Virus record (IMG/VR): IMGVR_UViG_3300022752_000013
Reading direction: 5' to 3' (one strand)
Source of the DNA: a virus
Lineage: Duplodnaviria; Caudoviricetes
DNA: 64,000 nt
The notes under the pieces were generated by a model. It saw nothing but the letters and a program-made list of their open reading frames with translations, searched no databases and was not told the DNA's origin. Within the stretch, counting starts at the first letter, position 1. Each line of letters starts with the position of its first letter. This document shows, one piece after another, positions 1 to 64,000 of this stretch. Both the position numbers and the translations under genes were made by a program.

Positions 1-197
1 GATTGCTCTGCAGTTATCCAAGCGTCCATAAAATCATGAGCATCTTTATACTTGCCAACTTTAGGATAGAATGTTAATGATTTAAACACGATTTGATCGT
101 CGGCACTGTCACCTCTTTTGTATACAGCACCGGATTCTCTACCGCTGAGTCCGCGGCTTTCTGCAATTGAGTCTAGTAGGTTGATTAAATCTCGCAT
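1..197 (-). CDS. Late protein, runs off window start; N-terminus MRDLINLLDSIAE (putative virion-internal protein)
   Basis: Hand-translated, open from ATG 197 (or 200) to base 1; TAAGTA immediately upstream on minus strand; absent from ORF track. Confidence 0.7.
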   Translation of the reverse strand, partial: MRDLINLLDSIAESRGLSGRESGAVYKRGDSADDQIVFKSLTFYPKVGKYKDAHDFMDAWITAEQ

Positions 198-201
198 CAT
201 G

Positions 202-222
202 TACTTATCTCCGCGATAAGTA
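202..222. promoter_or_regulatory. Back-to-back late promoters (TAAGTA on both strands) forming inverted repeat TACTTATC-N5-GATAAGTA
   Basis: TACTTA 202-207 and TAAGTA 217-222, each a few nt from a divergent ATG. Confidence 0.6.
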
Positions 223-229
223 AACCACA

Positions 230-1237
230 ATGAATATCACAATACCCATAGAAGTCAGCGGAGATATATGGTACAACGAAGTTGAAGTGCAACAAAAATT
301 AAAAGAGTTATCCAGCGACGTCGAAATTACACTAGATTTACGCAGTGAAGGTCCTAGTCTACATCGTTTAGGCGTTGTTGCTATGGTTGATGCCTGGCTT
401 GCTAGACACAATTTGCTACCAACTGCAATCACTGTTACTAAATGGAGTAATGCCGGCGAATCTATTGCTTATAAAAAATTCCAGTGTAGTGTGCCCAGTC
501 ATTTTTGGTACTTTGCACGAGAATATCAACTGCAGCCAGAACAAGATTTTGGTGGCATAAAATCACACTTGTTTGGATTGTTCTTGGGCCGAGCAACAGT
601 GCACCGTAATGCAATTTTGTATCAGGTGCAACAACAATGGGACAATAGATTTTTGATCAGTAGATTAACAGCACTCACACCCGAAGGTACTCCAGTGCCT
701 GAACCTTGGCACATACGCAATTTCAAAGGTTGGTGCTTGCCAGAAACTCTAGCAGATTGGGCACCAGACAATCAACAAGACGTCATTGATTGGTTTGCCA
801 CACAAAAATTCTCAAGCCTAGACGGTAGAACTATTCGAGATCAATATGGAGATCCAGACAACCACTTTGTACATAATCGCAGTATGATAAGTCATTATCA
901 CCGATTCAATATAGAACTTGTGTGTGAAAGTTACACGCTGGGTCAAACATTTTTCCCTACGGAAAAAACAGCAAGGCCTATTGCAGGAACACGGCCTTGG
1001 ATCATCTATGGAGCATCAGGTTACATTCAACGGTTGAAACACATGGGCTTTTGTAGTTTTGATTCTGTATGGGACGAATCTTATGATCAACTGGAAGGAC
1101 CTGCTAGATGGTTGGCCATGAAAATAGTGATTCAGTCGCTGATTGATCTGGATGCCACAAAACTAAATTCTGTGCTGGAACAAGCCCATGCAATTGCATT
1201 GCACAATAGATTACATCTAGAAACATTATACCCATGA
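230..1237 (+). CDS. GT10/fucosyltransferase-like glycosyltransferase
   Basis: C-terminal NIELVCES...FFPTEKTARPI...PWIIYG resembles the GT10 ENS...TEK...P motif. Confidence 0.5.
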   Translation: MNITIPIEVSGDIWYNEVEVQQKLKELSSDVEITLDLRSEGPSLHRLGVVAMVDAWLARHNLLPTAITVTKWSNAGESIAYKKFQCSVPSHFWYFAREYQLQPEQDFGGIKSHLFGLFLGRATVHRNAILYQVQQQWDNRFLISRLTALTPEGTPVPEPWHIRNFKGWCLPETLADWAPDNQQDVIDWFATQKFSSLDGRTIRDQYGDPDNHFVHNRSMISHYHRFNIELVCESYTLGQTFFPTEKTARPIAGTRPWIIYGASGYIQRLKHMGFCSFDSVWDESYDQLEGPARWLAMKIVIQSLIDLDATKLNSVLEQAHAIALHNRLHLETLYP

Positions 1238-2223
1238 TAATTACGACATTTGATCAAGGCTGGGGACGTGAATACCCGCTCAAACAGTACGAGCAAGGTA
1301 TTGTGAGTGATCTTGTGAAACCGTTTGTTAAGAGTGATCAACGTGTGGTCATAATCAACAGCGTGTGGTACACTGGGGAAATGCACGAACAAGTGATGTT
1401 GTGGTTGCGTGAGAATGAGTGGGATCAGATTGTGTTGATTGCCATGTTGGATGCTGCCATACCCTATCCTGACCGCTATGAGGAATTTGGTCGTCCGGTC
1501 ACCGGTATAGGTTACTATCCGGGCGCAGGTCAAGTGGATTTTTGTGCATTATTTGTTGATCACTTTTTACAGGCCCCTGATAACACTGTATTGTTGGAGG
1601 TCAACACAATTGACACTGCATACATGTGTTTGAATCGAAAACCTCACTGGCACAGACAAAAACTATACAGCAAACTACAGGCCATGAATCTGGTCAATCA
1701 AGGCATTGTGAGCATGGGCGGCGACGGGCAGGCTGTAGTAGCATTGGCACAAGATCGAGATCACGACACCCTGGCACCCAATGCCACTAGCGATCATTAT
1801 GGTATACCCAACGATATTGTGAGTTTGGGACACCCGGGTAATTGGCAACGACACCTGCTCAATGTGGTCACTGAAACCTTTTACAACATAAATAGTTCAG
1901 GCTTTGTAAGTGAAAAAATCTACAAACCCATTGTGGGTTGCAGACCGTTTTTGGTATATGACCCAGATGGTGGCACACGTTGGTTGCGTGATCGAGGGTT
2001 TGAACCTTACACACAGGACTTTGAGGACATTTCGAATTTGGATCTGGCAGAACCACACAACCTACCCGGATTTCTAAAGGTTCTGTGTGAGCAAACACCT
2101 GCGTACTGGCAAAAGAAATTTGTTGACTTACAGGAAAAAATCCTATACAATCAGGCTCACTTTGCTGATTACGTCAAACAGCAACAATCTATAGTCGAAA
2201 AAGGAATACCATGCCCCATTTAG
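1234..2223 (+). CDS. GT10-like glycosyltransferase, paralog of 230-1237
   Basis: LNVVTETF...[19 protein letters not shown]; ATGA overlap with upstream gene. Confidence 0.5.
2123..2151 (+). promoter_or_regulatory. sigma70-type promoter for clpP, embedded in upstream gene
   Basis: TTGACT-17-TACAAT. Confidence 0.6.
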
Positions 2224-2807
2224 TGCCAATTGTGCTTGAACAAACTGCCAAAGGCGAGCGCAGTTACGATATCTACAGTCGTCTATTAAAAGACCGTGTG
2301 ATCATGCTGGACACAGAAGTGAGCGAACACACAGCCAGTCTGCTGGTAGCACAAATGCTGTTTTTGGAAAGTGATAACCCTGATAAAGATATTTCCTTGT
2401 ATATTAATTCGCCAGGTGGAAGTGTAACAGCGGGCATGGCCATTTATGATACCATGCAGTTTATTCGCTGTGATGTACAAACTATCGTAATGGGACAGGC
2501 CTGCTCCATGGGGTCGTTGTTGGCCACAGCAGGAGCCGCAGGCAAACGTATGATCCTGCCCAATGCCCGACACATGATTCACCAGCCATCAGGTGGTGCT
2601 TCAGGACAAGCCACAGACATCCAAATTCAAGCACGTGAAATTCAAAAGATGAAAGAGTATCTTACCAACATCTATGTCAAACACAACACAGCAGGCAAAG
2701 ACTACGATGTACTGAGTGCAGACATGGAACGTGATTTCTTCATGAGTGCCCAAGAAGCAGTGGACTATGGTTTAGCAGATCGAATCATCAATCAACGTGA
2801 CCAATAA
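2211..2807 (+). CDS. clpP: ATP-dependent Clp protease proteolytic subunit
   Basis: [29 protein letters not shown] (Ser), MIHQPSGG (His), MERDFFM (Asp). Confidence 0.97.
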
Positions 2808-4077
2808 TTTAAAAAACAATTTTTGTCCCAGCCCGTGGTTCCATATGAGAATCAACAATGCCGGGCATTATGAATACTGTCGTTGGGCGGCAACAGATCA
2901 ACGCTATTCTGCTGACAATATCTACAACATAACACCAGTTGAGTTTTTTCAACAACGCATGACCAGTGTTAGACAAGAGTTAGCAACAGGTAATTCACCT
3001 CCTGGTTGTGCAAAATGCACACAGATGGAACGTCACAACAAAATCAGCGGACGACAAAAACAACTGCTCAAAGCAGGTGTTAGACTTGAACATTTTGAAA
3101 AGACTCTAGCATCATCGCCGTGGTTGACAGAATTTGCCCAAGGTGGCGAGACAACACAAATGCCCCAGGATTGGCAAATAGATCTTGGCAACTATTGCAA
3201 CGGTGCCTGTGTATTTTGTAGCCCACATTCAAGTTCGCGCCTGGCGTCGGAGTTTAAAAAGATCGGCATCATCAATGATCTACCACCTGCAAACTGGACC
3301 GACGATCCTGTGCGGGTTCAACAGTTGGTTGATACCTTGATCTCAAGTTCACACATACAATACTTGCATTTCATTGGTGGTGAAACACTGATAACTCCCG
3401 CATTCAAAACCATACTTGAGGCTCTGATTCAAGCCGGCTTGAATCGCACGGCCACAATTGGGTTTACTACTAATCTAGGCGTATGGCGCGATGATGTGGT
3501 TGAACTGTTGACCCAATTCCAGGGAGTGAATCTTGGCATGAGTGTGGAGAGTTTTAAGATTGTGAATGACTATGTGCGTTATCCTGTGTGTTTGCCCACT
3601 GTGTTTGAAAGTATGGAACGTTGGTTAGAAATAAGTCAGCAACAAGATTGGTTAGTGCAGTTTAGAACCACGCCCACAGCACTCACAGTTGGTCACATGC
3701 TAGGAGTATATGAATATGCCTGGCACCACAACATTGCTGTGGAAAGTTGTAATTTTTTAAACAAGCCTGAGTGTTTGCGCCCATCAGTTCTGCCTCTGGA
3801 ATACAGACAACGCATTGTGTCCGACCTTGAAGCCTGGATAGACCAGCATCCGGTTGGCAGCGATGTGGTAGTAAACATTCGTGATCCAAATGTAGCCCAA
3901 CAACAAATTGTACAGGATCTACAGAGTTATGTGAATTATCTCAAGGCCGAATCGGATGAAAGTTGGCGTCTGCCAGACCTAGTTGAGTATTTGAAAAGAC
4001 TGGAAGCCAATCGTGGCAACTCAATTGTAACTTATTTGCCTGAATATGAAGAACTTTTTACAACTGCTGGATACTGA
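2797..4077 (+). CDS. Radical SAM protein with N-terminal SPASM/twitch-like Cys domain
   Basis: CNGACVFC (CxxxCxxC), FIGGETL, FTTN, N-terminal CPSPW...YC...CAKC. Confidence 0.88.
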
Positions 4078-4294
4078 ACTATTGCTGACCGTGGTTGATA
4101 ATCACAGTCAATCAACTGTGAGTTTGCATGACCACTTGGAGTTTGATGCTGATCATGTGGTAACAATTGATGGCATTGATGTGTTGCCAAGATATTGGCA
4201 TTTGGCTCAGAATGGAGTGTTAACCATTTCAGAACCGTTTTATTGCTGGTATCACCGAGTGTCAGGGCAAGGTTGGTTGCTGACCCCACACTAG
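4046..4294 (+). CDS. Hypothetical protein
   Basis: 82-aa ORF continuing the operon. Confidence 0.6.
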   Translation: MKNFLQLLDTELLLTVVDNHSQSTVSLHDHLEFDADHVVTIDGIDVLPRYWHLAQNGVLTISEPFYCWYHRVSGQGWLLTPH

Positions 4295-4353
4295 GGGTGA
4301 ACTTCCCAACCTTCATGTGCCCAACGACACAGCATCAATAGATCTGCAATCAT
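4291..4353 (-). CDS. 20-aa micro-ORF MIADLLMLCRWAHEGWEVHP
   Basis: ATGA overlap with the stop of 4350-4469. Confidence 0.35.
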   Translation of the reverse strand: MIADLLMLCRWAHEGWEVHP

Positions 4354-4469
4354 TTTGCGTACATGGCCTTGGCTTCGTTTATTTTACCTGCTCTGGCCAA
4401 CACGCTGGCTGCACGGGCTTCGCCCATGGATTCAAGAAAATTCCAAACTGAGTTAAAAAATTGTTTCAT
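4350..4469 (-). CDS. 39-aa small protein MKQFFNSVWNFLESMGEARAASVLARAGKINEAKAMYAK
   Basis: ATGA-coupled to 4466-4636; amphipathic helical pattern. Confidence 0.6.
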   Translation of the reverse strand: MKQFFNSVWNFLESMGEARAASVLARAGKINEAKAMYAK

Positions 4470-4636
4470 GCAAAATTCCTATCTGATTGTTTGTCGTACT
4501 GACGTTGCCAGTATTCTACGTCTGCTTCGCTGGCAATGCATTTGGTGCTCAAATACTGTTCCAAGCGAGATTGGTAATTTTGCTTGGGGAACATCTCAGC
4601 AAGACGTTCTATTAATTGAATAAACATTTGTGACAT
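4466..4636 (-). CDS. 56-aa small protein, DUF3563-like
   Basis: MSQMFIQLIERLAEMFPKQNYQSRLEQYLSTKCIASEADVEYWQRQYD; AAGGAG RBS; TAAATA at 4657-4662 (minus). Confidence 0.7.
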   Translation of the reverse strand: MSQMFIQLIERLAEMFPKQNYQSRLEQYLSTKCIASEADVEYWQRQYDKQSDRNFA

Positions 4637-4660
4637 TTATTTTTCTCCTTCTCAGTATTT

Positions 4661-4679
4661 ACCACGAGTCTCTCGTGGT
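4661..4679. repeat. 8-bp inverted repeat ACCACGAG-N3-CTCGTGGT between divergent promoters
   Basis: Perfect arms read directly from sequence. Confidence 0.75.
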
Positions 4680-4694
4680 TTATACTAATATAAT

Positions 4695-4756
4695 CAAGAT
4701 TAGTACTCAAGTACTAATCTTGGGAGTTTGACTTGAAATACCCAAAGTGCTATAAT
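4695..4756 (+). promoter_or_regulatory. 13-bp perfect palindrome followed by sigma70 promoter
   Basis: CAAGATTAGTACT-CA-AGTACTAATCTTG, then TTGACT(4728)-17-TATAAT(4751) with TGn extension. Confidence 0.85.
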
Positions 4757-4781
4757 GTACACATGATTAACCTTTTGGAGC

Positions 4782-6005
4782 ATGATTGTGCCAAAAATTT
4801 GTTGTTTATTAATGTGTCTAGCACTTGTGGCCTGTGGGGGCGGGGGTGGTGGCGGAAGCAGTGGGACTCCTGCAAGTTCTGCATCTATTGCCGTGAAAAT
4901 AATCAATCAAGGCACTGCAATACATAACAACAAGGTCAAAAACTATGCGGTGGGAGATTTAAACAACGATGGACTTGATGATGTGGTAATTGGGGGGTGG
5001 TCAGGATCTGGGACCTCGTATCTTGCAATTATGATACAAAACTCCAACGGAACGTTAACAGAGCGCACCACAGAACTATTAGGCAGCAACTCTTACCCGG
5101 GCAGTGGTCACATTTTTATTTGGGATTTTGACCACGATGGCCATGCGGATATATGGCTACCGGGTGCTGATGATTTTGTTAGTTCTTCTAACAGTCTAAT
5201 GTTGTGGGGTAGCGCCGCCGGAACTTTTAGTAAACAAACCTTCAGTGAATCCATGTCTAGTGCCGGTGCCTGTTTATTTGATCTCAACAACGACGGCAAC
5301 ATGGACATGCTGGTTCGAGGAACCTACAATCGAAATACAAATACATACGGATATTACTTGAATCAGGGCAATAGAACTTTTACATTTGTTGCTGATCAAT
5401 ATGTAAATGGTGCCAGTGCATGTGCAGTGATACGTGATTCTACCACTGGGCATCTGGCCGCGATGCAAGGTGGCAACAGCCAAGGTGCCACTGCGGACGC
5501 CATTAGCATTGTTGATGCAAATCTTGGGTTGATCAAACTGATACCCGTTCCCAGACAAGACAATGCCATGGCCGGAATGATTGGGGTTGTGACAGCAGAT
5601 GTTAATGAAGACGGACTGTTGGATTTTATAACTCTATATGAGGCCTCTAGTGCAGGATTACCAGGACGCAAAGAAGTTTGGTTAAATCAAGGATCAGACA
5701 ATTTTTCCTATGCCTACGCTTTGGATACTGCCTATAACAGCAATGGAGATATTGTTAATTTTGTTTATCAAGGTATACAATATTACTTCTTTAATGGGCC
5801 CAATGGGGATGCTACATTTTACCAACTGGCCAATGGCGTTTTAAATCTTTATCAACGTGATACTTTTTTGAGCATGGCTCGATTGTTAGGAGCCAATCCT
5901 GGTGTAAAAGATTGGAGCGTGTTTTCTGCTACTGTATATCGTGGCAGTGAGGGGATTTATATACTTCAGGAGTTGAAATCGATATACTACACACAAAAAC
6001 TTTAA
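4782..6005 (+). CDS. FG-GAP/VCBS-repeat lipoprotein (beta-propeller-like)
   Basis: Lipobox LVAC plus poly-Gly linker; repeats GDLNNDGLDD, DFDHDGHAD, DLNNDGNMD, DVNEDGLLD. Confidence 0.8.
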   Translation: MIVPKICCLLMCLALVACGGGGGGGSSGTPASSASIAVKIINQGTAIHNNKVKNYAVGDLNNDGLDDVVIGGWSGSGTSYLAIMIQNSNGTLTERTTELLGSNSYPGSGHIFIWDFDHDGHADIWLPGADDFVSSSNSLMLWGSAAGTFSKQTFSESMSSAGACLFDLNNDGNMDMLVRGTYNRNTNTYGYYLNQGNRTFTFVADQYVNGASACAVIRDSTTGHLAAMQGGNSQGATADAISIVDANLGLIKLIPVPRQDNAMAGMIGVVTADVNEDGLLDFITLYEASSAGLPGRKEVWLNQGSDNFSYAYALDTAYNSNGDIVNFVYQGIQYYFFNGPNGDATFYQLANGVLNLYQRDTFLSMARLLGANPGVKDWSVFSATVYRGSEGIYILQELKSIYYTQKL

Positions 6006-6015
6006 ATACACTATG

Positions 6016-6044
6016 TTGACCAGGCGTCAAACATGTGCTACAAT
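6016..6044 (+). promoter_or_regulatory. sigma70 promoter
   Basis: TTGACC-17-TACAAT. Confidence 0.7.
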
Positions 6045-6072
6045 ACATTATCGATTTTACAAAGGAGTTGAC

Positions 6073-6297
6073 ATGAACAATTGGGACAAAGGAAATTTGG
6101 ATTTTATCTTGAATTCAACTGATGCGGATATGGAAGATTTCTTATCCTGGGCATCAGATGAAGATTTAAGATATGCGCTAGAATTGATTCAAATAGCCAA
6201 AAACGAATTGGTTATACAAGAAATTGAAATTCTAGATATCAAGGCCGATGAGGATTTTTCACAAGCACAGGCAGTGCTAGAACGATTCCGCTTGTGA
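6073..6297 (+). CDS. Acidic hypothetical protein
   Basis: AAAGGAG RBS before ATG 6073; ends DFSQAQAVLERFRL. Confidence 0.75.
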   Translation: MNNWDKGNLDFILNSTDADMEDFLSWASDEDLRYALELIQIAKNELVIQEIEILDIKADEDFSQAQAVLERFRL

Positions 6298-7367
6298 AAA
6301 TACGACTGATCGGTAAACGCAACAACTTGGGTATTGGCACCCATTTTGCAAACTTTGCAGATGCATTGAAACGTGTGAGTCACTGGGGTGCCTGTGTTGA
6401 AGAGTTTGATTGCGAAGATCCGCAGAGACTACTGGCCGAAGCACGTATCAGTGAACCAGGCGATATCAACATCTGTTTTGTGAGCATACCCTTGCAAGAT
6501 TACTTTAAAGGTACCAACATTCAATGGGTGGTGTTTGAAAGTACCCTAGTACCACCCACCGTGATGAGCACCATGCTCACCGCAGATCAAGTGTGGGTTC
6601 CTAGTGCCTGGGGTCAATCTGTGCTGATTGAAAATGGTCTGGATCCTGCCCGTTGTGAGATAGTGCCGGAAGGGGTGGATACAGATCGATATCATCCTTA
6701 TGCACCCAGAGTCAACAGTCCTATCTTGACCTATTTGATCACAGGCAAATATGAATTGAGAAAAAGCATCATAGAAACTGTGTATGCCTGGCACCAAGAA
6801 TTTGGCAATGATCCTGATGTTGAACTGGTGATCAAGACTGATCATTTCTTCAACAAAGAAGCCAAGTACAATGAACTCACTCAATGGATTGGGGAACTTG
6901 GCTTGACCAATGTGCGTGTGATGTGGGGCTCAGTACCAGCCAATGACATGGCAGATCTTTATCAACAGGCTCATGTGTTTGTGTTGCCCTCCAAAGGTGA
7001 AGGTTGGGGACTTCCGCTAATCGAAGCCGCGGCAGTGGGCCTGCCTATCATCACAACCTGGCACAGTGCTCACACAGAATTCTTGCAACACATACAATCC
7101 AGTGTGATAACAGTGGAATATGACATGGTGCCGGTTGCTTGTCAGGATTATCAGTTGTTCTACCCCACAACAGATGGCAATTGGGGCGAGTGGGCACAAC
7201 CCCGAATTGACAGCATAAGGCAAGCATTAAAAACCAGTCGACAAAGTTATACATATCTACAAAAAAGAGCCAGAGAAAACAGCCACATTATACGCAACAA
7301 CTTTTCCTGGGCACAGGTAGCAGACAGAGCCTTGCAGATACTGCAAAAACACGGGTTGCTAAAGTAA
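6294..7367 (+). CDS. Glycosyltransferase family 4 (GT-B)
   Basis: DQVWVPSAW, VPEGVD, FVLPSKGEGWGLPLIEAAAVGLPII, NFSW. Confidence 0.9.
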   Translation: MKIRLIGKRNNLGIGTHFANFADALKRVSHWGACVEEFDCEDPQRLLAEARISEPGDINICFVSIPLQDYFKGTNIQWVVFESTLVPPTVMSTMLTADQVWVPSAWGQSVLIENGLDPARCEIVPEGVDTDRYHPYAPRVNSPILTYLITGKYELRKSIIETVYAWHQEFGNDPDVELVIKTDHFFNKEAKYNELTQWIGELGLTNVRVMWGSVPANDMADLYQQAHVFVLPSKGEGWGLPLIEAAAVGLPIITTWHSAHTEFLQHIQSSVITVEYDMVPVACQDYQLFYPTTDGNWGEWAQPRIDSIRQALKTSRQSYTYLQKRARENSHIIRNNFSWAQVADRALQILQKHGLLK

Positions 7368-7445
7368 TACTTTAGTACTACTTTTTAAAAGATTGACTCA
7401 AAACCGTACTTTTGCTATAATAATGACATGTTAAGCAAAAAGGAG
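7361..7445 (+). promoter_or_regulatory. Palindrome + sigma70 promoter + conserved leader cassette
   Basis: AAAGTAATACT-TT-AGTACTACTTT; TTGACT(7393)-17-TATAAT(7416); ACATGTTAAGCAAAAAGGAG. Confidence 0.85.
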
Positions 7446-7451
7446 ATCCAA

Positions 7452-7703
7452 ATGCGACATGTAGCCGGGTTTAGTAACAGCACCCGAATTCGTTTTATCG
7501 TCAACGGTTTTGGTATGTACGGTACCATCAATGACATCTACACAAAAACAGCCACAGTCACACATGGTGCCGCTCTGCGCTTGGCAATCCAAAAATTGGC
7601 TTACGATCGCCGTCGCAGTAGTTTCACAGGTGCCGGTCGCCCAGTGGGTGTGGGCATCACGCATGAAGGCATCGACGTACAAATCACTTTAATGGCCAAC
7701 TAA
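7452..7703 (+). CDS. Hypothetical early protein
   Basis: AAGGAG RBS; in-frame upstream ATG at 7428. Confidence 0.75.
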   Translation: MRHVAGFSNSTRIRFIVNGFGMYGTINDIYTKTATVTHGAALRLAIQKLAYDRRRSSFTGAGRPVGVGITHEGIDVQITLMAN

Positions 7704-7719
7704 TCACAAGGAGCATCAT

Positions 7720-7998
7720 ATGAGTTACTATGTCATTTCTAAAGGTTCAGGTCTTATTGTCAACGACGGCCCTGCCAAAACTCGTGCATACAAAACTTTT
7801 GGTGCCGCTATGGCCACCCGCACTCGTCTTTGCCGAAAGTCAGGTTGGAACATCTCCGAACTCAGCATCATTGCCACTAGTCATTACAAACCTAAAATGG
7901 TCACCCGTACAAATTTGATGACTGGCAAGACATTTGAGGAAGATGTCAACACCCCAAATTGTTGCTCACCAGCATCAGAAACTTTTTGGAGCATGTGA
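7720..7998 (+). CDS. Conserved phage hypothetical protein
   Basis: AAGGAG RBS; C-terminal NLMTGKTFEEDVNTPNCCSPASETFWSM. Confidence 0.75.
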   Translation: MSYYVISKGSGLIVNDGPAKTRAYKTFGAAMATRTRLCRKSGWNISELSIIATSHYKPKMVTRTNLMTGKTFEEDVNTPNCCSPASETFWSM

Positions 7999-8120
7999 TG
8001 AGTGAACCTGTTTGGACCATATCCTGGACCCAGAATTATCTCAACTGGGAACCCATTGAATTACCAATCACAGACTTCTCCCAAGCACAAGAAGTCATAG
8101 CAAGGATCATGTCACTATGA
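7998..8120 (+). CDS. 40-aa small protein MSEPVWTISWTQNYLNWEPIELPITDFSQAQEVIARIMSL
   Basis: Fills gap with TGATG and ATGA overlaps; not in ORF track. Confidence 0.65.
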   Translation: MSEPVWTISWTQNYLNWEPIELPITDFSQAQEVIARIMSL

Positions 8121-8464
8121 AATGGTTTGCAGAAACTACTGACTACAAAGATAACACCCCCAACGGTGTGTACTTGCTGGACGATGGCAAGAGCAAGATG
8201 TATGCGTTCAAGCCAAAAGGCACAGGCACTATCAAAGTATTCAAGAATCCCATCCGCATCGATGTGCGTGGGCGTAAGTTTGCCATCAACTCTGTTCAGT
8301 TTAAAACTAAACTAAAAGAAGAACAGCCCGAAGGGCGTGTGATTGAAGTTACAGGCAGTAAAGGCGACGTATACAAGGTTACCGAACTCAATGGCAACTT
8401 GTCTTGCACTTGTTCAGGATTCCGTTTCCGCGGCGACTGCAAGCACGTCAAGAGCGTGGCATGA
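8117..8464 (+). CDS. SWIM zinc-finger protein
   Basis: C-terminal CTCSGFRFRGDCKH (CxC...CxH). Confidence 0.75.
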   Translation: MKWFAETTDYKDNTPNGVYLLDDGKSKMYAFKPKGTGTIKVFKNPIRIDVRGRKFAINSVQFKTKLKEEQPEGRVIEVTGSKGDVYKVTELNGNLSCTCSGFRFRGDCKHVKSVA

Positions 8465-8706
8465 AGTTTGCTTTTAAAAATTCACCCGAGTGGTTTACTA
8501 ACTATGTGACCGAAACTTATGTGGACGAGTTCCACCAACGAGTAAAAGACATCAATTGGGATCAAACAGGTCGTATCGAATTATTAGATGCGGCCGTGAA
8601 ATTCTTTAGTGAAAAAGGCTTTAGGGTTTACTGCTACAATAGAGAACTTTGGTTTGACTTGGACGAAGACCAAGAGACCACAATGCTGGCTCTACAGTGG
8701 TCTTGA
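8461..8706 (+). CDS. Small protein, divergent member of the FxLxW family
   Basis: ATGA-coupled start at 8461; ends FDLDEDQETTMLALQWS. Confidence 0.7.
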   Translation: MKFAFKNSPEWFTNYVTETYVDEFHQRVKDINWDQTGRIELLDAAVKFFSEKGFRVYCYNRELWFDLDEDQETTMLALQWS

Positions 8707-8707
8707 C

Positions 8708-9139
8708 TTACTTGTAAATGTAGTTGATGGTGTCCGAATTTTCGCGATAGACTCCAGCACCATTCTTTAAATGGAAACGTCGGGCCATCTCGGTCTTGGG
8801 ACTTAGTGTAACATAGGTATCAATACCAGGGAATTCTTGCTTGATCGACTTCTGTGTTTCCACAATCAACTCACGCCCAGACCCTGCGGCGTAACTCCAA
8901 ATTGTATAAAATACTGCAACAGTGGCACTTCCAACCAACTCAGCCAAGTCATCCACAGCCGCCGGAATGGCCTGCAAGAATTTGACACAGGTCACTGCTT
9001 GAGTTTGGTCCCCATCCTTCAACATGTAGATTCGACTGTTGGAGTTTATCCGTTTGGTCATGGGGATTTCAGGACGCACAGGGTCATCCTTGATCAGGGT
9101 TTCTAAGTCTTCTGTAATGGTGGTGATGGTGTGTAACAT
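8708..9139 (-). CDS. GNAT-fold protein resembling the malonyl-CoA decarboxylase catalytic core
   Basis: AVFYTIWS...LI...EFP...VTLSP parallels MCD AIFYSIS...LIK...TLSP; TAAATA at 9169-9174 (minus). Confidence 0.5.
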   Translation of the reverse strand: MLHTITTITEDLETLIKDDPVRPEIPMTKRINSNSRIYMLKDGDQTQAVTCVKFLQAIPAAVDDLAELVGSATVAVFYTIWSYAAGSGRELIVETQKSIKQEFPGIDTYVTLSPKTEMARRFHLKNGAGVYRENSDTINYIYK

Positions 9140-9207
9140 AATCTACGCCGTTAATGTTTATGTAAAGGTATTTATCACAACCTTTGTTACATTAAAATTA
9201 CAGAGTG

Positions 9208-9549
9208 TTAGGTGTGGAGTTCTCGGTACCGAGCCATGGCTCGAGCACGGGCCACTGCCAGTCTCACCTGGACATACGCAGACAACTCATCATCTGGTTG
9301 GTCGGTTGGTGGTGCCACCTTGGGACGTCGAGCCAAACTACTACAAAGAAATTCATCATCTGGAGCATCATAAGGATTGGTACCTTGCAAACGAATGGCA
9401 GTGAATCTGTGTGGATTACTCCGCAATAGTTTGACTCTTGGCACTCGCGGTTGGTGCGCCCGTGTGTGCAAATCTTTAGATACGTGAACAGGCACCTGGG
9501 CCCAGGCGGTGACGGATAATATGGCCACAATGATCAAGAAGTGTTTCAT
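9208..9549 (-). CDS. Secreted hypothetical protein
   Basis: Signal peptide MKHFLIIVAILSVTAWA. Confidence 0.65.
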   Translation of the reverse strand: MKHFLIIVAILSVTAWAQVPVHVSKDLHTRAHQPRVPRVKLLRSNPHRFTAIRLQGTNPYDAPDDEFLCSSLARRPKVAPPTDQPDDELSAYVQVRLAVARARAMARYRELHT

Positions 9550-9591
9550 GTGTATATATAACGCCTTGACCCTGGTTTACGCTGACACAAA

Positions 9592-9613
9592 AAAAGGCTC
9601 CGAAGAGCCTTTT
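9592..9613. terminator. Bidirectional intrinsic terminator
   Basis: AAAAGGCTC-CGAA-GAGCCTTTT. Confidence 0.8.
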
Positions 9614-9631
9614 GTGTGAATCAAATAATGG

Positions 9632-10174
9632 TTAACCCATTGTGTTATCTTGTTTTTCTTTTGGATGGCCCATTGCTCCGACTTGCCCTCTTCCTCTTCC
9701 AAAAAATGTATCAGCAAACATTAATAGTAATATTCCGATTGGAATAAGAATGCCAGATGCAACACCCATACCGGTACCGGCCACGCCAGGTTGTGAACCT
9801 AAATATCCTCCAACAGCGGAACCTGCTATACCAATGGTGTATAACAATTGAATTAATTTACCTTTCCAATCTCCTGCTAAGCCCCAAGTAACTTCATCAA
9901 GTTGTTGTTCGGCCACTGCCTTTTTTGGTGCAATTTTGTCGAAACCAAGTGCTTTTGCTACCTTAATAGCATTTTCTTGACTTGGGGTAAAATCTCCGCC
10001 TGTGGCTTGTTTTACTTGCTGTGCAATTTGTTGAACTGTATCACCGCCCAAAAGTTTCATTGCTTTAGGTACCAGTGATTTGATAGTATCCATCATGCCT
10101 TCATCAAGTTGAACCTTGGGTTGTTCTGCTTCCTTGATAATATCAATGTAGTTTCTTAAGAATTCTGTGCTCAT
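9632..10174 (-). CDS. Late protein with hydrophobic Gly-rich C-terminus, putative virion-internal/membrane protein
   Basis: N-term MSTEFLRNYIDIIKEAE, repeated QLDE; TAAATA at 10197-10202 (minus); GGAG RBS. Confidence 0.7.
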   Translation of the reverse strand: MSTEFLRNYIDIIKEAEQPKVQLDEGMMDTIKSLVPKAMKLLGGDTVQQIAQQVKQATGGDFTPSQENAIKVAKALGFDKIAPKKAVAEQQLDEVTWGLAGDWKGKLIQLLYTIGIAGSAVGGYLGSQPGVAGTGMGVASGILIPIGILLLMFADTFFGRGRGQVGAMGHPKEKQDNTMG

Positions 10175-10241
10175 ATCATCTCCAAATAATTGCTTTTATT
10201 TACCTTATGTGCAAGTTTAGGCAAATGAGTTGTCAAAAAGC

Positions 10242-10271
10242 CTTGCTATTGCCAGCAAGATGCCTTATACT
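10242..10271 (+). promoter_or_regulatory. Promoter overlapped by a 6-bp inverted repeat
   Basis: TTGCTA(10243)-17-TATACT(10266); CTTGCT-N6-AGCAAG spans the -35. Confidence 0.5.
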
Positions 10272-10318
10272 TGTTGAATGCTGTACGCAACGGCTATTTT
10301 ACATGAAAGGTAATTTAT

Positions 10319-10585
10319 ATGCGTTTTAATCCAGAAACTAAGACTTTTAAAGTCTTCAATGCACTCTACAACGGCGAAACTTTGACTCCATCAGAAGCAA
10401 AGAAGCGTTTTGGCGTGGGCAACCTCAGTGCCGAAGCCAGCCGTATCCGTCAAGCCGGTTTTGCTGTTTATAGCAACAGCCGTGTTGCCGGTAATGGTGT
10501 CAAGGTTACAGAATATGTAATTGGGAAACCATCAAGAAAAATCGTAGCCGCAGGCTACAAAGCAATGGCCATGGGCTTGGTCTAA
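10319..10585 (+). CDS. Winged helix-turn-helix DNA-binding protein
   Basis: ALYNGETLTPSEAKKRFGVGNLSAEASRIRQAGFAVYS...EYVIG, an HTH+wing pattern seen in T4-like phages. Confidence 0.65.
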   Translation: MRFNPETKTFKVFNALYNGETLTPSEAKKRFGVGNLSAEASRIRQAGFAVYSNSRVAGNGVKVTEYVIGKPSRKIVAAGYKAMAMGLV

Positions 10586-10625
10586 AATTTAGACACGCTG
10601 TCCAATTCAGACTGGACACATTGAT

Positions 10626-10652
10626 AAAACCCTGTTCACGACAGGGTTTTTT
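10626..10652 (+). terminator. Intrinsic terminator
   Basis: AAAACCCTGT-TCACG-ACAGGGTTTTTT. Confidence 0.85.
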
Positions 10653-10653
10653 C

Positions 10654-10682
10654 TTGACTGCATATTCCTAATCCTGTATAAT
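10654..10682 (+). promoter_or_regulatory. sigma70 promoter
   Basis: TTGACT-17-TATAAT. Confidence 0.8.
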
Positions 10683-10713
10683 AACTTTATCGTTTAACAT
10701 TTGGAGCATATAA

Positions 10714-11631
10714 ATGACAACAAAAAAATCTAGTCTAGAAACAGAATTGTTATTTGCAAGCAAAGATAAAAATCTGCTCATCGAGCAAGGAAAACTCGAA
10801 GACGAAAAATCAAGGAATTTTATAAAATCTGCATTAGGTATAAAAAAGAAATTAGTTGAAGCCACACGACATAGCATTTTGTCTGGCCCGCCCGGCGTAG
10901 GAAAGACTCATGGCACTATGGACGAATGTAGAAATGCGGGACTCAAATATATAACTATTGCTCCTGGTATGACTGATTTACAGTTGGCTATCAAGTTAGC
11001 AATCGGTGTTGCTGAACTTAACGACAATGAAGAATTAGTTGTCATCTTAGATGATGCAGATGATGTTGTTTTTGGTGCATACGAAACACTTAATAAGTGG
11101 AAATTAGCAATGGGGGATATTGACTACGAATTGGGCATTATCCCGCATTATCACTATCCTGCAAGTATGATCTCAACTATCTCTTCGTTGACTAAACAAA
11201 ATAGAATGAAGATTGTGAGTACCATACAAAAATGGCAATCTGACTCTGACATTGGACTGTCCATCCCAATGGATAGAGTTAGATTCATTGTATTATGTAA
11301 TTTAGATTTAGAGAATCCGAAAGCATTTACTAGTCCAAAAATTCGAAGTGCAGTAGCCCCTGTTCTAGATCGATTTAATTATAAACGTATGTCTATTCCC
11401 TGGACACACCAATGGGGGTGGCTGGCATACACACTTAAAAACACGCAACCATTTCCAGAATTTCCATTATCTGTAGACCAAAAGAAACTTCTATTAGATT
11501 GGTTATATAGCAATTGGTCCCAATTACGCGGTGGCGGGGCATCATACAGAACTGTTAGAAAATTAGCGGCTGACATGATTAATGAAACGGAGTACGAAGA
11601 TGCATGGAAAGAAAATCTCAAAGGAAACTAA
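10714..11631 (+). CDS. AAA+ family ATPase
   Basis: Walker A GPPGVGKT, Walker B VVILDDAD, sensor-1 IVLCN, Arg finger LDRF. Confidence 0.8.
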   Translation: MTTKKSSLETELLFASKDKNLLIEQGKLEDEKSRNFIKSALGIKKKLVEATRHSILSGPPGVGKTHGTMDECRNAGLKYITIAPGMTDLQLAIKLAIGVAELNDNEELVVILDDADDVVFGAYETLNKWKLAMGDIDYELGIIPHYHYPASMISTISSLTKQNRMKIVSTIQKWQSDSDIGLSIPMDRVRFIVLCNLDLENPKAFTSPKIRSAVAPVLDRFNYKRMSIPWTHQWGWLAYTLKNTQPFPEFPLSVDQKKLLLDWLYSNWSQLRGGGASYRTVRKLAADMINETEYEDAWKENLKGN

Positions 11632-12124
11632 AACTTTTGATGAATCAATTGATTCGTTACTAGCAGAGTTAGAATTACCATCAGACTCCGAAATCAAAAA
11701 ACATACTGGTAATGTCAAACAAGCACAAAAGGTTAAGGGAAGAAAACGTCCAGATCAAAGTACTCGAATGGCAGGCGATCGCAACTCGATGGCTGGCAAA
11801 ACGCATCCTAACAAAGGTAAGTCTTTACCGCAGATAGGAAGACCGGGGCAGAAGAAACCAGAAGGGTTCGGTGAAAAGATTAGAAAATCTCGAAAAGGTA
11901 TTCCAAATTTGAAAGCACTCGGTGTAGAAAGACCAGACCATAGTGAGTTGATGAAAACAAAAAATCCTATGTTTCGTCCTATCCGAACCCCACACGGTGA
12001 TTTTGATTCTATACGATTTGTAATCGCTGATGAAAAAGCCAGAGGAATGAAAAATGTAGAACGCCGTGTGCGTAACTTGCTCGCTATCTCGGGCTCGGGA
12101 TATTACTACATTGACCATAATTAA
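11600..12124 (+). CDS. Basic NUMOD3-like repeat DNA-binding protein
   Basis: KVKGRKRPD, NSMAGKTHPNKGK, EKIRKSRKG, HSELMKTKNPMF; no nuclease motif seen. Confidence 0.55.
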   Translation: MHGKKISKETKTFDESIDSLLAELELPSDSEIKKHTGNVKQAQKVKGRKRPDQSTRMAGDRNSMAGKTHPNKGKSLPQIGRPGQKKPEGFGEKIRKSRKGIPNLKALGVERPDHSELMKTKNPMFRPIRTPHGDFDSIRFVIADEKARGMKNVERRVRNLLAISGSGYYYIDHN

Positions 12125-12139
12125 ACTTTCCTGTATAAT
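12111..12139 (+). promoter_or_regulatory. sigma70 promoter, leaderless transcript
   Basis: TTGACC-17-TATAAT, ATG 6 nt downstream, no SD. Confidence 0.8.
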
Positions 12140-12145
12140 AGCAAC

Positions 12146-12598
12146 ATGCTTAAAAAACTCTTTGACCGCTTGGGTCGGTACCGTATTATTATGGACCGTG
12201 TGGATAATCAACCATACTTGGAACGCTACTATGTGTTTCTCCGAGATCGGGAACGATTTCCGTTCAACGTGTTTGTACACAAGTTTTTGAAAAGTGATAC
12301 CGAAGATGTGCATGACCATCCTTGGCCGTTCCTGACCATAATTCTCCGAGGCGGCTACTGGGAATGGACACCGCAGTTTGATGCCCAAGGTCGCAAGGCG
12401 GGTGAGATTGCCCGCTGGTGTGGACCGGGAAGCATGCGTTGGGCCAAGGCCCGTCAGTATCACAGAGTTGAACTGGACCCAGATGTCACGTGCTGGACCT
12501 TGTTCTGCCCGGGTGTCAAACAACGTGATTGGGGATTCCTGGTCCAGAACCAGTGGATACAATGGGAACAGTATCTAGCCACTCGCTCAAGTAAATAA
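12146..12598 (+). CDS. Cupin-fold protein
   Basis: VHDHPWPF...GGYWE...YHRVEL metal-binding cupin pattern. Confidence 0.65.
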   Translation: MLKKLFDRLGRYRIIMDRVDNQPYLERYYVFLRDRERFPFNVFVHKFLKSDTEDVHDHPWPFLTIILRGGYWEWTPQFDAQGRKAGEIARWCGPGSMRWAKARQYHRVELDPDVTCWTLFCPGVKQRDWGFLVQNQWIQWEQYLATRSSK

Positions 12599-12615
12599 CA
12601 CAAGGAAATCATATT

Positions 12616-12993
12616 ATGAACTTAGAAACTATCATAGCCGCCATGTTTACCGGAGTAGGATTTGGTGTGATTGTGTTCTTGCTATTTGTTTGGATAATAT
12701 CTCGACGAATCCAGTTTCGGATTGATTCAGAAATATCGGGTGTGATAGAAAAATTAGCCCAGGATCGACTGATAGCACTCACGGTGGAAATTGACAACAA
12801 TCAGTACTTCTGCTACAATGCACTTACCAAAGACTTTGTATGCCAAGGCTACAGTTTGAAAGAAATCATAGAACGATTTCGTCTGCGTTATCCCGACAAG
12901 GCCGCCGCAATATATGACGGCGATGAAACAGCAGTACAGACACTCAAATCTCAAATGGATCAACTTGATAAATCAGACACAGTGCAATCTTAA
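12616..12993 (+). CDS. Membrane-anchored hypothetical protein
   Basis: N-terminal TM helix; AAGGA RBS. Confidence 0.7.
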   Translation: MNLETIIAAMFTGVGFGVIVFLLFVWIISRRIQFRIDSEISGVIEKLAQDRLIALTVEIDNNQYFCYNALTKDFVCQGYSLKEIIERFRLRYPDKAAAIYDGDETAVQTLKSQMDQLDKSDTVQS

Positions 12994-14074
12994 AGGCACC
13001 CAAAAATTATTTTTTATCCAGTTAAATCAGGCTGCCTCTTGTTGTAGAAGTAATCTTGAATCGTTGCCGGCTGACATGTCAGACTTGCTTGAGCATTGGC
13101 AACTGGAACATGATCAATTGACACAAGGCATTGCCGTTCAAAATTGTTCTGTTTGTTGGAAACAACAGGCCCAAGGTCATACATCTTGGAGACAACTACA
13201 CGGTCACCAGAATAACAACACCGTTGAACTGTGGTTGAACAATTCCTGCAATCAAATGTGTAGTTATTGTAGTCCAAAATTCTCTAGCACTTGGCAACAG
13301 AATATCATTGACCACGGACCTTTTGAAAATATCAGTAGCACAGCCAAATCCAATCTTGACCTGCCACCAATAGCAATAGATCAGCAACAGTGGATAGAAA
13401 AAATAGGTGAATATTTACAATCTCAACCTCCAGAATCAGTTGATCTAAAGTTGTTGGGCGGTGAGCCCTTGATGCAGATTCGAAATTTACAAAAATTAAT
13501 TGATCTTTCTGGTAATAGTATAAATCAACTGATGATAAACACCAATCTCAATCCTCCCAACAATCGATTCCTGCATTGGTTATTGGACACAGTGCCTGCT
13601 TACAAACTCAAATTTGAGATAAGTCTAGACGCCAGTCCCAAATATAATCATGTGCCAAGAGCAGGATTTGATCCAGAACGATTCCATACCAATTTAGAAT
13701 TGCTGATTGAAAAAAATATAAATTTTGGTTTTTTGTCGGTTATGAGTGTGCTGAGTATTTTTGACTTGCCCGACTTTACGAAATGGTCTCAACCATATCA
13801 AGTGGCATTTAACAAAATCAACAATCCGGATTGCCTGGACCCAATTTGGTTACCAATGGAAATCTTAGACCAAATAAACAACCAGTTTGAGCAAGAACCG
13901 CCAATGATTTTCCAAGAATTATACAACAAGCCGCAATCTTTGGTTGACCTAAAATTGTTTGAGCAGTATAATTACTTGTGTCAGTATTTTTCTAGAACTG
14001 GCATAAACATCAAACAAATCGATAATCTCTTGTTCCAACAATATTGGACTTGGCTAGAAGAAAGACAAAAATGA
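12914..14074 (+). CDS. Radical SAM protein (start uncertain)
   Basis: CNQMCSYC, LLGGEPL, INTN, SCC...CSVCW N-terminal Cys cluster. Confidence 0.85.
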   Translation: MTAMKQQYRHSNLKWINLINQTQCNLKGTQKLFFIQLNQAASCCRSNLESLPADMSDLLEHWQLEHDQLTQGIAVQNCSVCWKQQAQGHTSWRQLHGHQNNNTVELWLNNSCNQMCSYCSPKFSSTWQQNIIDHGPFENISSTAKSNLDLPPIAIDQQQWIEKIGEYLQSQPPESVDLKLLGGEPLMQIRNLQKLIDLSGNSINQLMINTNLNPPNNRFLHWLLDTVPAYKLKFEISLDASPKYNHVPRAGFDPERFHTNLELLIEKNINFGFLSVMSVLSIFDLPDFTKWSQPYQVAFNKINNPDCLDPIWLPMEILDQINNQFEQEPPMIFQELYNKPQSLVDLKLFEQYNYLCQYFSRTGINIKQIDNLLFQQYWTWLEERQK

Positions 14075-14925
14075 AAATCTCACTGGTCAGTGACGTACAT
14101 TTAGAATTTGGAGACTTGGACTTTGAAAATGATCAAGGTGCTGAAGTCTTGATTCTGTCTGGCGACATTTGCGTGGCTAAAGACATTGCCCAACGTGATC
14201 CCTATGGCATCATGGGCCCAGGATATCGTAGCAATCGCTTTCATGATTTCTTTCAACGCTGTCATGACCGGTTTCCACATGTGATCTACATTGTGGGCAA
14301 TCATGAATACTACCATGGCGACTTTGCCACCGCTTTTGCACATCTCAAGGATGTGCTGGGCTACTTGCCCAACTTGCATATCCTGGAAAAAGAATCTATT
14401 ACTATTGGTGACACCACATTCTTGTGTGGTACGCTGTGGACTGACATGAACCGTGAAGACCCGGATACCTTGTATCGCATTCGCAGTTACATGAATGATT
14501 TTAGAATCATCAAAGACAGTCGCCATCCTGTACACTTCAAGGACTCGGAAGGTCACAGGCACACACGTGATGGCAAATTCAGCCCCGAGGCAACGGTGGA
14601 AGAGCACCGGGCCATGTTGAAGTTTGTGAAGGAGTCAATTGAGGCCAATCCTGCAGGTAAGTATGTGGTAGTTGGTCATCATGCACCCAGCCGGGCGTCG
14701 ACTCATGCACAGTACGCAGATCAAACCATGGTGAATGGTGCTTACAGTTCAGACCTGGATCAGTTTATTCTTGATCGTCCACAAATCAAACTATGGACAC
14801 ATGGACACACTCATCATGAGTTTGACTACATGATCGGCTCGTGCCGTGTGATGTGCAACCCACGTGGTTATGATGGCTATGAACAACAGGCGGAACAATG
14901 GAAACTAAAAACAGTAGATATCTAA
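14071..14925 (+). CDS. Calcineurin-like metallophosphoesterase
   Basis: SDVHLE, LSGDI, VGNHEYY, GHHAP, HGHTH. Confidence 0.92.
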   Translation: MKISLVSDVHLEFGDLDFENDQGAEVLILSGDICVAKDIAQRDPYGIMGPGYRSNRFHDFFQRCHDRFPHVIYIVGNHEYYHGDFATAFAHLKDVLGYLPNLHILEKESITIGDTTFLCGTLWTDMNREDPDTLYRIRSYMNDFRIIKDSRHPVHFKDSEGHRHTRDGKFSPEATVEEHRAMLKFVKESIEANPAGKYVVVGHHAPSRASTHAQYADQTMVNGAYSSDLDQFILDRPQIKLWTHGHTHHEFDYMIGSCRVMCNPRGYDGYEQQAEQWKLKTVDI

Positions 14926-15104
14926 ACTGGTTGCGTTACAGTGGTGCCAGCATCATTGTAACGCTTAATCCCTTGCATTGGCGATGGGTGCCTCAAGCAC
15001 GTCGCGAACGCAATACAGAATGGCCCAGCCCCAATGAGGTCACTTACATGGTGAGTTGGTTGTTTGTGACCATACGTGGTTGGGTAGATGATGGTGATTG
15101 GTAG
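14898..15104 (+). CDS. Small hypothetical protein
   Basis: Trp-rich 68-aa ORF ending VDDGDW, in operon. Confidence 0.55.
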   Translation: METKNSRYLNWLRYSGASIIVTLNPLHWRWVPQARRERNTEWPSPNEVTYMVSWLFVTIRGWVDDGDW

Positions 15105-15256
15105 TGCGAGATCTAGTGTCATACATAGTTTATGCCCTGATGTTTATAGTGGTATATAACCACAACTCTGTAATGGGCCCGGACCGTGAACGTGCAGAAC
15201 TGGCTCGGCTACGAGACTCAAGTGGATACTTAATACGATATGAACCAACAGACTAA
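15104..15256 (+). CDS. 50-aa putative membrane microprotein
   Basis: GTG start overlapping upstream TAG; hydrophobic VSYIVYALMFIVVY. Confidence 0.4.
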   Translation: MRDLVSYIVYALMFIVVYNHNSVMGPDRERAELARLRDSSGYLIRYEPTD

Positions 15257-15512
15257 ACAACTAGCAGAACAAGCAGGCTTTGTTCTAGATGACTTGCCAG
15301 ACTCGGTTCTACAGCCATTGGAGACGTTTGCTGATCTATTGAGAACTGCCAACACTCGTGAAGTGATTGCATTGTGTGCCAGCACAATTAATAATAACAT
15401 CAATGAGCAAAAGCAAAAAACAAAACATCGTTGGGAAATCGTAGAAGCCCTAGTGATCGTAACAGCATTGATAGCCTGGGCCACCTGGTGGTACACTCAG
15501 TCACACACTTAA
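15240..15512 (+). CDS. Hypothetical protein with C-terminal TM
   Basis: LAEQAGF motif; terminal hydrophobic helix. Confidence 0.65.
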   Translation: MNQQTKQLAEQAGFVLDDLPDSVLQPLETFADLLRTANTREVIALCASTINNNINEQKQKTKHRWEIVEALVIVTALIAWATWWYTQSHT

Positions 15513-15522
15513 AGGATAACAC

Positions 15523-16236
15523 ATGAAAGTATATATTGGTAAACCTCGAGATCACTGGATCTCACCTTACACCATGTTGGACTATGCGTTCTGGTGGACT
15601 GATTGGTCACGGTGCAGTCGTGACCGGCGTATCCGCAGTCTTGAAGAAGAAAGCAAGTATGTGGAACATCCTGCCTGGGTAGAACGTTGGAGCAACTACT
15701 TGACTCCTGTTAGTCGTGCTATTGCCTGGGTATTGGATCGTGTGCATCCGGCCATCAACCTTGTGAAGATTGACTACTGGGATACCTGGAGCATGGATCA
15801 TACTCTGAGTCCCATTATCCTTCCCATGCTCCGGCAATTGAAAACAACTCAGCACGGTGCAGGATTTGTTGATGATACGGATGTGCCTGAAGAACTAAAA
15901 TCAACGTCAGCACCCGCCAAAGAGAACGAGTGGGACACTGATGCCAATCACTTTGCTCGCTGGGAACATGTGCTGAACGAAATGATCTTTGCATTTGAAT
16001 GCAAAGTGGATGACTCATGGGAAGATGCGTTCCGTTCAGGAGAACATGACATGTTGTGGGTGCCTGTAGACGTACATGGCAACGAAGTGCCTAAAGGTGA
16101 GCACCGGTACTATGAAATGAAAGACGGTCCCAAGAACACATACAAGTGCGATTACGAAGGAATGCGAGTGGTTGAAGCACGTATTCAAAACGGTTTCCGT
16201 TTGTTCGGCAAATACTATCAAAATCTCTGGGACTAA
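15523..16236 (+). CDS. Conserved phage hypothetical protein
   Basis: AAGGA RBS; IDYWDTWSMDHTLSPIILPML...FGKYYQNLWD. Confidence 0.85.
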   Translation: MKVYIGKPRDHWISPYTMLDYAFWWTDWSRCSRDRRIRSLEEESKYVEHPAWVERWSNYLTPVSRAIAWVLDRVHPAINLVKIDYWDTWSMDHTLSPIILPMLRQLKTTQHGAGFVDDTDVPEELKSTSAPAKENEWDTDANHFARWEHVLNEMIFAFECKVDDSWEDAFRSGEHDMLWVPVDVHGNEVPKGEHRYYEMKDGPKNTYKCDYEGMRVVEARIQNGFRLFGKYYQNLWD

Positions 16237-16709
16237 TGGAAGAATCCAACTCCGCCAAGGGTAGAGACAGTTTTGATATTTCTACCGGCAACACCTTGGT
16301 GCATTTCTTTAATCGTAATGTAACACCTTACGCCACTAGCACTCTGGGCCCGACATTTGATCTAGTGCCAGTAGAAAAACAAAAAGATCTCATGATCAAC
16401 CATGCTAGGATGTATGCCCAGCAGGAATATAATCGCATTATGGAATTGGTGGCGGTATTACAACGACAAGCCGAGGATATCCGACGTAGATTAGAAGTTA
16501 CCGATATGGTCCACGGTGCTGAGTATCAGTTTCAAATTGTGATGGGCAACTGCTATTGGTTGGTATGGCACCGGAGATTTGAGAAAACTCTCTTGGTTGT
16601 GACTGGTCCGGATGAATGGAATACTGGTGTACCCGAAGATTATGAATACTTGACGCAGGTACGATACATGGGAGACCATACCTGGCTAGAGATTGACTCC
16701 AAATCCTAA
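16236..16709 (+). CDS. DUF2452-like protein
   Basis: LQRQAEDIRRR...AEYQFQIVMGNCYWL pattern. Confidence 0.6.
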   Translation: MEESNSAKGRDSFDISTGNTLVHFFNRNVTPYATSTLGPTFDLVPVEKQKDLMINHARMYAQQEYNRIMELVAVLQRQAEDIRRRLEVTDMVHGAEYQFQIVMGNCYWLVWHRRFEKTLLVVTGPDEWNTGVPEDYEYLTQVRYMGDHTWLEIDSKS

Positions 16710-16721
16710 ATGTGCTACAAT
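16693..16721 (+). promoter_or_regulatory. sigma70 promoter, leaderless transcript
   Basis: TTGACT-17-TACAAT, ATG 5 nt downstream. Confidence 0.75.
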
Positions 16722-16726
16722 AAATC

Positions 16727-16903
16727 ATGACTACCATAACTGTTGAAGGTGTTGATCGAGCAATTAATGCTGGTGCCTGGCTTGAAGAACAATGCATAAA
16801 GTATGAACTGTTTGGCATTGGACTATTGTCCTCTGATCCCAAATATCAGTTTAAATTTGCCAGCGCCCAGGACGCAACACACTTTGCACTACGATGGCGA
16901 TAA
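16727..16903 (+). CDS. FxLxW-family microprotein 1 (58 aa)
   Basis: Hand-translated MTTITVEGVD...FKFASAQDATHFALRWR; not in ORF track. Confidence 0.75.
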   Translation: MTTITVEGVDRAINAGAWLEEQCIKYELFGIGLLSSDPKYQFKFASAQDATHFALRWR

Positions 16904-16906
16904 GAT

Positions 16907-17137
16907 ATGTTCGAGCATGAGATACGTATAGAAAATGCTGGTCCTGACGACGGCATATACTGGAGCCATGAACTGCAAGTGACCGGCCTGATTCAAGATC
17001 AAGACTATGTGTGGCAATACATGCCGGCTTGGGACGACAATTTTGGATCCGACAATTCATCGCCTCGAGCCGTGGTGTTTGCGTTTAGCAATCCTGCCCT
17101 GGCAACCTTTTATCAATTGAAATGGCAACGTTGCTAA
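16907..17137 (+). CDS. FxLxW-family protein 2
   Basis: Ends FAFSNPALATFYQLKWQRC. Confidence 0.75.
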   Translation: MFEHEIRIENAGPDDGIYWSHELQVTGLIQDQDYVWQYMPAWDDNFGSDNSSPRAVVFAFSNPALATFYQLKWQRC

Positions 17138-17355
17138 TGAAACAACACATGCTACCCGAAACTGCTCGAATGTTTGACCAGTGTGTACATTGTGTGACAC
17201 CACGAAAAGATGCATACGGACCAGATATCATGCGTTGGCTTACTGAAAATATAATCAAAACTGAAGCAGGATTCAGGCCTTGGACTAGAACAGATCGAGA
17301 ATTCCGATTCATGCACGAACGTGATGCTGTGGTGTTTGCACTCAAATGGTCATGA
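17122..17355 (+). CDS. FxLxW-family protein 3
   Basis: Ends FRFMHERDAVVFALKWS. Confidence 0.75.
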   Translation: MATLLMKQHMLPETARMFDQCVHCVTPRKDAYGPDIMRWLTENIIKTEAGFRPWTRTDREFRFMHERDAVVFALKWS

Positions 17356-17543
17356 CTCATACAGTAAGAATACCCTGGCGAAAGGGCGACACGATTTCTA
17401 AATGGGACGAAGTATGTGTTTGGGTAATTGAAGAATTTGGCTTGCCTGGTGAACGTTATTCAACACACCCTAAACACGATGCTATGTTTTTTGTTTTCCA
17501 GGACAGCCGGGACGCTATATACTTCAAACTCCGATGGCTATAA
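17346..17543 (+). CDS. FxLxW-family protein 4
   Basis: Ends FVFQDSRDAIYFKLRWL. Confidence 0.75.
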   Translation: MVMTHTVRIPWRKGDTISKWDEVCVWVIEEFGLPGERYSTHPKHDAMFFVFQDSRDAIYFKLRWL

Positions 17544-17770
17544 AAACTGCTGAAGACACAATACGATTGGGCGACAGTTTCAGTCATGCCTGTAGAATTC
17601 AAAAAAACTACGGTGTGTTGGAACAAATACTAGCATGGTCAAAAGAGAGTTTGACAGCAGAATGGCGTTGGCAACTGGTCAGTGTAAGTTCAGATATCCG
17701 CCCAGGAGATTACATTTTCTACTTTGATAGTGAGCGTGACTATCTAGCATTTGTTATGAAATGGTTATAA
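17534..17770 (+). CDS. FxLxW-family protein 5
   Basis: Ends FYFDSERDYLAFVMKWL. Confidence 0.75.
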   Translation: MAIKTAEDTIRLGDSFSHACRIQKNYGVLEQILAWSKESLTAEWRWQLVSVSSDIRPGDYIFYFDSERDYLAFVMKWL

Positions 17771-17778
17771 GTAAAATT

Positions 17779-18066
17779 ATGCACACACCTCAAGAACGAG
17801 ACAAAAGAAATCTACGTATTCAACGTGACGAAAATGCCATTCGAAAACAAGCCAAGATTGCCCGGGCACATGGCATGGATGTAAAAGAGCCACACAAGTT
17901 TGTCAAGCATCATGCCATGGACTGTGGACAACCAGGTTGTGTCCTGTGTGGTAATCCAAGAAAAACATTTAGTGAATTGACCACACAAGAAAAACGCCTG
18001 TTCCAGGATGTAGAACAGCCGCGTGACAAACATTCAAACGGCTTGCCCCGGGATCAAAATGATTGA
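17779..18066 (+). CDS. Basic Cys/His zinc-binding protein
   Basis: KHHAMDCGQPGCVLCGNPRK; TAAGTA at 17768-17773. Confidence 0.7.
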   Translation: MHTPQERDKRNLRIQRDENAIRKQAKIARAHGMDVKEPHKFVKHHAMDCGQPGCVLCGNPRKTFSELTTQEKRLFQDVEQPRDKHSNGLPRDQND

Positions 18067-18268
18067 TTTTGACATAACCATGCAACGTATTAAGAACTTG
18101 GCTGAGTACGAAGTTCAAGTCACTGTGCCTGAAACATTTAGTTTTCGCGGCCAAGTGCCTTGGGACATGCAGATCCTGGGCAACCAGGCCTTTGTGACAG
18201 TTATCGCAGCCAGCCTTACTGAGGCTCGAAGCAGAGTAGAAGAATATTTTAATTTCAAGGAAGAATAA
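18059..18268 (+). CDS. Hypothetical protein
   Basis: ORF in operon; start chosen at second Met. Confidence 0.6.
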   Translation: MIDFDITMQRIKNLAEYEVQVTVPETFSFRGQVPWDMQILGNQAFVTVIAASLTEARSRVEEYFNFKEE

Positions 18269-18269
18269 T

Positions 18270-18515
18270 ATGGACATGGATCAATCGGCAGTATTTTTGG
18301 CCGGAAGTATTTTAACAGCACTAGGATTTGTTGTGTTTGTTATTGCTATTGTCATAGTCAACAACATCATACATCGTTGGTGGAAGCCATTGGGTTGGAC
18401 ATTTGGATGGATAGCCGCACCCACAAGATTTGCCACACCGGAAGAACTGGAACAACCTCCAAAAATAGAACCTGTAATCGATAAAAAAGATGAACCGAAA
18501 GCAAAAACTAATTGA
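18270..18515 (+). CDS. Membrane protein
   Basis: N-terminal TM; AAGGA RBS. Confidence 0.7.
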   Translation: MDMDQSAVFLAGSILTALGFVVFVIAIVIVNNIIHRWWKPLGWTFGWIAAPTRFATPEELEQPPKIEPVIDKKDEPKAKTN

Positions 18516-18702
18516 GCAGGCAGGCTTTAGTAAGACCTTTGAAGCAGATCGACTGAATCACTTGATTGATCTTACTGTAAACCAATGCATTGTTGCTATC
18601 ACCAACTCTTCACGAGATCACTGTCCCACAACCTATGATCAGGACCAATGGGCCAGCACCATCGAACGGTGCGTTCAAAGTGTAAAACAACAGTTTCGGT
18701 AA
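18490..18702 (+). CDS. Hypothetical protein
   Basis: LIEQAGF motif similar to 15240 ORF. Confidence 0.6.
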   Translation: MNRKQKLIEQAGFSKTFEADRLNHLIDLTVNQCIVAITNSSRDHCPTTYDQDQWASTIERCVQSVKQQFR

Positions 18703-18704
18703 GA

Positions 18705-18733
18705 TTGACAACTTAATCCTGTGGTGTTATACT
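18705..18733 (+). promoter_or_regulatory. sigma70 promoter
   Basis: TTGACA-17-TATACT. Confidence 0.75.
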
Positions 18734-18752
18734 ATGATCAAAGGAGCAGGTT

Positions 18753-19088
18753 ATGGGCACAAGTACTTTTGTGGTGGTATGGGACAATACTGGTTTGGAA
18801 TATGTGGGCAACGTCACTGAGGACGAGCAACGCCGTGTGTGGGGTGAACTCAACGGCAAGCCTGTGTCGAGCCAACTGCCCAACGTAAACCATCTTGTGC
18901 TCAGGGCTAGATACAACAGCCAACGTCATTATGAAATCTATTTGATAGCGGCCACAGATGGAATAACTACAAATGACATACGTAATATGTTTGAGGCTTC
19001 TCCCCAAACAGCCGCGGACACCATACGTAGACTTGGTCACTGTTACTACAGTGGCCGAGCAGATACAAGTAAAATACTAATTACATAA
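18753..19088 (+). CDS. Hypothetical protein
   Basis: AAAGGAG RBS; 111 aa. Confidence 0.75.
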   Translation: MGTSTFVVVWDNTGLEYVGNVTEDEQRRVWGELNGKPVSSQLPNVNHLVLRARYNSQRHYEIYLIAATDGITTNDIRNMFEASPQTAADTIRRLGHCYYSGRADTSKILIT

Positions 19089-19094
19089 ATCAAA

Positions 19095-19739
19095 ATGGCA
19101 ACTCTACAACAAGTTTGTGATTATAATCGGGCTCAGGTAAATTGGATCAAACTGTATTCAATGATCGATACTCTCGGCACAACCATGAACGGAAAAAAAG
19201 ATCGGTTTGACAAAAGCGATCTCATTGAGATGGGCATGGACATCTATAGTAATGGAGGAATCAAACTTGTAAATCTTGATGGTGTGGACCACGAACTGGT
19301 AAACTTGCCAAGCGCAAAAGGCCTACCAACCACACAGGAAATGAAGTTTGATAGCAAACTTTTTTACAAAATGATTAGTGTCCAACGTGCCAATCGACGT
19401 CGAGGAATCGAAGGCCGGAAAGAATTGCAACGATCAAATGATCCTGTCACGCTAAAATTGGTCAACACACAGGGAGAGAACAATTACACTGAGTTGCCAG
19501 ATACATACGCAGAATTTTTACTAGCGGCAGACAACCATAGTGCTCATGTGATCGAGGTTGCCACATTGAAGCCGTATTTGAAATTTCCTAATGATGGAAT
19601 CACAGCAGTCAACGTTCCATCAAACTTGTTTATGCAGGTGGTTGGCCCAGACGATATCACTGCCAGGCAGCCCCTGGCAAATTTCAACTACAAACAAGAG
19701 AAGTTGGCATTTCAAAGAAACTTTTTAAACAAGTTCTAA
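19095..19739 (+). CDS. PD-(D/E)XK restriction-endonuclease-like protein
   Basis: DLIEMG...DGVDH...TQEMK arrangement of acidic residues and Lys. Confidence 0.5.
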   Translation: MATLQQVCDYNRAQVNWIKLYSMIDTLGTTMNGKKDRFDKSDLIEMGMDIYSNGGIKLVNLDGVDHELVNLPSAKGLPTTQEMKFDSKLFYKMISVQRANRRRGIEGRKELQRSNDPVTLKLVNTQGENNYTELPDTYAEFLLAADNHSAHVIEVATLKPYLKFPNDGITAVNVPSNLFMQVVGPDDITARQPLANFNYKQEKLAFQRNFLNKF

Positions 19740-19740
19740 A

Positions 19741-19788
19741 GTAGTACTTTAGTATTAGATTGACAACGACCGAGTTTTGCTATATAAT
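19741..19788 (+). promoter_or_regulatory. Palindrome + sigma70 promoter
   Basis: TAGTACT-TT-AGTATTA 2 nt before TTGACA(19760)-17-TATAAT(19783). Confidence 0.8.
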
Positions 19789-19794
19789 AGAAAC

Positions 19795-19847
19795 TGTTGG
19801 GTAGGCATAGTGCCTACTAACACTTAACCAATCCTGTATTGTACAGG
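19795..19847 (+). promoter_or_regulatory. Structured 5' leader with two hairpins
   Basis: TGTTGGGTAGGCA-TAG-TGCCTACTAACA and CCTGTA-TTG-TACAGG. Confidence 0.6.
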
Positions 19848-19863
19848 TAAAGAAGGAAAAATT

Positions 19864-20916
19864 ATGGCACAGAAACGCCTCACACGTAAACTTACGGATG
19901 TGATTGCTGAAGTTGAAACTCAACTACGAGCACACTACGGTGTAACCCAAAAAGATCTCGATGCATGGCGAGTCCGTGCAAAGGCTTTATCACACCGATT
20001 TCCCACTAGTTCAATGATTGCTATTGAAGACCTTTGGATTGATTATGAAGTCCAACGTGATGTCTTGCACAAGCACATTATTAATATCATTCGGAAATGG
20101 GATCCACGCATTTGTAGTCCTGGTTCTGCTTGCCGCTTTGGCGGAAAACCTCCGATCTATTTGTATGATGCACAACACCGTACCATTGCGGCCGGACTGC
20201 TAGGCTATACTGAAATTCCGTGTGCTGTAGTAGAAACAGATGAACTTAATTTTGCAAGTTATGCATTTGAACTGCTCAATGACACAGGCGTCAAACGATT
20301 AACTCCGGGGGATTTGCATCGCAATGCCTTGGTGCGTTTTAAAAATGGCAGCGGTGATAAGAAAGTTGTGGATGCCCGCACCATGCAGGATCAATTTGAT
20401 ACCGCAGGTATTGACTTGCAAGACAAAGGATCACGTGCGTCAGACAACTTGCGTGGTGACAATGATTACTTCTTTAGTCACTTTAAGTATGCACAAAAAG
20501 GCATTGAGATTGATGACAGTGGCAAAATACTTTTAGAAATTTTAACTGCAATCAAAGACACGTTTCCACTGCAAGAAGAAATTGATCAAGGTTGCTACAT
20601 TGGATTATACGAACTGCATCGTATCTCGAGCAATAGTGCCAACAGCAAACTACCAACAGGATGGATGAAGGCAGTACTTGAAGCAATCAAGCCCACGTTC
20701 AAGAGTTCCTCATTGATACATACCAAGGCTAAAATACAATGGGATTATGTAAACCCTGGTGCTACTTGGTCAGCCCCTAGTGCTATGTCTAACTTTTTAC
20801 GTGAGTTATACATCCGTAATAGTGGCAAGATTAATTTACCATACCACGGTGAAGGTGCCAAGATGGGTATCGAAGAAGGCAACATTGCCCCAGGCTTGTT
20901 TCCTGAAGGAGCATAA
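19864..20916 (+). CDS. ParB/Srx-fold DGQHR (DUF262/DndB-like) protein
   Basis: Three motifs in order: VQRD, YDAQHR, FELLNDTG. Confidence 0.7.
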   Translation: MAQKRLTRKLTDVIAEVETQLRAHYGVTQKDLDAWRVRAKALSHRFPTSSMIAIEDLWIDYEVQRDVLHKHIINIIRKWDPRICSPGSACRFGGKPPIYLYDAQHRTIAAGLLGYTEIPCAVVETDELNFASYAFELLNDTGVKRLTPGDLHRNALVRFKNGSGDKKVVDARTMQDQFDTAGIDLQDKGSRASDNLRGDNDYFFSHFKYAQKGIEIDDSGKILLEILTAIKDTFPLQEEIDQGCYIGLYELHRISSNSANSKLPTGWMKAVLEAIKPTFKSSSLIHTKAKIQWDYVNPGATWSAPSAMSNFLRELYIRNSGKINLPYHGEGAKMGIEEGNIAPGLFPEGA

Positions 20917-20917
20917 A

Positions 20918-21382
20918 ATGAATTTCATGATTGAAAATTTATTGGGTAAGCAAGCAGATAAAAAGGTTACCTTTGCTCAGGCATTTAAAACTTTGCTAGA
21001 TATGGACTTGATCAACATTGGCGAAGTAGGCGAGCAGACTATTAGTAATGCCAGTGGTGTTGAAAGATGTCCTCGCAATACCGCTAAAATTGATTTAGTA
21101 TCAGGTGTGCAAATTAAAACCGCACAAACCCATCCTGACAAAGAAAAATTGCAGGCGTATTTTGCACCAGGTAACACCAACGCCCCAATATTGTTAATGG
21201 TAATAGAAAGATTAACTGGAAAAGAGTACTTTTTCTTTTTTCAATATAAAGATTACAAAAATACAATCGGTTCTAGTGTTTGTCTACCGTTTTTCTTGGA
21301 TGGAACCCCACGTCGATCTAACAGTTGGTGGGATTACGAAATTACATTCGATGAACTTTGTAAGTTAGCAAAAAATGATTAA
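20918..21382 (+). CDS. Putative PD-(D/E)XK nuclease
   Basis: AAGGAG RBS; GEVGE...IDLVSGVQIKT (E...D...QxK). Confidence 0.45.
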   Translation: MNFMIENLLGKQADKKVTFAQAFKTLLDMDLINIGEVGEQTISNASGVERCPRNTAKIDLVSGVQIKTAQTHPDKEKLQAYFAPGNTNAPILLMVIERLTGKEYFFFFQYKDYKNTIGSSVCLPFFLDGTPRRSNSWWDYEITFDELCKLAKND

Positions 21383-21938
21383 TCTTAAAGAATCCTTAGA
21401 CCAATTCACAGCACCGGTGTACGGCAAAACCAAACGCACCGCTGACACTTATCAGACGGTAGCCGACTATTGTCGCCGCAACTTGGTTCGCTTGGTTGCT
21501 GACTATCATGCCGTTCAAAACGATCAACAACTGCTGAGAGAGATCCGCAACGACATTGACACATATCTACGCAGGTATCACGAGTACTGTATCCAACAAC
21601 GTGATGGTATGAAAGCACACTACCACGAAATTGGAGCGGATGAAGAATGTGATTTTGAGCATTTGATTCCAGCGGCTCGTATTCGTGACTTGCTTTTGGC
21701 CAGTGCCATTTCTGTAGAGCAGGCTCTCAATGCACCAACTGTGAGGTTGAGTCGTTCCAAACACATGGCTCTTAAGGAAGCAGGTTGGGCCAGTACCACT
21801 CCAGACATGTGGCAACCGTTTAGGCGTTACACTCAAGTGTTTGACGCTAAGTACGAAACACATGATGGAACACCAATTGACCCCGAAACTTGGACCTTGC
21901 AACAGCACTTTGACTATTTCAAGCATCTTGTGCTTTAA
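21375..21938 (+). CDS. His-Me/HNH-like protein with DUF1524-type EHxxP motif
   Basis: CDFEHLIPA...PTVRLSRSKH; PFRRY. Confidence 0.5.
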   Translation: MINLKESLDQFTAPVYGKTKRTADTYQTVADYCRRNLVRLVADYHAVQNDQQLLREIRNDIDTYLRRYHEYCIQQRDGMKAHYHEIGADEECDFEHLIPAARIRDLLLASAISVEQALNAPTVRLSRSKHMALKEAGWASTTPDMWQPFRRYTQVFDAKYETHDGTPIDPETWTLQQHFDYFKHLVL

Positions 21939-22023
21939 AAAAGTAATACTCAAGTACTACTTTTTGCCCGGTTGACCAATATCTACCAAAATGCTATAAT
22001 ACGGCATGTTCAGCAAAAAGGAG
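21937..22023 (+). promoter_or_regulatory. Palindrome + sigma70 promoter + conserved leader cassette
   Basis: AAAAAGTAATACT-CA-AGTACTACTTTTT; TTGACC(21972)-17-TATAAT(21995); CATGTTCAGCAAAAAGGAG. Confidence 0.88.
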
Positions 22024-22029
22024 CCCACA

Positions 22030-22260
22030 ATGGGATACAAGGTAATTGCAGACCGTTTCGAAACAGACATGATGCGTCAAAAATATGGCCCCCGCAAAGG
22101 GCTTGAAGGGCCATTCATGTATGCGTCAGGTCGTGTGTTATACTACGATCCCAAAGAGGGCCGGTACTGGGATCCCCGTACTGACTTTTATGTTTCGAAC
22201 GAAGAGATGGATGCTGAACACGGCATTCTTGTGCAACGTCTTGTAGACTTTCAGAGGTAA
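22030..22260 (+). CDS. Conserved phage hypothetical protein
   Basis: KGLEGPF...GRVLYYDPKEGRYWDP; AAGGAG RBS. Confidence 0.75.
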   Translation: MGYKVIADRFETDMMRQKYGPRKGLEGPFMYASGRVLYYDPKEGRYWDPRTDFYVSNEEMDAEHGILVQRLVDFQR

Positions 22261-22265
22261 TACTT

Positions 22266-22691
22266 TTGCTTTACTTTGCTTATGGCATGAATACCAATCG
22301 TAGAGGTATGGCCCAGCGATGCCCTGGTGCATTGAGTCTGGGTCACGCTCGCCTGATCGATTACTCGTTTAGATTTGCCATCCACGCTGACGTGGTCAAA
22401 TGCAAAGGCTCCTATGTGGATGGGGTGCTGTGGACCATTGATGATTTTCACTTGAACAGCCTGGATCGCCTGGAAGGTTATCCTCTCTACTACAATCGCC
22501 GTGCCCTGCGTGTGGCACACGAAGATCGTGTTGTGATGGCCGAAACTTACTACATGCAACCCGGCAACTTGGATAACCTTCCAGGGCAGGGATATTTTGA
22601 CATGGTGGTCGAAGGCTACAAGGAGCACAACGTGCCCACAGAACAACTGTTTAATAATGTATACGAAAGTACTACATTTGTAAAAGGTTGA
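22266..22691 (+). CDS. Gamma-glutamylcyclotransferase (AIG2-like)
   Basis: LYFAYGMN, QRCPGA, LDRLEGYP..Y. Confidence 0.88.
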   Translation: MLYFAYGMNTNRRGMAQRCPGALSLGHARLIDYSFRFAIHADVVKCKGSYVDGVLWTIDDFHLNSLDRLEGYPLYYNRRALRVAHEDRVVMAETYYMQPGNLDNLPGQGYFDMVVEGYKEHNVPTEQLFNNVYESTTFVKG

Positions 22692-22741
22692 CCAATAATC
22701 ACCAAAATGCTATAATACGGACATGTTCAGCAAAAAGGGAG
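22659..22741 (+). promoter_or_regulatory. Near-duplicate of the 21937 cassette (degenerate left arm)
   Basis: AGTACTAC; TTGACC(22688)-17-TATAAT(22711); CATGTTCAGCAAAAAGGGA. Confidence 0.85.
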
Positions 22742-22742
22742 T

Positions 22743-23060
22743 TTGAAAATGGAAAAACTTACATCAATTCAGCAAATTAATTCTTCTATCATGTTTGGTA
22801 CCTGGACTGATGTAGAACTTCGTAGCATGGCTGACGCCATCCGTTTTGCACAGGCCAGTCTTCGCAAGCAGGTCAAGCGCCAATTGGATGTAGGCGTTCA
22901 AGTTCGTTGGATCAGTTCCAAAAACCCTTCTGGTGCCACAGGCACAGTAAAAAAGATTGCTATTAAATATGTCACAGTTCGTAGTGACAGAGACGGTGGC
23001 TTGTGGAAGATCCCGGCCAACATGCTGGAGATCGTTGAAGGTCAGATGGTGACAGCATGA
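22743..23060 (+). CDS. Hypothetical protein with C-terminal SH3/KOW-like barrel
   Basis: VGVQVRW...GTVKKIAIKYVTV...WKIPANML. Confidence 0.7.
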   Translation: MKMEKLTSIQQINSSIMFGTWTDVELRSMADAIRFAQASLRKQVKRQLDVGVQVRWISSKNPSGATGTVKKIAIKYVTVRSDRDGGLWKIPANMLEIVEGQMVTA

Positions 23061-23111
23061 ACGTAGCAATGGCCATAATCTTATTAATCGAATCACTCAG
23101 GAATATCTAAT

Positions 23112-23891
23112 ATGCCAGGATTTGTAGATGTATCAAATATGACAGCCCGTGAAGTTCGTATGATGGACCATGCGGCTGATGCTGACGAAACCGATCAGCC
23201 ACGCCGTCAATGGAAATCTCGTGCCAAGCCCGAGGGCATCAAGCACTCAGTGGACAATGTTTGGGGTGCGGCAGTGGCGGCACAACGTATCAATGGCTCT
23301 TATATTAAAGAGACTGTGTACAAGGTTGATCCAGAAATGTCCAGCAATACCGTGGTAGACAAACGTCGCAACCGCGACATCATGGTGGACATTTTGGCCA
23401 ACCCTGCTCAACTCACTGTGGAAGATATTTCACAGGGTCAGGAGTGCCGCAAGTTCTTGCAAAACGACATTACCTTCCGTGCTCTTAAAAACAAACTCAC
23501 AGAGTTTGACGGTGCTGTCAGCAAGGTCTTGGCAGTTGAAGATGAGTTTGATACTGTAAAACACAAGTTGGAATTGGCTGTGGTTGCATGTCTCCCACAA
23601 AGTCATACCCGCAGTTTGGAGCGCCAGGCTGTGCAGGAACGTGTGCGCCAAACATCAGGCGCCTTGATCGGCACCCCTGGTGACAAAGTGCAACTGGACG
23701 TGGAGATCATCAAATCAAACTACAGTCAGCAATGGAACACCTGGTACGCCACTGGCGTTACCCAAGACAACTCTGCTGTGTTTTTTGCATACCGCCAAGA
23801 ACTGGCGAAGGATGCAAAACACACTATCCAAGGAACCGTCAAGGCTCACAGAGACGGCTCCACTCAACTCAATCGCGTGAGCATTATCTAA
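23112..23891 (+). CDS. Hypothetical protein with C-terminal OB-fold
   Basis: IGTPGDKVQLDVEI...TIQGTVKAH...TQLNRV. Confidence 0.7.
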   Translation: MPGFVDVSNMTAREVRMMDHAADADETDQPRRQWKSRAKPEGIKHSVDNVWGAAVAAQRINGSYIKETVYKVDPEMSSNTVVDKRRNRDIMVDILANPAQLTVEDISQGQECRKFLQNDITFRALKNKLTEFDGAVSKVLAVEDEFDTVKHKLELAVVACLPQSHTRSLERQAVQERVRQTSGALIGTPGDKVQLDVEIIKSNYSQQWNTWYATGVTQDNSAVFFAYRQELAKDAKHTIQGTVKAHRDGSTQLNRVSII

Positions 23892-23900
23892 GGACACATC

Positions 23901-24029
23901 ATGAGCAAACTCATAATTGGATTCATTCTAGGCTTGGTGGTCAGTGCTGTGGGATTTTCGGGCATTGCTCGAATGTTTGACAAAGGCGTACAGACCATCC
24001 AAACTCAGAGCAAGGAACTGGCACAATGA
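23901..24029 (+). CDS. 42-aa membrane microprotein
   Basis: MSKLIIGFILGLVVSAVGFSG; AAGGA RBS; ATGA overlap; not in ORF track. Confidence 0.65.
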   Translation: MSKLIIGFILGLVVSAVGFSGIARMFDKGVQTIQTQSKELAQ

Positions 24030-24220
24030 CCAAAACAAAAACATCAGACCGTTTCGATCTGGAACAACAAATTTTAGACTGCTGGAAAATCACAGACGAT
24101 CTACGATTGGTCGCTGAGAAGGGCGAACACGCCGTTGAAGCAGTGGCCACTTTATACGAACTCAAATTTGAACAACTGTGGAGCACATTTGAAAGCATGA
24201 TTCACGAAAGAAAAATGTGA
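24026..24220 (+). CDS. Conserved phage hypothetical protein
   Basis: DRFDLEQQILDCWKITDDL. Confidence 0.75.
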   Translation: MTKTKTSDRFDLEQQILDCWKITDDLRLVAEKGEHAVEAVATLYELKFEQLWSTFESMIHERKM

Positions 24221-24399
24221 GTGACGTACAAAAACGCATGGCCGAACTCATGGTACCGGTTGATCGTCAGATCATGATGTGTGATGATGGCAATGAGTTA
24301 CTAATGATGGCCTGTGCCATGTTACAACGTACCAAAGAATTATTTGACCAAACTTTGGGCGAACAAGGTCGGAAAGAAATGTTTAAGGACTTAATATGA
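24217..24399 (+). CDS. Hypothetical protein
   Basis: GTGA overlap; LLMMACAML. Confidence 0.65.
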   Translation: MSDVQKRMAELMVPVDRQIMMCDDGNELLMMACAMLQRTKELFDQTLGEQGRKEMFKDLI

Positions 24400-24590
24400 A
24401 ATTTTATGCATGGTTTGTAAAACACCAAGATGTGATATCTGGCTTTGTGTCAGGTATTGCGTTGATGACTGCCGCCGATTACTTTTCTCGAGGTGATATG
24501 GCGTATGGTTGTTTGAGCCTGTTTGTTTCGGTAGCAAACTTATTGCTATCGGGTAAAAAAATCGGACAAAACCTTGAGCCAAAAGAATAA
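24396..24590 (+). CDS. Two-TM small membrane protein
   Basis: Two hydrophobic segments; AAGGA RBS. Confidence 0.65.
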   Translation: MKFYAWFVKHQDVISGFVSGIALMTAADYFSRGDMAYGCLSLFVSVANLLLSGKKIGQNLEPKE

Positions 24591-24628
24591 TTTTGGCAAA
24601 ACTACCCAATCTTTTGTGGCAGAATTGG

Positions 24629-24657
24629 TTGACCAAAATCAACCATTCTGTTACAAT
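24629..24657 (+). promoter_or_regulatory. sigma70 promoter overlapped by GGTTGA-N6-TCAACC inverted repeat
   Basis: TTGACC-17-TACAAT. Confidence 0.7.
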
Positions 24658-24717
24658 TAGATATGTTGTTAACAGCAACATTTTTTAAACTTAAAAGCAC
24701 TTTGAAAGGCATTTATT

Positions 24718-25053
24718 ATGGCATCGGAAAAACTCTTTACAGTGGCGGGCACTGCAACAAACCCGGATGGTACTACCAAGGCTCGTTTTGCAAATGACTT
24801 GGTTGCTCGTGTGAAAATCTTGAGCAAGAACAACTGTACCAACATCAACTTGGTTGAGTTGCCCAAGGCAATGAGCAAGTTGGAAGCCTTGCAGTATTTG
24901 CAAGAGCAAGGTATCACCGCAGGTGATGCTGGCTTTGCGGTCGCTAACAAGTTGGCCGAGAAAAGCAAGATCGCCAAGAAGGGCGAGATCATGGTCAAGG
25001 CTACAAAGGCCACAGTCTCTACCAAATCGGTAGACGCAAAAGTCTCTGCCTAA
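24718..25053 (+). CDS. Conserved phage protein with Lys-rich tail
   Basis: FTVAGT...KARFAND...INLVELPKAMSK. Confidence 0.8.
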   Translation: MASEKLFTVAGTATNPDGTTKARFANDLVARVKILSKNNCTNINLVELPKAMSKLEALQYLQEQGITAGDAGFAVANKLAEKSKIAKKGEIMVKATKATVSTKSVDAKVSA

Positions 25054-25072
25054 GCGGATGACTTCCCAAAGC

Positions 25073-25099
25073 AACGGCCCTAAGTGGCCGTTTCTTTTT
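25073..25099 (+). terminator. Intrinsic terminator
   Basis: AACGGCC-CTAAGT-GGCCGTT-TCTTTTT. Confidence 0.8.
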
Positions 25100-25158
25100 G
25101 AACAAAAAGATTGAATTGGTGTAAATAATATCGGGTCCACTAACTGCGACCCAACTCG

Positions 25159-25404
25159 ATGGCAAAATATAACAAGACCGAGAGCGAGGCTCTCTACATC
25201 GTGGTACTCCACGAATCACAAGGCGAACAAAGACTCAAGGACTGGCAAAAACGAAATCCCACTGCCTCAGCATCCATTGCTGGTGGACGTATGAGATTGT
25301 TTGACCAACGTAGCCTCAGCCTGTTCCAGGTCAGTTGGCGTGGCAACTGGGATCAAATAACCATCTGGGATACCTGGCAACGTCGCCATATTTTCATAGA
25401 ATAA
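25159..25404 (+). CDS. Hypothetical protein, distant FxLxW-like motif
   Basis: MRLFDQRSLSLFQVSW; TAAATA upstream. Confidence 0.65.
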   Translation: MAKYNKTESEALYIVVLHESQGEQRLKDWQKRNPTASASIAGGRMRLFDQRSLSLFQVSWRGNWDQITIWDTWQRRHIFIE

Positions 25405-25406
25405 TC

Positions 25407-25435
25407 TTGACAGACCGTGTGCAGGCGTATATAAT
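25407..25435 (+). promoter_or_regulatory. sigma70 promoter, leaderless transcript
   Basis: TTGACA-17-TATAAT, ATG 6 nt downstream. Confidence 0.8.
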
Positions 25436-25441
25436 AGCACT

Positions 25442-25672
25442 ATGTCTACTACACCAATTGTTGTTACTTGGCACCAGGCCCTTGTGTCCGCAGGCAGTGC
25501 CGATTCAGACTCAGTTTGGCAACAGGATCAACTGTTGGCGGAATGGATAGGCAATCGCTCAGTTCGAGTGGTTGCACTGGGCAATCGATCATACGAATCA
25601 ATTGCCAACTTAGAAGATCTACCTCAAGTAGATATTGTCATAATCAAGGAGAAATCAAATGACCAATCATGA
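25442..25672 (+). CDS. Hypothetical protein
   Basis: ORF directly after promoter. Confidence 0.6.
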   Translation: MSTTPIVVTWHQALVSAGSADSDSVWQQDQLLAEWIGNRSVRVVALGNRSYESIANLEDLPQVDIVIIKEKSNDQS

Positions 25673-25844
25673 ACAAATCGTAGCCGCTTACGAAAACTAC
25701 ATTGCCGAAAACGAAAAATTCACTACCAAAGGTGTCAAGGCCGCTGCCGCTCGTGCTCGCAAGGCCCTGCAAGAAATGACCAAGGGTATCAAAGAGCGCC
25801 GCAAAGAAATCACTGCTGAAAAAGAAGCCCTGGCAGCCAAGTAA
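25659..25844 (+). CDS. Histone H1-like Hc1-family protein
   Basis: KGVKAAAARARKALQEM..IKERRKEI; AAGGAG RBS. Confidence 0.75.
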   Translation: MTNHEQIVAAYENYIAENEKFTTKGVKAAAARARKALQEMTKGIKERRKEITAEKEALAAK

Positions 25845-26035
25845 TGCCAATGGTTCAAGTGGTTGAAGACCCAGACAATCCTGGAGAACTACTCCTGGAC
25901 CTTGGTACAGAAGTGTGTGCCCAACTTGGTTGGCAAGTGGGCGACACAATTGAATGGAAAGACAACAAGGACGGCACATGGCTAATGACCAAATCAGCCT
26001 CGACGAATACCTCGCCCAACTCAACTCAAGAGTAG
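25844..26035 (+). CDS. AbrB/MazE/SpoVT-like DNA-binding protein
   Basis: ELLLDLGTEVCAQLGWQVGDTIEW swapped-hairpin pattern. Confidence 0.65.
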   Translation: MPMVQVVEDPDNPGELLLDLGTEVCAQLGWQVGDTIEWKDNKDGTWLMTKSASTNTSPNSTQE

Positions 26036-26511
26036 AAGTAGAAGACTACAAAGCACTAGACTGGAAGTGGGAAGCAAATCCTATCGAGCAGTTAACAATT
26101 AATGGCATTGACCCTCTCACAACCTACAGTAGTGGTACAAGTCACCCTTCATACGGTGCTATACCCAATGTGTCCATTGGTGGTGGTAGTAATATCAGCC
26201 CAACTGTTTGGACTACAACTACTAACAATACTGGCGGATATACTTTTGCCAATCAAAACATTCAGCCCAACAACACAGTTCACATCAAAGGTGAAAACGC
26301 TGATCTCTTGATCAATGAAAAGAGTCTCAAGACCTGGATGGAGAAGGTTGAAGAACGATTGAACATACTCGCTCCCAATCCTGAAATGGAAAAGGAGTGG
26401 GACCAATTGCGTAAGTTAGGTGAGAGATATCGTAAGTTAGAGAAAAAATGCAAGGAAAAATCAGATATGTGGAACAAACTAAAGGCCATGCCTAAACCGG
26501 AGATCAAATGA
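25978..26511 (+). CDS. Hypothetical protein
   Basis: Low-complexity N-half; C-terminal LNILAPNPEMEKEWDQLRKL coiled coil. Confidence 0.75.
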   Translation: MANDQISLDEYLAQLNSRVEVEDYKALDWKWEANPIEQLTINGIDPLTTYSSGTSHPSYGAIPNVSIGGGSNISPTVWTTTTNNTGGYTFANQNIQPNNTVHIKGENADLLINEKSLKTWMEKVEERLNILAPNPEMEKEWDQLRKLGERYRKLEKKCKEKSDMWNKLKAMPKPEIK

Positions 26512-27284
26512 CACCCCGACAAAGAATCAAACACATCACCAAGTGGATCAAAGCCTACGCCCGGAGTGCCAAAATTGACACTTTGGTGGTGGGAATTTCC
26601 GGCGGCATTGACTCCAGTGTGGTATCCACTCTGTGTGCCGAAACAGGACTCAAGACCATTGTGGTTCAAATGCCAATCCGTCAAAATCGGAAACTAGATA
26701 ATCGTAGCAGTATGCAGGCCAACTGGTTGCTGGAACGTTACAAAAACGTCACCCATGTGAGCATGGATCTAACCCCAGTGTTCACATCATTTGAAAAGAA
26801 ACTTGAACCCATTTGCCGAGACAGCACGGACATAACCCTAGCATTTGCCAACAGCCGTGCTAGATTGCGCATGATGACTCTATATCAAATTGCGCAAAGT
26901 TATGGTGGAATTGTGGTAGGCACAGGCAACCGGGTAGAGGATTTTGGTGTGGGCTTCTTTACCAAGTACGGTGACGGTGGCGTGGACATCAGCCCCATTG
27001 GCGACTGCATGAAAACAGACGTTTGGGCTATGGGCAGTGAATTTGGTTTGCCACAAGAAATCATTGACGCAGAACCCACTGACGGACTCTGGGATGATGA
27101 CCGCACAGACGAAGGACAACTGGGCATGACCTATCCTGAACTGGAACGAACTATGTGGCTGGACGAGTCCGGAGACCAGTCTGTAACCAGTACAGAAAAA
27201 GCAAATCTTAAAAAGTATCGAGCAATTCGCGCCAGAAATCTGCACAAGATGGAACCAATTCCTGTGTGCAAAATATCTGAGTAA
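26508..27284 (+). CDS. nadE: NH3-dependent NAD+ synthetase
   Basis: VGISGGIDS, NSRARLRM, VGTGN..E...GFFTKYGDGGVDISPIGD..KT, EPTDGLW...TDE. Confidence 0.95.
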   Translation: MTPRQRIKHITKWIKAYARSAKIDTLVVGISGGIDSSVVSTLCAETGLKTIVVQMPIRQNRKLDNRSSMQANWLLERYKNVTHVSMDLTPVFTSFEKKLEPICRDSTDITLAFANSRARLRMMTLYQIAQSYGGIVVGTGNRVEDFGVGFFTKYGDGGVDISPIGDCMKTDVWAMGSEFGLPQEIIDAEPTDGLWDDDRTDEGQLGMTYPELERTMWLDESGDQSVTSTEKANLKKYRAIRARNLHKMEPIPVCKISE

Positions 27285-27366
27285 ACTACGCCGTTTACAC
27301 CAAAACGGTACCATTTTTGCCCGGTCTGAGCCCGGTTCTGCAACCCATTGAGTAAGTAAAACTACC

Positions 27367-27942
27367 ATGAAAGCACAAGTAAACCACATCAGCGATCAAA
27401 TCGCAATCTGGAGTTCAAGGGCGTTCCGAGTCGCAGGACTTTGGATCATTGCCCTTGCGGTGATCGCTGTATGCAATCACAAACTCAGCGAACTCCGCGC
27501 AGGTGTTGAAGCCATGCCAGCGGGCTATGTCAGCACTACAGAAAAAATCAAGCAACTGGAATGCTTGACTCGCAACATCTACTGGGAAGCAGCCTCGGAG
27601 CCTTTTGAAGGCAAAGTAGCAGTGGCCCAAGTCACAATGAACCGTGTGGCCCACGGAAAATTTGGTGATTCAGTTTGCGGTGTGATCTATCAAAAAAACG
27701 TATTCTATGAACGAGTAATTTGCCAGTTCAGTTGGGTGTGTGAAACCACACACAAAACTCGACCAGTACACCCGCCCTTGTGGGCAGAATCTGAATTGGT
27801 GGCCAAAAAAGTTCTATTAGAAAACTTTAGACTGCCCGGCTTAAAAGGCGCACTTTATTATCATGCAGATTATGTCAGCCCGGGCTGGAAACTGCCCAAA
27901 ATTGATAAAATTGGTCGTCACATCTTTTACGGAGAACGCTAA
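27367..27942 (+). CDS. SleB-like cell wall hydrolase (Hydrolase_2)
   Basis: CLTRNIYWEAASE...AVAQVTMNRV...CQFSW...ALYYHADY...IGRHIFY; TAAGTA at 27353. Confidence 0.92.
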   Translation: MKAQVNHISDQIAIWSSRAFRVAGLWIIALAVIAVCNHKLSELRAGVEAMPAGYVSTTEKIKQLECLTRNIYWEAASEPFEGKVAVAQVTMNRVAHGKFGDSVCGVIYQKNVFYERVICQFSWVCETTHKTRPVHPPLWAESELVAKKVLLENFRLPGLKGALYYHADYVSPGWKLPKIDKIGRHIFYGER

Positions 27943-28256
27943 TGCCTTTCAATCTGCCTGTCACAATCATTGCCATTCGTGACTACATTACCAACAGCCT
28001 GGCAACTCTTTCAGCAGACACTCTGGGCTGGTTGTCGGTCATAGTGTTGCATTGTGCAACCCTGCCCAGTTTCTTGGCCTTGATGACCGGACTGAGCGAT
28101 AAAACTCCGGGTCTGGACATGATCTTTTTCTTGTGGAGTGGCCTGATCCTGCTGTTCCTACGGGCAGTGGTGCTCCGGGACATGTTGAACATCATCACAA
28201 TTGGGTTTGGATTTATACTGCAAGCAGGATTCATGGCCCTGATCCTGTTTAAGTAA
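27942..28256 (+). CDS. Small 3-TM membrane protein (PQ-loop/SemiSWEET-like topology)
   Basis: Three hydrophobic helices; ATLP in TM1. Confidence 0.55.
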   Translation: MPFNLPVTIIAIRDYITNSLATLSADTLGWLSVIVLHCATLPSFLALMTGLSDKTPGLDMIFFLWSGLILLFLRAVVLRDMLNIITIGFGFILQAGFMALILFK

Positions 28257-28754
28257 ATGACCCCTGAAGAAATTGAACAAAAGTTAACTGACTGGATGGT
28301 TAACTTTGTTGAACAGCCTCACCCTGGCTTGGGTCAGTGGGCACCATGCCCTTATGCTAGACAGGCCAGAATTACTAATCAAATCAAGATTGTGCATAGT
28401 GGCCACCAAAGATTGATGGCCACAGTTGAACAACAGTTACCCGAGTTAGAATACAAAGAAGTTGTGGTCATTTGTTTTGATCATACCAAAATTTCTGCCC
28501 TGGATCTAGAAAAACTAATTAAAGTATACAACCAGCAGGTGCTGATGGCAAGAAACTATGTGATCCTTGAGGATCATCCGGATGCTGTGGAATTGGTCAA
28601 TGGTGTTCACATGAACTTTGGTCATTGTGGGCTATTGGTAATTCAACGACTAGACAAACTAACAACAGCAAGTGAACAACTCAAATCAAAAGGCTACTAC
28701 AATACCTGGAATCAGGCTGAACTGGATCAGGTGGTAACATGGCGAAGTCAATGA
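28257..28754 (+). CDS. DUF1415-like protein
   Basis: W..NFVE...PCPYARQA...LEDHP. Confidence 0.55.
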   Translation: MTPEEIEQKLTDWMVNFVEQPHPGLGQWAPCPYARQARITNQIKIVHSGHQRLMATVEQQLPELEYKEVVVICFDHTKISALDLEKLIKVYNQQVLMARNYVILEDHPDAVELVNGVHMNFGHCGLLVIQRLDKLTTASEQLKSKGYYNTWNQAELDQVVTWRSQ

Positions 28755-29179
28755 AATTTTGCAGAATCAATCTGTCAAAAACCAACTACAGTTATTATCC
28801 CGGTGCTGAACGATTTACCTGGGCCAGCGGCCTGGCACCATATGAACAGATCTATCGTGATTACTGTGCCCACAAACAGTTTGAGAGCGTGATGCCTTTG
28901 TTCTTGCAACAGTTTCAAGACTCACACAACGACACACATGTGTATCGGAATGGCACAGATATCGTGGCCTGGAGCCTGTGTCGACGCTGGGACAGTTGCA
29001 ATGCAGAAAGTCTACAGTTTGCCTGGAACTATCATGAACCAGAACTGGAACTGGGCAGACGCAGTCTTGAACATGAATGTGCCTACTACAAACAACTGGG
29101 TTATGAATATTTGTATCTAGGTCAAGCGTCTGAATACAAGACTCGCTTTGATGGTTACGAAGAATTAGGAAGACTATAA
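28751..29179 (+). CDS. Arginyl/leucyl-tRNA-protein transferase C-terminal (ATE_C/Bpt)-like GNAT protein
   Basis: LELGRRSLEHE...KQLGYEYLYLG...YKTRFDGYEEL parallels SLG..SIL.EI...G..Y.YLG...YK..F...E.L. Confidence 0.55.
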   Translation: MKFCRINLSKTNYSYYPGAERFTWASGLAPYEQIYRDYCAHKQFESVMPLFLQQFQDSHNDTHVYRNGTDIVAWSLCRRWDSCNAESLQFAWNYHEPELELGRRSLEHECAYYKQLGYEYLYLGQASEYKTRFDGYEELGRL

Positions 29180-29511
29180 TGGACTTGTATACAATCTGGG
29201 CAGATAAACAAGGTGACATCACTGACTTGGAATGGGTCAACGGAATGAAGAGTTTCTTTGATCACCTAATCTCAGAAGGTAAAATGGAGACGTACAGAAT
29301 TACCAGATGCAAGATGGGATTCCGTAGCATAGCAGACATGCCAGAATGGATGATCATCATGGAGTTTAAGGACATGGGTCAAATGGATTCAGCGTTCCGT
29401 CGTGTGGCTCCACTGGAAGGCGAATTGGAAGTCAAGCACAAAAGTTTCAACCAGTTTGTTTCGGGCAACATACAACACGCCTTGTTTAGAGACTGGCCCG
29501 ATCAGTTCTAG
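29179..29511 (+). CDS. DUF6614-like ferredoxin-fold protein
   Basis: MDLYTIW...YRITRCKMGF...EW.I.MEF...FRDWPD. Confidence 0.6.
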   Translation: MDLYTIWADKQGDITDLEWVNGMKSFFDHLISEGKMETYRITRCKMGFRSIADMPEWMIIMEFKDMGQMDSAFRRVAPLEGELEVKHKSFNQFVSGNIQHALFRDWPDQF

Positions 29512-29554
29512 TACTTTGGTATTACTTGACTAGGAATCATGTTTCTGCTATAAT
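29509..29554 (+). promoter_or_regulatory. Palindrome + sigma70 promoter, leaderless transcript
   Basis: TAGTACT-TT-GGTATTA 1 nt before TTGACT(29526)-17-TATAAT(29549); ATG 6 nt later. Confidence 0.8.
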
Positions 29555-29560
29555 GTAGAC

Positions 29561-29788
29561 ATGTTTGAGACTTCTACACACACATTCCGGACGCTGAGGC
29601 CTAAAGACACTGACTTTAATTTCAGCCCCGACGGTATAACACTGATACCACGTGCAGGAATTGAGATTTCAAACAATTGCCCCGACAACTATTTTCAGAT
29701 ACTTCAAACTTGTATCAACAAAGGATGGATCAAGCCTGTTGCCCACATGCGAGATACAGAATACACCATGGAGTTACTATACAAATGA
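29561..29788 (+). CDS. Hypothetical protein
   Basis: LIPRAGIEISNNCP...GWIKPVAHM. Confidence 0.7.
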   Translation: MFETSTHTFRTLRPKDTDFNFSPDGITLIPRAGIEISNNCPDNYFQILQTCINKGWIKPVAHMRDTEYTMELLYK

Positions 29789-30000
29789 CTGATACTGATC
29801 CCACCGACTATGGTACTGTGGGAGTAAAAGACGATGCTATTGCTTTTCACTCTCATGGCGGTCAAGAAATGCTCAGAATAACACCTGATGGTTTTTGGGT
29901 GCGTGGGGAAAAGATTCCTGCGGATGACAAAGAAGCCCAATCAGTATATAATGCATTTAAACAGTGGCTGGCTTGGGCCAGTATTCAACGAGAGGAATAA
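29785..30000 (+). CDS. Hypothetical protein
   Basis: ATGA overlap; EMLRITPDGFWVRG. Confidence 0.65.
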   Translation: MTDTDPTDYGTVGVKDDAIAFHSHGGQEMLRITPDGFWVRGEKIPADDKEAQSVYNAFKQWLAWASIQREE

Positions 30001-30002
30001 TT

Positions 30003-30395
30003 ATGACCATGCACTTACATCACCCCAGTCTCAGCCTCAACGGTCGCAAGAAGGGCAAAGTAAAATTTCGTAATGCTGAAGAAGCACAACGTGCCCGTGA
30101 ACTCGATGCAAGTTGGAAAGAACTACTCAAACGCCAAGGCCTTGAGTTAGAAGAAAAGCGTCGCAAACGTGCTATGAAGGCCGAGCCCTTGGTATACAAA
30201 TTGTCCGCACCAGAAGGCCGTATGACCACGCATCATATTCCCAGTGTTGACACAGGTGGCAACGCCACCTTGGCACCGCCAAAAGTATACACAGGTACCA
30301 AGGTCAAAGGTATTGCTACCATGCACAAATCAAATGCTGTACCTGTGTTCTCAGACGAAGAAGCAGTAGAAATTTCCAGAATGCGTCGTGGATGA
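30003..30395 (+). CDS. Conserved basic phage protein
   Basis: GAGGA RBS; YTGTKVKGIATMHKSNAVPVF. Confidence 0.8.
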   Translation: MTMHLHHPSLSLNGRKKGKVKFRNAEEAQRARELDASWKELLKRQGLELEEKRRKRAMKAEPLVYKLSAPEGRMTTHHIPSVDTGGNATLAPPKVYTGTKVKGIATMHKSNAVPVFSDEEAVEISRMRRG

Positions 30396-30433
30396 TTAAA
30401 AAACGTTTATTAACCTATAAAGGAGATTTTGAA

Positions 30434-30826
30434 ATGGGTGGTATGTGGGAAAAAGATGAAGTGGTTCGCTTGCTCAGAAGCCAGCCTGGCACTCAATATC
30501 AAGAAGCAGATGATCAGGTCAAAGAACAAATACGTGAATGGATTAGAGGCCTATTACAAAACAGTGAAGCCACTGTGACATTCACCAAAGCAGATGGTAC
30601 CGACCGTGACATGTTGTGTACGCTGGATCACAGTAGAATCCCTGTTCGACCGGTAGCACCAACCACAAGTACCGCTCCAGTGGATGGCATTGTGCGTGAG
30701 AGTCGGAAACCCAAAAAAGAACCCGACCCGCACAGTATCCGTGTGTTTGATTTGGAAAAGCAGGAGTGGCGCAGTTTCCGTTTTGAACGACTCAAAAAGG
30801 TCACGGCTACCCTGGATTTCCAATAA
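30434..30826 (+). CDS. DUF2693/WYL-like Sm/SH3-fold protein
   Basis: VTFTKADGTDRDMLCTL...VFDLEKQEWRSFR. Confidence 0.75.
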   Translation: MGGMWEKDEVVRLLRSQPGTQYQEADDQVKEQIREWIRGLLQNSEATVTFTKADGTDRDMLCTLDHSRIPVRPVAPTTSTAPVDGIVRESRKPKKEPDPHSIRVFDLEKQEWRSFRFERLKKVTATLDFQ

Positions 30827-30836
30827 GTAATTGCTT

Positions 30837-31055
30837 ATGGCAAAAGAAGATATTATAAACATGGAAGGCCGTGTTGAAGAGGTACTACCGGCTACCATGT
30901 TTAGGGTCAAGTTAGACAACATAGACGCTCAGGTATTAGGACACTTGAGTGGGCGTATGCGCAAAAACAACATCAAGGTGTTGCTAGGAGATCGGGTTGA
31001 AATGGAATTTTCACCCTACGATCTTACCAAGGGTCGTATTACCCGACGCAAGTAA
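30837..31055 (+). CDS. infA: Translation initiation factor IF-1
   Basis: [26 protein letters not shown]...[33 protein letters not shown]. Confidence 0.96.
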
Positions 31056-31057
31056 AC

Positions 31058-32623
31058 ATGTATCATGTAAAATTAAATGATTCAACTGCTCGAGTACTAT
31101 TCCTTGGCAACAACAATGAATCTACAGATCATCAAGTGTCAACTCTGGCAACAGAACACGACATTGTCAATCATGGACTAGTAATCGAATCTAAGGTTGT
31201 TCATGACCAACCAGGATTTTATCATACCACTGTGGTAGACATTCCCTGGGGCGATTTAATTTCATTTGCATCAAAATTTGATTTGATTGTCATGTTAGAT
31301 CAGCCGCAGGCTCAATGGAGTCATTGGAAATGCATGCAGGCCACATTTAAGTTAATGGTCAAACTGGAACAAATGGGGTGTGATACTGTATTTCGTAACA
31401 ATAAAAATATTAAAAAAATCTTATATTGGTCCGACTTGGTGTACAAAGAAAACAAAAGTTTTTGTATATACCCATGGATTAATTTCTTCAATGACGGAAA
31501 AGAACTTAGATTATGTTCACGTGCTGACACTGCGGTGACCAAAATTGATCAATTTCAAGACTGGAAGTCTGATCCTAATTATACCCAAATTCGCGATTCA
31601 ATGTTACAAGGTCACAAACTGCCAGAACATTGCAAAGTGTGTTATGAGTATGAAGATCATGACATTGAAAGTTACAGGCAATTTGAAACCATGGACTGGG
31701 CAGTGCAATTGGATTTAGAAACAGTTGAAGATCTGGAGAAAATTCAACACCCTTATTTTTACGAAATTCACACAGGTAATCATTGCAACATCAAATGTAG
31801 AGGTTGTCAACCAGCGTTCAGTGAGCCCATTGGTAAAGAATTAAAAAAATTCAATATTGTCACACCCGGTACCATGATGTGGACTCCCAGCACGTCAACT
31901 CTAGATCAAATCAGCATAGACGACTTAGACAGCAAATCTACTGTTTATTTTCAAGGCGGCGAACCCACGATCATGCCAGAAGTTCTGGACTTTATGAAAC
32001 AGTGCATCAAGAAAAATCAGACAGATTTCAATCTCACCATGTGTACCAACGGAGTAAAATTTTCTGACGAATTTTTAGAAACAGTTTCGCATTTTCCCAA
32101 CACCAATTTTAGTTTCAGCATTGATGGGTACGCCAAGGTCAATGACTACTGGAGATCAGGATCCAAATGGGACCGAGTCATAGCAAATGCACACATGATA
32201 CAGAATCTTGGTCATTCTGTCAGTATTAACACTGTGCCGGGTATTTACAATGTGACCAACTTGCATCTGTTGTTTGAATTTTTAGATCGTGAATTCCCGT
32301 TTACTGCTATCTATCTACAAATCAATTACCTGGCTTGGCAGTCAGCATTCAATCATCCTCGTCAAGATCTAGTAGTTGAATCCATGCTCAAATGCATGCA
32401 GACATCTGTGTATCATTCCAATGGTAAAAGTTGCAAAAGTGGTATAGACAGCATTTACAATCATTACAACAATAATCCAGTTTGTGACCTCAAAGATCTC
32501 AAAGATTTTTTTGCATACAACGATCAGTTGGACCGTGCTCGCGGCACAAAACTAGCAGATTACATACCTGAATTAGAGGCCGCAAGAAGTTACATTTTGG
32601 AACTCAATCATGAAACCATGTGA
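31058..32623 (+). CDS. Radical SAM / twitch-domain protein with N-terminal extension
   Basis: FCIYPW...LCS...HCKVC; CNIKCRGC; FQGGEPT; CTNG; FSIDG. Confidence 0.88.
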   Translation: MYHVKLNDSTARVLFLGNNNESTDHQVSTLATEHDIVNHGLVIESKVVHDQPGFYHTTVVDIPWGDLISFASKFDLIVMLDQPQAQWSHWKCMQATFKLMVKLEQMGCDTVFRNNKNIKKILYWSDLVYKENKSFCIYPWINFFNDGKELRLCSRADTAVTKIDQFQDWKSDPNYTQIRDSMLQGHKLPEHCKVCYEYEDHDIESYRQFETMDWAVQLDLETVEDLEKIQHPYFYEIHTGNHCNIKCRGCQPAFSEPIGKELKKFNIVTPGTMMWTPSTSTLDQISIDDLDSKSTVYFQGGEPTIMPEVLDFMKQCIKKNQTDFNLTMCTNGVKFSDEFLETVSHFPNTNFSFSIDGYAKVNDYWRSGSKWDRVIANAHMIQNLGHSVSINTVPGIYNVTNLHLLFEFLDREFPFTAIYLQINYLAWQSAFNHPRQDLVVESMLKCMQTSVYHSNGKSCKSGIDSIYNHYNNNPVCDLKDLKDFFAYNDQLDRARGTKLADYIPELEAARSYILELNHETM

Positions 32624-33705
32624 TCTCAAGAGACGTATCACTTGTAGAAAATAATTTTATGTCAGCAACCGATTTACGCAAGCAATCTTTTTATAATTTC
32701 CAATTAGGTAAAATAGAGTTCTCCGCAGAAACAATCATACCTGCAACCGATGACATTGTTCCTTTTTTGAATTTATATGCAGTTTTGTATTATGGACATT
32801 TTCATAAACAAGTTTATATTGACAGATTTTTGCAGGTACGAAATCAATTAGTACAACAACTCATTGATTTGTCAGCATACAAGTCTTGTCAATGGTCGGA
32901 TCATTTTTTTGAGAATAGGGGTTCATATCAAAGTGCATCATTTATCATGTACATGTGTAGACTGGCCAGTGACACGGTATGGAATTTTCCTACATTGTGC
33001 AATTATAGTAAATGGGTAAATGGTGGTAGCAGGTCTGTGGCAACTGGCATGCATAAACGTGATCCGTGGAATAGTGTGTTGGGCTTCGAGTTAGTTGAAT
33101 TAGGGCAATCAAGCACCATGCTATCTGATCCCAAAGAAATAACATCCACTGAGATGTTGCACAATGTTCTACAATTAGATAACAACCCGCCACACGATTC
33201 AGCAAAAGTTATGTTAATCACTGAATTAATAAAAAATAAAATTTATTTTCTATCAATCGAAAACAAATTAGACAAGTTTGATAATTTTAGTAATATTAAC
33301 AGTTATAATATTTGGGATAGTTATTCCGCCTGGCGGAGTCAATACCCAATAAAACCAAAAATAAAAATATACACTAACTGGCCCGAACAAATACACAATT
33401 ACTTCGACGCTTGGGACATAGTAGAAATTGAGTCTGGCCAACACATCATTGATGAAATTCAAGGCTTTGGCGGAAGATCAGGAAGATTGGAACGCTTTGC
33501 AACCGAGGAATACCGAAATCCTAAAGAAATCGTGGACCATGTGTTGTATGTAATTGATCCTAGACCAATTGAACTTGGTGAGTTGTTGATATGGATGGAC
33601 ATGGAACACAATGCTTACATCGAATCGGAATGGAAGTTTCTTTTGTATAGAAAAGCAGATATCTACAAAACCACTTACATTGACACAAGTTATATCATGC
33701 AATAA
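32620..33705 (+). CDS. Hypothetical protein (AT-rich)
   Basis: 361-aa ORF, GTGA overlap; no motif recognised. Confidence 0.7.
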   Translation: MISRDVSLVENNFMSATDLRKQSFYNFQLGKIEFSAETIIPATDDIVPFLNLYAVLYYGHFHKQVYIDRFLQVRNQLVQQLIDLSAYKSCQWSDHFFENRGSYQSASFIMYMCRLASDTVWNFPTLCNYSKWVNGGSRSVATGMHKRDPWNSVLGFELVELGQSSTMLSDPKEITSTEMLHNVLQLDNNPPHDSAKVMLITELIKNKIYFLSIENKLDKFDNFSNINSYNIWDSYSAWRSQYPIKPKIKIYTNWPEQIHNYFDAWDIVEIESGQHIIDEIQGFGGRSGRLERFATEEYRNPKEIVDHVLYVIDPRPIELGELLIWMDMEHNAYIESEWKFLLYRKADIYKTTYIDTSYIMQ

Positions 33706-33712
33706 ATACAAC

Positions 33713-34255
33713 ATGCGCAAACACATCGATTTATTAGAAGCAACAACCCGTCCAGCCAAATTGGAAACAATCCCTTTGCCATACGGTGAAGACGACCTAA
33801 ATCCTGTGCTCAGCGGAGACAGTATCAATTATCATTATGAGCATTTGGCCAAGGGCTATGCCAAACGCTACAACGCCGGCGAAGGTGATTCAGATTTCAA
33901 TCGTGCTGGCAGTTTCTTACACAACAAGTTTTTTCCACAATTGCAACCTCCCAAAGGCAACAACCGCCCACGTGGTGCTGTACTGGAACTGATTGAACGC
34001 AAGTTCAAGAGTTACGAAAACTTCCAGGATGAAGTTAAAAAAGTCGCAATGAAGATCCAAGGTTCTGGGTGGGTGTATTTGAGCACCGGTGGTGAAATCA
34101 AAACCATTCGCAATCATGCAGTGCGTACAGATATATGCGTACTTATTGACTGGTGGGAACATGTTTGGGCCTTGGACTACCAGTGGGAAAAAGAAAAATA
34201 CCTGGACAATATCTGGCGTATCATCAATTGGGACGTTTGTTCTGATAGACTATAA
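33713..34255 (+). CDS. sod: Fe/Mn superoxide dismutase with extra N-terminal MRKHIDLLEA
   Basis: LPYGEDDLNP, ligands H(YEH), FLHN, DWWEH; IQGSGW; TAAATA 4 nt before ATG. Confidence 0.9.
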   Translation: MRKHIDLLEATTRPAKLETIPLPYGEDDLNPVLSGDSINYHYEHLAKGYAKRYNAGEGDSDFNRAGSFLHNKFFPQLQPPKGNNRPRGAVLELIERKFKSYENFQDEVKKVAMKIQGSGWVYLSTGGEIKTIRNHAVRTDICVLIDWWEHVWALDYQWEKEKYLDNIWRIINWDVCSDRL

Positions 34256-34267
34256 AGTAGGTACATT

Positions 34268-34588
34268 ATGAAACTAGAATCTGGCGCAGTTGAGAAACTT
34301 CGTGAACTTGTGGCTGAAGAAGGCAACCCTGATCTCATGCTCCGAGTGTTTGTGCAGGGTGGCGGCTGTTCGGGCATGAGTTATGGATTCACTTTTGACG
34401 AAATGCAAAACGAAGATGACTTTGATTTTGCCTACGAAGAGGTGAAGGTAGTGGTCGACTCCATGAGCATGCAGTACCTGCAGGGTGCTACCATTGACTA
34501 CAAAGAAGATATCATGGGCAGTAGTTTTGTAATCAACAATCCTCAAGCACAAACCACCTGCGGTTGCGGAAGCAGTTTTTCCGTGTAG
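34268..34588 (+). CDS. erpA: A-type Fe-S cluster carrier (ErpA/IscA/HesB)
   Basis: [38 protein letters not shown]. Confidence 0.93.
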
Positions 34589-34605
34589 CCCAAAACACAT
34601 AGACC

Positions 34606-34632
34606 TTCTCTGCCGCTAAATACAGCAGAGGA
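34606..34632 (+). promoter_or_regulatory. Late promoter in loop of an RBS-sequestering hairpin
   Basis: TTCTCTGC-CGCTAAATACA-GCAGAGGA; right arm contains the SD GAGGA. Confidence 0.65.
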
Positions 34633-34641
34633 TACAGATCT

Positions 34642-36603
34642 ATGACTCAAGAAGTAATCGATATAGGGACTGCGCCAAATGACGGCTTGGGCGACCCACT
34701 GCGCGAGGCATTTGCCAAAACCAATAACAATTTCAGTCAACTTTTTGCCACCAGTGGTGTAAGTGGTATTTCCAATGGTTCTAGCAATGTAAATATTCCT
34801 CTAGTCAATGGAAATGTGGTTATTTCCTCAGCCGGCACTGCCAATGTGCTCACAGTCACTGGTACCGGCGTTAATGTAGCAGGAACCCTAAATTCGTCAG
34901 GACTGGCCACTCTCGGCAATCTCAGCGTGACTGGTACTGTGATCAGTACCGGAACAATTCAAGGTCTTGGCGCTGTGACTGCGGTCACGGTGACAGCATC
35001 GGGCAATAGTTCAGCCAACAACGCAATAGTCAGCAACTTGTTGACTGCGGGTCAACTGAGTTTGACCGGTAATATTGTGTCAGCCACAGTGACAGGTAAC
35101 ATTGTGGGCAGTAATATTGCAACCAGTGGGCTGGTGACGGCAACTGGCAATATCACAGGTGGTAACGTGATAACTGCTGGACAAGTCAGTGCTGTGGGCA
35201 ATATCACTGCGGCATTCTTCACAGGTAACGGTGCAGGTTTAACTGGTGTTGTTGCATCGGGCAACGTGGGTGCGGCAAGCAAATTGCTCAATGGCACCAG
35301 TGAAATGAATATTCCTGCCTCAGGCGGAAACATCGTTGGTAACGTGGCCGGTGTGACCAACGTCTTTACATTGACCACTGCAGGTTTGATCATTGCTGGT
35401 GTTGTGAGTGCAAGTGGCAATGTAACCAGTGGCAACTTGTTAACTGCGGGTTTGATAAGTTCTACAGGTACTGTTACCGGTTCAAGTTTATTGGGTTCAG
35501 TTGTATCTGTAACTGCCAACGTAACTGGTGGCAACTTGTTAACTGCGGGTTTGATAAGTTCTACAGGTACTGTTACTGGTTCAAGTTTATTGGGTTCAGT
35601 TGTATCTGTAACTGCCAACGTAACTGGTGGTAACATCACAACAGGTGGGCTGGTATCTGCGTCTGGTAACGTCGCAGCCACATATTTCTTGGGCAATGGC
35701 GCTTTACTAACTGGTGTGATCACTTCAGTTGCTAATATCAATTCAGGCACAAGTAATGTTGTTATTGTGAGTTCAGGTGGCAACGTTGCAGTTGGAGTTG
35801 GCGGGACATCAAATGTGGCTGTGTTTGCTACATCAGGAGAATATGTAACAGGCGTAGTAAGTGCGTCAGGCAACATCACGGGTGGTAACTTGATCACAGG
35901 TGGCCAAGTATCAGCCGCTGCCAACATCACTGGTGGTAATATTTTAACAGGTGGCTTGATTAGTTCTGCTGGTAACATTACATCAATTGGACTTACCACA
36001 ATCGGTGCTGGTGGAGCAATTTCAGGCACAGGCAATATCACTGCTGGTAATTTCTTAACCAGCGGATTGATCACAGCCACCGGTAACATCACTGGCGGCA
36101 ACTTGACTGTGGGCACTGGCAATGTAACTGCAGGCAACATTGTAAACGCCAATGGCAATGCTGTGGGCAACATTGGATCATCCAGTAATTATTTCAATCA
36201 GGTGTTTGCTCAAGCAACCACAGCATTGTATGCTGACTTGGCCGAGGTATATTCAGCAGATGCTAAATATTCTGCAGGTACTGTGGTTGTATTTGGTGGC
36301 ACCCAAGAAGTGACCGTAAGTACCGTAGATTCCAGTCGCAGAGTGGCTGGGATAATATCCGAGAAACCCAGTTACCTAATGAACTCCGGACTTGAAGCAG
36401 AACATTGTGCTGTGGTAGCACTGACTGGTCGAGTGCCCACTCAGGTAATTGGTCCAGTGGTCAAAGGCGACATGATGGTTTCAACCAGTAGTGGTCGGGC
36501 CCGTGCAGAAGCCGAACCAATGTCGGGCGCTGTTATTGGCAAGGCCTTGGAAGATTTTGACGGCGTAGAAGGCACAATTGAAATTGTGGTAGGAAGACTG
36601 TAA
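34642..36603 (+). CDS. Tail fibre/spike protein 1 (gp9/gp10-like N-terminus, G/N/T repeats, peptidase-G2/chaperone-like C-terminus)
   Basis: IDIGTAPNDGLGDPLREAFAKTNNNF; GNITGGN repeats; YADLAE...VALTGRVP. Confidence 0.8.
   Translation: MTQEVIDIGTAPNDGLGDPLREAFAKTNNNFSQLFATSGVSGISNGSSNVNIPLVNGNVVISSAGTANVLTVTGTGVNVAGTLNSSGLATLGNLSVTGTVISTGTIQGLGAVTAVTVTASGNSSANNAIVSNLLTAGQLSLTGNIVSATVTGNIVGSNIATSGLVTATGNITGGNVITAGQVSAVGNITAAFFTGNGAGLTGVVASGNVGAASKLLNGTSEMNIPASGGNIVGNVAGVTNVFTLTTAGLIIAGVVSASGNVTSGNLLTAGLISSTGTVTGSSLLGSVVSVTANVTGGNLLTAGLISSTGTVTGSSLLGSVVSVTANVTGGNITTGGLVSASGNVAATYFLGNGALLTGVITSVANINSGTSNVVIVSSGGNVAVGVGGTSNVAVFATSGEYVTGVVSASGNITGGNLITGGQVSAAANITGGNILTGGLISSAGNITSIGLTTIGAGGAISGTGNITAGNFLTSGLITATGNITGGNLTVGTGNVTAGNIVNANGNAVGNIGSSSNYFNQVFAQATTALYADLAEVYSADAKYSAGTVVVFGGTQEVTVSTVDSSRRVAGIISEKPSYLMNSGLEAEHCAVVALTGRVPTQVIGPVVKGDMMVSTSSGRARAEAEPMSGAVIGKALEDFDGVEGTIEIVVGRL
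35429..35630 (+). repeat. 99-bp tandem duplication within fibre 1
   Basis: Two copies differing only at 35478/35577. Confidence 0.92.
36190..36264 (+). repeat. 75-bp block shared with 38572-38646 of fibre 2
   Basis: 53 nt exact, then 2 mismatches (both third codon position). Confidence 0.9.
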
Positions 36604-36613
36604 GGAAAATATT

Positions 36614-36754
36614 ATGAGTTTATCAATTGGATCAGGATGGCAAATAGGATCTGGGTGGGTACTTCAAGGAGGCACACCCAGCGGTAGTTATATTACCACT
36701 ATAAGTGGACTTTATATTACCACGCTCGCGGGCGACAAATTTATTACAATTTAA
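36614..36754 (+). CDS. 46-aa Gly-rich microprotein
   Basis: MSLSIGSGWQIGSGWVLQGG...; AAGGA RBS; fills the gap between fibre genes; not in ORF track. Confidence 0.7.
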   Translation: MSLSIGSGWQIGSGWVLQGGTPSGSYITTISGLYITTLAGDKFITI

Positions 36755-36765
36755 GGAAATAGAAA

Positions 36766-38985
36766 ATGGCAGATACAACCATATCGGGATTAACCAATAC
36801 CAACACCATCGATGGTGCTACAGTAGTCCCTGCTGACTACAGCGGCGCAACTTACAAGGTAACAGCAAACACTCTAGGAAGTTTTATAACAACCAATGCG
36901 GTGACTGTGACTGCTACTGGCAATATCACCGGTGGTAATTTGCTCACAGGTGGACTGATCAGTGCCACTGCCAACGTGACTGGTGGTAATATAAGAACTG
37001 GCGGATTGATTAGTGCTACTGCCAACATCACCGGCGGTAATTTGCTCACAGGTGGATTGATTAGTGCTACAGGCAATATTACAGGTGCTTACATTGTGGG
37101 CAATGGGTCATTATTGACTTCAATTCCAGCAGGTAATATCACTGGACAAGTTGCCAATGCATTGGCTGCTGGCACAGTGTATACCAACGCACAACCAAAC
37201 ATTACTAGTGTTGGTTCTTTAACTTCACTCACAGTTAGTGGCAACACACAGTCAGGTAATTTACTGACTGGAGGCTTAGTATCAGCCTCGGGCAATGTGA
37301 CTGGTAACTATATTTTTGGTAATGGCGCTTGCTTAACAGGCGTTATCACTTCGGTCGCTAATATCAATTCAGGCACATCAAACGTCACAGTGGTAAGTTC
37401 AGGCGGCAACATCAGTGTTGGTGTAGGCGGAACATCGAATGTAGCAGTATTTGCCACCACAGGCGAGTATGTAACAGGTATAGTCAGTGCCAGTGGCAAC
37501 ATCATATCATCAGGCAACGTGTCAGGTGGTAACTTGTCAACAGGTGGCCAAATAAGTGCCAGCGGTAACATAAACACATCTGGATATTTTGTGGGTAACT
37601 TTGCCGGCAATATTTCTGGTAACCTAACAGTTCCTGGGTCAAACACACAGGTACTCTTTAACTCTAATGGTAATGCAGGTGCCGCCTCCGGATTGACTTT
37701 TGCGTCAGATACTAATTTATTGAGTGTCACCGGCAATGTCTTGGCCAACAATGGCATGTTTACCAACGTTGTGAACGTGGCCAGTCATACAGGTGCCGTG
37801 GTGAGTGTCACAGGCAACGTCACAGCCAACAATGGCATGTTTACCAACGTTGTGAACGTGGCCAGTTTCACTGGTGGTCTTGTTTCTGTTACAGGTAACG
37901 TCACAGCCAACAACGGCATATTCACTAACATTGTGAACGTGGCCAGTTTCACTGGTGCCGTAGTATCAGTAAGTGGTAACGTAACTGGTGGCAACATCTT
38001 GACCGGTGGGCTAATAAGTTCAACCAGTACCATAACCGGCACAAGTTTCTTGGGTGCAGTAGTATCTACAACTGGCAACATTACCGGTGGAAACGTCACT
38101 CTAGATACAGGCACAGGCAATTTATATGCACACGATGCATCTTTTGGTGGAGTCGTAAGTGCCACTGGCAACATATCTGGTAGTTACATCCTGGGTAATG
38201 GTGCTTTGTTAAGCGGAGTTATCACTTCAGTTGCTAATATCAATTTGGGTAATAGTAATGTTACTGTGGTCAGTTCTGGCGGCAACGTTGCAGTTGGAGT
38301 TGGCGGAACATCGAACGTAACTGTGTTTGCTACTTCAGGTGCATACGTAACTGGTATAGTAAGTGCATCGGGTAACATCACAGGCGGTAATATTGTTACG
38401 TCCGGTGCCGGCGGAGCAATTTCAGGCTCGGGTAATATCACAGCCGGTAATTTCTTAACAGGTGGACTGATCAGCGCCACTGGTGCTATCACAATCAATA
38501 GTGGTAATGCTGCCACTGCCATTATAAATGGTGCCGGCAATGCAGTGGGCAATATCGGATCATCCAGCAAGTATTTCAATCAGGTGTTTGCTCAAGCAAC
38601 CACAGCATTGTATGCTGACTTGGCTGAGGTATACTCAGCAGATGCTGAGTACGCTCCTGGTACTGTGGTGAGTTTTGGCGGCGATCAAGAAGTTACAAAA
38701 TCTATCACACCCAGCGACCCAAGAGTGGCTGGTGTAATATCAGAGAAGCCCAGTTACTTGATGAACTCAGGACTTGATGCTGAGCACCGTGCCGCAGTGG
38801 CTCTAACCGGGCGTGTGCCAACCCTGGTTATTGGTCCGGTGCGCAAAGGCGACATGATGGTATCTGCTGGCAATGGATGGGCACAAGCCTGTACAACACC
38901 AGCAATGGGAACCGTGATTGGTAAAGCACTTGTAAACTTTAATGGTGATTCAGGAATAATTGAAATAGTTGTAGGAAGAATGTAA
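36766..38985 (+). CDS. Tail fibre/spike protein 2, paralog of fibre 1
   Basis: Same repeat units and C-terminal YADLAE...GRVP domain. Confidence 0.8.
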   Translation: MADTTISGLTNTNTIDGATVVPADYSGATYKVTANTLGSFITTNAVTVTATGNITGGNLLTGGLISATANVTGGNIRTGGLISATANITGGNLLTGGLISATGNITGAYIVGNGSLLTSIPAGNITGQVANALAAGTVYTNAQPNITSVGSLTSLTVSGNTQSGNLLTGGLVSASGNVTGNYIFGNGACLTGVITSVANINSGTSNVTVVSSGGNISVGVGGTSNVAVFATTGEYVTGIVSASGNIISSGNVSGGNLSTGGQISASGNINTSGYFVGNFAGNISGNLTVPGSNTQVLFNSNGNAGAASGLTFASDTNLLSVTGNVLANNGMFTNVVNVASHTGAVVSVTGNVTANNGMFTNVVNVASFTGGLVSVTGNVTANNGIFTNIVNVASFTGAVVSVSGNVTGGNILTGGLISSTSTITGTSFLGAVVSTTGNITGGNVTLDTGTGNLYAHDASFGGVVSATGNISGSYILGNGALLSGVITSVANINLGNSNVTVVSSGGNVAVGVGGTSNVTVFATSGAYVTGIVSASGNITGGNIVTSGAGGAISGSGNITAGNFLTGGLISATGAITINSGNAATAIINGAGNAVGNIGSSSKYFNQVFAQATTALYADLAEVYSADAEYAPGTVVSFGGDQEVTKSITPSDPRVAGVISEKPSYLMNSGLDAEHRAAVALTGRVPTLVIGPVRKGDMMVSAGNGWAQACTTPAMGTVIGKALVNFNGDSGIIEIVVGRM
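37744..37975 (+). repeat. Three 81-bp (27-aa) tandem units within fibre 2
   Basis: GCCAACAA(T/C)GGCAT at 37744, 37825, 37906. Confidence 0.88.
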
Positions 38986-41594
38986 TGGCACAGCCACAGT
39001 GGCAAACTGCCGCAGGCCACTTGGGTACCATACCCGAAGGTGAGTTCTACCAAATTCAATTGGTAGCAACAGATCCTGCTGATCCGTTTGATCCTACCGC
39101 AGTGACCTATAGAGCAATTGCAGGTGCTTTGCCCTTAGGTATACAATGTACCACAAGTGGCCTATTAAAAGGTATACCTTATGTTATCAACGGTATAAAC
39201 AATGTTGACAGTCGATTTGTGATTAGAGCAAGTAGCAACTCAATTCCGCCACGTTTTGCCGATAGAACATTTGATTTTACTGTGCTGTCACAGGTGCCTC
39301 CGGTATTTGTAACTCCAGCAGGCAATGTGGGTACATTCTACGACGGCGCACCTATTGCTCCCATTCAAATTGAAATATCCGATCCCAATCCTGGAGACAA
39401 TGTTGTGATATCATTGGCTGCCGGTACATTACCTCCAGGACTAAGTTTAAGCCCAACCGGTTTGATCACAGGATACATTGTGCCATTGGTTCCTGTTGAA
39501 CAAACCCCAGGGTTTGATGCCACACCTTTTGATCAATACCCATTTGATTTTGCTACCAATAGTCTCAATACCAACTATCAATTTACACTGGAACTCAATG
39601 ATGGTAGAGAAACAAACATACGCACATTTGAGATTTATGTTTATAGCCGTAGTTCATTAACGGCTGACACAATAGATATCACAGCAGACAACACTTTTGT
39701 CACTGCCGATGAAACCAATGTATATCTACCATTCTTGGTCAACTCTGAGCCCAGCGACTTGGGACAAGTTCGTAGTGACAATTTCTGGGCCTATCAGTTT
39801 ATTGGCCTAGACTTCGATAGCGATGCTATTGAATATTTAGAATATCAAACTGATGGATCCACAAGTGCATTGCCGCCTGGTACCACTCTTGATCTGCAAA
39901 CCGGTTGGTTATATGGTTACCTGCCCTATCAAGGTGCCACAGAAAATATCTACAATTTCGAAATCTATGTAAGAAAAGCCGCTTACCCACAATATCGCAG
40001 TGAAAATTATACGTTCTCACTGACTCTGGTTGGACAAGTCAACACCGATGTTACCTGGTTGACCGCCGCCGATCTTGGCACTATCATCAATGGCAGCACC
40101 AGTACATTATATGTGGCAGCAGTCAATACCTTGGGTGGGCGACTTTTGCAGTATCGTCTCATGCCAGGATCATATCCCTCCCCTAACATTGGTGTGTACA
40201 ACAAGTTGCCACAAGGCCTACAGTTGTTGTCATCAGGAGACATTGCAGGACGTGTGAGTTTCAACACCTTTGCTGTGGATCTTGGAACCACAACATTTGA
40301 CCAAGGCACCACAACATTTGATTCCGTATACACATTCACAGTAAACGCCTACAGTCAAGATGGCTTGATCAGTGTGTTTAAAACGTTCTCCATAACTGTG
40401 TTACGAGAGTACAACGAACCCTACGAAAATCTCTACATCAAATGCATGCCCCCACAAGCAGACAGAGATTTGATCAATCAGTTGATTCAGAATCAAGATA
40501 TTATTCCAGTTGATCTGGTGTATCGTATTGATGATCCCAACTTTGGCATTGCCAAGAATGTGATATATGAACATGCCTATGGACTTACTGCGGCCACCTA
40601 CGAAGCCTATGTCAGTAGTTTGGTAATCAATCACTACTGGAAAAATCTTGTGCTGGGGTCAATTCAAACAGCACGGGCACTTGATGATGCAGGCAATGTA
40701 TTGTATGAAGTGGTGTATAGCAGTATCATTGATGATCTAGTGAACAATTCAGGACAAAGCGTGAGCAAGAGTGTGACCTTGCCCTATCCAATCAATCAAT
40801 TTGACTCTACAGAAATTGCCACAGTGTATCCCAATAGCCTGATCAACATGCGAGACCAAGTGATTGATACCGTGGGACAAATTTCAAAACTGTTGCCACG
40901 TTGGATGTTGAGCAAACAGGCAAACGGGCGAGTACTGGGCTTTACTCCTGCCTGGGTAATTTGTTATTGCATGCCCGGTAAGTCTGGACAAGTGGCCTAC
41001 AACATAGCCCAGCAGTATGGAGATCAACTGAACCGGGTAGACTTCAAAGTTGATCGCTATGAACTGGATCGATTGTTGACCAAGAATTGGAACCCAACTG
41101 TTCAACGATGGGTCAGTTCTCAACCTCCTTTTGTGCCAAATTCAACCACATTTGATTTGCTCTTGCACTACCAGGTCACTGCCATTGGAGGCGGTGGCGG
41201 AACTGGATATCGTGGTATTGAGCGTAGTACAACCGGAATAATTGTTTATCCCGGTGATGAAATTTTAATTTTAGGATCCCAAGTTGGGGGAGATGATGGC
41301 ATCAATGACATCACAATTAGAGTGCAAGATGTGGGCAATACTGGGAACATAACCTTGGTAACCTTGCAAGGTCAAGCACCACGTTTCTCTAGCGGTGACA
41401 CTTATACCGGTATTTCAGGAACTGATATTACTGGATCGGGCACAGGAGCCACGTTTAACTTTGTGGTAGCCAGCGGTGAAATAACCACATTTGATGCTTC
41501 AAGTATGAGATTTGAAGCACCAGTAGATATGTACTCCAGCACAGACGTTTACGATAAATATCTTGTGTTTCCCAGACGGAATATATTAGTGTAA
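38985..41594 (+). CDS. Baseplate wedge-like structural protein with Ig-like repeats
   Basis: Repeated GxLPPGLxLxxxG..Y..FT units; position in tail operon. Confidence 0.7.
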   Translation: MAQPQWQTAAGHLGTIPEGEFYQIQLVATDPADPFDPTAVTYRAIAGALPLGIQCTTSGLLKGIPYVINGINNVDSRFVIRASSNSIPPRFADRTFDFTVLSQVPPVFVTPAGNVGTFYDGAPIAPIQIEISDPNPGDNVVISLAAGTLPPGLSLSPTGLITGYIVPLVPVEQTPGFDATPFDQYPFDFATNSLNTNYQFTLELNDGRETNIRTFEIYVYSRSSLTADTIDITADNTFVTADETNVYLPFLVNSEPSDLGQVRSDNFWAYQFIGLDFDSDAIEYLEYQTDGSTSALPPGTTLDLQTGWLYGYLPYQGATENIYNFEIYVRKAAYPQYRSENYTFSLTLVGQVNTDVTWLTAADLGTIINGSTSTLYVAAVNTLGGRLLQYRLMPGSYPSPNIGVYNKLPQGLQLLSSGDIAGRVSFNTFAVDLGTTTFDQGTTTFDSVYTFTVNAYSQDGLISVFKTFSITVLREYNEPYENLYIKCMPPQADRDLINQLIQNQDIIPVDLVYRIDDPNFGIAKNVIYEHAYGLTAATYEAYVSSLVINHYWKNLVLGSIQTARALDDAGNVLYEVVYSSIIDDLVNNSGQSVSKSVTLPYPINQFDSTEIATVYPNSLINMRDQVIDTVGQISKLLPRWMLSKQANGRVLGFTPAWVICYCMPGKSGQVAYNIAQQYGDQLNRVDFKVDRYELDRLLTKNWNPTVQRWVSSQPPFVPNSTTFDLLLHYQVTAIGGGGGTGYRGIERSTTGIIVYPGDEILILGSQVGGDDGINDITIRVQDVGNTGNITLVTLQGQAPRFSSGDTYTGISGTDITGSGTGATFNFVVASGEITTFDASSMRFEAPVDMYSSTDVYDKYLVFPRRNILV

Positions 41595-41606
41595 CAAGGA
41601 AAAAAA

Positions 41607-42488
41607 ATGACCAGCCAAATTAACCCAAACGACATTGACGGCGCTTATCCAGTAGCCGGGCAAGACAACGACAGCCAAGGCTTTCGTGACAATTTTACCA
41701 ATACCTCAACCAACTTTCAATATGCAGCCGATGAAATTACTGATCTGCAAAATAATGCTGTGCTGAAAGCCGCGTTGACCGGAACCACTTTGGACAACAA
41801 CATGAACGGGAGTTTGTTGTACAACTTTGAGGCTAGTCAAGTTGCTGGAGCGGTCAATCCGTTGGGTACCACATCAGGTACAGTTACACTGGATTGGGAC
41901 AACGGCTCTTATCAAACTCTAACCACATCGGGTTCAGTCACACTGGGATTTACTAACTTTCCTGCCTCGGGCGTGGCGGCTTCAATTGTGTTGCGGATCA
42001 CCGTGGCCAGCACAGCACATACGCTAACACTGCCAGCCGCTGTGTCTATTGGTACTGCAAACTTGCAAGGTTATGCCTCAAACATAATCACCTTCAGTAC
42101 TACAGGAACCTTCATATTTGAATTTACCACGGTTAATGGTGGTTCCGCAATCAGCATTGTTGATCTTAACCGCAACAGAGATCCATTGTACTTGCCCAGT
42201 TCTGAAGATTTGGCTGCAAGTGCTGCCGCCAGTTTGGGCAAAACTACCAGTTATTTTTCAACTTCTACCTCAGAAACTGCCACGCTGGCAGCCGGAGTTG
42301 CAGGACAAATCAAAGTGTTTGCCATGTATGCTGATTCTGGAGACATGGTGATCACTGTTTCAAATGCCGGCTGGAAATCAAGCGGTTCAGGAACAATTAC
42401 GTTCAATGACATTGGTGATGCTTGTACCTTGATGTACATCAATGCCAAATGGTTTGCCATCGGCGCCAATGGTGTAGCATTTGCCTAA
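41607..42488 (+). CDS. Virion structural protein
   Basis: YPVAGQDNDSQGFRDNF; Thr/Ser beta-rich. Confidence 0.7.
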   Translation: MTSQINPNDIDGAYPVAGQDNDSQGFRDNFTNTSTNFQYAADEITDLQNNAVLKAALTGTTLDNNMNGSLLYNFEASQVAGAVNPLGTTSGTVTLDWDNGSYQTLTTSGSVTLGFTNFPASGVAASIVLRITVASTAHTLTLPAAVSIGTANLQGYASNIITFSTTGTFIFEFTTVNGGSAISIVDLNRNRDPLYLPSSEDLAASAAASLGKTTSYFSTSTSETATLAAGVAGQIKVFAMYADSGDMVITVSNAGWKSSGSGTITFNDIGDACTLMYINAKWFAIGANGVAFA

Positions 42489-42494
42489 CAGGTA

Positions 42495-42523
42495 TTGACA
42501 GGCCACTGTAATTCCTGTATACT
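42495..42523 (+). promoter_or_regulatory. sigma70 promoter
   Basis: TTGACA-17-TATACT. Confidence 0.75.
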
Positions 42524-42541
42524 CTACACACAAGGAGTAAC

Positions 42542-42778
42542 ATGGAACATCCATTCATCAATGATCTAGATGGTTTGACCCTGGAACAACTGGGGTCGAA
42601 AATTTCCGAACTTCATAAAAAATTGGGCATTGCCATGCGGTCTGGTAATCCCTACCTCTGTGATCAAATACGAATGGCCCTGAGCAGTTACACAACCAAA
42701 CAACAAGAAAAAACAGCCGAACTTTACCGACCCAAAGACGGGGAAGATCCTTTTAATTCCAAGATTGATATATCATGA
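42542..42778 (+). CDS. Conserved phage hypothetical protein
   Basis: AAGGAG RBS; MEHPFINDL. Confidence 0.8.
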   Translation: MEHPFINDLDGLTLEQLGSKISELHKKLGIAMRSGNPYLCDQIRMALSSYTTKQQEKTAELYRPKDGEDPFNSKIDIS

Positions 42779-43389
42779 ACGTAAGATTAGAATATGACAT
42801 GCAATGGCGTGCCGCCATCTGGTTTGAAAACTGTCTACAGATCAACAGTTACAACATAGAATTGGCCATCACAACCAATACTTCCAACGCAGATGATCAT
42901 GTGGTCAGTCTGAATAGACTCAATCACTTTGTCTACAACGAAATGGCCAATACTGTGTACATTCATCAAAATGATGTCACGCAGATCCAAGCACTGACTT
43001 CGGCCGGAATCAAAGTAACCACCATGCCTGAACAACCCATTGACCAGATCATTGGTATTGCGTTATACTGCAAACTCAATGCTATATTGCAGGAGCGAAT
43101 GTTTGTGAACGGTGTGACCATACAAAGTGATTTGGGGGATAATGTGCGATACCTGCACAGTGACCGTGAAAGCGCAGGCCCTATGGCACAACCGGGCTGG
43201 TGGCAGGATCACACACCCGTGCATTCCGATTTCAAATCCTCTGCTAGTAAGAAACATGTGGTCAAACTCAGTAGAACACTGAGTTGGCAGGATCTTGAAC
43301 TGGAATGGTCAGATGTAGAACCCACCGACAACACTGGCAACACTGGCAACACCGTGGTATTTGCAAAGTTTGGGCCCGATGAAAACTGA
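42775..43389 (+). CDS. Conserved phage hypothetical protein
   Basis: ATGA overlap; 204 aa. Confidence 0.8.
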   Translation: MNVRLEYDMQWRAAIWFENCLQINSYNIELAITTNTSNADDHVVSLNRLNHFVYNEMANTVYIHQNDVTQIQALTSAGIKVTTMPEQPIDQIIGIALYCKLNAILQERMFVNGVTIQSDLGDNVRYLHSDRESAGPMAQPGWWQDHTPVHSDFKSSASKKHVVKLSRTLSWQDLELEWSDVEPTDNTGNTGNTVVFAKFGPDEN

Positions 43390-43888
43390 TAGTGTAGGAC
43401 AAATTGTACTAGGTGAAGCAGATCTAATCAACTTGGTCATGCAAGGGCGTGATCTCGAAAGTGTGGGCGGCACCCTGGTAGACGATTCCGTGGACATAGA
43501 AGCCGCGGCCTTTTGGTTGGAGCATGTGCCTGATTTCACACACTGGTCAGAACCGGATGCTCAAGCAGTGTTTGATCACATGCAACAAAGCACATGGCAC
43601 ATGCCCGAAGAATACCGGACGTTGGACATTGCAGAACATGTGCTGAAACTTTGTGCTACAGAAGCACAACTACAACGCTGTGGTGCAGAACTGTTACAGT
43701 ATCAAGAGCGTGGCCTGTTTGATCTTTTGCGTTACTTGAAGTATCTAGTGGACGTTATGAAACAAAATCATGTGATATGGGGCGTGGGTCGAGGATCTAG
43801 TGTGGCCAGTTATGTGTTATACCTGTTGGGCGTACACAGAATTGACAGTTTATACTATGAATTAGATCCTGCAGAGTTCCTGCGTTAA
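43379..43888 (+). CDS. DNA polymerase III alpha (DnaE) palm fragment
   Basis: RCGAEL...WGVGRGSSVASYVLYLLGVHRID..YELDPAEFLR; stops before the PDxD motif. Confidence 0.8.
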   Translation: MKTDSVGQIVLGEADLINLVMQGRDLESVGGTLVDDSVDIEAAAFWLEHVPDFTHWSEPDAQAVFDHMQQSTWHMPEEYRTLDIAEHVLKLCATEAQLQRCGAELLQYQERGLFDLLRYLKYLVDVMKQNHVIWGVGRGSSVASYVLYLLGVHRIDSLYYELDPAEFLR

Positions 43889-43910
43889 ATAAAAATCAAG
43901 GAGAAAAACA

Positions 43911-44315
43911 ATGACACAAAAAACCTATCGAACTGCACAAGGCAAGATTGTGGACCTGGGTGCCATGATGGTACAAAACGAAAATGTTCGTGCTGTGGGC
44001 AACATGAAAGCCAACGCACGTGGTGATATTATTGACAATCACGGACATGTTGTGGCCACTCGTGGCCAACAAGTAAACCGAAATCTCAATCGTCAAACCA
44101 ATGCCAACGCAGGACCAATACCCACAAGCAATCGTAATCCAACTCCAGAACCAAAGTTGACTGAAGCAGAACAACTGGAACAGGATCGCCAGCAACGCCA
44201 GGCCAAGCGTGAAGCCATGGAACGTGGGGAAAAGGTAGAACTCAAGGGCGATGCACCCACACAGGGTCTGGCGGCTGCCATGGCTCGTGCAGAAAAACTC
44301 AAGGATCAAGAATGA
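43911..44315 (+). CDS. Conserved late phage protein
   Basis: TAAATA at 43886; AAGGAG; YRTAQGKIVD...VGNMKANARGD. Confidence 0.8.
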   Translation: MTQKTYRTAQGKIVDLGAMMVQNENVRAVGNMKANARGDIIDNHGHVVATRGQQVNRNLNRQTNANAGPIPTSNRNPTPEPKLTEAEQLEQDRQQRQAKREAMERGEKVELKGDAPTQGLAAAMARAEKLKDQE

Positions 44316-44713
44316 CAAAATTAGCATATCAAGCACATCAGATCACCCGAGATCAACTGCGTCCCTTAAACGACTCAGTTATCGTGGGAGAAATGACATT
44401 TGACCAACGCTTTACCACAGGTGGTATTGTGTTGCTCAACGACAACGGCAAGAGCACAGGTATTCGTCCACGCTGGGGACAGGTGTATGCTGTGGGTCCA
44501 GAACAACATGATGTCCGGGTAGGCGAATGGGTGTGTATTGCACACGGTCGTTGGACACGTGGTATCGATATCGAAGATGAAAACGGCAAACAAACACTAC
44601 GCCGAGTTGACCCCAAAGACATACTGATACAAACAGACGAAGAGCCCAAAGACGAAACTTTTAGCACGGCCATTCATGTGGAAGCCAAGCCAGACTGGAT
44701 GCAACACAATTGA
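44312..44713 (+). CDS. groES: Co-chaperonin GroES-like
   Basis: LRPLNDSVIV...TTGGIVL...GQVYAVGP...VRVGEWV. Confidence 0.85.
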   Translation: MTKLAYQAHQITRDQLRPLNDSVIVGEMTFDQRFTTGGIVLLNDNGKSTGIRPRWGQVYAVGPEQHDVRVGEWVCIAHGRWTRGIDIEDENGKQTLRRVDPKDILIQTDEEPKDETFSTAIHVEAKPDWMQHN

Positions 44714-44940
44714 TTATAGATTGGAATGTAAAAAACGTCATTGGCGAATGCCAAAAGATGTACCGTGGTGCCAACGACCCTTACATGACGGGTTATGTCA
44801 ATTGGCCTTGCAAACAAGACTTGTATCGTGTAAAATTTGCTGTAGACGAGATGCTGAAAAAGACGTCAGGCTTTGCTGGTGAAGAGGAATGGCTTCGCGA
44901 ACAAGAAGCAGAATGCATTGTCAACATACTTAAAAAATGA
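44710..44940 (+). CDS. Hypothetical protein
   Basis: ORF in operon. Confidence 0.65.
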   Translation: MIIDWNVKNVIGECQKMYRGANDPYMTGYVNWPCKQDLYRVKFAVDEMLKKTSGFAGEEEWLREQEAECIVNILKK

Positions 44941-45413
44941 TATTCAACCACATCAAACAACTCAAATCAGAAGGTAAGCGCATTGGCATTACTTTCTCAA
45001 CCTTTGACATGGGCCCACATGCAGGCCACATTGCCATGCTGAGTGAAGCCAAGAATCATTGTGACTATCTGATCTGTGGGTTACAAACGGACCCAACTAT
45101 CGATCGGCCAGACACCAAAAATCGCCCTATACAAAGTATTGTTGAGCGACAGATACAGTTGGCCGCATGCCGTTACGTTGATGAAGTTGTTGTATACCAA
45201 ACCGAACAAGATCTTGTGGACTTGTTGCTGATCCTGCCAGTTGATGTTCGTGTGCTGGGTGTGGAATATCAACACCAAAACTTTTCTGGCTATGAGGAAT
45301 GTGGCATGCGCGGGATTGAACTGGTGTTCAACGGCAGAGATCATTCGTTCTCCAGTTCAAGTTTACGTAAAAGAGTAGTGGCAGCAGAAACAATAAAGGC
45401 ATTGAAGCAATGA
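44937..45413 (+). CDS. Cytidylyltransferase (TagD/RfaE-like)
   Basis: FSTFDMGPHAGHIAMLSEAK, YVDEVVVY, RDHSFSSS. Confidence 0.88.
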   Translation: MIFNHIKQLKSEGKRIGITFSTFDMGPHAGHIAMLSEAKNHCDYLICGLQTDPTIDRPDTKNRPIQSIVERQIQLAACRYVDEVVVYQTEQDLVDLLLILPVDVRVLGVEYQHQNFSGYEECGMRGIELVFNGRDHSFSSSSLRKRVVAAETIKALKQ

Positions 45414-46333
45414 AAGAACTATGGGTAGAAAAGTATAGGCCAAAAACTGTAGATGGCTATGTGTTTGTGGACGATGCACAACGTGAACAAGTTGAGCAAT
45501 GGATTCAAGATAAAAGTATTCCGCATCTGTTGTTGTCGGGTCCAGCAGGCACAGGCAAAACAACCTTGGCCAAACTGCTGATCAATCAACTGGGTGTGGA
45601 TGAATATGATGTGATGTATGCCAATGGTTCCAAAGAAGGTCGTGTGATTGCCTGGGTAGACAAATTGATATCATTCTGTCAGACCATGCCGTTTGGTGAA
45701 TTAAAAATTGTGCTGGTAGATGAGGCTGATTATCTAGGAGTAAACACAGTTCAACCAGCACTTCGCAACTTGATGGAAGACTATAGCCAAACTGTTCGTT
45801 TCATTCTCACTTGCAACTATCCATCAAAGATTATTCCACCTTTGCACTCACGTTGCCAAGGGTTTCACATTGCCAAAACTGATCACACAGAGTTCACTGC
45901 CAGAGCCGCAACTGTGCTGGTCACAGAAGGTGTGGAGTTTGATCTTGATGTGCTGGACACCTATGTCAAGGCCACGTACCCAGATCTACGCAAGTGCCTG
46001 AACTTGTTACAGCCCAACAGCCAGTCAGGACAATTGATTGCACCCAAGGCCGCGGACAAGAGCATGGGCGACTGGCGACTGGAGTGTGTGGACCTGTTCA
46101 AACAAGGCAGAGTTCGCGACGCAAGAACACTCATGTGTCAAAGTTCCACGCCGGAAGAAGCCAATGAAATATTCACATGGATGTACAACAACTTGGACTT
46201 GTTTGGAAAGACCCCTGAACAGCAGGATCAAGCCATTGTGATCATTCGTGATGGCATTGCTAAAATTCCTCTAGTGGCTGATCAAGAGATCAACTTGAGT
46301 GCTACCTTGATTGAACTTGGACAAATCAATTAA
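45410..46333 (+). CDS. Sliding-clamp loader small subunit (gp44/RFC-like)
   Basis: LWVEKYRP, GPAGTGKT, LVDEAD, FILTCN, PLHSRC, PDLRK. Confidence 0.93.
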   Translation: MKELWVEKYRPKTVDGYVFVDDAQREQVEQWIQDKSIPHLLLSGPAGTGKTTLAKLLINQLGVDEYDVMYANGSKEGRVIAWVDKLISFCQTMPFGELKIVLVDEADYLGVNTVQPALRNLMEDYSQTVRFILTCNYPSKIIPPLHSRCQGFHIAKTDHTEFTARAATVLVTEGVEFDLDVLDTYVKATYPDLRKCLNLLQPNSQSGQLIAPKAADKSMGDWRLECVDLFKQGRVRDARTLMCQSSTPEEANEIFTWMYNNLDLFGKTPEQQDQAIVIIRDGIAKIPLVADQEINLSATLIELGQIN

Positions 46334-46886
46334 CAACTGTTATCAACCAGCATGGAACCATCGTGGTCAGACTGTACGTGCATGGGGTAAAGATTCCACT
46401 GGGTTGATTGAATATCGATTTAATAATCAAGGGTATCGGCATAGTCAAAACTACAATTGGCCAGCAGATTGGGCATTTTTTGGCAACAGCATTGTGTTTG
46501 GAACTGGTGTTGCCGAATTGGATATATTGACATCACAGTTTGAACGCAGTCAAAATTATGGATTGTCGGGCAATTACATGAATCATCACAGTGTGACCAA
46601 CTTGTCAAATTTTGTTGAATCAACATGCTACACACCAACAACTCGTATTGTATTTTTTTGGATTGATCGAGATCAAGAAGATGTTGATGCACTGATTCAA
46701 CAGGTCAAAATCCTGGCACCTGGTTGTTTGCATATCAGTTCTGGACAATCGCGATCCAAGGCTATCAATCTCATGCCATCGTGTGATCAAGATGTTTCAG
46801 GTACTCACCCAGGACCAAACACTCACAAGATCTGGGCCAAAACAATAAAATCGTTAAGTCATGCTCAAACAACTAATTGTAATTGA
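46311..46886 (+). CDS. SGNH-hydrolase-like protein
   Basis: YRFNNQGYR, FFGNSIVFG, C-terminal HPGPNTH. Confidence 0.55.
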   Translation: MNLDKSINNCYQPAWNHRGQTVRAWGKDSTGLIEYRFNNQGYRHSQNYNWPADWAFFGNSIVFGTGVAELDILTSQFERSQNYGLSGNYMNHHSVTNLSNFVESTCYTPTTRIVFFWIDRDQEDVDALIQQVKILAPGCLHISSGQSRSKAINLMPSCDQDVSGTHPGPNTHKIWAKTIKSLSHAQTTNCN

Positions 46887-47574
46887 TTATCAGGAAGGTG
46901 CAGGCGGGGAATTCATAGCCAGTTGGTTGTCTGCACATTTTGGACAACAGTTAGAAATCAACACACAGGATGATCCTAACTATTTGCAAAAATGGTTGAA
47001 TTCTCACAGTTTAATCACGCCTGATTGGCAAATAAACTTTACTGAATATTTGTTGAATTTTAACAATCTCTGCAGTGAACACAATATTCAACACATCTGT
47101 ATTCCTTATCATTTGTATAAATGGCCCGAACATGTAGACATATTAAAAAAAATCAATCAGGCAAGATTTATACGCATCAACTGTGAAGGGTATGAATTTC
47201 AAATTGCTGAAGATTTCAAAAGAAAAATACTTGATCGTGTGTTGGGGCCCAACGACTTTGCTGAAATTAAGTTCATGCTAGGCAACCAAGGCAAAGAAAA
47301 ACGCAAACATTGTTTGAATTTGTTCAAACAAGGAAAATTAACCTATAGTGAACTTGTTCCAACTACATCAAGCGCCGAATCAAAGCATTTGCCCAGCGCA
47401 GATTTAGAAATAATGTATGGAGATTTTTTTGTTGATTTTACCGGGACTCTGGCAGCATACAAACAACTGTGCAATCAATTGGAAATATCACCCAATCTTG
47501 TGTTGTTGGACGCACTTGTTGATCGTAACAGAAAAAATTTACAACACCATCAAAAGCATTTAAGTACAGCATGA
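46861..47574 (+). CDS. Sulfotransferase-like P-loop protein
   Basis: IVIDYQEGAGGEFIASWL PSB-like loop; EIMYGDFF...YKQLCNQL. Confidence 0.4.
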   Translation: MLKQLIVIDYQEGAGGEFIASWLSAHFGQQLEINTQDDPNYLQKWLNSHSLITPDWQINFTEYLLNFNNLCSEHNIQHICIPYHLYKWPEHVDILKKINQARFIRINCEGYEFQIAEDFKRKILDRVLGPNDFAEIKFMLGNQGKEKRKHCLNLFKQGKLTYSELVPTTSSAESKHLPSADLEIMYGDFFVDFTGTLAAYKQLCNQLEISPNLVLLDALVDRNRKNLQHHQKHLSTA

Positions 47575-47879
47575 GATATCTATTAATTACCTACTATAAA
47601 AAACCCAATGGCCAAATTGACGAAAGCACCGCAATCAGCCGAAATCTAAAAAAGCGAGACATTCAAACTTGCAATGTAATACTTGACTTTCGCACCCTTT
47701 CTGTAGTAAAATGTAGCATGGTTGGTACAGTGGTTCCTAGAGATTGGGACCGAATTGTTTCCTACTACAATCAATATTATGAAAACATTATTGAACGCTT
47801 ACTAAAAGAGAACGGATACGAAATTGTCAAACCTGAAGAAACCCCAGAAGTACAACCCCAAACAGTTGATCCTAGTTGA
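47571..47879 (+). CDS. Conserved phage hypothetical protein
   Basis: MRYLLITYYKKPNGQIDE. Confidence 0.75.
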   Translation: MRYLLITYYKKPNGQIDESTAISRNLKKRDIQTCNVILDFRTLSVVKCSMVGTVVPRDWDRIVSYYNQYYENIIERLLKENGYEIVKPEETPEVQPQTVDPS

Positions 47880-48438
47880 TGCCGACGGCGTTATCTTAGA
47901 TTGGGAATATGCCTTCTCAGTCTGGATGGAAGAGCATGGCTTTGTGAGAACTGAAGGCAGTCAGTTCATGTATGATATAGGACAACGCTACGGAATTGAC
48001 CATGAACAAGGTCGCAAGTTGATTAAGATTTTTAACGAATCGGCTGCCATTGGTTTTTTGCCTCCATTACGTGATGCCATGTATTATGTCAAACGCTTGC
48101 ACGAAGAACACGGTTACGTATTTCACTGTATTACCAGTCTAAGTCTTGATGCCAACGCCGGCAAACTGAGAGAAATGAATCTACGTAAGTTATTTGGAAA
48201 AACTGCATTTGAACGCATTGTGTGTTTGGACACCGGTGCAGACAAGAATGATGCATTGAGTGAGTATCAGAATTCTGGTTGTCACTGGATTGAAGACAAA
48301 CCGGAAAATGCTGAAGTTGGACTAGATTTAGGTTTACGTAGCATCCTGATGGAGCATGGGCATAATATGAATCATGTCAACGAACAAATTCCGGTAGTCA
48401 AAAACTGGCGAGAAATTTACGAAATCGTCACCTCCTAA
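47824..48438 (+). CDS. HAD-family 5'(3')-deoxyribonucleotidase-like
   Basis: LVDADGVILDW, CITS, WIEDK..N. Confidence 0.85.
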   Translation: MSNLKKPQKYNPKQLILVDADGVILDWEYAFSVWMEEHGFVRTEGSQFMYDIGQRYGIDHEQGRKLIKIFNESAAIGFLPPLRDAMYYVKRLHEEHGYVFHCITSLSLDANAGKLREMNLRKLFGKTAFERIVCLDTGADKNDALSEYQNSGCHWIEDKPENAEVGLDLGLRSILMEHGHNMNHVNEQIPVVKNWREIYEIVTS

Positions 48439-49169
48439 TCTTCGTACAATCTCAGCACTGAGCCAATTATAGGGTGACGCTGGATATCTTTTCCGGTCAG
48501 TCTGCACACAGCCATACCTGCCACGGGCCGTGCCTCTAATTTGATACACAGATCCAACAGTCCATTGTTGTGCTCTTTGCGATCTGCTTGTTCCACATCT
48601 CCAGTTACCACAATCTTGCTGCCGGTGCCGATGCGGCTCAGGAGCATTTTCATTTGTGCGGGAGTAGCGTTTTGCATTTCATCTGCAATGATCCAGGCAT
48701 GCTTGAACGTGCGTCCACGCATGTAGGCCAAGGGTGAAATTTCAATGTTGCCTTCTTCGATCATGGCAGTGATCTCAGCGGGCCGGTAATACTCACGCAG
48801 TACATCAAGCAAGGGTCTTGTCCAGGGTTCCATTTTGGCCACTAGATTGCCGGGTAAGAAGCCATGTTGTTCATCCTCCACGCCGATGGCGGGACGAGTT
48901 AGAACGATACGCTTGGCTTCGCCGCTTCTGAAGGCTTTGACCGCTGCCAGCATGGCTAGATAGGTTTTACCAGTTCCTGCTGGCCCTGCTGTTACAATGA
49001 TGTGTTGGTCTGCGTCGAGTAGATTTAGTATGAGATGCTCTTGGTTTCGTGTTTTGGGTATTAGTTCTATGGGTCGTTGTCGTGCCTTTGGTTGTGTGTT
49101 AAACGGAATTGTGTTTTCAATGTTTGTTTGCATACGTTGTTGCGCCTTAGCGCCTCTGTTTCTACTCAA
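48435..49169 (-). CDS. phoH: PhoH-like ATPase
   Basis: GPAGTGKT, LTRP, GFLPG, LAYMRGRT, DEMQN, GDVEQAD; TAAATA at 49211 (minus). Confidence 0.95.
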   Translation of the reverse strand: MSRNRGAKAQQRMQTNIENTIPFNTQPKARQRPIELIPKTRNQEHLILNLLDADQHIIVTAGPAGTGKTYLAMLAAVKAFRSGEAKRIVLTRPAIGVEDEQHGFLPGNLVAKMEPWTRPLLDVLREYYRPAEITAMIEEGNIEISPLAYMRGRTFKHAWIIADEMQNATPAQMKMLLSRIGTGSKIVVTGDVEQADRKEHNNGLLDLCIKLEARPVAGMAVCRLTGKDIQRHPIIGSVLRLYED

Positions 49170-49332
49170 GTGCGATTCTCCTTTTGAAACAGCCGGTCTG
49201 GCTGTGTGAATATTTAGGTGAGTTAGCCCGGAGTTTTCTGACCATGTATTTCAGATATTTCTAGCATAAGTATTCCACTGTCCGGAGCAAATTTAAACAA
49301 ACCCGGAATTGATGTTTGCCATAAATATCTGC

Positions 49333-49941
49333 ATGGCACTCAAAGACGAAGCAATTTTTAAAGATCATCAGGATTACTGGATGGTGGCTGACAACATCCG
49401 CGATATCTATCTATCAGAAGGCAGTTTGCTTACTCTCCTGGATTTTGAGCGTGTGCTGGACGAAATGGACTTGTATGCATTCAAAAACTGGGACCGCGGT
49501 GAACTGGTACAAGGTCCCGACATTGGCAAGTACAAAGTGGGCTGTATCTTTATGTGGCCGGAAAAACTCATGCCTGATCCACGTGGCGCACGTCGACTGC
49601 TGCCGTTTGATTGCGATGTCAAGTTCAAAAAAACCACTATCAAAATACCCATCAAAGTGGAGCAACCTGCAGACTACATGGCTGGTACGCACACCGCTCG
49701 CTTGGTGGACAAACATGTATGGCTGGTGGAAATTGTCATGCCCAAGGCCTTGATTTCAGACATCCGCACAGGATCAATTGAGTTGGAAGACGAGGAAATT
49801 GATCTAGAAGATTTGGATTCAGCCTATCAAGAAGATCTTGATGGAGAACAATATCAAAATGACCAGAGCGCAGAAAATGCACAACAATCACTACAACAAC
49901 CAGGAGCACCAATTGCAGCCGCACCGCCAGTCGCTTCTTGA
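49333..49941 (+). CDS. Conserved late phage protein
   Basis: TAAATA 5 nt before ATG; DFERVLDE.DLYAFKNW. Confidence 0.8.
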   Translation: MALKDEAIFKDHQDYWMVADNIRDIYLSEGSLLTLLDFERVLDEMDLYAFKNWDRGELVQGPDIGKYKVGCIFMWPEKLMPDPRGARRLLPFDCDVKFKKTTIKIPIKVEQPADYMAGTHTARLVDKHVWLVEIVMPKALISDIRTGSIELEDEEIDLEDLDSAYQEDLDGEQYQNDQSAENAQQSLQQPGAPIAAAPPVAS

Positions 49942-50461
49942 AGGTCTTGGCTACAAAGACCTTGAGGGCATACTCAAGCCCACTATTCACATTGATGAAT
50001 TCTCATCCAAAATGGGTGACGATGATGACATCATTGTTGTGAGTTTCTTTGCCCGTGACAAAGCCGCTGCCAAGGACCTGATGAATTGGTTTGAAAAAGG
50101 CTATGACTTTGTGCTGGACGCTGATCAAAGCCCTGGCGAAATCAAACCCAATAGATATCTGGTTTACGTGGAAATGCGACGTCGCAGAGCCGCTCCTGAG
50201 CAGATCAACGAACTCTTGGAAGACCTGGCTACACTAACAGAGTTTGAACCTGAAGACTGGACCATGGTCTACAAGGAAAAGACACACCCTTGGAGTACTG
50301 AAGAATTTGCTCGCTTGGTGCCACTCAGTCCAAGAGAGTATCGCGAGCGCACAGAGCGCGATCTCAACGAATGGCGCACGGCCGCAGGTTTGCCTGTGAA
50401 GGCCACTTACGATCGAGATGATGCTATTCGCACGATACAATCCGCCGCAGGTATCCTATGA
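49877..50461 (+). CDS. Conserved late phage protein
   Basis: LEGL.YKDLEG...HIDEFSSKMGDDDD. Confidence 0.8.
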   Translation: MHNNHYNNQEHQLQPHRQSLLEGLGYKDLEGILKPTIHIDEFSSKMGDDDDIIVVSFFARDKAAAKDLMNWFEKGYDFVLDADQSPGEIKPNRYLVYVEMRRRRAAPEQINELLEDLATLTEFEPEDWTMVYKEKTHPWSTEEFARLVPLSPREYRERTERDLNEWRTAAGLPVKATYDRDDAIRTIQSAAGIL

Positions 50462-51372
50462 GACTGAGAGAATTTGCACCCTCAGGTGGCGGAGATTCAG
50501 GCAACTACTTCCAAGCCCTGGCCTCGGCCTGGTACAATGGTACCTTTGACACAGGTAGTCTGCAAAAAGGTATCAAGAGTCAACAAGATGTTGAACGTTT
50601 ACTAAATCGCGGCATTGTTTGTCCTGATGGTAAAACACGTAAACTGCATATTGATTACAATGGTGACTTTGACGGTGTGGAAATCTACAGTGATGACTAC
50701 TATGAATATGGTGATCACGATGACACTATAGACAGTCGCACAGGACAAAAGTGGGGACCATATGATTTTATGGCCTTTTCAGATGAGGACTTGAGCGAAG
50801 GCCTAAATGAATTTGCAGCCGATGATGGTGACAGTGGCGGTGAAGACGATGCCTTACATAACTACGCTAGAATGTGGTGGGCCGGAGACGAAGCAACACA
50901 AATGCAAATTGAAGCCGCACTGGCAAAAATGGGCTGGGAAATTGGCGAAGACGAAGGCGGCTACGACAACGGTGGCGTGTTTGTGATACGTGCTGGTGAC
51001 ATCAATGGCGATAGTTACGTCTCATGGGCCGCAGAAGATTTAACAGAAGGTGTATGGGACAATATTAAAAAGTCTTTTACTCCTGACCCTAATTGGCAAA
51101 AACGTGCTGGCCAAGCGGCAGGACACGTGGCACAGGGTGCTGTGGCCGGAGGAGCACACGGCCATGCTGTGGGCCATGCTATGGCAGATACCGGAGTACA
51201 CGAAGGCGACTTGAATGAAAAGTCCACAAGCCAAGCACAGTTCCGCACAATGGCAGCGGCTGCGCACAATCCCGAGTTTGCTCGCAAAGTAGGCATCAAA
51301 CAATCAGTAGCACGAGAGTTTAATCGCGCTGACAAGAAATCCAACTACAAAGCATTGCCCAAAAAGGCCTAA
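50458..51372 (+). CDS. Multi-module acidic protein, putative processed head-internal polyprotein
   Basis: Modules delimited by LRE, LSE/LNE, LTE, LNE; C-terminal KSTSQAQFRTMAAAAHNPEFARKVGI. Confidence 0.7.
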   Translation: MRLREFAPSGGGDSGNYFQALASAWYNGTFDTGSLQKGIKSQQDVERLLNRGIVCPDGKTRKLHIDYNGDFDGVEIYSDDYYEYGDHDDTIDSRTGQKWGPYDFMAFSDEDLSEGLNEFAADDGDSGGEDDALHNYARMWWAGDEATQMQIEAALAKMGWEIGEDEGGYDNGGVFVIRAGDINGDSYVSWAAEDLTEGVWDNIKKSFTPDPNWQKRAGQAAGHVAQGAVAGGAHGHAVGHAMADTGVHEGDLNEKSTSQAQFRTMAAAAHNPEFARKVGIKQSVAREFNRADKKSNYKALPKKA

Positions 51373-51380
51373 GGTACCCA

Positions 51381-51809
51381 ATGAGACAGTACATCAATCT
51401 TGTGGAAGCGGTGCAAAAGGGCTGTCCTATTGCCACGCATGATATCACCTTAAATCTTAAAAATCGCCAAACAGCCATTGACGACTATCACTACGGCCCG
51501 GCTAATCCACTAGAGCCAGGCGACTATTGGGCAGGTGCTGCCAAGCGTTGGGCGGTGCCAGAAAAAACTGTAAAGACCATGCTTTGCGGCAACTGTGCGG
51601 CGTTTGATGCCAGTGACAGTATGCGCAAGTGTATCGAGTCAGGAATCCAAGGCGATGAAAAACATGCAGACGCTGTGGCCACAATAAACTTGAGTGATCT
51701 TGGCTACTGCAATTTTCTACACTTTAAATGTGCTGGAACCAGAACCTGTGCGGGCTGGGTAGTAGGCGGTCCTATCACTGAAAAAGATCGCGGGCAAAAG
51801 GCCAACTAA
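51381..51809 (+). CDS. Cys-rich conserved phage protein
   Basis: MRQYINLVEA; CGNCAAFD, YCNFLHFKCAGTRTC. Confidence 0.8.
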   Translation: MRQYINLVEAVQKGCPIATHDITLNLKNRQTAIDDYHYGPANPLEPGDYWAGAAKRWAVPEKTVKTMLCGNCAAFDASDSMRKCIESGIQGDEKHADAVATINLSDLGYCNFLHFKCAGTRTCAGWVVGGPITEKDRGQKAN

Positions 51810-52559
51810 ATGAATCTGGGTGATATCTTTGAATCCAGCGGCCCTAGTTTAGAGGGCAGTTACACGCCGGATCTGGTGTTCAGCAAACTGTGGCTGGCCC
51901 GTGAACTCAAATTGATACTGGAACAACAGGGCGTTGAATCAGTACCTGTTGCTTACATACTGGGCTCTTGGTACAGCAATCTCAGCACAATCCTACGCAG
52001 AACAGGCGTGCCTATTGATCGAATTGTGGATGTAGAACAACGAGGCGAATGGTTGCGTACTGGTCAGCAATTGCAACAAGATATGAATATTTCAGGTGTG
52101 GAACACATGCAGGCTGATGTCAATGAACTAGACTACAGACAACTTGAACAGCCCGGACTAGTCATAAACACCAGCATCAACGACATTGCTGACCACGGAT
52201 GGTTTGATAATATTCCTGACGGCACCCTGGTGATCATGCAAGGACGAGATGCTGTGGAACAAAACGCATACGAATCTCCTGAAGAACTGTTACAGGCATA
52301 TCCATTAGAATCAGTACTGTATTCAGGCACATGGGACCTGGAAGATCCTGAAACTGAGTATCAACGCTCAATGGTCATTGGCATCAAAGGACGTGAGCAA
52401 TTGAGTGAATTACAGTTCCTGGGCTCAACCTGTACCAAGGACTGCTCAGGACATCGTGCTGGCTACAATTGGAGCAAGCGCAAAGGTTTGGTTCAGGCCA
52501 ACAGTCCCTGGAGTCCCAGTTTCAACAAAGGCGCCGCACTGGCAGTGGCTGGAAAATAA
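51810..52559 (+). CDS. Class I SAM-methyltransferase-like protein with C-terminal CxxxCxGH module
   Basis: ILGSWYS, DVE, ADVNELDY, VINTS; CTKDCSGHRAGY. Confidence 0.55.
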   Translation: MNLGDIFESSGPSLEGSYTPDLVFSKLWLARELKLILEQQGVESVPVAYILGSWYSNLSTILRRTGVPIDRIVDVEQRGEWLRTGQQLQQDMNISGVEHMQADVNELDYRQLEQPGLVINTSINDIADHGWFDNIPDGTLVIMQGRDAVEQNAYESPEELLQAYPLESVLYSGTWDLEDPETEYQRSMVIGIKGREQLSELQFLGSTCTKDCSGHRAGYNWSKRKGLVQANSPWSPSFNKGAALAVAGK

Positions 52560-52593
52560 ACTACACATATAATTCACAATATATAACTGCACT

Positions 52594-53238
52594 ATGAAGT
52601 TGAAAAGTTTCGGGTGCAGTTTTATTTTTGGCAGTGATCTTTCTGACATTACCACCAAATCAAAAAAATACAGTCAATTGACATGGCCGGCCATAATTGC
52701 CCAACGTCAAGGATTGGAGTATCAGTGTTATGCCAGGCCAGGATCGGGCAATTTACAAATACTAAACAACATACTGGATCAGGTGGCACAACACAGCAGT
52801 GATGTTTATGTAATCAATTGGACTTTTGTAAATCGTTGGGACTATATGTATGCTGGCAACAATCAATGGCATTCTGTCTTGCCTTGGGATCAACATGAGC
52901 GAGCAGAATTTTATTATCGACACTTCCAAGCAGAATACACAGACAAATTAAACAATTTAATTTGGATTGATTGTGCTGTGCAAGCACTACAGTCCGTGGG
53001 AGCAAAGTTTTGCATGACTTACATGGACGAATTATTGCTGGATTCAAGATGGAACATCAGTCCAGGCATTGCACAATTACAACAAAAAATTGCGCCACAC
53101 TTGCATTTGTTTGACGGTGCAAACTTTGTGGCCTGGAGTCAACGCAATGGGCATGCTATTAGTACAGAATATCATCATCCATTGGAACAGGCACATTCTG
53201 CAGCCGCCAACTACCTGCAAAATCACAGTTTGGTATAG
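52594..53238 (+). CDS. SGNH-like (DUF6071-like) protein
   Basis: SFGCSFIFG, TWPA, RPGSGN, HHPLEQAH. Confidence 0.6.
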   Translation: MKLKSFGCSFIFGSDLSDITTKSKKYSQLTWPAIIAQRQGLEYQCYARPGSGNLQILNNILDQVAQHSSDVYVINWTFVNRWDYMYAGNNQWHSVLPWDQHERAEFYYRHFQAEYTDKLNNLIWIDCAVQALQSVGAKFCMTYMDELLLDSRWNISPGIAQLQQKIAPHLHLFDGANFVAWSQRNGHAISTEYHHPLEQAHSAAANYLQNHSLV

Positions 53239-53948
53239 ACAAAATACAATCGATCATTGGCATCCTTTTTGTAGGTATCCAAATGTAAATTGTACTGCTC
53301 AGCAAATTCATTTACTACTTCAAATGTCCAGGGGAATATTTCCACATAAGGTCCTGTTTTGTGTGTGATACCAGGATTGGCACGTAAGTAAAATTTTCCA
53401 CCCTGTTTCAACAAACTCACACAGTGTGCAAAACGTTGCTCAATTTCGTCTCGACTATTAAAGTTGATTGATCCCAGCGCAATAATAACATCGTATTGAT
53501 GCTTGACTCGGTACTCTAAGATATCAACTTCATAATCTGCACAGTTATTGTAAGGGTCAATTCCAACAATGTTCTGTATGCGCCCTTTGAATGGGTGATA
53601 GCCACAGCCCACGTCCAACACACGCTCAGGATTTAATTTGTTGATCTCATCAGCAAGTTCCCAACCTGTGTGTTCATAGTCGCCTGTGCGTGGCTTCCAT
53701 ATTTCACTGAAGAAACGTAGAATATAACGTTCTGAAAGATCGTCTACTATGCTTCGTAATGTACCCACATAATCGCAAGGCAACGATAACTCTGCTTCCA
53801 CAGCGTCCTTGAACTTTGAATAACGTGCTGGGGTCCAGGGCAGGTCTTGTACAACAGTATCAGCATCAATAGAAATATTTGCATACTTGGGTAAATTAAA
53901 CGCTAGTTGCAAATTTTTTGTTAAGAGGTTAAAAATTTTGGTGTTCAT
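53223..53948 (-). CDS. Class I SAM-dependent methyltransferase with N-terminal ACP-like helical domain
   Basis: VLDVGCG, GIDP, YDVIIALGS, LKQGG. Confidence 0.8.
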   Translation of the reverse strand: MNTKIFNLLTKNLQLAFNLPKYANISIDADTVVQDLPWTPARYSKFKDAVEAELSLPCDYVGTLRSIVDDLSERYILRFFSEIWKPRTGDYEHTGWELADEINKLNPERVLDVGCGYHPFKGRIQNIVGIDPYNNCADYEVDILEYRVKHQYDVIIALGSINFNSRDEIEQRFAHCVSLLKQGGKFYLRANPGITHKTGPYVEIFPWTFEVVNEFAEQYNLHLDTYKKDANDRLYFVYTKL

Positions 53949-54000
53949 AAGAAATTTTGGTAAATAAAGTTGATTTTCAAATACTATTTAAGGAGTCCGC

Positions 54001-54978
54001 ATGTCAATCAAAAAATTATTAATCGCCGCACTACTGGCGCCTGTCATGGCATTTGCCTGGGAGCCCACACGTCCTGTCACAGTTGTTATTGGCAACACCC
54101 CCGGGGCCGGAAACGAAATGGCCTTCCGCAAACTGGCTGAAATTGTGCAGAAGCGCAATCCCAACTTTGTGTATGTTGTACAAAACATTCCTGGCGCAGA
54201 CAGTGTGATTGCCAACAACCGGTTTTTAGAAGCCGCCAATGATGGGCACACCATTAATCTGCCCAGCCACATGAGCAGTTATGTCACAAACGACATCTGG
54301 GAAAAGAACATCAAAAAATACAATTACGATTCATTTGTTGATGTGCTCACAATGGGTAAATCACCATTGGTACTAGTTGCAAGTGTAAAGAGTGGGATTG
54401 AAACTCCTCAGGACTTTGTAAAATATATTCAATCGGGTAGAAATATCAATGTGGCCATTGGTGGCGGTGCGCATCGTACTGCATTTGAATACCTAATGGA
54501 CAAGGGCCGGGGCAACAAGGATGTTGTTAAAAGCATCAAATTCAATGGCCCTGTTCCTGCACTGCAAAGTGTGGGTCAATGGGATGGTAAGATAGGAACA
54601 GAATTTGGTATTGTGCCCATTGCAGTGGCCAAATCATTAATTGATGGGGGCAAGGTAAAGCCCATTGGATTTACCGGCACAAGGCGAATGCCACAGTTTC
54701 CTGCAGTTCCGTTATTGAACACAGTCACACCTGGCATTAACGTATATGCCGCGTGGTCAATTCAATTGCCTCCTGGTACATCTAAGGATATCGCAGACTG
54801 GTATCAACAACAGTTCTCAGCCGCTGTTCGTAGTGCAGAATATCGAGAATATACGGATGCCAATGTTATCTTTTATGCTGAAGATGAACTAACTCCTGCT
54901 GGATTAAAACGACACATGGATGACCTAAGAGCCGCCTTTATTCCTGTGCTGAGTAAAATTGATTTAAGTAAAGAATGA
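54001..54978 (+). CDS. Bug/TctC tripartite tricarboxylate transporter substrate-binding protein
   Basis: Signal peptide; WEPTRPVTVVIGNTPGAGNE, QNIPGA, ANDGHT, KPIGFTG..RMPQFPAVP; TAAATA at 53961. Confidence 0.88.
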   Translation: MSIKKLLIAALLAPVMAFAWEPTRPVTVVIGNTPGAGNEMAFRKLAEIVQKRNPNFVYVVQNIPGADSVIANNRFLEAANDGHTINLPSHMSSYVTNDIWEKNIKKYNYDSFVDVLTMGKSPLVLVASVKSGIETPQDFVKYIQSGRNINVAIGGGAHRTAFEYLMDKGRGNKDVVKSIKFNGPVPALQSVGQWDGKIGTEFGIVPIAVAKSLIDGGKVKPIGFTGTRRMPQFPAVPLLNTVTPGINVYAAWSIQLPPGTSKDIADWYQQQFSAAVRSAEYREYTDANVIFYAEDELTPAGLKRHMDDLRAAFIPVLSKIDLSKE

Positions 54979-55595
54979 AATATATCTTTGTGGCTGGCGC
55001 TCCAGGCTCTAAATGGTCAAGTGTAGTAAAGAACATTTATTACAGTTCCGATATTGATCGTTCTGACTATTCTGACGCACGTACATATTATCACGATGCG
55101 AGTGGCCGGCGAGAATTAATGCACTTGGGTGCGTATTTTGATCCTGGAATGGAATTCGGCCATTTCTTTGATCAATTGGATCAATACACAAAAGACCAGT
55201 GCGAAGCAGAATTTGATAGGCCATTTTCGGGCACAGGAATTAGAATTATCAAAAGTCACGTGTTTGCCAATCATATTGATTATATCAAAGCAACATGGCC
55301 TGACTGCCCCATAGTGTTGGTGCATCGTGATGATGACGCTTGTTTAGGTTGGTGGGTCAAGTGCGGCCATTTTGACATCACATATCCACTGTATCATGAC
55401 TATTACAAGAACTTAAAAACAATGGCTGGTATAATTCGCGAGCAAAATGCAGGTATAGTAGCGGCACAACTTCAATATTACGGAAGGCACCCGCTGACAA
55501 ATCACGAGTTGGCCAGTATATTGAATCTTGATTGGCCGCCAGGTGAATACAGCCAAAACTATGGTCAATCAAACATAAGGGTAACAGTGATATGA
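54975..55595 (+). CDS. Sulfotransferase-like P-loop protein
   Basis: IFVAGAPGSKWSSV, IIKSH, IVLVHRD. Confidence 0.55.
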   Translation: MKYIFVAGAPGSKWSSVVKNIYYSSDIDRSDYSDARTYYHDASGRRELMHLGAYFDPGMEFGHFFDQLDQYTKDQCEAEFDRPFSGTGIRIIKSHVFANHIDYIKATWPDCPIVLVHRDDDACLGWWVKCGHFDITYPLYHDYYKNLKTMAGIIREQNAGIVAAQLQYYGRHPLTNHELASILNLDWPPGEYSQNYGQSNIRVTVI

Positions 55596-56242
55596 AATCA
55601 AATTGGGAAATATCAAAGTCCAAGAGCACCTATCATTTTGATCCTAAACAAATAGATCGGCCGGAAACGGTTGTTGCATACTTGGGCTGTATAGAACCCA
55701 CGTGGGCTCACGACTTAACGGATATTGTTGCAAACGCACGACCTGCAACCTGGGCCACACGTGGTTACAAAGGTGAAGGACTGGAAGCGCCGCCGGAAGA
55801 ACTTGAAAAAGAAGAATATGATTTGACGGCAAATGGCATGCCTGCGGACTTGCCTATTTCACATTTGACGTGGCGCATGCCTGAAAGTCTACAGCGTATC
55901 AGTGATGCTTTTGCACTGGAAGACTGCATGAATCGCATACACGTACAGCAGCCTGGAGAAGTATGGAATCTACACATAGATAAATTGCAGAAATGGAGCC
56001 CCGAACACCCTGACAGCATCATGCGTATAATGATTCAATTGACAGCGTGGCAGCCAGGACAGTTCTGGGAATACGGCAATTATCACTACAACCATTGGCG
56101 GGCAGGAGATGTAACAACATTTGACTGGGCCAATATTCCACACTGCACAGCCAACGCAGGCTTTGATCCTCGCGTGACATTGCAATTAACAGGCATACGA
56201 ACTGCCGCAACCATGGACTACCTAGCGGCACTACCCCGATGA
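55592..56242 (+). CDS. 2OG-Fe(II) oxygenase / AspH-like DSBH protein
   Basis: PGEVWNLHID (HxD), WRAGD..FDW..IPHCTAN (distal H), PRVTLQ (R). Confidence 0.75.
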   Translation: MKSNWEISKSKSTYHFDPKQIDRPETVVAYLGCIEPTWAHDLTDIVANARPATWATRGYKGEGLEAPPEELEKEEYDLTANGMPADLPISHLTWRMPESLQRISDAFALEDCMNRIHVQQPGEVWNLHIDKLQKWSPEHPDSIMRIMIQLTAWQPGQFWEYGNYHYNHWRAGDVTTFDWANIPHCTANAGFDPRVTLQLTGIRTAATMDYLAALPR

Positions 56243-56859
56243 AAACAATATTAATCTTAACAGGCCCGCAAGGCGCAGGCAATCACTTATGGAGCAAGAT
56301 ATTTGCCCTACACCCTCAGGTCTCAGGATGGTCAGCACTATTAACGGATTATTGGATAGGACATGATCAAGAGCCATTTGCACAGTACTGGCAGGATCCT
56401 GATCAATTGCGATACTACAGATGGGCTCAGAGCGACTGGTATGTGACGTCAATGAGTGTGCCGTATATGAATAATGGTGTGCCTACGGTGCCCAATTTCA
56501 AAGCATTTGTGTCTAAATTGCAAATAGCAGGTCTACGTATAAAGTTTGCTGTGTTAGGACGTGATCAGAACATAGTTCAAATGCAACAGTCCCGTGTCCG
56601 TGGCGCAACTACATTGAGCACGGCCCTGGCAGAGTTTGATCAATTGGCAGCACCTGTGTTCTTGAGTTATGAATTACTGCATCTTTATGGCCAACGATAT
56701 CTAGAAAATATTCAACAACAACTGGCCTTCCCAATTGCCACAGCAGATCCCAGATTAAAGGATATATTAGCAACGGATGCAAATGCCAAGTATTTTAAAC
56801 CCATTGCACATCACGCCACAGATGATCTTGCACGACACGCTAGTAGAAAACACACATGA
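56239..56859 (+). CDS. Sulfotransferase-like P-loop protein
   Basis: ILTGPQGAGNHLWSKIF, VLGRD, FLSYELL. Confidence 0.55.
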   Translation: MKTILILTGPQGAGNHLWSKIFALHPQVSGWSALLTDYWIGHDQEPFAQYWQDPDQLRYYRWAQSDWYVTSMSVPYMNNGVPTVPNFKAFVSKLQIAGLRIKFAVLGRDQNIVQMQQSRVRGATTLSTALAEFDQLAAPVFLSYELLHLYGQRYLENIQQQLAFPIATADPRLKDILATDANAKYFKPIAHHATDDLARHASRKHT

Positions 56860-57491
56860 AACAAAAGTTACTGGTGTCAGGATGTTCAGTCACTCACGGT
56901 GCAGAGTTGTACAACGGATTCATGCATGAAGAAAATGTCAAAAGATCCTACTCTGCTTATATGTCTCGAGCATTAAACACAGAACTAGTAAATGTTGCCT
57001 TGAGTGGTGCGTCAAATGAATACATATTTCACAGTGTCATGGACCATTTACACAGCGCAAACAATATACATTCTGTTGTTGTGATGTGGACCAGCAATGA
57101 ACGACTGTATTGGAAAAATCAAAATCGACATTGGTTTGTGTTGCCCAATTGGGCCAGTAGCATGATTGATTTAGTCAACTTTGAAATGCACGACAAGCGC
57201 GAGCATGGAGCATGGTTCACCGGCGATAGTGATCAGGCGATAAATGATCTATCTGCGGTGTACCCATTCTTGATTGAAAATTATTTTGACAGCCAGGAAA
57301 TGGCAAAAAAGACTCGGAATTATCGGCAGGCAATCCAAGCACATTGTGATGCAAAACAAATAAAATTAGTGGATTTAACTATCAATGATTTAATAACTAA
57401 TAAATTAATACCACATGTCAAACACCCCTCAGATTCTGAACATGAATCTATAGCCAAATTTATACTGGAGAACTACTATGAAAACACCTAA
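56856..57491 (+). CDS. SGNH-like (DUF6071-like) protein
   Basis: VSGCSVTHG, ALSGASN, VMWTS..R, KHPSDSEH. Confidence 0.6.
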   Translation: MKQKLLVSGCSVTHGAELYNGFMHEENVKRSYSAYMSRALNTELVNVALSGASNEYIFHSVMDHLHSANNIHSVVVMWTSNERLYWKNQNRHWFVLPNWASSMIDLVNFEMHDKREHGAWFTGDSDQAINDLSAVYPFLIENYFDSQEMAKKTRNYRQAIQAHCDAKQIKLVDLTINDLITNKLIPHVKHPSDSEHESIAKFILENYYENT

Positions 57492-58320
57492 ACGCATATT
57501 AATAATGGGCCTGCCCGGCTCGGGCAAAACCTACTTTGCAGAACGATTAAAACGCTATCTCGAAGATCACATCACACCCATCAATGAGCACAGTCTAAGA
57601 CCCATTGCTGATGCTCGAATCACAGTGGCATGGCTCAATGCCGACGAAGTGCGTAGACACTACAATGATTGGGACTTCTCAACAGAAGGACGAGTTAGAC
57701 AAAGTCTGCGCATGCGAGACCTAGCAGACGAAGCCAATACTGACTATTGTATTGTGGACTTTGTGGCACCCTTGGTGGAAATGCGCAACAATTTCAAAGC
57801 AGATTGGTGCATTTGGATTGACACAATTGAAAAAGGCCGTTTTGAAGACACCAACCGGATGTTTGTGCCACCTGAAGTTTATGATTTCCGCATTACAGAA
57901 CAGAACGCAGAGAAATGGGTGGAATTTGTGGGCGAGCACATAATTGAGAATCGCCGTAGACCCACATTCGATTGGCAAAAGGAAACTGTGCAAATGCTGG
58001 GTCGCTGGCAGCCGTGGCATGCAGGACATCGTGCCTTGTTTGAACGTGCCATTGCCAAAACAGGGCAGGTGGTTATACAAATACGTGATTGCCAGGGTTG
58101 GCAAGGCACAAATCCTTTTGCCATTGAGCAAGTTAAATACTTCATACGCAGGGATTTAGATACTGTATACCAAGGTCAATATGAAATTCAGGTTGTTCCT
58201 AATATTGTTAATATCACTTATGGTCGCGACGTGGGTTACACAATCGAGCAAGAATCCTTTGACCAATCGATTACCAATATCTCTGCGACCAATATAAGAA
58301 AGTCTCTGGGCCTTGAATAA
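57478..58320 (+). CDS. APS-kinase (CysC)-like domain fused to HxGH nucleotidyltransferase
   Basis: GLPGSGKT, LNADEVR, DFS.EGR..Q, DFVAP; C-terminal LGRWQPWHAGH...NPF. Confidence 0.85.
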   Translation: MKTPKRILIMGLPGSGKTYFAERLKRYLEDHITPINEHSLRPIADARITVAWLNADEVRRHYNDWDFSTEGRVRQSLRMRDLADEANTDYCIVDFVAPLVEMRNNFKADWCIWIDTIEKGRFEDTNRMFVPPEVYDFRITEQNAEKWVEFVGEHIIENRRRPTFDWQKETVQMLGRWQPWHAGHRALFERAIAKTGQVVIQIRDCQGWQGTNPFAIEQVKYFIRRDLDTVYQGQYEIQVVPNIVNITYGRDVGYTIEQESFDQSITNISATNIRKSLGLE

Positions 58321-58537
58321 GTACCACGTGAGATTCAACACCCGACACAATGGCTCAGAATTGGTTTGGCGCATATTTGAAAATGGTACGGAACATCTGG
58401 CCAAAGATGTGAGATTGATTGGCGAAACCTACACAGAATGCACTCAAGAGCATGGTGAAACCAAATGGAATATTGCTTGTGTTGGGCGAATGGTCTGGGT
58501 AGATAATGTGGCAGTAATTGTCACAGACAAAGATTAA
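58313..58537 (+). CDS. Hypothetical protein
   Basis: KYHVRFNT...WRIFENG...KWNIAC. Confidence 0.7.
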   Translation: MNKYHVRFNTRHNGSELVWRIFENGTEHLAKDVRLIGETYTECTQEHGETKWNIACVGRMVWVDNVAVIVTDKD

Positions 58538-58549
58538 CCAGGGTCAAAT

Positions 58550-59413
58550 ATGAACGCAGTCAATGGTCCATTGACCCTGCCTGAACTTGCCAACCAACAG
58601 TTTGACTATTCTGGAATGGACAGTTTGAACAGATGTTTAGACCGGGAAGTGTTCACACAATGGCCACACTCAATTGACTACCGATACAACAGCAGAGGAT
58701 TTAGAGATCAGGAATGGCCGGAGGATTTAGAGTCTGCTGTGTGGTGCCTGGGTGATAGTTTTACCGTAGGCCTGGGCAGTTGCTTTGAGCACACCTGGCC
58801 TCAAGTGCTGAGCCAACACAGTCAGCGCCGTGTGATCACGGTGGCCATGGACGGGGCCAGCAATGAATGGATTGCTAGAACAGCATGTGATGCATATGAT
58901 CTTGCCGGACCCAGTGACATTGTGATAATGTGGAGTTATTTGCATCGTCGAGAACACCCTGACGCTGACCTGTCGGATCTGGATCGTCGTCAGCATCATG
59001 TGAAGTCAACTGATATACAGGATTTTGAAAATTTCTATTCATGTAGGAAAAAGGTTCGTACACATTGTGCAAATTCACGTGTGATAGAATCTATTGTGCC
59101 AAACTTCAGCAATAACTCCTTTACTGATGCGGCCTGGCAAAAAACACGTGATCCTAATTGGCCAATTCTGTTGCCATCAAGTTCAACAGAATGTCAGGAT
59201 CTTTATCCCGAAATTGTCACAGAATTGCGCACACTACACGGTATAGATATCAAGGGCTTGCTGGAGTTTCAAGCAATACAACAGAGTCATCCTGAGTTTT
59301 TGTGTGATTTAATAAGAGTTGAATATCTGGATCGAGCACGTGACGGACTGCACTTTGATCTCCTCACGGCTGAATGGGTAGCAACGCAGGTACAGAATCT
59401 TTTGAATTCATAA
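58550..59413 (+). CDS. SGNH-like protein
   Basis: YRYNSRGFRD, CLGDSFTVG, GASN, ARDGLHF. Confidence 0.65.
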   Translation: MNAVNGPLTLPELANQQFDYSGMDSLNRCLDREVFTQWPHSIDYRYNSRGFRDQEWPEDLESAVWCLGDSFTVGLGSCFEHTWPQVLSQHSQRRVITVAMDGASNEWIARTACDAYDLAGPSDIVIMWSYLHRREHPDADLSDLDRRQHHVKSTDIQDFENFYSCRKKVRTHCANSRVIESIVPNFSNNSFTDAAWQKTRDPNWPILLPSSSTECQDLYPEIVTELRTLHGIDIKGLLEFQAIQQSHPEFLCDLIRVEYLDRARDGLHFDLLTAEWVATQVQNLLNS

Positions 59414-60605
59414 TTGAATTCCAGAAGTTAGATTCTGTTGATATTTGATTCTGTATTTTATCACTGTCAATGGGCTCTCCAATACCAGGATTTTGTTCAA
59501 TCCAATGGTTGTACACTGTGATCAATTGATCAAAATTTTTGATTATTTGGTGCTTGTCATCTAGTGTTTGTTTTTTGATAGGCGGGCCACTGACCATTAT
59601 GCCTAATTGGATCATTTGATCTATTGTGGCTTTGGCCATGGCATAACCAGACTCATATGGTGCTAGTTTTTGCTGTTTTTCTGAGTCCAGGAAAGGCACA
59701 ATGCCTGTGCGGCTGATCACGTCACGAGTCCAGGTGTTGACCACATGTTCAGGCAGCGCCGCAAGATCTGCGGCAGAATAAACAGGCGGCATTTCTGGCT
59801 GACTGTGCTGTTGATAATCATCAACTGGATCCAGAGTCAACAACAATTTTTCCACGGCCTGTGCGGGCAGACAGGACAATGCACTAGGATTGCTACGGAT
59901 ATAGTGCATTTGATTCCAGTCATTGAAACTGTGCCCGAAATTTTGATCCCAGGTTATCTGTGTGGCCTGTGCGGCAAATACCGGCAGATTTAGGATGTAT
60001 TGTTCCAGTCTGGGAATATCTTTTTCGTAATGGAAATATGCACCAATATCAAAATACTGTTCACTCCAGGTGAGATAATTTTTGTAGGCTGTCAATTGGC
60101 GCTCAAATACTGTGGCATCCAGGTTGATCCCAGATTTGTACATGTCATAAAAAGTGTCTACTTTTTCATACACATCGTACACATTGAGTTTTTTTGTCAC
60201 AGTGCTGAGAGTCATGCTGAGCGCATGCTCAAACACGTTCTCACGTCGGCAGGCAATTACAAAAAAATTCTCATTGAGATAATTATAAAATGGAATTTGT
60301 TCCGCCACGGAGTCCCCGCGGCGCACAATATGATAGTGTGCAAGTCTTGACGTTTTGTAGTGATCCACACTGCTCAACATCTCAGTCACCTGTGCCAGTG
60401 ACTGATGATATCCCCACTCTTTCAAGGCATGTTTACTGACCAATTCTTGATTGAATTCAGGGCTGTAGTATCGGGCCAGGCCATTGGTCAGTTCGTGTAG
60501 GTTGATAACTGGACGGCCAAACGCATGAAATTGCATGTAAATGGTCAACATACGTTGCAACAAAGTACTGCCCACTGCATCCGGTGTAAGAATTAGAACA
60601 TTCAT
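59364..60605 (-). CDS. Sulfotransferase-like protein
   Basis: MNVLILTPDAVGSTLLQR PSB-like loop; CRRENVFEHALS; FHYEKD. Confidence 0.55.
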   Translation of the reverse strand: MNVLILTPDAVGSTLLQRMLTIYMQFHAFGRPVINLHELTNGLARYYSPEFNQELVSKHALKEWGYHQSLAQVTEMLSSVDHYKTSRLAHYHIVRRGDSVAEQIPFYNYLNENFFVIACRRENVFEHALSMTLSTVTKKLNVYDVYEKVDTFYDMYKSGINLDATVFERQLTAYKNYLTWSEQYFDIGAYFHYEKDIPRLEQYILNLPVFAAQATQITWDQNFGHSFNDWNQMHYIRSNPSALSCLPAQAVEKLLLTLDPVDDYQQHSQPEMPPVYSAADLAALPEHVVNTWTRDVISRTGIVPFLDSEKQQKLAPYESGYAMAKATIDQMIQLGIMVSGPPIKKQTLDDKHQIIKNFDQLITVYNHWIEQNPGIGEPIDSDKIQNQISTESNFWNSIMNSKDSVPALLPIQP

Positions 60606-60609
60606 CAAG

Positions 60610-60628
60610 TAGTTATCAACGATAAATA
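60610..60628. promoter_or_regulatory. Back-to-back late promoters TAACTA (minus) / TAAATA (plus)
   Basis: TAGTTATC-AAC-GATAAATA, each 4-8 nt from a divergent ATG. Confidence 0.55.
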
Positions 60629-60636
60629 TTAGCATA

Positions 60637-61080
60637 ATGTTTATCCTACACTTTCTCCCTGACTCTGTTATCTTATGGTTCTGTAATATCTTGTTACTCA
60701 CAGGTATTGTGGCCACTGCGGCAGGCTTTGTTGCACATCGTGTTCCTGTATTATGGCCCTATCAACTGGGCTTTAAACTGGCCGGCATTGCGTTACTAGT
60801 GCTGGGTGTTTACTTTCGCGGCGGTATTGCTGTGGAAACAGAATGGCGTGAGCGTGTGGCAGCAGTAGAGGCACGCTTGGCCGAGGCAGAAAAAGCATCA
60901 GCAGAAGCCAATGCCCAAATTGATTCCAAGACACAAAAACAAACAACAGAAATCCGCCAGCGCATGACATACATCCGACAGTATGTTGACCGTGAAGTTG
61001 TGCGATACAATGACCAATGCGTGATTCCACCACCATTTATTGACGCACACAATCGTGCCGCGGAGGCGCCGCCAAAATGA
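60637..61080 (+). CDS. Inner-membrane spanin (Rz-like)
   Basis: N-terminal TM helices, coiled coil, C-terminal CVIPPPFIDAHNRAA. Confidence 0.75.
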   Translation: MFILHFLPDSVILWFCNILLLTGIVATAAGFVAHRVPVLWPYQLGFKLAGIALLVLGVYFRGGIAVETEWRERVAAVEARLAEAEKASAEANAQIDSKTQKQTTEIRQRMTYIRQYVDREVVRYNDQCVIPPPFIDAHNRAAEAPPK

Positions 61081-61388
61081 AAGATCAACGAGACCAACAG
61101 GTTATATCAAGTCTGATTATATTTTCTCTAGTCATTATGGTGATTCTGGCCATATCAGGATGTGCCACAGCAGTGCCTGTCACAGCAAAATTCCCTGAAC
61201 CGCCTGGCAAGGGTGCAATGACTGTGTGTCCTGACTTGCAAAAGTTAAAGGACAATGCTAAGTTAAGTGATGTGGCCAACACAGTCACTGTCAACTACAG
61301 TACCTATTATGAGTGTGCAGTAAAGACAGATGCCTGGCAAGAATGGTACCGCATACAAAAAATAATACATGAAGGAGCCCAAAAATGA
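61077..61388 (+). CDS. Outer-membrane lipoprotein spanin (Rz1-like)
   Basis: Lipobox LAISGC, Pro-rich FPEPP...CPDL, YYEC. Confidence 0.8.
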   Translation: MKDQRDQQVISSLIIFSLVIMVILAISGCATAVPVTAKFPEPPGKGAMTVCPDLQKLKDNAKLSDVANTVTVNYSTYYECAVKTDAWQEWYRIQKIIHEGAQK

Positions 61389-62002
61389 GCACAATCTTGA
61401 CAAAAGACCAATTAAAACAAATGGTCAAGAATCCGCATATTGATCACTGGTATGAAGCACTAGAGCAATTGTTGGACGACTACGAAATTAATACTCCATT
61501 AAGAGTTGCACATTTCATAGCACAATGCGCACATGAGTCAGGAAATTTTGTTTTTATCAAAGAGAATTTGAATTACAAAGCAGTCAGCCTACAAAAGACA
61601 TTTGCCAAGTATTTTCCCACTGCTGAATTGGCACAACAATACGCCAATAAACCTGAACGGATTGCCAATAGAGTCTACGCCAAAAGAATGGGCAATGGCG
61701 ACGAAGCGTCAGGCGACGGCTATAGATACTGCGGACGTGGACTTATACAACTCACAGGCAAAGACAACTACACATTCTTTGCAGGGTCATTGGGTATCAC
61801 AGTAGAAGAAGCAAGCGAATACTTGGCCACCTTTGAAGGTGCCGCACAGTCAGCCTGCTGGTTCTGGGAACAAAACAATTTAAATCGCTTTGCTGATGCA
61901 AATGATGTCAAAGGCCTGACTCGTGCCATCAATGGTGGCTACATTGGCCTGGACGATCGTATCAGTCATACTGAACACGCATTACACGTACTGGGTGCTT
62001 GA
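61385..62002 (+). CDS. GH19 chitinase-like endolysin
   Basis: AHFIAQCAHES...ENLNY, YCGRGLIQLTG, ACWFW, INGG..GLDDR. Confidence 0.93.
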   Translation: MSTILTKDQLKQMVKNPHIDHWYEALEQLLDDYEINTPLRVAHFIAQCAHESGNFVFIKENLNYKAVSLQKTFAKYFPTAELAQQYANKPERIANRVYAKRMGNGDEASGDGYRYCGRGLIQLTGKDNYTFFAGSLGITVEEASEYLATFEGAAQSACWFWEQNNLNRFADANDVKGLTRAINGGYIGLDDRISHTEHALHVLGA

Positions 62003-62995
62003 TTGACATTACCGACTATCAACAGTCACAACTCGTGGTCACAACTGGAAGAATGTTGGTTGGGAGATGTTTATCCTGCGTCCTGGTATGAGCATTTTGC
62101 CCCAGAGATTAGAGATGTATTTCAACAATTAACTGAAATAACACAAGAGGATTTGAATTCAATACAACGCACAATTGAATCATTCAATGTGACGGTGCAA
62201 CGGCCACAATTCACAAGCATAGACAATCATTTAAAAAACGGCATATTACAAAAGCCACCCATTGTGCCCCGGGACGATCATGTGGTCATTGGTCACACTC
62301 TGTATCAAACGGATTCTGCAGGCAGTTGTTGGGATTGGATCATTGATCAATATGTTCAAGACCCAAGATGCCAGCAAATGACCAGTCCGCATAGGTTTGT
62401 ACACGGTGCCAATGTTGTGCGTGTGGGTCGCGACATTGTGTTGGACACAGATGTATTTGACATTGAGTATCGCAATTGGTGGCCTGAATATCGAGTGCAG
62501 GTAGAACAGAACGGTGGGCACATGGACGGGTGTTTTGCTGTGTTAAAGCCTGGACTGATCCTGGCCAATCATTATTTCAACGGATACGAACGCACATTTC
62601 CCGGCTGGGAAATCATATATCTAGACAACCCCACGTATCATGCACACCCCAGCATAGGCTACCAGCAACCTTATCCTGTGTACAATGGCAAGTTTTATGA
62701 CACCACCGTGGGCACAAATCGCATGTTCAACGATCACATTGTTCAGCATGCCCAGGACTGGGTGGGCAACTACACAGAAACCTATTTTGAATTAAACTGC
62801 CTGAGTATAAATGAATCAAATGTAATTATGTTAGCAGAGAATGAAAAACTAGCAGAAGAACTGTCCCGTCGCGGTATAACAGTACACTGGGTGCCATTTC
62901 GCACCAGAAGTTTCTGGGACGGTGCCATGCACTGCTTGACCGTGGACATACGCCGTCAAAGCACAGTAGAAGATTATTTCCCTGCTCGTGGTTAA
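62003..62995 (+). CDS. Amidinotransferase family protein
   Basis: NSHNSWSQLEE, PRD, GHMDG.F..LKPG, DGAMHC.T.DIRR (catalytic Cys); TTG start. Confidence 0.85.
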   Translation: MTLPTINSHNSWSQLEECWLGDVYPASWYEHFAPEIRDVFQQLTEITQEDLNSIQRTIESFNVTVQRPQFTSIDNHLKNGILQKPPIVPRDDHVVIGHTLYQTDSAGSCWDWIIDQYVQDPRCQQMTSPHRFVHGANVVRVGRDIVLDTDVFDIEYRNWWPEYRVQVEQNGGHMDGCFAVLKPGLILANHYFNGYERTFPGWEIIYLDNPTYHAHPSIGYQQPYPVYNGKFYDTTVGTNRMFNDHIVQHAQDWVGNYTETYFELNCLSINESNVIMLAENEKLAEELSRRGITVHWVPFRTRSFWDGAMHCLTVDIRRQSTVEDYFPARG

Positions 62996-63017
62996 ATACA
63001 ATGTCAACGGAGAAATC

Positions 63018-63560
63018 ATGACAGAACAAAAACAATTATCACGTTCAGAACGTGAAGCACAAATCAAAGACAAAGCCGGATGGGTCATTGTGGTCATGGC
63101 AGCCTTGTTGGCCATCAACACATACCTGGGCAATGGCAATAGCAGTCGTATCTTAAACGACACAATTGAAGCCAACAACACCTGGGCATTTTATCAAGCC
63201 AAGAGTATCAAAGGTACCTTGGCAGAAATGGCCCTGGATGATGCCATGGCCCGCAAGGATGTGAACAAAGTTGCCGCACTCAGCAAAAAGATTGCCAGAT
63301 ATGAAAGTGATCCTGCCACAGGCGAAGGCAAGAAAGAACTAATGACTAAAGCACGTGCTCTTGAAGCAGATCGTGCAGTGGCCAAGCAACGTAGCCCTTG
63401 GTACACATACGCAGGCAGTCTGTTGCAGATTGCTATTGTTTTACTCACTGCCAGTATACTCAGCGTGAAGAACAGTTTGTATCGAGCCAGCATAGGTGTT
63501 GGCGCATTTGCCTTGCTTTTGATGAGCCAGGCCGTTTGGTTATGGATACCAGGAGTATAA
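63018..63560 (+). CDS. DUF4337-like membrane protein
   Basis: A.NTWAFYQAKSIK, one N-terminal and two C-terminal TMs; TAAATA at 62993; GGAG. Confidence 0.75.
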   Translation: MTEQKQLSRSEREAQIKDKAGWVIVVMAALLAINTYLGNGNSSRILNDTIEANNTWAFYQAKSIKGTLAEMALDDAMARKDVNKVAALSKKIARYESDPATGEGKKELMTKARALEADRAVAKQRSPWYTYAGSLLQIAIVLLTASILSVKNSLYRASIGVGAFALLLMSQAVWLWIPGV

Positions 63561-63561
63561 T

Positions 63562-64000
63562 ATGGCATTACCAGGAATAGCAATTGGTGGCGGAATCAAC
63601 ATAGGTGGCGGCATTTTTATGGGCGGAGATCCTCCCAATCTCTACACACCCCTGGCAGGTAGTTTAGGGTTTAACGGAACCAGTCAGTATATCAGCATGA
63701 CTCCTGGGTGGACTCCGGCAGCCGGCGCATTTACTATAGAAGGCTGGTTCTACAACACCGGTGACTTCTCCAATCGGGCACTGATAGGCACTGATCAAAG
63801 TGTGGGCATGAGCATGTTTCTCACCAGTGATTCCAACATTACCCTGGACAGATACGGCGGTGGATATCAGCCCTCTTACACCTGGTCAGCAGGTACATTT
63901 AAAATAGGTCAGTGGCAATACATAGTGCTGAATCGCAATGCCACAACTGACTTGGAAACCATGTGGGTTGGAACTTTCTCCAACACTGCCAACTACGTGA
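63562..64000 (+). CDS. Concanavalin-A/LamG-like domain structural protein, runs off window end
   Basis: Hand-translated MALPGIAIGGGINIGGG...SLGFNGTSQY...FTIEGWFY...QWQYIVL; open to 64000; not in ORF track. Confidence 0.8.
   Translation, partial: MALPGIAIGGGINIGGGIFMGGDPPNLYTPLAGSLGFNGTSQYISMTPGWTPAAGAFTIEGWFYNTGDFSNRALIGTDQSVGMSMFLTSDSNITLDRYGGGYQPSYTWSAGTFKIGQWQYIVLNRNATTDLETMWVGTFSNTANYV

Follow-up and report, generated by a model that had tools for sequence, protein, structure and literature searches.

What does a phage do with a 280-residue protein that joins a kinase to a nucleotidyltransferase? The gene lies in a 64,000-nucleotide stretch of Caudoviricetes DNA (hereafter, the window), and a first-pass annotation had left two readings of its product: a minimal PAPS synthase feeding neighbouring sulfotransferase-like proteins, or an NadR-like enzyme acting on another substrate.

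A widespread two-domain phage gene

The open reading frame runs exactly from 57478 to 58320 on the + strand and encodes 280 residues in which both domains previously proposed were recognised; we call it K-NT, for kinase-nucleotidyltransferase. A Shine-Dalgarno sequence, GGAG, can be read directly from the sequence 7 nt 5' of the ATG (57467-57470, + strand), and the start of the gene overlaps the upstream SGNH-like gene, which ends at 57491, by 14 nt. Because the protein has more than 7,600 homologues among database proteins at E≤1e-3, and is matched by approximately 2,000 clusters (50% identity) and by the phage family phrog_10255 (E 1.2e-47), K-NT is a real gene rather than a chance open reading frame. 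AlphaFold (AF2) modelled the whole protein with a mean pLDDT of 92. When 14 kb of the window was compared with known phages by Megablast, there was no match.

The N-terminal half resembles APS kinases

Residues 1-160 (57478-57957, + strand) form an APS-kinase-like P-loop domain, as judged from Pfam, Foldseek and residues common to CysC, bearing out the CysC-like kinase that had been suggested. The Pfam APS_kinase model (PF01583) matched this half above its gathering score (E 9.6e-6; 26.1 bits against a cut-off of 21.1), over residues 6-107 only; closer relatives in the K-NT family reach up to 61 bits against the same model, and the kinase half also matches Pfam KTI12. Among the best 50 Foldseek matches of the whole model in the PDB, almost all were APS kinases or PAPS synthase (PAPSS) kinase domains, with TM scores (target) of 0.55-0.76; the two exceptions were gluconate kinase, and the top match was the PAPSS structure 1x6v.

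The motifs of the domain are the P-loop (G11-T18), LNAD (53-56), R59, DWDFS (64-68), R72, R78, FVAP (95-98) and RFEDTN (121-126). The half is ~25% identical to canonical CysC, and K17, D56, R59, F67, R72, R78, P98 and R103 are invariant in an alignment with canonical CysC proteins; F/Y122 is conserved across the K-NT family. M. tuberculosis CysC uses Asp480 as catalytic base, Arg483 and Arg497 for the phosphosulfate, and Phe492 and Phe576 for stacking on the adenine (PMC4373884). All five have equivalents in K-NT, as does the P-loop Lys456, with F122 corresponding to Phe576. From sequence and model, then, the kinase half is predicted to be APS-kinase-like in both fold and substrate-binding residues, having in common with CysC (M. 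tuberculosis 4rfv and 4bzp, human APSK domain 2ofx) the fold, the P-loop, the Asp, two Arg, two Phe and a FISP-like strand.

The K-NT kinase nevertheless differs from CysC in its lid, which is shorter by ~20 residues (a full lid has ~30) and for which the K-NT kinase alignment contains no conserved counterpart of Lys562, the transition-state lysine; where counterparts of lid Lys562 and the ATP-stacking Arg559 were sought, positions 118-120 vary and only 59% of sequences conserve R121. The CysC LDGD motif is usually xNAD, its first Asp being Asn in 65% and Asp in 28% of K-NT family sequences. The window protein also carries a lineage-specific insertion of ~20 residues (about 31-50; 57568-57627, + strand) after the P-loop helix, which the alignment places outside most family members and which was modelled with lower confidence (pLDDT 70-74).

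The C-terminal half is a compact relative of NMNAT

The rest of the protein, about residues 163-280 (57964-58317, + strand), is a compact nucleotidyltransferase (NT) domain of the HIGH superfamily, as indicated by profile searches of PDB sequences, the AF2 model (pLDDT 89.6 for this domain) and VIA-align; the GRWQPWHAGH domain that had been put at ~110 residues comes to about 113 (168-280). GRWQPWHAGH itself (residues 175-184; 58000-58029, + strand) aligns as the HxGH nucleotide-binding and catalytic motif, with G175, R176, Q178, H181 and H184 invariant in K-NT family alignments. ISATNIR (residues 268-274; 58279-58299, + strand) aligns as the second, ISxTxxR-type signature of HIGH nucleotidyltransferases; its R274 is invariant, and HMMER pairs it with SGTEIRR of NMNAT 1f9a. 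All of ~85 aligned sequences keep the HxGH histidines and the ISxTxxR arginine, and the catalytic motifs are intact across phage, split and CysC-fused forms of the domain. Conservation counts revealed a further, family-specific motif, YGRDVGY (residues 248-254; 58219-58239, + strand), which has an invariant G-R..G, stands where NMNAT has YSGN and is a candidate anion, possibly sulfate, site. R203 and R250 are likewise family-specific and near-invariant, at positions where NMNAT has small residues.

By sequence and predicted fold, the NT domain descends from the same stock as NMNAT. Its profile found NMNAT 1f9a (E 3e-12), NadM (1.4e-11) and, weakly, the NadR NT domain (E 1.5e-4) among PDB sequences, and NCBIfam archaeal NMNAT models matched the half at E 2e-6 to 4e-6; Pfam CTP_transf_like matched it weakly. 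Both NMNAT signatures, GRFQPFHxGH and SxTxxR, are present (as GRWQPWHAGH and ISATNIR), and the NPF motif and first three strands are also held in common with archaeal NMNAT/NadM (MJ0541 1f9a, 1ej2, 2qjt). The scores, however, fall far below the equivalog cut-offs of TIGR01527 and NF002243 (26.5 against 181.2 bits, and 27.6 against 127), and the domain is ~55 residues shorter than 1f9a, with profile and Foldseek alignments ending at about residue 75-80. It is without the ~18-residue segment that follows strand 3 in NMNAT, one further helix and the C-terminal helices, and has R203 and YGRDVGY instead. We take the missing post-strand-3 segment to be the NMN-binding one, which carries the nicotinamide-stacking Trp of NMNAT.

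Sat, too, is a HIGH-superfamily, Rossmann-like enzyme with an HxxH motif, a GRD-containing loop and an ISGTxxR-like motif. VIA-align of the NT model gave Z 9.9 for NMNAT, NadM and PPAT alike, 8.7 for Thermus ATP sulfurylase 1v47 over 114/121 residues, and 5.6-6.3 for other Sat structures. At the level of sequence there was no match between the NT half and Sat (1v47, 1j70 and the Aquifex Sat-CysC fusion 2gks, an example of Sat joined to CysC): Pfam found no PF01747 (Sat) in the K-NT protein at E≤0.01, the profile search of PDB sequences returned no ATP sulfurylase chain at E≤10, and ATP sulfurylase was not in the best 50 Foldseek matches of the isolated C-domain. Sat has a catalytic domain of ~200 residues plus extra domains; neither its N-terminal PUA-like domain nor its ~390-residue size was found in K-NT by Pfam or in the AF2 model. 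The CysDN enzyme, a PP-loop CysD with a GTPase partner, CysN, is unrelated to the NT half. To our knowledge, Sat and CysDN are the only two kinds of ATP sulfurylase that have been established.

Two known enzymes combine domains as K-NT does. The animal PAPS synthases PAPSS1 and PAPSS2 have the same order, APS kinase then an HxxH-type nucleotidyltransferase, and the same two-step chemistry as we propose here; they are ~620 residues long with a Sat-type second domain (PF01747, PUA-like domain, GRDHAG), whereas that of K-NT is NMNAT-like, so K-NT agrees with PAPSS in kinase and order and falls outside the family by its second domain. NadR (1lw7, 6gye) also joins a HIGH nucleotidyltransferase to a P-loop kinase for consecutive steps, but its nucleotidyltransferase is N-terminal and its C-terminal kinase is of the AAA_28 type, which K-NT does not match, and it belongs to NAD contexts.

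Fusions and operons tie the module to sulfate assimilation

Genomic linkage repeatedly connects the NT domain with sulfate assimilation, through its CysC fusions and through a split kinase and NT pair. One protein, P0231, joins it to a complete, canonical CysC (PF01583, E 5.7e-63), and marine metagenomes and MAGs contain such NT-CysC fusions in over 120 clusters (90% identity); another protein, P0208, has the reverse domain order with the divergent, K-NT-type kinase, and kinase and NT also occur as split, overlapping genes. Genome G188 contains a tightly coupled operon that encodes, in order, CbiX, a siroheme methylase, a sulfite reductase, CysH, a DUF2061 protein, a kinase-like protein and NT, and G305 is syntenic with it. 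The kinase-like and NT genes of this operon are 44% (E 2e-44) and 52% (E 5e-44) identical, respectively, to the K-NT of the window. Neither Sat nor CysD was found in G188 and G305, both small genomes, and the kinase-like gene of the operon is the sole APS_kinase match in G188. The operon's CysH carries the CC...CxxC cysteines of Fe-S APS reductases; if it accepted only APS, the kinase would be unnecessary there. In the literature that we searched, nothing described a K-NT fusion, linked DUF2061 with sulfate metabolism or noted that operons of this kind are missing an ATP sulfurylase.

Other bacterial loci pair the module with consumers of PAPS. On a 2.06-Mb contig (G157), a gene for a Sulfotransfer_3 protein (E 1.7e-18) starts 12 bp after K-NT; K-NT is the only APS-kinase-like gene of G157 and this neighbour its only PF13469 match, and Sat and CysD were not found in it. 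G001 has an NT-CysC fusion and two strong sulfotransferases on one contig; throughout its order (16 genomes), Sat was not found, nor was any genuine CysD or CysH. Among the relatives of G001, three have sulfotransferases and no detectable PAPS source, meaning that gaps in MAGs can mimic pathway holes, which limits the argument from absence. Together with G151, these genomes make five (G151, G157, G188, G305 and G001) in which APS or PAPS consumers lie beside or near the module and no known ATP sulfurylase was found. The surroundings in G151 and G367 look natural-product-like, the neighbours of the module there being an AMP-binding enzyme, an SDR, a Rieske oxygenase and a halogenase-like protein.

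Some carriers have another route to APS as well. CysD occurs in G002, and also in three of ten NT-bearing alphaproteobacterial genomes as against 223 of 391 others, a depletion that is no more than suggestive (Fisher p = 0.11, not significant), so we relied on individual loci instead; the genomes with CysD alongside the module are G237, G376, G240 and G002, of which the first two have K-NT as their sole APS-kinase-like gene. The NT domain was not found in 400 other Pseudomonadota genomes. No locus that we examined contained NAD-related genes.

Sulfotransferase genes often lie near K-NT in phages

Among 80 related viral loci, the commonest neighbour of K-NT is a bona fide sulfotransferase, found in 27 (PF13469 E 4.8e-16, PF00685 1e-9); sulfotransferase-like genes of the type seen in the window occur in 11 others. 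All 38 such loci have the gene within 3.8 kb of K-NT, in varied arrangements, and 15 have it adjacent (≤84 bp). A DUF2061 gene (E 3.6e-21) is present in 16 of the 80, and in the loci inspected it adjoins K-NT, as in the bacterial operon.

The window has three sulfotransferase-like neighbours. The first (54975-55595, + strand; 206 residues), a candidate PAPS consumer, matched Sulfotransfer_3 below the cut-off (E 4e-4), and its nearest ESM-Atlas clusters are sulfotransferase families (score 0.95). The second (56239-56859, + strand; 206 residues, with GPQGAGNHLW at its N terminus) has sulfotransferase families as its nearest named ESM-Atlas clusters (0.94); hhalign aligned its N-terminal 30 residues only to the phage sulfotransferase family, at 60% probability. 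The third (59364-60716, - strand; 413-450 residues, the start codon being uncertain) lies nearest to Stf0/Sulfotransfer_3 clusters in ESM-Atlas (0.95-0.96), and a Pfam search with it gave no match. Taken together, hhalign of the three against the bona fide phage family gave weak alignments of short segments (probabilities 1-60%), and we regard them only tentatively as sulfotransferases, mainly from their language-model resemblance.

The idea that K-NT feeds such neighbours fits the window and roughly one in two of the related phage loci. It does not extend to Sano, DLP6 and a complete 383-kb viral relative, which carry K-NT and in which neither a PF13469 sulfotransferase nor a PAPS reductase was found, so the linkage to sulfotransferases is not universal.

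K-NT as a probable PAPS synthase, and the alternatives

The CysC fusions, the sulfate-reduction operon, the adjacency to sulfotransferases and the APS-kinase-like half all favour the first of the two original readings, and we consider it probable that K-NT is a compact enzyme that converts sulfate to APS and then to PAPS and is laid out like animal PAPS synthase. The 113-residue C-terminal HxGH domain would adenylylate sulfate (ATP + sulfate → APS + PPi), an ATP sulfurylase activity that we infer from the fusions and from operons in genomes where Sat and CysD were not found. The N-terminal domain would then phosphorylate the 3'-OH of APS, so that PAPS rather than APS would be the end product, and this step would also pull the unfavourable first one forward. 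PAPS would feed the three sulfotransferase-like enzymes encoded in the same tightly coupled cluster of this T4-like phage, so that the phage would not depend on its host, which may produce little APS and no PAPS.

A wider proposal, for which we put the chances at about even, is that ATP sulfurylases have a third, minimal class in this NMNAT-derived domain of 110 residues; that the domain, a lid-trimmed APS kinase and, in many cases, a small membrane protein of the DUF2061 family together constitute a portable sulfate-activation module; that this is the sole route from sulfate to APS or PAPS in some streamlined marine Alphaproteobacteria without Sat or CysDN; and that many phages (T4-like freshwater and marine myoviruses, and Xylella and Stenotrophomonas phages) have acquired it to supply PAPS to their sulfotransferases, which would imply widespread phage-directed sulfation. 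The NT domain may include a miniature kind of ATP sulfurylase that has escaped description. If so, 110 residues would suffice for the reaction with which all use of sulfate begins, a novel and far more compact solution, and readings of sulfate-assimilation potential from genomes would change, as small marine bacteria now counted as lacking sulfate activation may possess it. Phages, for their part, would bring their own complete supply of PAPS along with sulfotransferases, and the targets might be the virion, the host envelope or small molecules, a form of sulfation in infection that has gone unstudied.

Of the alternatives, the one that survives best, itself rather unlikely, is that K-NT is an APS kinase and nothing more: host CysDN or Sat would supply APS, and the NT domain would be a regulatory or scaffolding binder of ATP, APS or PAPS, or would carry out some other adenylyl transfer. 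The well-conserved kinase residues agree with this, as do the lack of ATP sulfurylase similarity in the profile search and the four genomes with CysD beside the module, in two of which K-NT is the sole APS-kinase-like gene; fungal ATP sulfurylase shows that a domain of the sulfate-activation pathway can turn into a regulator. Invariance of HxGH and ISxTxxR in ~85 sequences would, however, be unusual for a domain that had lost catalysis, NT persists as a separate open reading frame in the sulfate-reduction operon, and the five genomes with APS or PAPS consumers have no known ATP sulfurylase to supply them.

It is improbable that K-NT is instead a two-domain ATP sulfurylase whose product is APS, with the P-loop half binding APS or spending ATP to drive or gate the reaction, like the CysN GTPase of CysDN. 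Such an enzyme would suit the Fe-S-type cysteines of the CysH in the G188 and G305 operons, typical of APS reductases, and the shortened lid with no conserved Lys562 equivalent. Certain Fe-S CysH enzymes, the B. subtilis one among them, nonetheless accept PAPS; K-NT retains the catalytic base D56 and the residues that bind APS; neighbouring sulfotransferases need PAPS, not APS; and in the abundant fusions the divergent kinase is swapped for a fully canonical CysC, which implies equivalent function.

Very improbable, in our estimate, is an adenylyltransferase and 3'-kinase acting on another substrate (dephospho-CoA or a CoA-like molecule, or a selenate or other oxyanion nucleotide) to make a donor other than PAPS. 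PPAT equals NMNAT at the head of the fold matches, dephospho-CoA kinase phosphorylates an adenosine 3'-OH just as APS kinase does, and the loci of G151 and G367 look natural-product-like; set against these, the CysC fusions, the sulfite reductase and CysH operon and the adjacency to sulfotransferases are specific to sulfate, and the NT domain is smaller than PPAT, probably with no obvious pantetheine site.

Least probable of all is an NadR-like salvage enzyme that would restore NAD during infection by phosphorylating nicotinamide riboside (or another nucleoside) and adenylylating NMN, for although the closest relatives of the NT domain in sequence and fold are archaeal NMNAT, NadM and NadR, and phages are known to carry NadR, NadM and NadV (PMC9503650), the ~18-residue Trp-bearing segment and the C-terminal helices are missing, alignments span only ~75 residues, NMNAT cut-offs are missed widely (26.5 against 181 bits), the kinase is APS-kinase-like rather than of the NadR AAA_28 type, and the informative contexts are all of sulfate. 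We therefore rejected NAD salvage as the main reading, the similarity to NMNAT being confined to the ATP-binding half, the cut-offs missed and NAD context absent from the loci examined; what stands of the NadR/NMNAT branch of the first-pass annotation is ancestry.

Current database labels for the K-NT family read only "kinase", "adenylylsulfate kinase" or "hypothetical". The family is very large, with thousands of metagenomic members, and the protein is small and looks soluble.

A fused kinase-nucleotidyltransferase in a T4-like phage

The gene under study, at 57478-58320 (+) of the window, encodes 280 amino acids and reads from an ATG 7 nt downstream of a GGAG ribosome-binding site; its first 14 nt are shared with the gene upstream, within a run of tightly coupled same-strand genes. 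Residues 6-107 of its product, K-NT, matched Pfam APS_kinase above the gathering score (E 9.6e-6), KTI12 also matched, and CTP_transf_like aligned faintly at 175-204; the NCBIfam models nearest to residues 173-241 were archaeal NMNAT and NadM (26.5 bits against a cut-off of 181), and PHROGs returned phrog_10255 ("kinase", E 1.2e-47). The ORF and these matches bear out the first-pass annotation, which had described an APS-kinase-like half joined to a small HxGH-type nucleotidyltransferase (NT) half. The window, with genes for a GH19-type endolysin, a clamp-loader-like AAA protein and radical SAM proteins, and with relatives carrying gp15, neck and PhoH genes, comes from a large uncultured T4-like phage that has no near match among deposited phages. 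Its radical SAM domain proteins number three (2797-4077, 12914-14074 and 31058-32623; PHROG and Pfam matches).

K-NT homologues comprise more than 7,600 proteins in a 90%-clustered database, on contigs of up to 340 kb, and 1,985 clusters at 50% identity in an exhaustive search; we found no description of the kinase-NT module in the literature. Cultured carriers, at 34-40% identity, include Xylella phages Sano and Salvo, Stenotrophomonas phages Suzuki and DLP6, and Xanthomonas and Clavibacter phages, whose homologues are labelled "kinase", "adenylylsulfate kinase" or "hypothetical". Five architectures occur: kinase-NT as in the window, NT followed by a divergent kinase (protein P0208), kinase and NT as separate, overlapping genes, DUF4118-kinase-NT, and NT fused to canonical APS kinase, CysC. 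An alignment of 46 sequences left K17, R59, F67, G175, R176, Q178, H181, H184, G249, R250, G253 and R274 invariant, and revealed conserved motifs in the kinase half (GLPGSGKT, NADxVR, DWDFS, GRxRQAxRM, DFVCPT and RFxDTN) and the NT half (GRFQPFHxGH, NP, PNI, YGRDVGY and ISATxIR).

The kinase half resembles APS kinase

An AlphaFold model of full-length K-NT (pLDDT 92) retrieved almost exclusively APS kinases or PAPS-synthase kinase domains among its top 50 Foldseek matches in the PDB, including human PAPSS1, M. tuberculosis CysC, and Archaeoglobus, Arabidopsis and Penicillium enzymes. In an alignment that includes canonical CysC domains, G11, L12, G16, K17, D56, R59, F67, R72, R78, P98 and R103 are invariant. 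In M. tuberculosis CysC, Lys456 belongs to the P-loop, Asp480 is the catalytic base at the APS 3'-OH, Arg483 and Arg497 bind the phosphosulfate, and Phe492 and Phe576 sandwich the APS adenine (PMC4373884); their K-NT counterparts are K17, D56, R59 and R72, and F67 and F/Y122, respectively. The family departs from CysC in that the first Asp of LDGD is mostly Asn, the lid is ~20 residues shorter, and the CysC lid residue Lys562 has no conserved counterpart. The retained APS-site residues and reduced lid mark this half as an APS-kinase homologue that has been trimmed, with its APS site predicted to be intact.

The NT half derives from the NMNAT branch

A profile built from 39 NT domains and searched against PDB sequences matched archaeal NMNAT (1f9a, E 3e-12), NadM (2qjt, 1.4e-11), NadR (1.5e-4) and PPAT (0.02), and no ATP sulfurylase at E<=10. 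Strong alignment was confined to the first 70-80 residues of the domain; in a second, weak segment, GY..ISATxIR aligned with GYEV..SGTEIRR of NMNAT. The NT model (pLDDT 89.6) gave NadM, NMNAT and PPAT in Foldseek, with ~77 residues aligned, and an independent structure aligner scored NMNAT, NadM and PPAT at Z 9.9 and NadR at 8.9; Thermus ATP sulfurylase (1v47) reached Z 8.7 with the longest alignment (114 residues), and other ATP sulfurylases 5.6-6.3. Relative to NMNAT, the domain has lost one helix before GYEV, the C-terminal helices and the segment after strand 3, which in NMNAT bears the nicotinamide-stacking Trp, and has gained near-invariant arginines R203 and R250, the latter in YGRDVGY. 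Given these matches, losses and gains, we place NT in the HIGH superfamily, with NMNAT ancestry; its catalytic motifs look intact and its acceptor site is much reduced in size, for an acceptor that cannot be named from fold alone.

Cellular relatives lie among genes of sulfate metabolism

Two cellular genomes of 1.1-1.2 Mb, G188 and G305, share a syntenic operon with overlapping or near-abutting gene ends, in the order CbiX, tetrapyrrole methylase, sulfite reductase (NIR_SIR), CysH, DUF2061, a 167-aa APS-kinase-like protein (44% identical to the window kinase half, E 2e-44) and a 118-aa NT protein (52% identical to the NT half, E 5e-44). G188 encodes no further APS_kinase match and neither of the known ATP sulfurylases, Sat or CysD; this is an assimilatory sulfate-reduction operon whose kinase and NT pair is its only sulfate-activation candidate.

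A strong NT domain was present in 10 of 401 sampled alphaproteobacterial genomes, and Sat was absent from these ten and from G011. CysD occurred among the surveyed carriers only in G237, G240 and G376, and four carriers in all have it; CysD depletion among carriers was not significant (p = 0.11), and MAG incompleteness can mimic pathway holes. On the single 2.06-Mb contig of G157, a fused K-NT, the sole APS-kinase-like gene, is followed 12 bp on by the sole PF13469 match, a Sulfotransfer_3 protein (E 1.7e-18). The sole PAPS_reduct match of G157, a 398-aa PAPS_reduct and DUF3440 protein (locus L191, 916-2112, -), does not have the domain layout of CysD and has no bearing on sulfate activation here. 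In G151, which lacks Sat, CysD and canonical CysC, a strong sulfotransferase lies on the contig of the module, 9 kb away. There (L188, 4106-9205), translation of K-NT is coupled to that of an AMP-binding (acyl-adenylate-forming) enzyme, with an SDR and an ABC exporter adjoining, a locus that looks like a biosynthetic cluster. In G367 (L186, 5328-8384), the module is split into a kinase-like gene (135 aa) and an NT gene (124 aa), flanked by a Rieske ring-hydroxylating oxygenase on one side and a HalD/WelO5-like halogenase on the other, a setting that may be natural-product tailoring.

In marine bacteria, NT is joined to canonical CysC. P0231 (311 aa), identical in four samples, has all CysC motifs (PF01583, E 5.7e-63), and marine data, Tara and NCBI MAGs among them, contain more than 120 clusters (90% identity) with this architecture; carriers include an OCS116 alphaproteobacterial single-cell genome and a gammaproteobacterial MAG. 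Marine metagenomes (Tara, many MAGs) are very rich in this fusion (about 310 aa; P0231, P0271-P0389). G001 carries it with two strong sulfotransferases on the same contig, and none of 16 genomes of its order has Sat, a real CysD or CysH. These genomes (G001, G003-G017) are streamlined (1.0-1.6 Mb), and four encode strong PF13469 sulfotransferases despite lacking those genes; SAR11 is likewise described as without Sat and CysD/CysH. In the OCS116 genome (L006), the fusion at 10001-10933 has a POT-family transporter and TPR/2OG-FeII_Oxy_5 proteins nearby, and two large sulfotransferase genes ~16-19 kb away on the same contig.

Phage loci couple the module to sulfotransferases and DUF2061

We took the best 80 (64-92% identity) of 581 viral-contig relatives with their flanks and clustered all neighbouring ORFs. 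The commonest neighbour is a bona fide sulfotransferase, in 27 of the 80 loci (PF13469 E 4.8e-16, PF00685 1.1e-9, both above cut-off); 11 further loci, a disjoint set, contain homologues of the sulfotransferase-like genes of the window, and the two families share no BLAST similarity. The distance to K-NT is at most 3.8 kb in all 38 such loci and no more than 84 bp in 15 of them, and the arrangement varies (4-nt overlaps, one or two copies, up- or downstream). A DUF2061 gene (Pfam E 3.6e-21), 42-58% identical to that of the bacterial operon, occurs in 16 of the 80 loci (L088-L167), directly beside K-NT in those inspected, and 48 loci have at least one sulfotransferase(-like) or DUF2061 neighbour. 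The DUF2061 product looks like a third, uncharacterised component of the module; it is a small membrane protein of 67-95 aa (for example L138, 10824-11027, and L184, 7285-7551), encoded in the bacterial operon between CysH and the kinase-like gene.

The window itself gave no tblastn match to DUF2061, and its three sulfotransferase-like genes are weakly supported candidates, with a sub-threshold Pfam match, weak hhalign scores and consistent ESM Atlas sulfotransferase-family look-alikes (0.94-0.96). Sano, DLP6 and a complete 383-kb relative carry K-NT with no recognisable sulfotransferase or PAPS reductase; in these phages the module may serve to enhance sulfur assimilation by the host instead.

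A probable PAPS synthase with a proposed miniature sulfurylase

Four independent linkages connect the module with APS/PAPS chemistry: the canonical CysC fusion, the sulfate-reduction operon, sulfotransferase adjacency in bacteria and phages, and the shared DUF2061. Because a true CysC replaces the divergent kinase, we favour an APS-kinase reading of the kinase half; because several carriers have APS/PAPS consumers but no known ATP sulfurylase, NT, whose catalytic motifs look intact, is left as the candidate for that step. Together these make it most likely, and on balance probable, that NT would convert sulfate to APS and the kinase domain APS to PAPS on the same 280-aa chain. K-NT would then be a PAPS-synthase-like bifunctional enzyme. 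Its domains follow the order seen in animal PAPS synthase, but its first enzyme would be a different, miniature one, a proposed sulfurylase from another HIGH-superfamily branch.

That Sat has no sequence match to NT would suit an APS kinase carrying a non-sulfurylase NT domain, which the missing sulfurylases make rather unlikely. Alternatively, NT might yield APS as final product, the P-loop domain serving coupling: CysH of the G188/G305 operon is of the Fe-S type (CC...CxxC and ECGIH) and may require APS rather than PAPS, and the reduced kinase lid would also fit; the kept kinase APS site fits this less well, and we consider it improbable. The fold may accommodate an adenylylated substrate other than sulfate, which the links to sulfate genes render very improbable, and NadR-like NAD salvage, the first-pass alternative to a compact PAPS synthase, has NMNAT ancestry in its favour and the altered acceptor site against it, and is the least credible of all.

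Other genes near the module

A 74-aa ORF at window 58313-58537 (+), with no Pfam family and distinct from DUF2061, overlaps the end of the K-NT gene, and 14 of the 80 viral loci contain a homologue; its product may act as a small conserved partner, or the ORF may just be syntenic. The window cluster at 52594-60716, common to ~10 of the 80 loci, also encodes three SGNH/GDSL-like proteins (weak Pfam matches for two), a SAM methyltransferase-like protein, a TctC/Bug periplasmic binding protein (PF03401, E 2.4e-17) and a 216-aa protein without a Pfam match, read from its sequence as a 2OG oxygenase. Oxygenase(-like) genes may be recurrent neighbours of the module: besides this putative one and the 2OG-FeII_Oxy_5 proteins near marine NT-CysC fusions, an annotated 'cysteine dioxygenase' (gp28; L001, 2205-2882) in Sano and an annotated 'Fe(II)-dependent oxygenase' (L002, 4471-5022) in DLP6 lie within 1-3 kb of K-NT.
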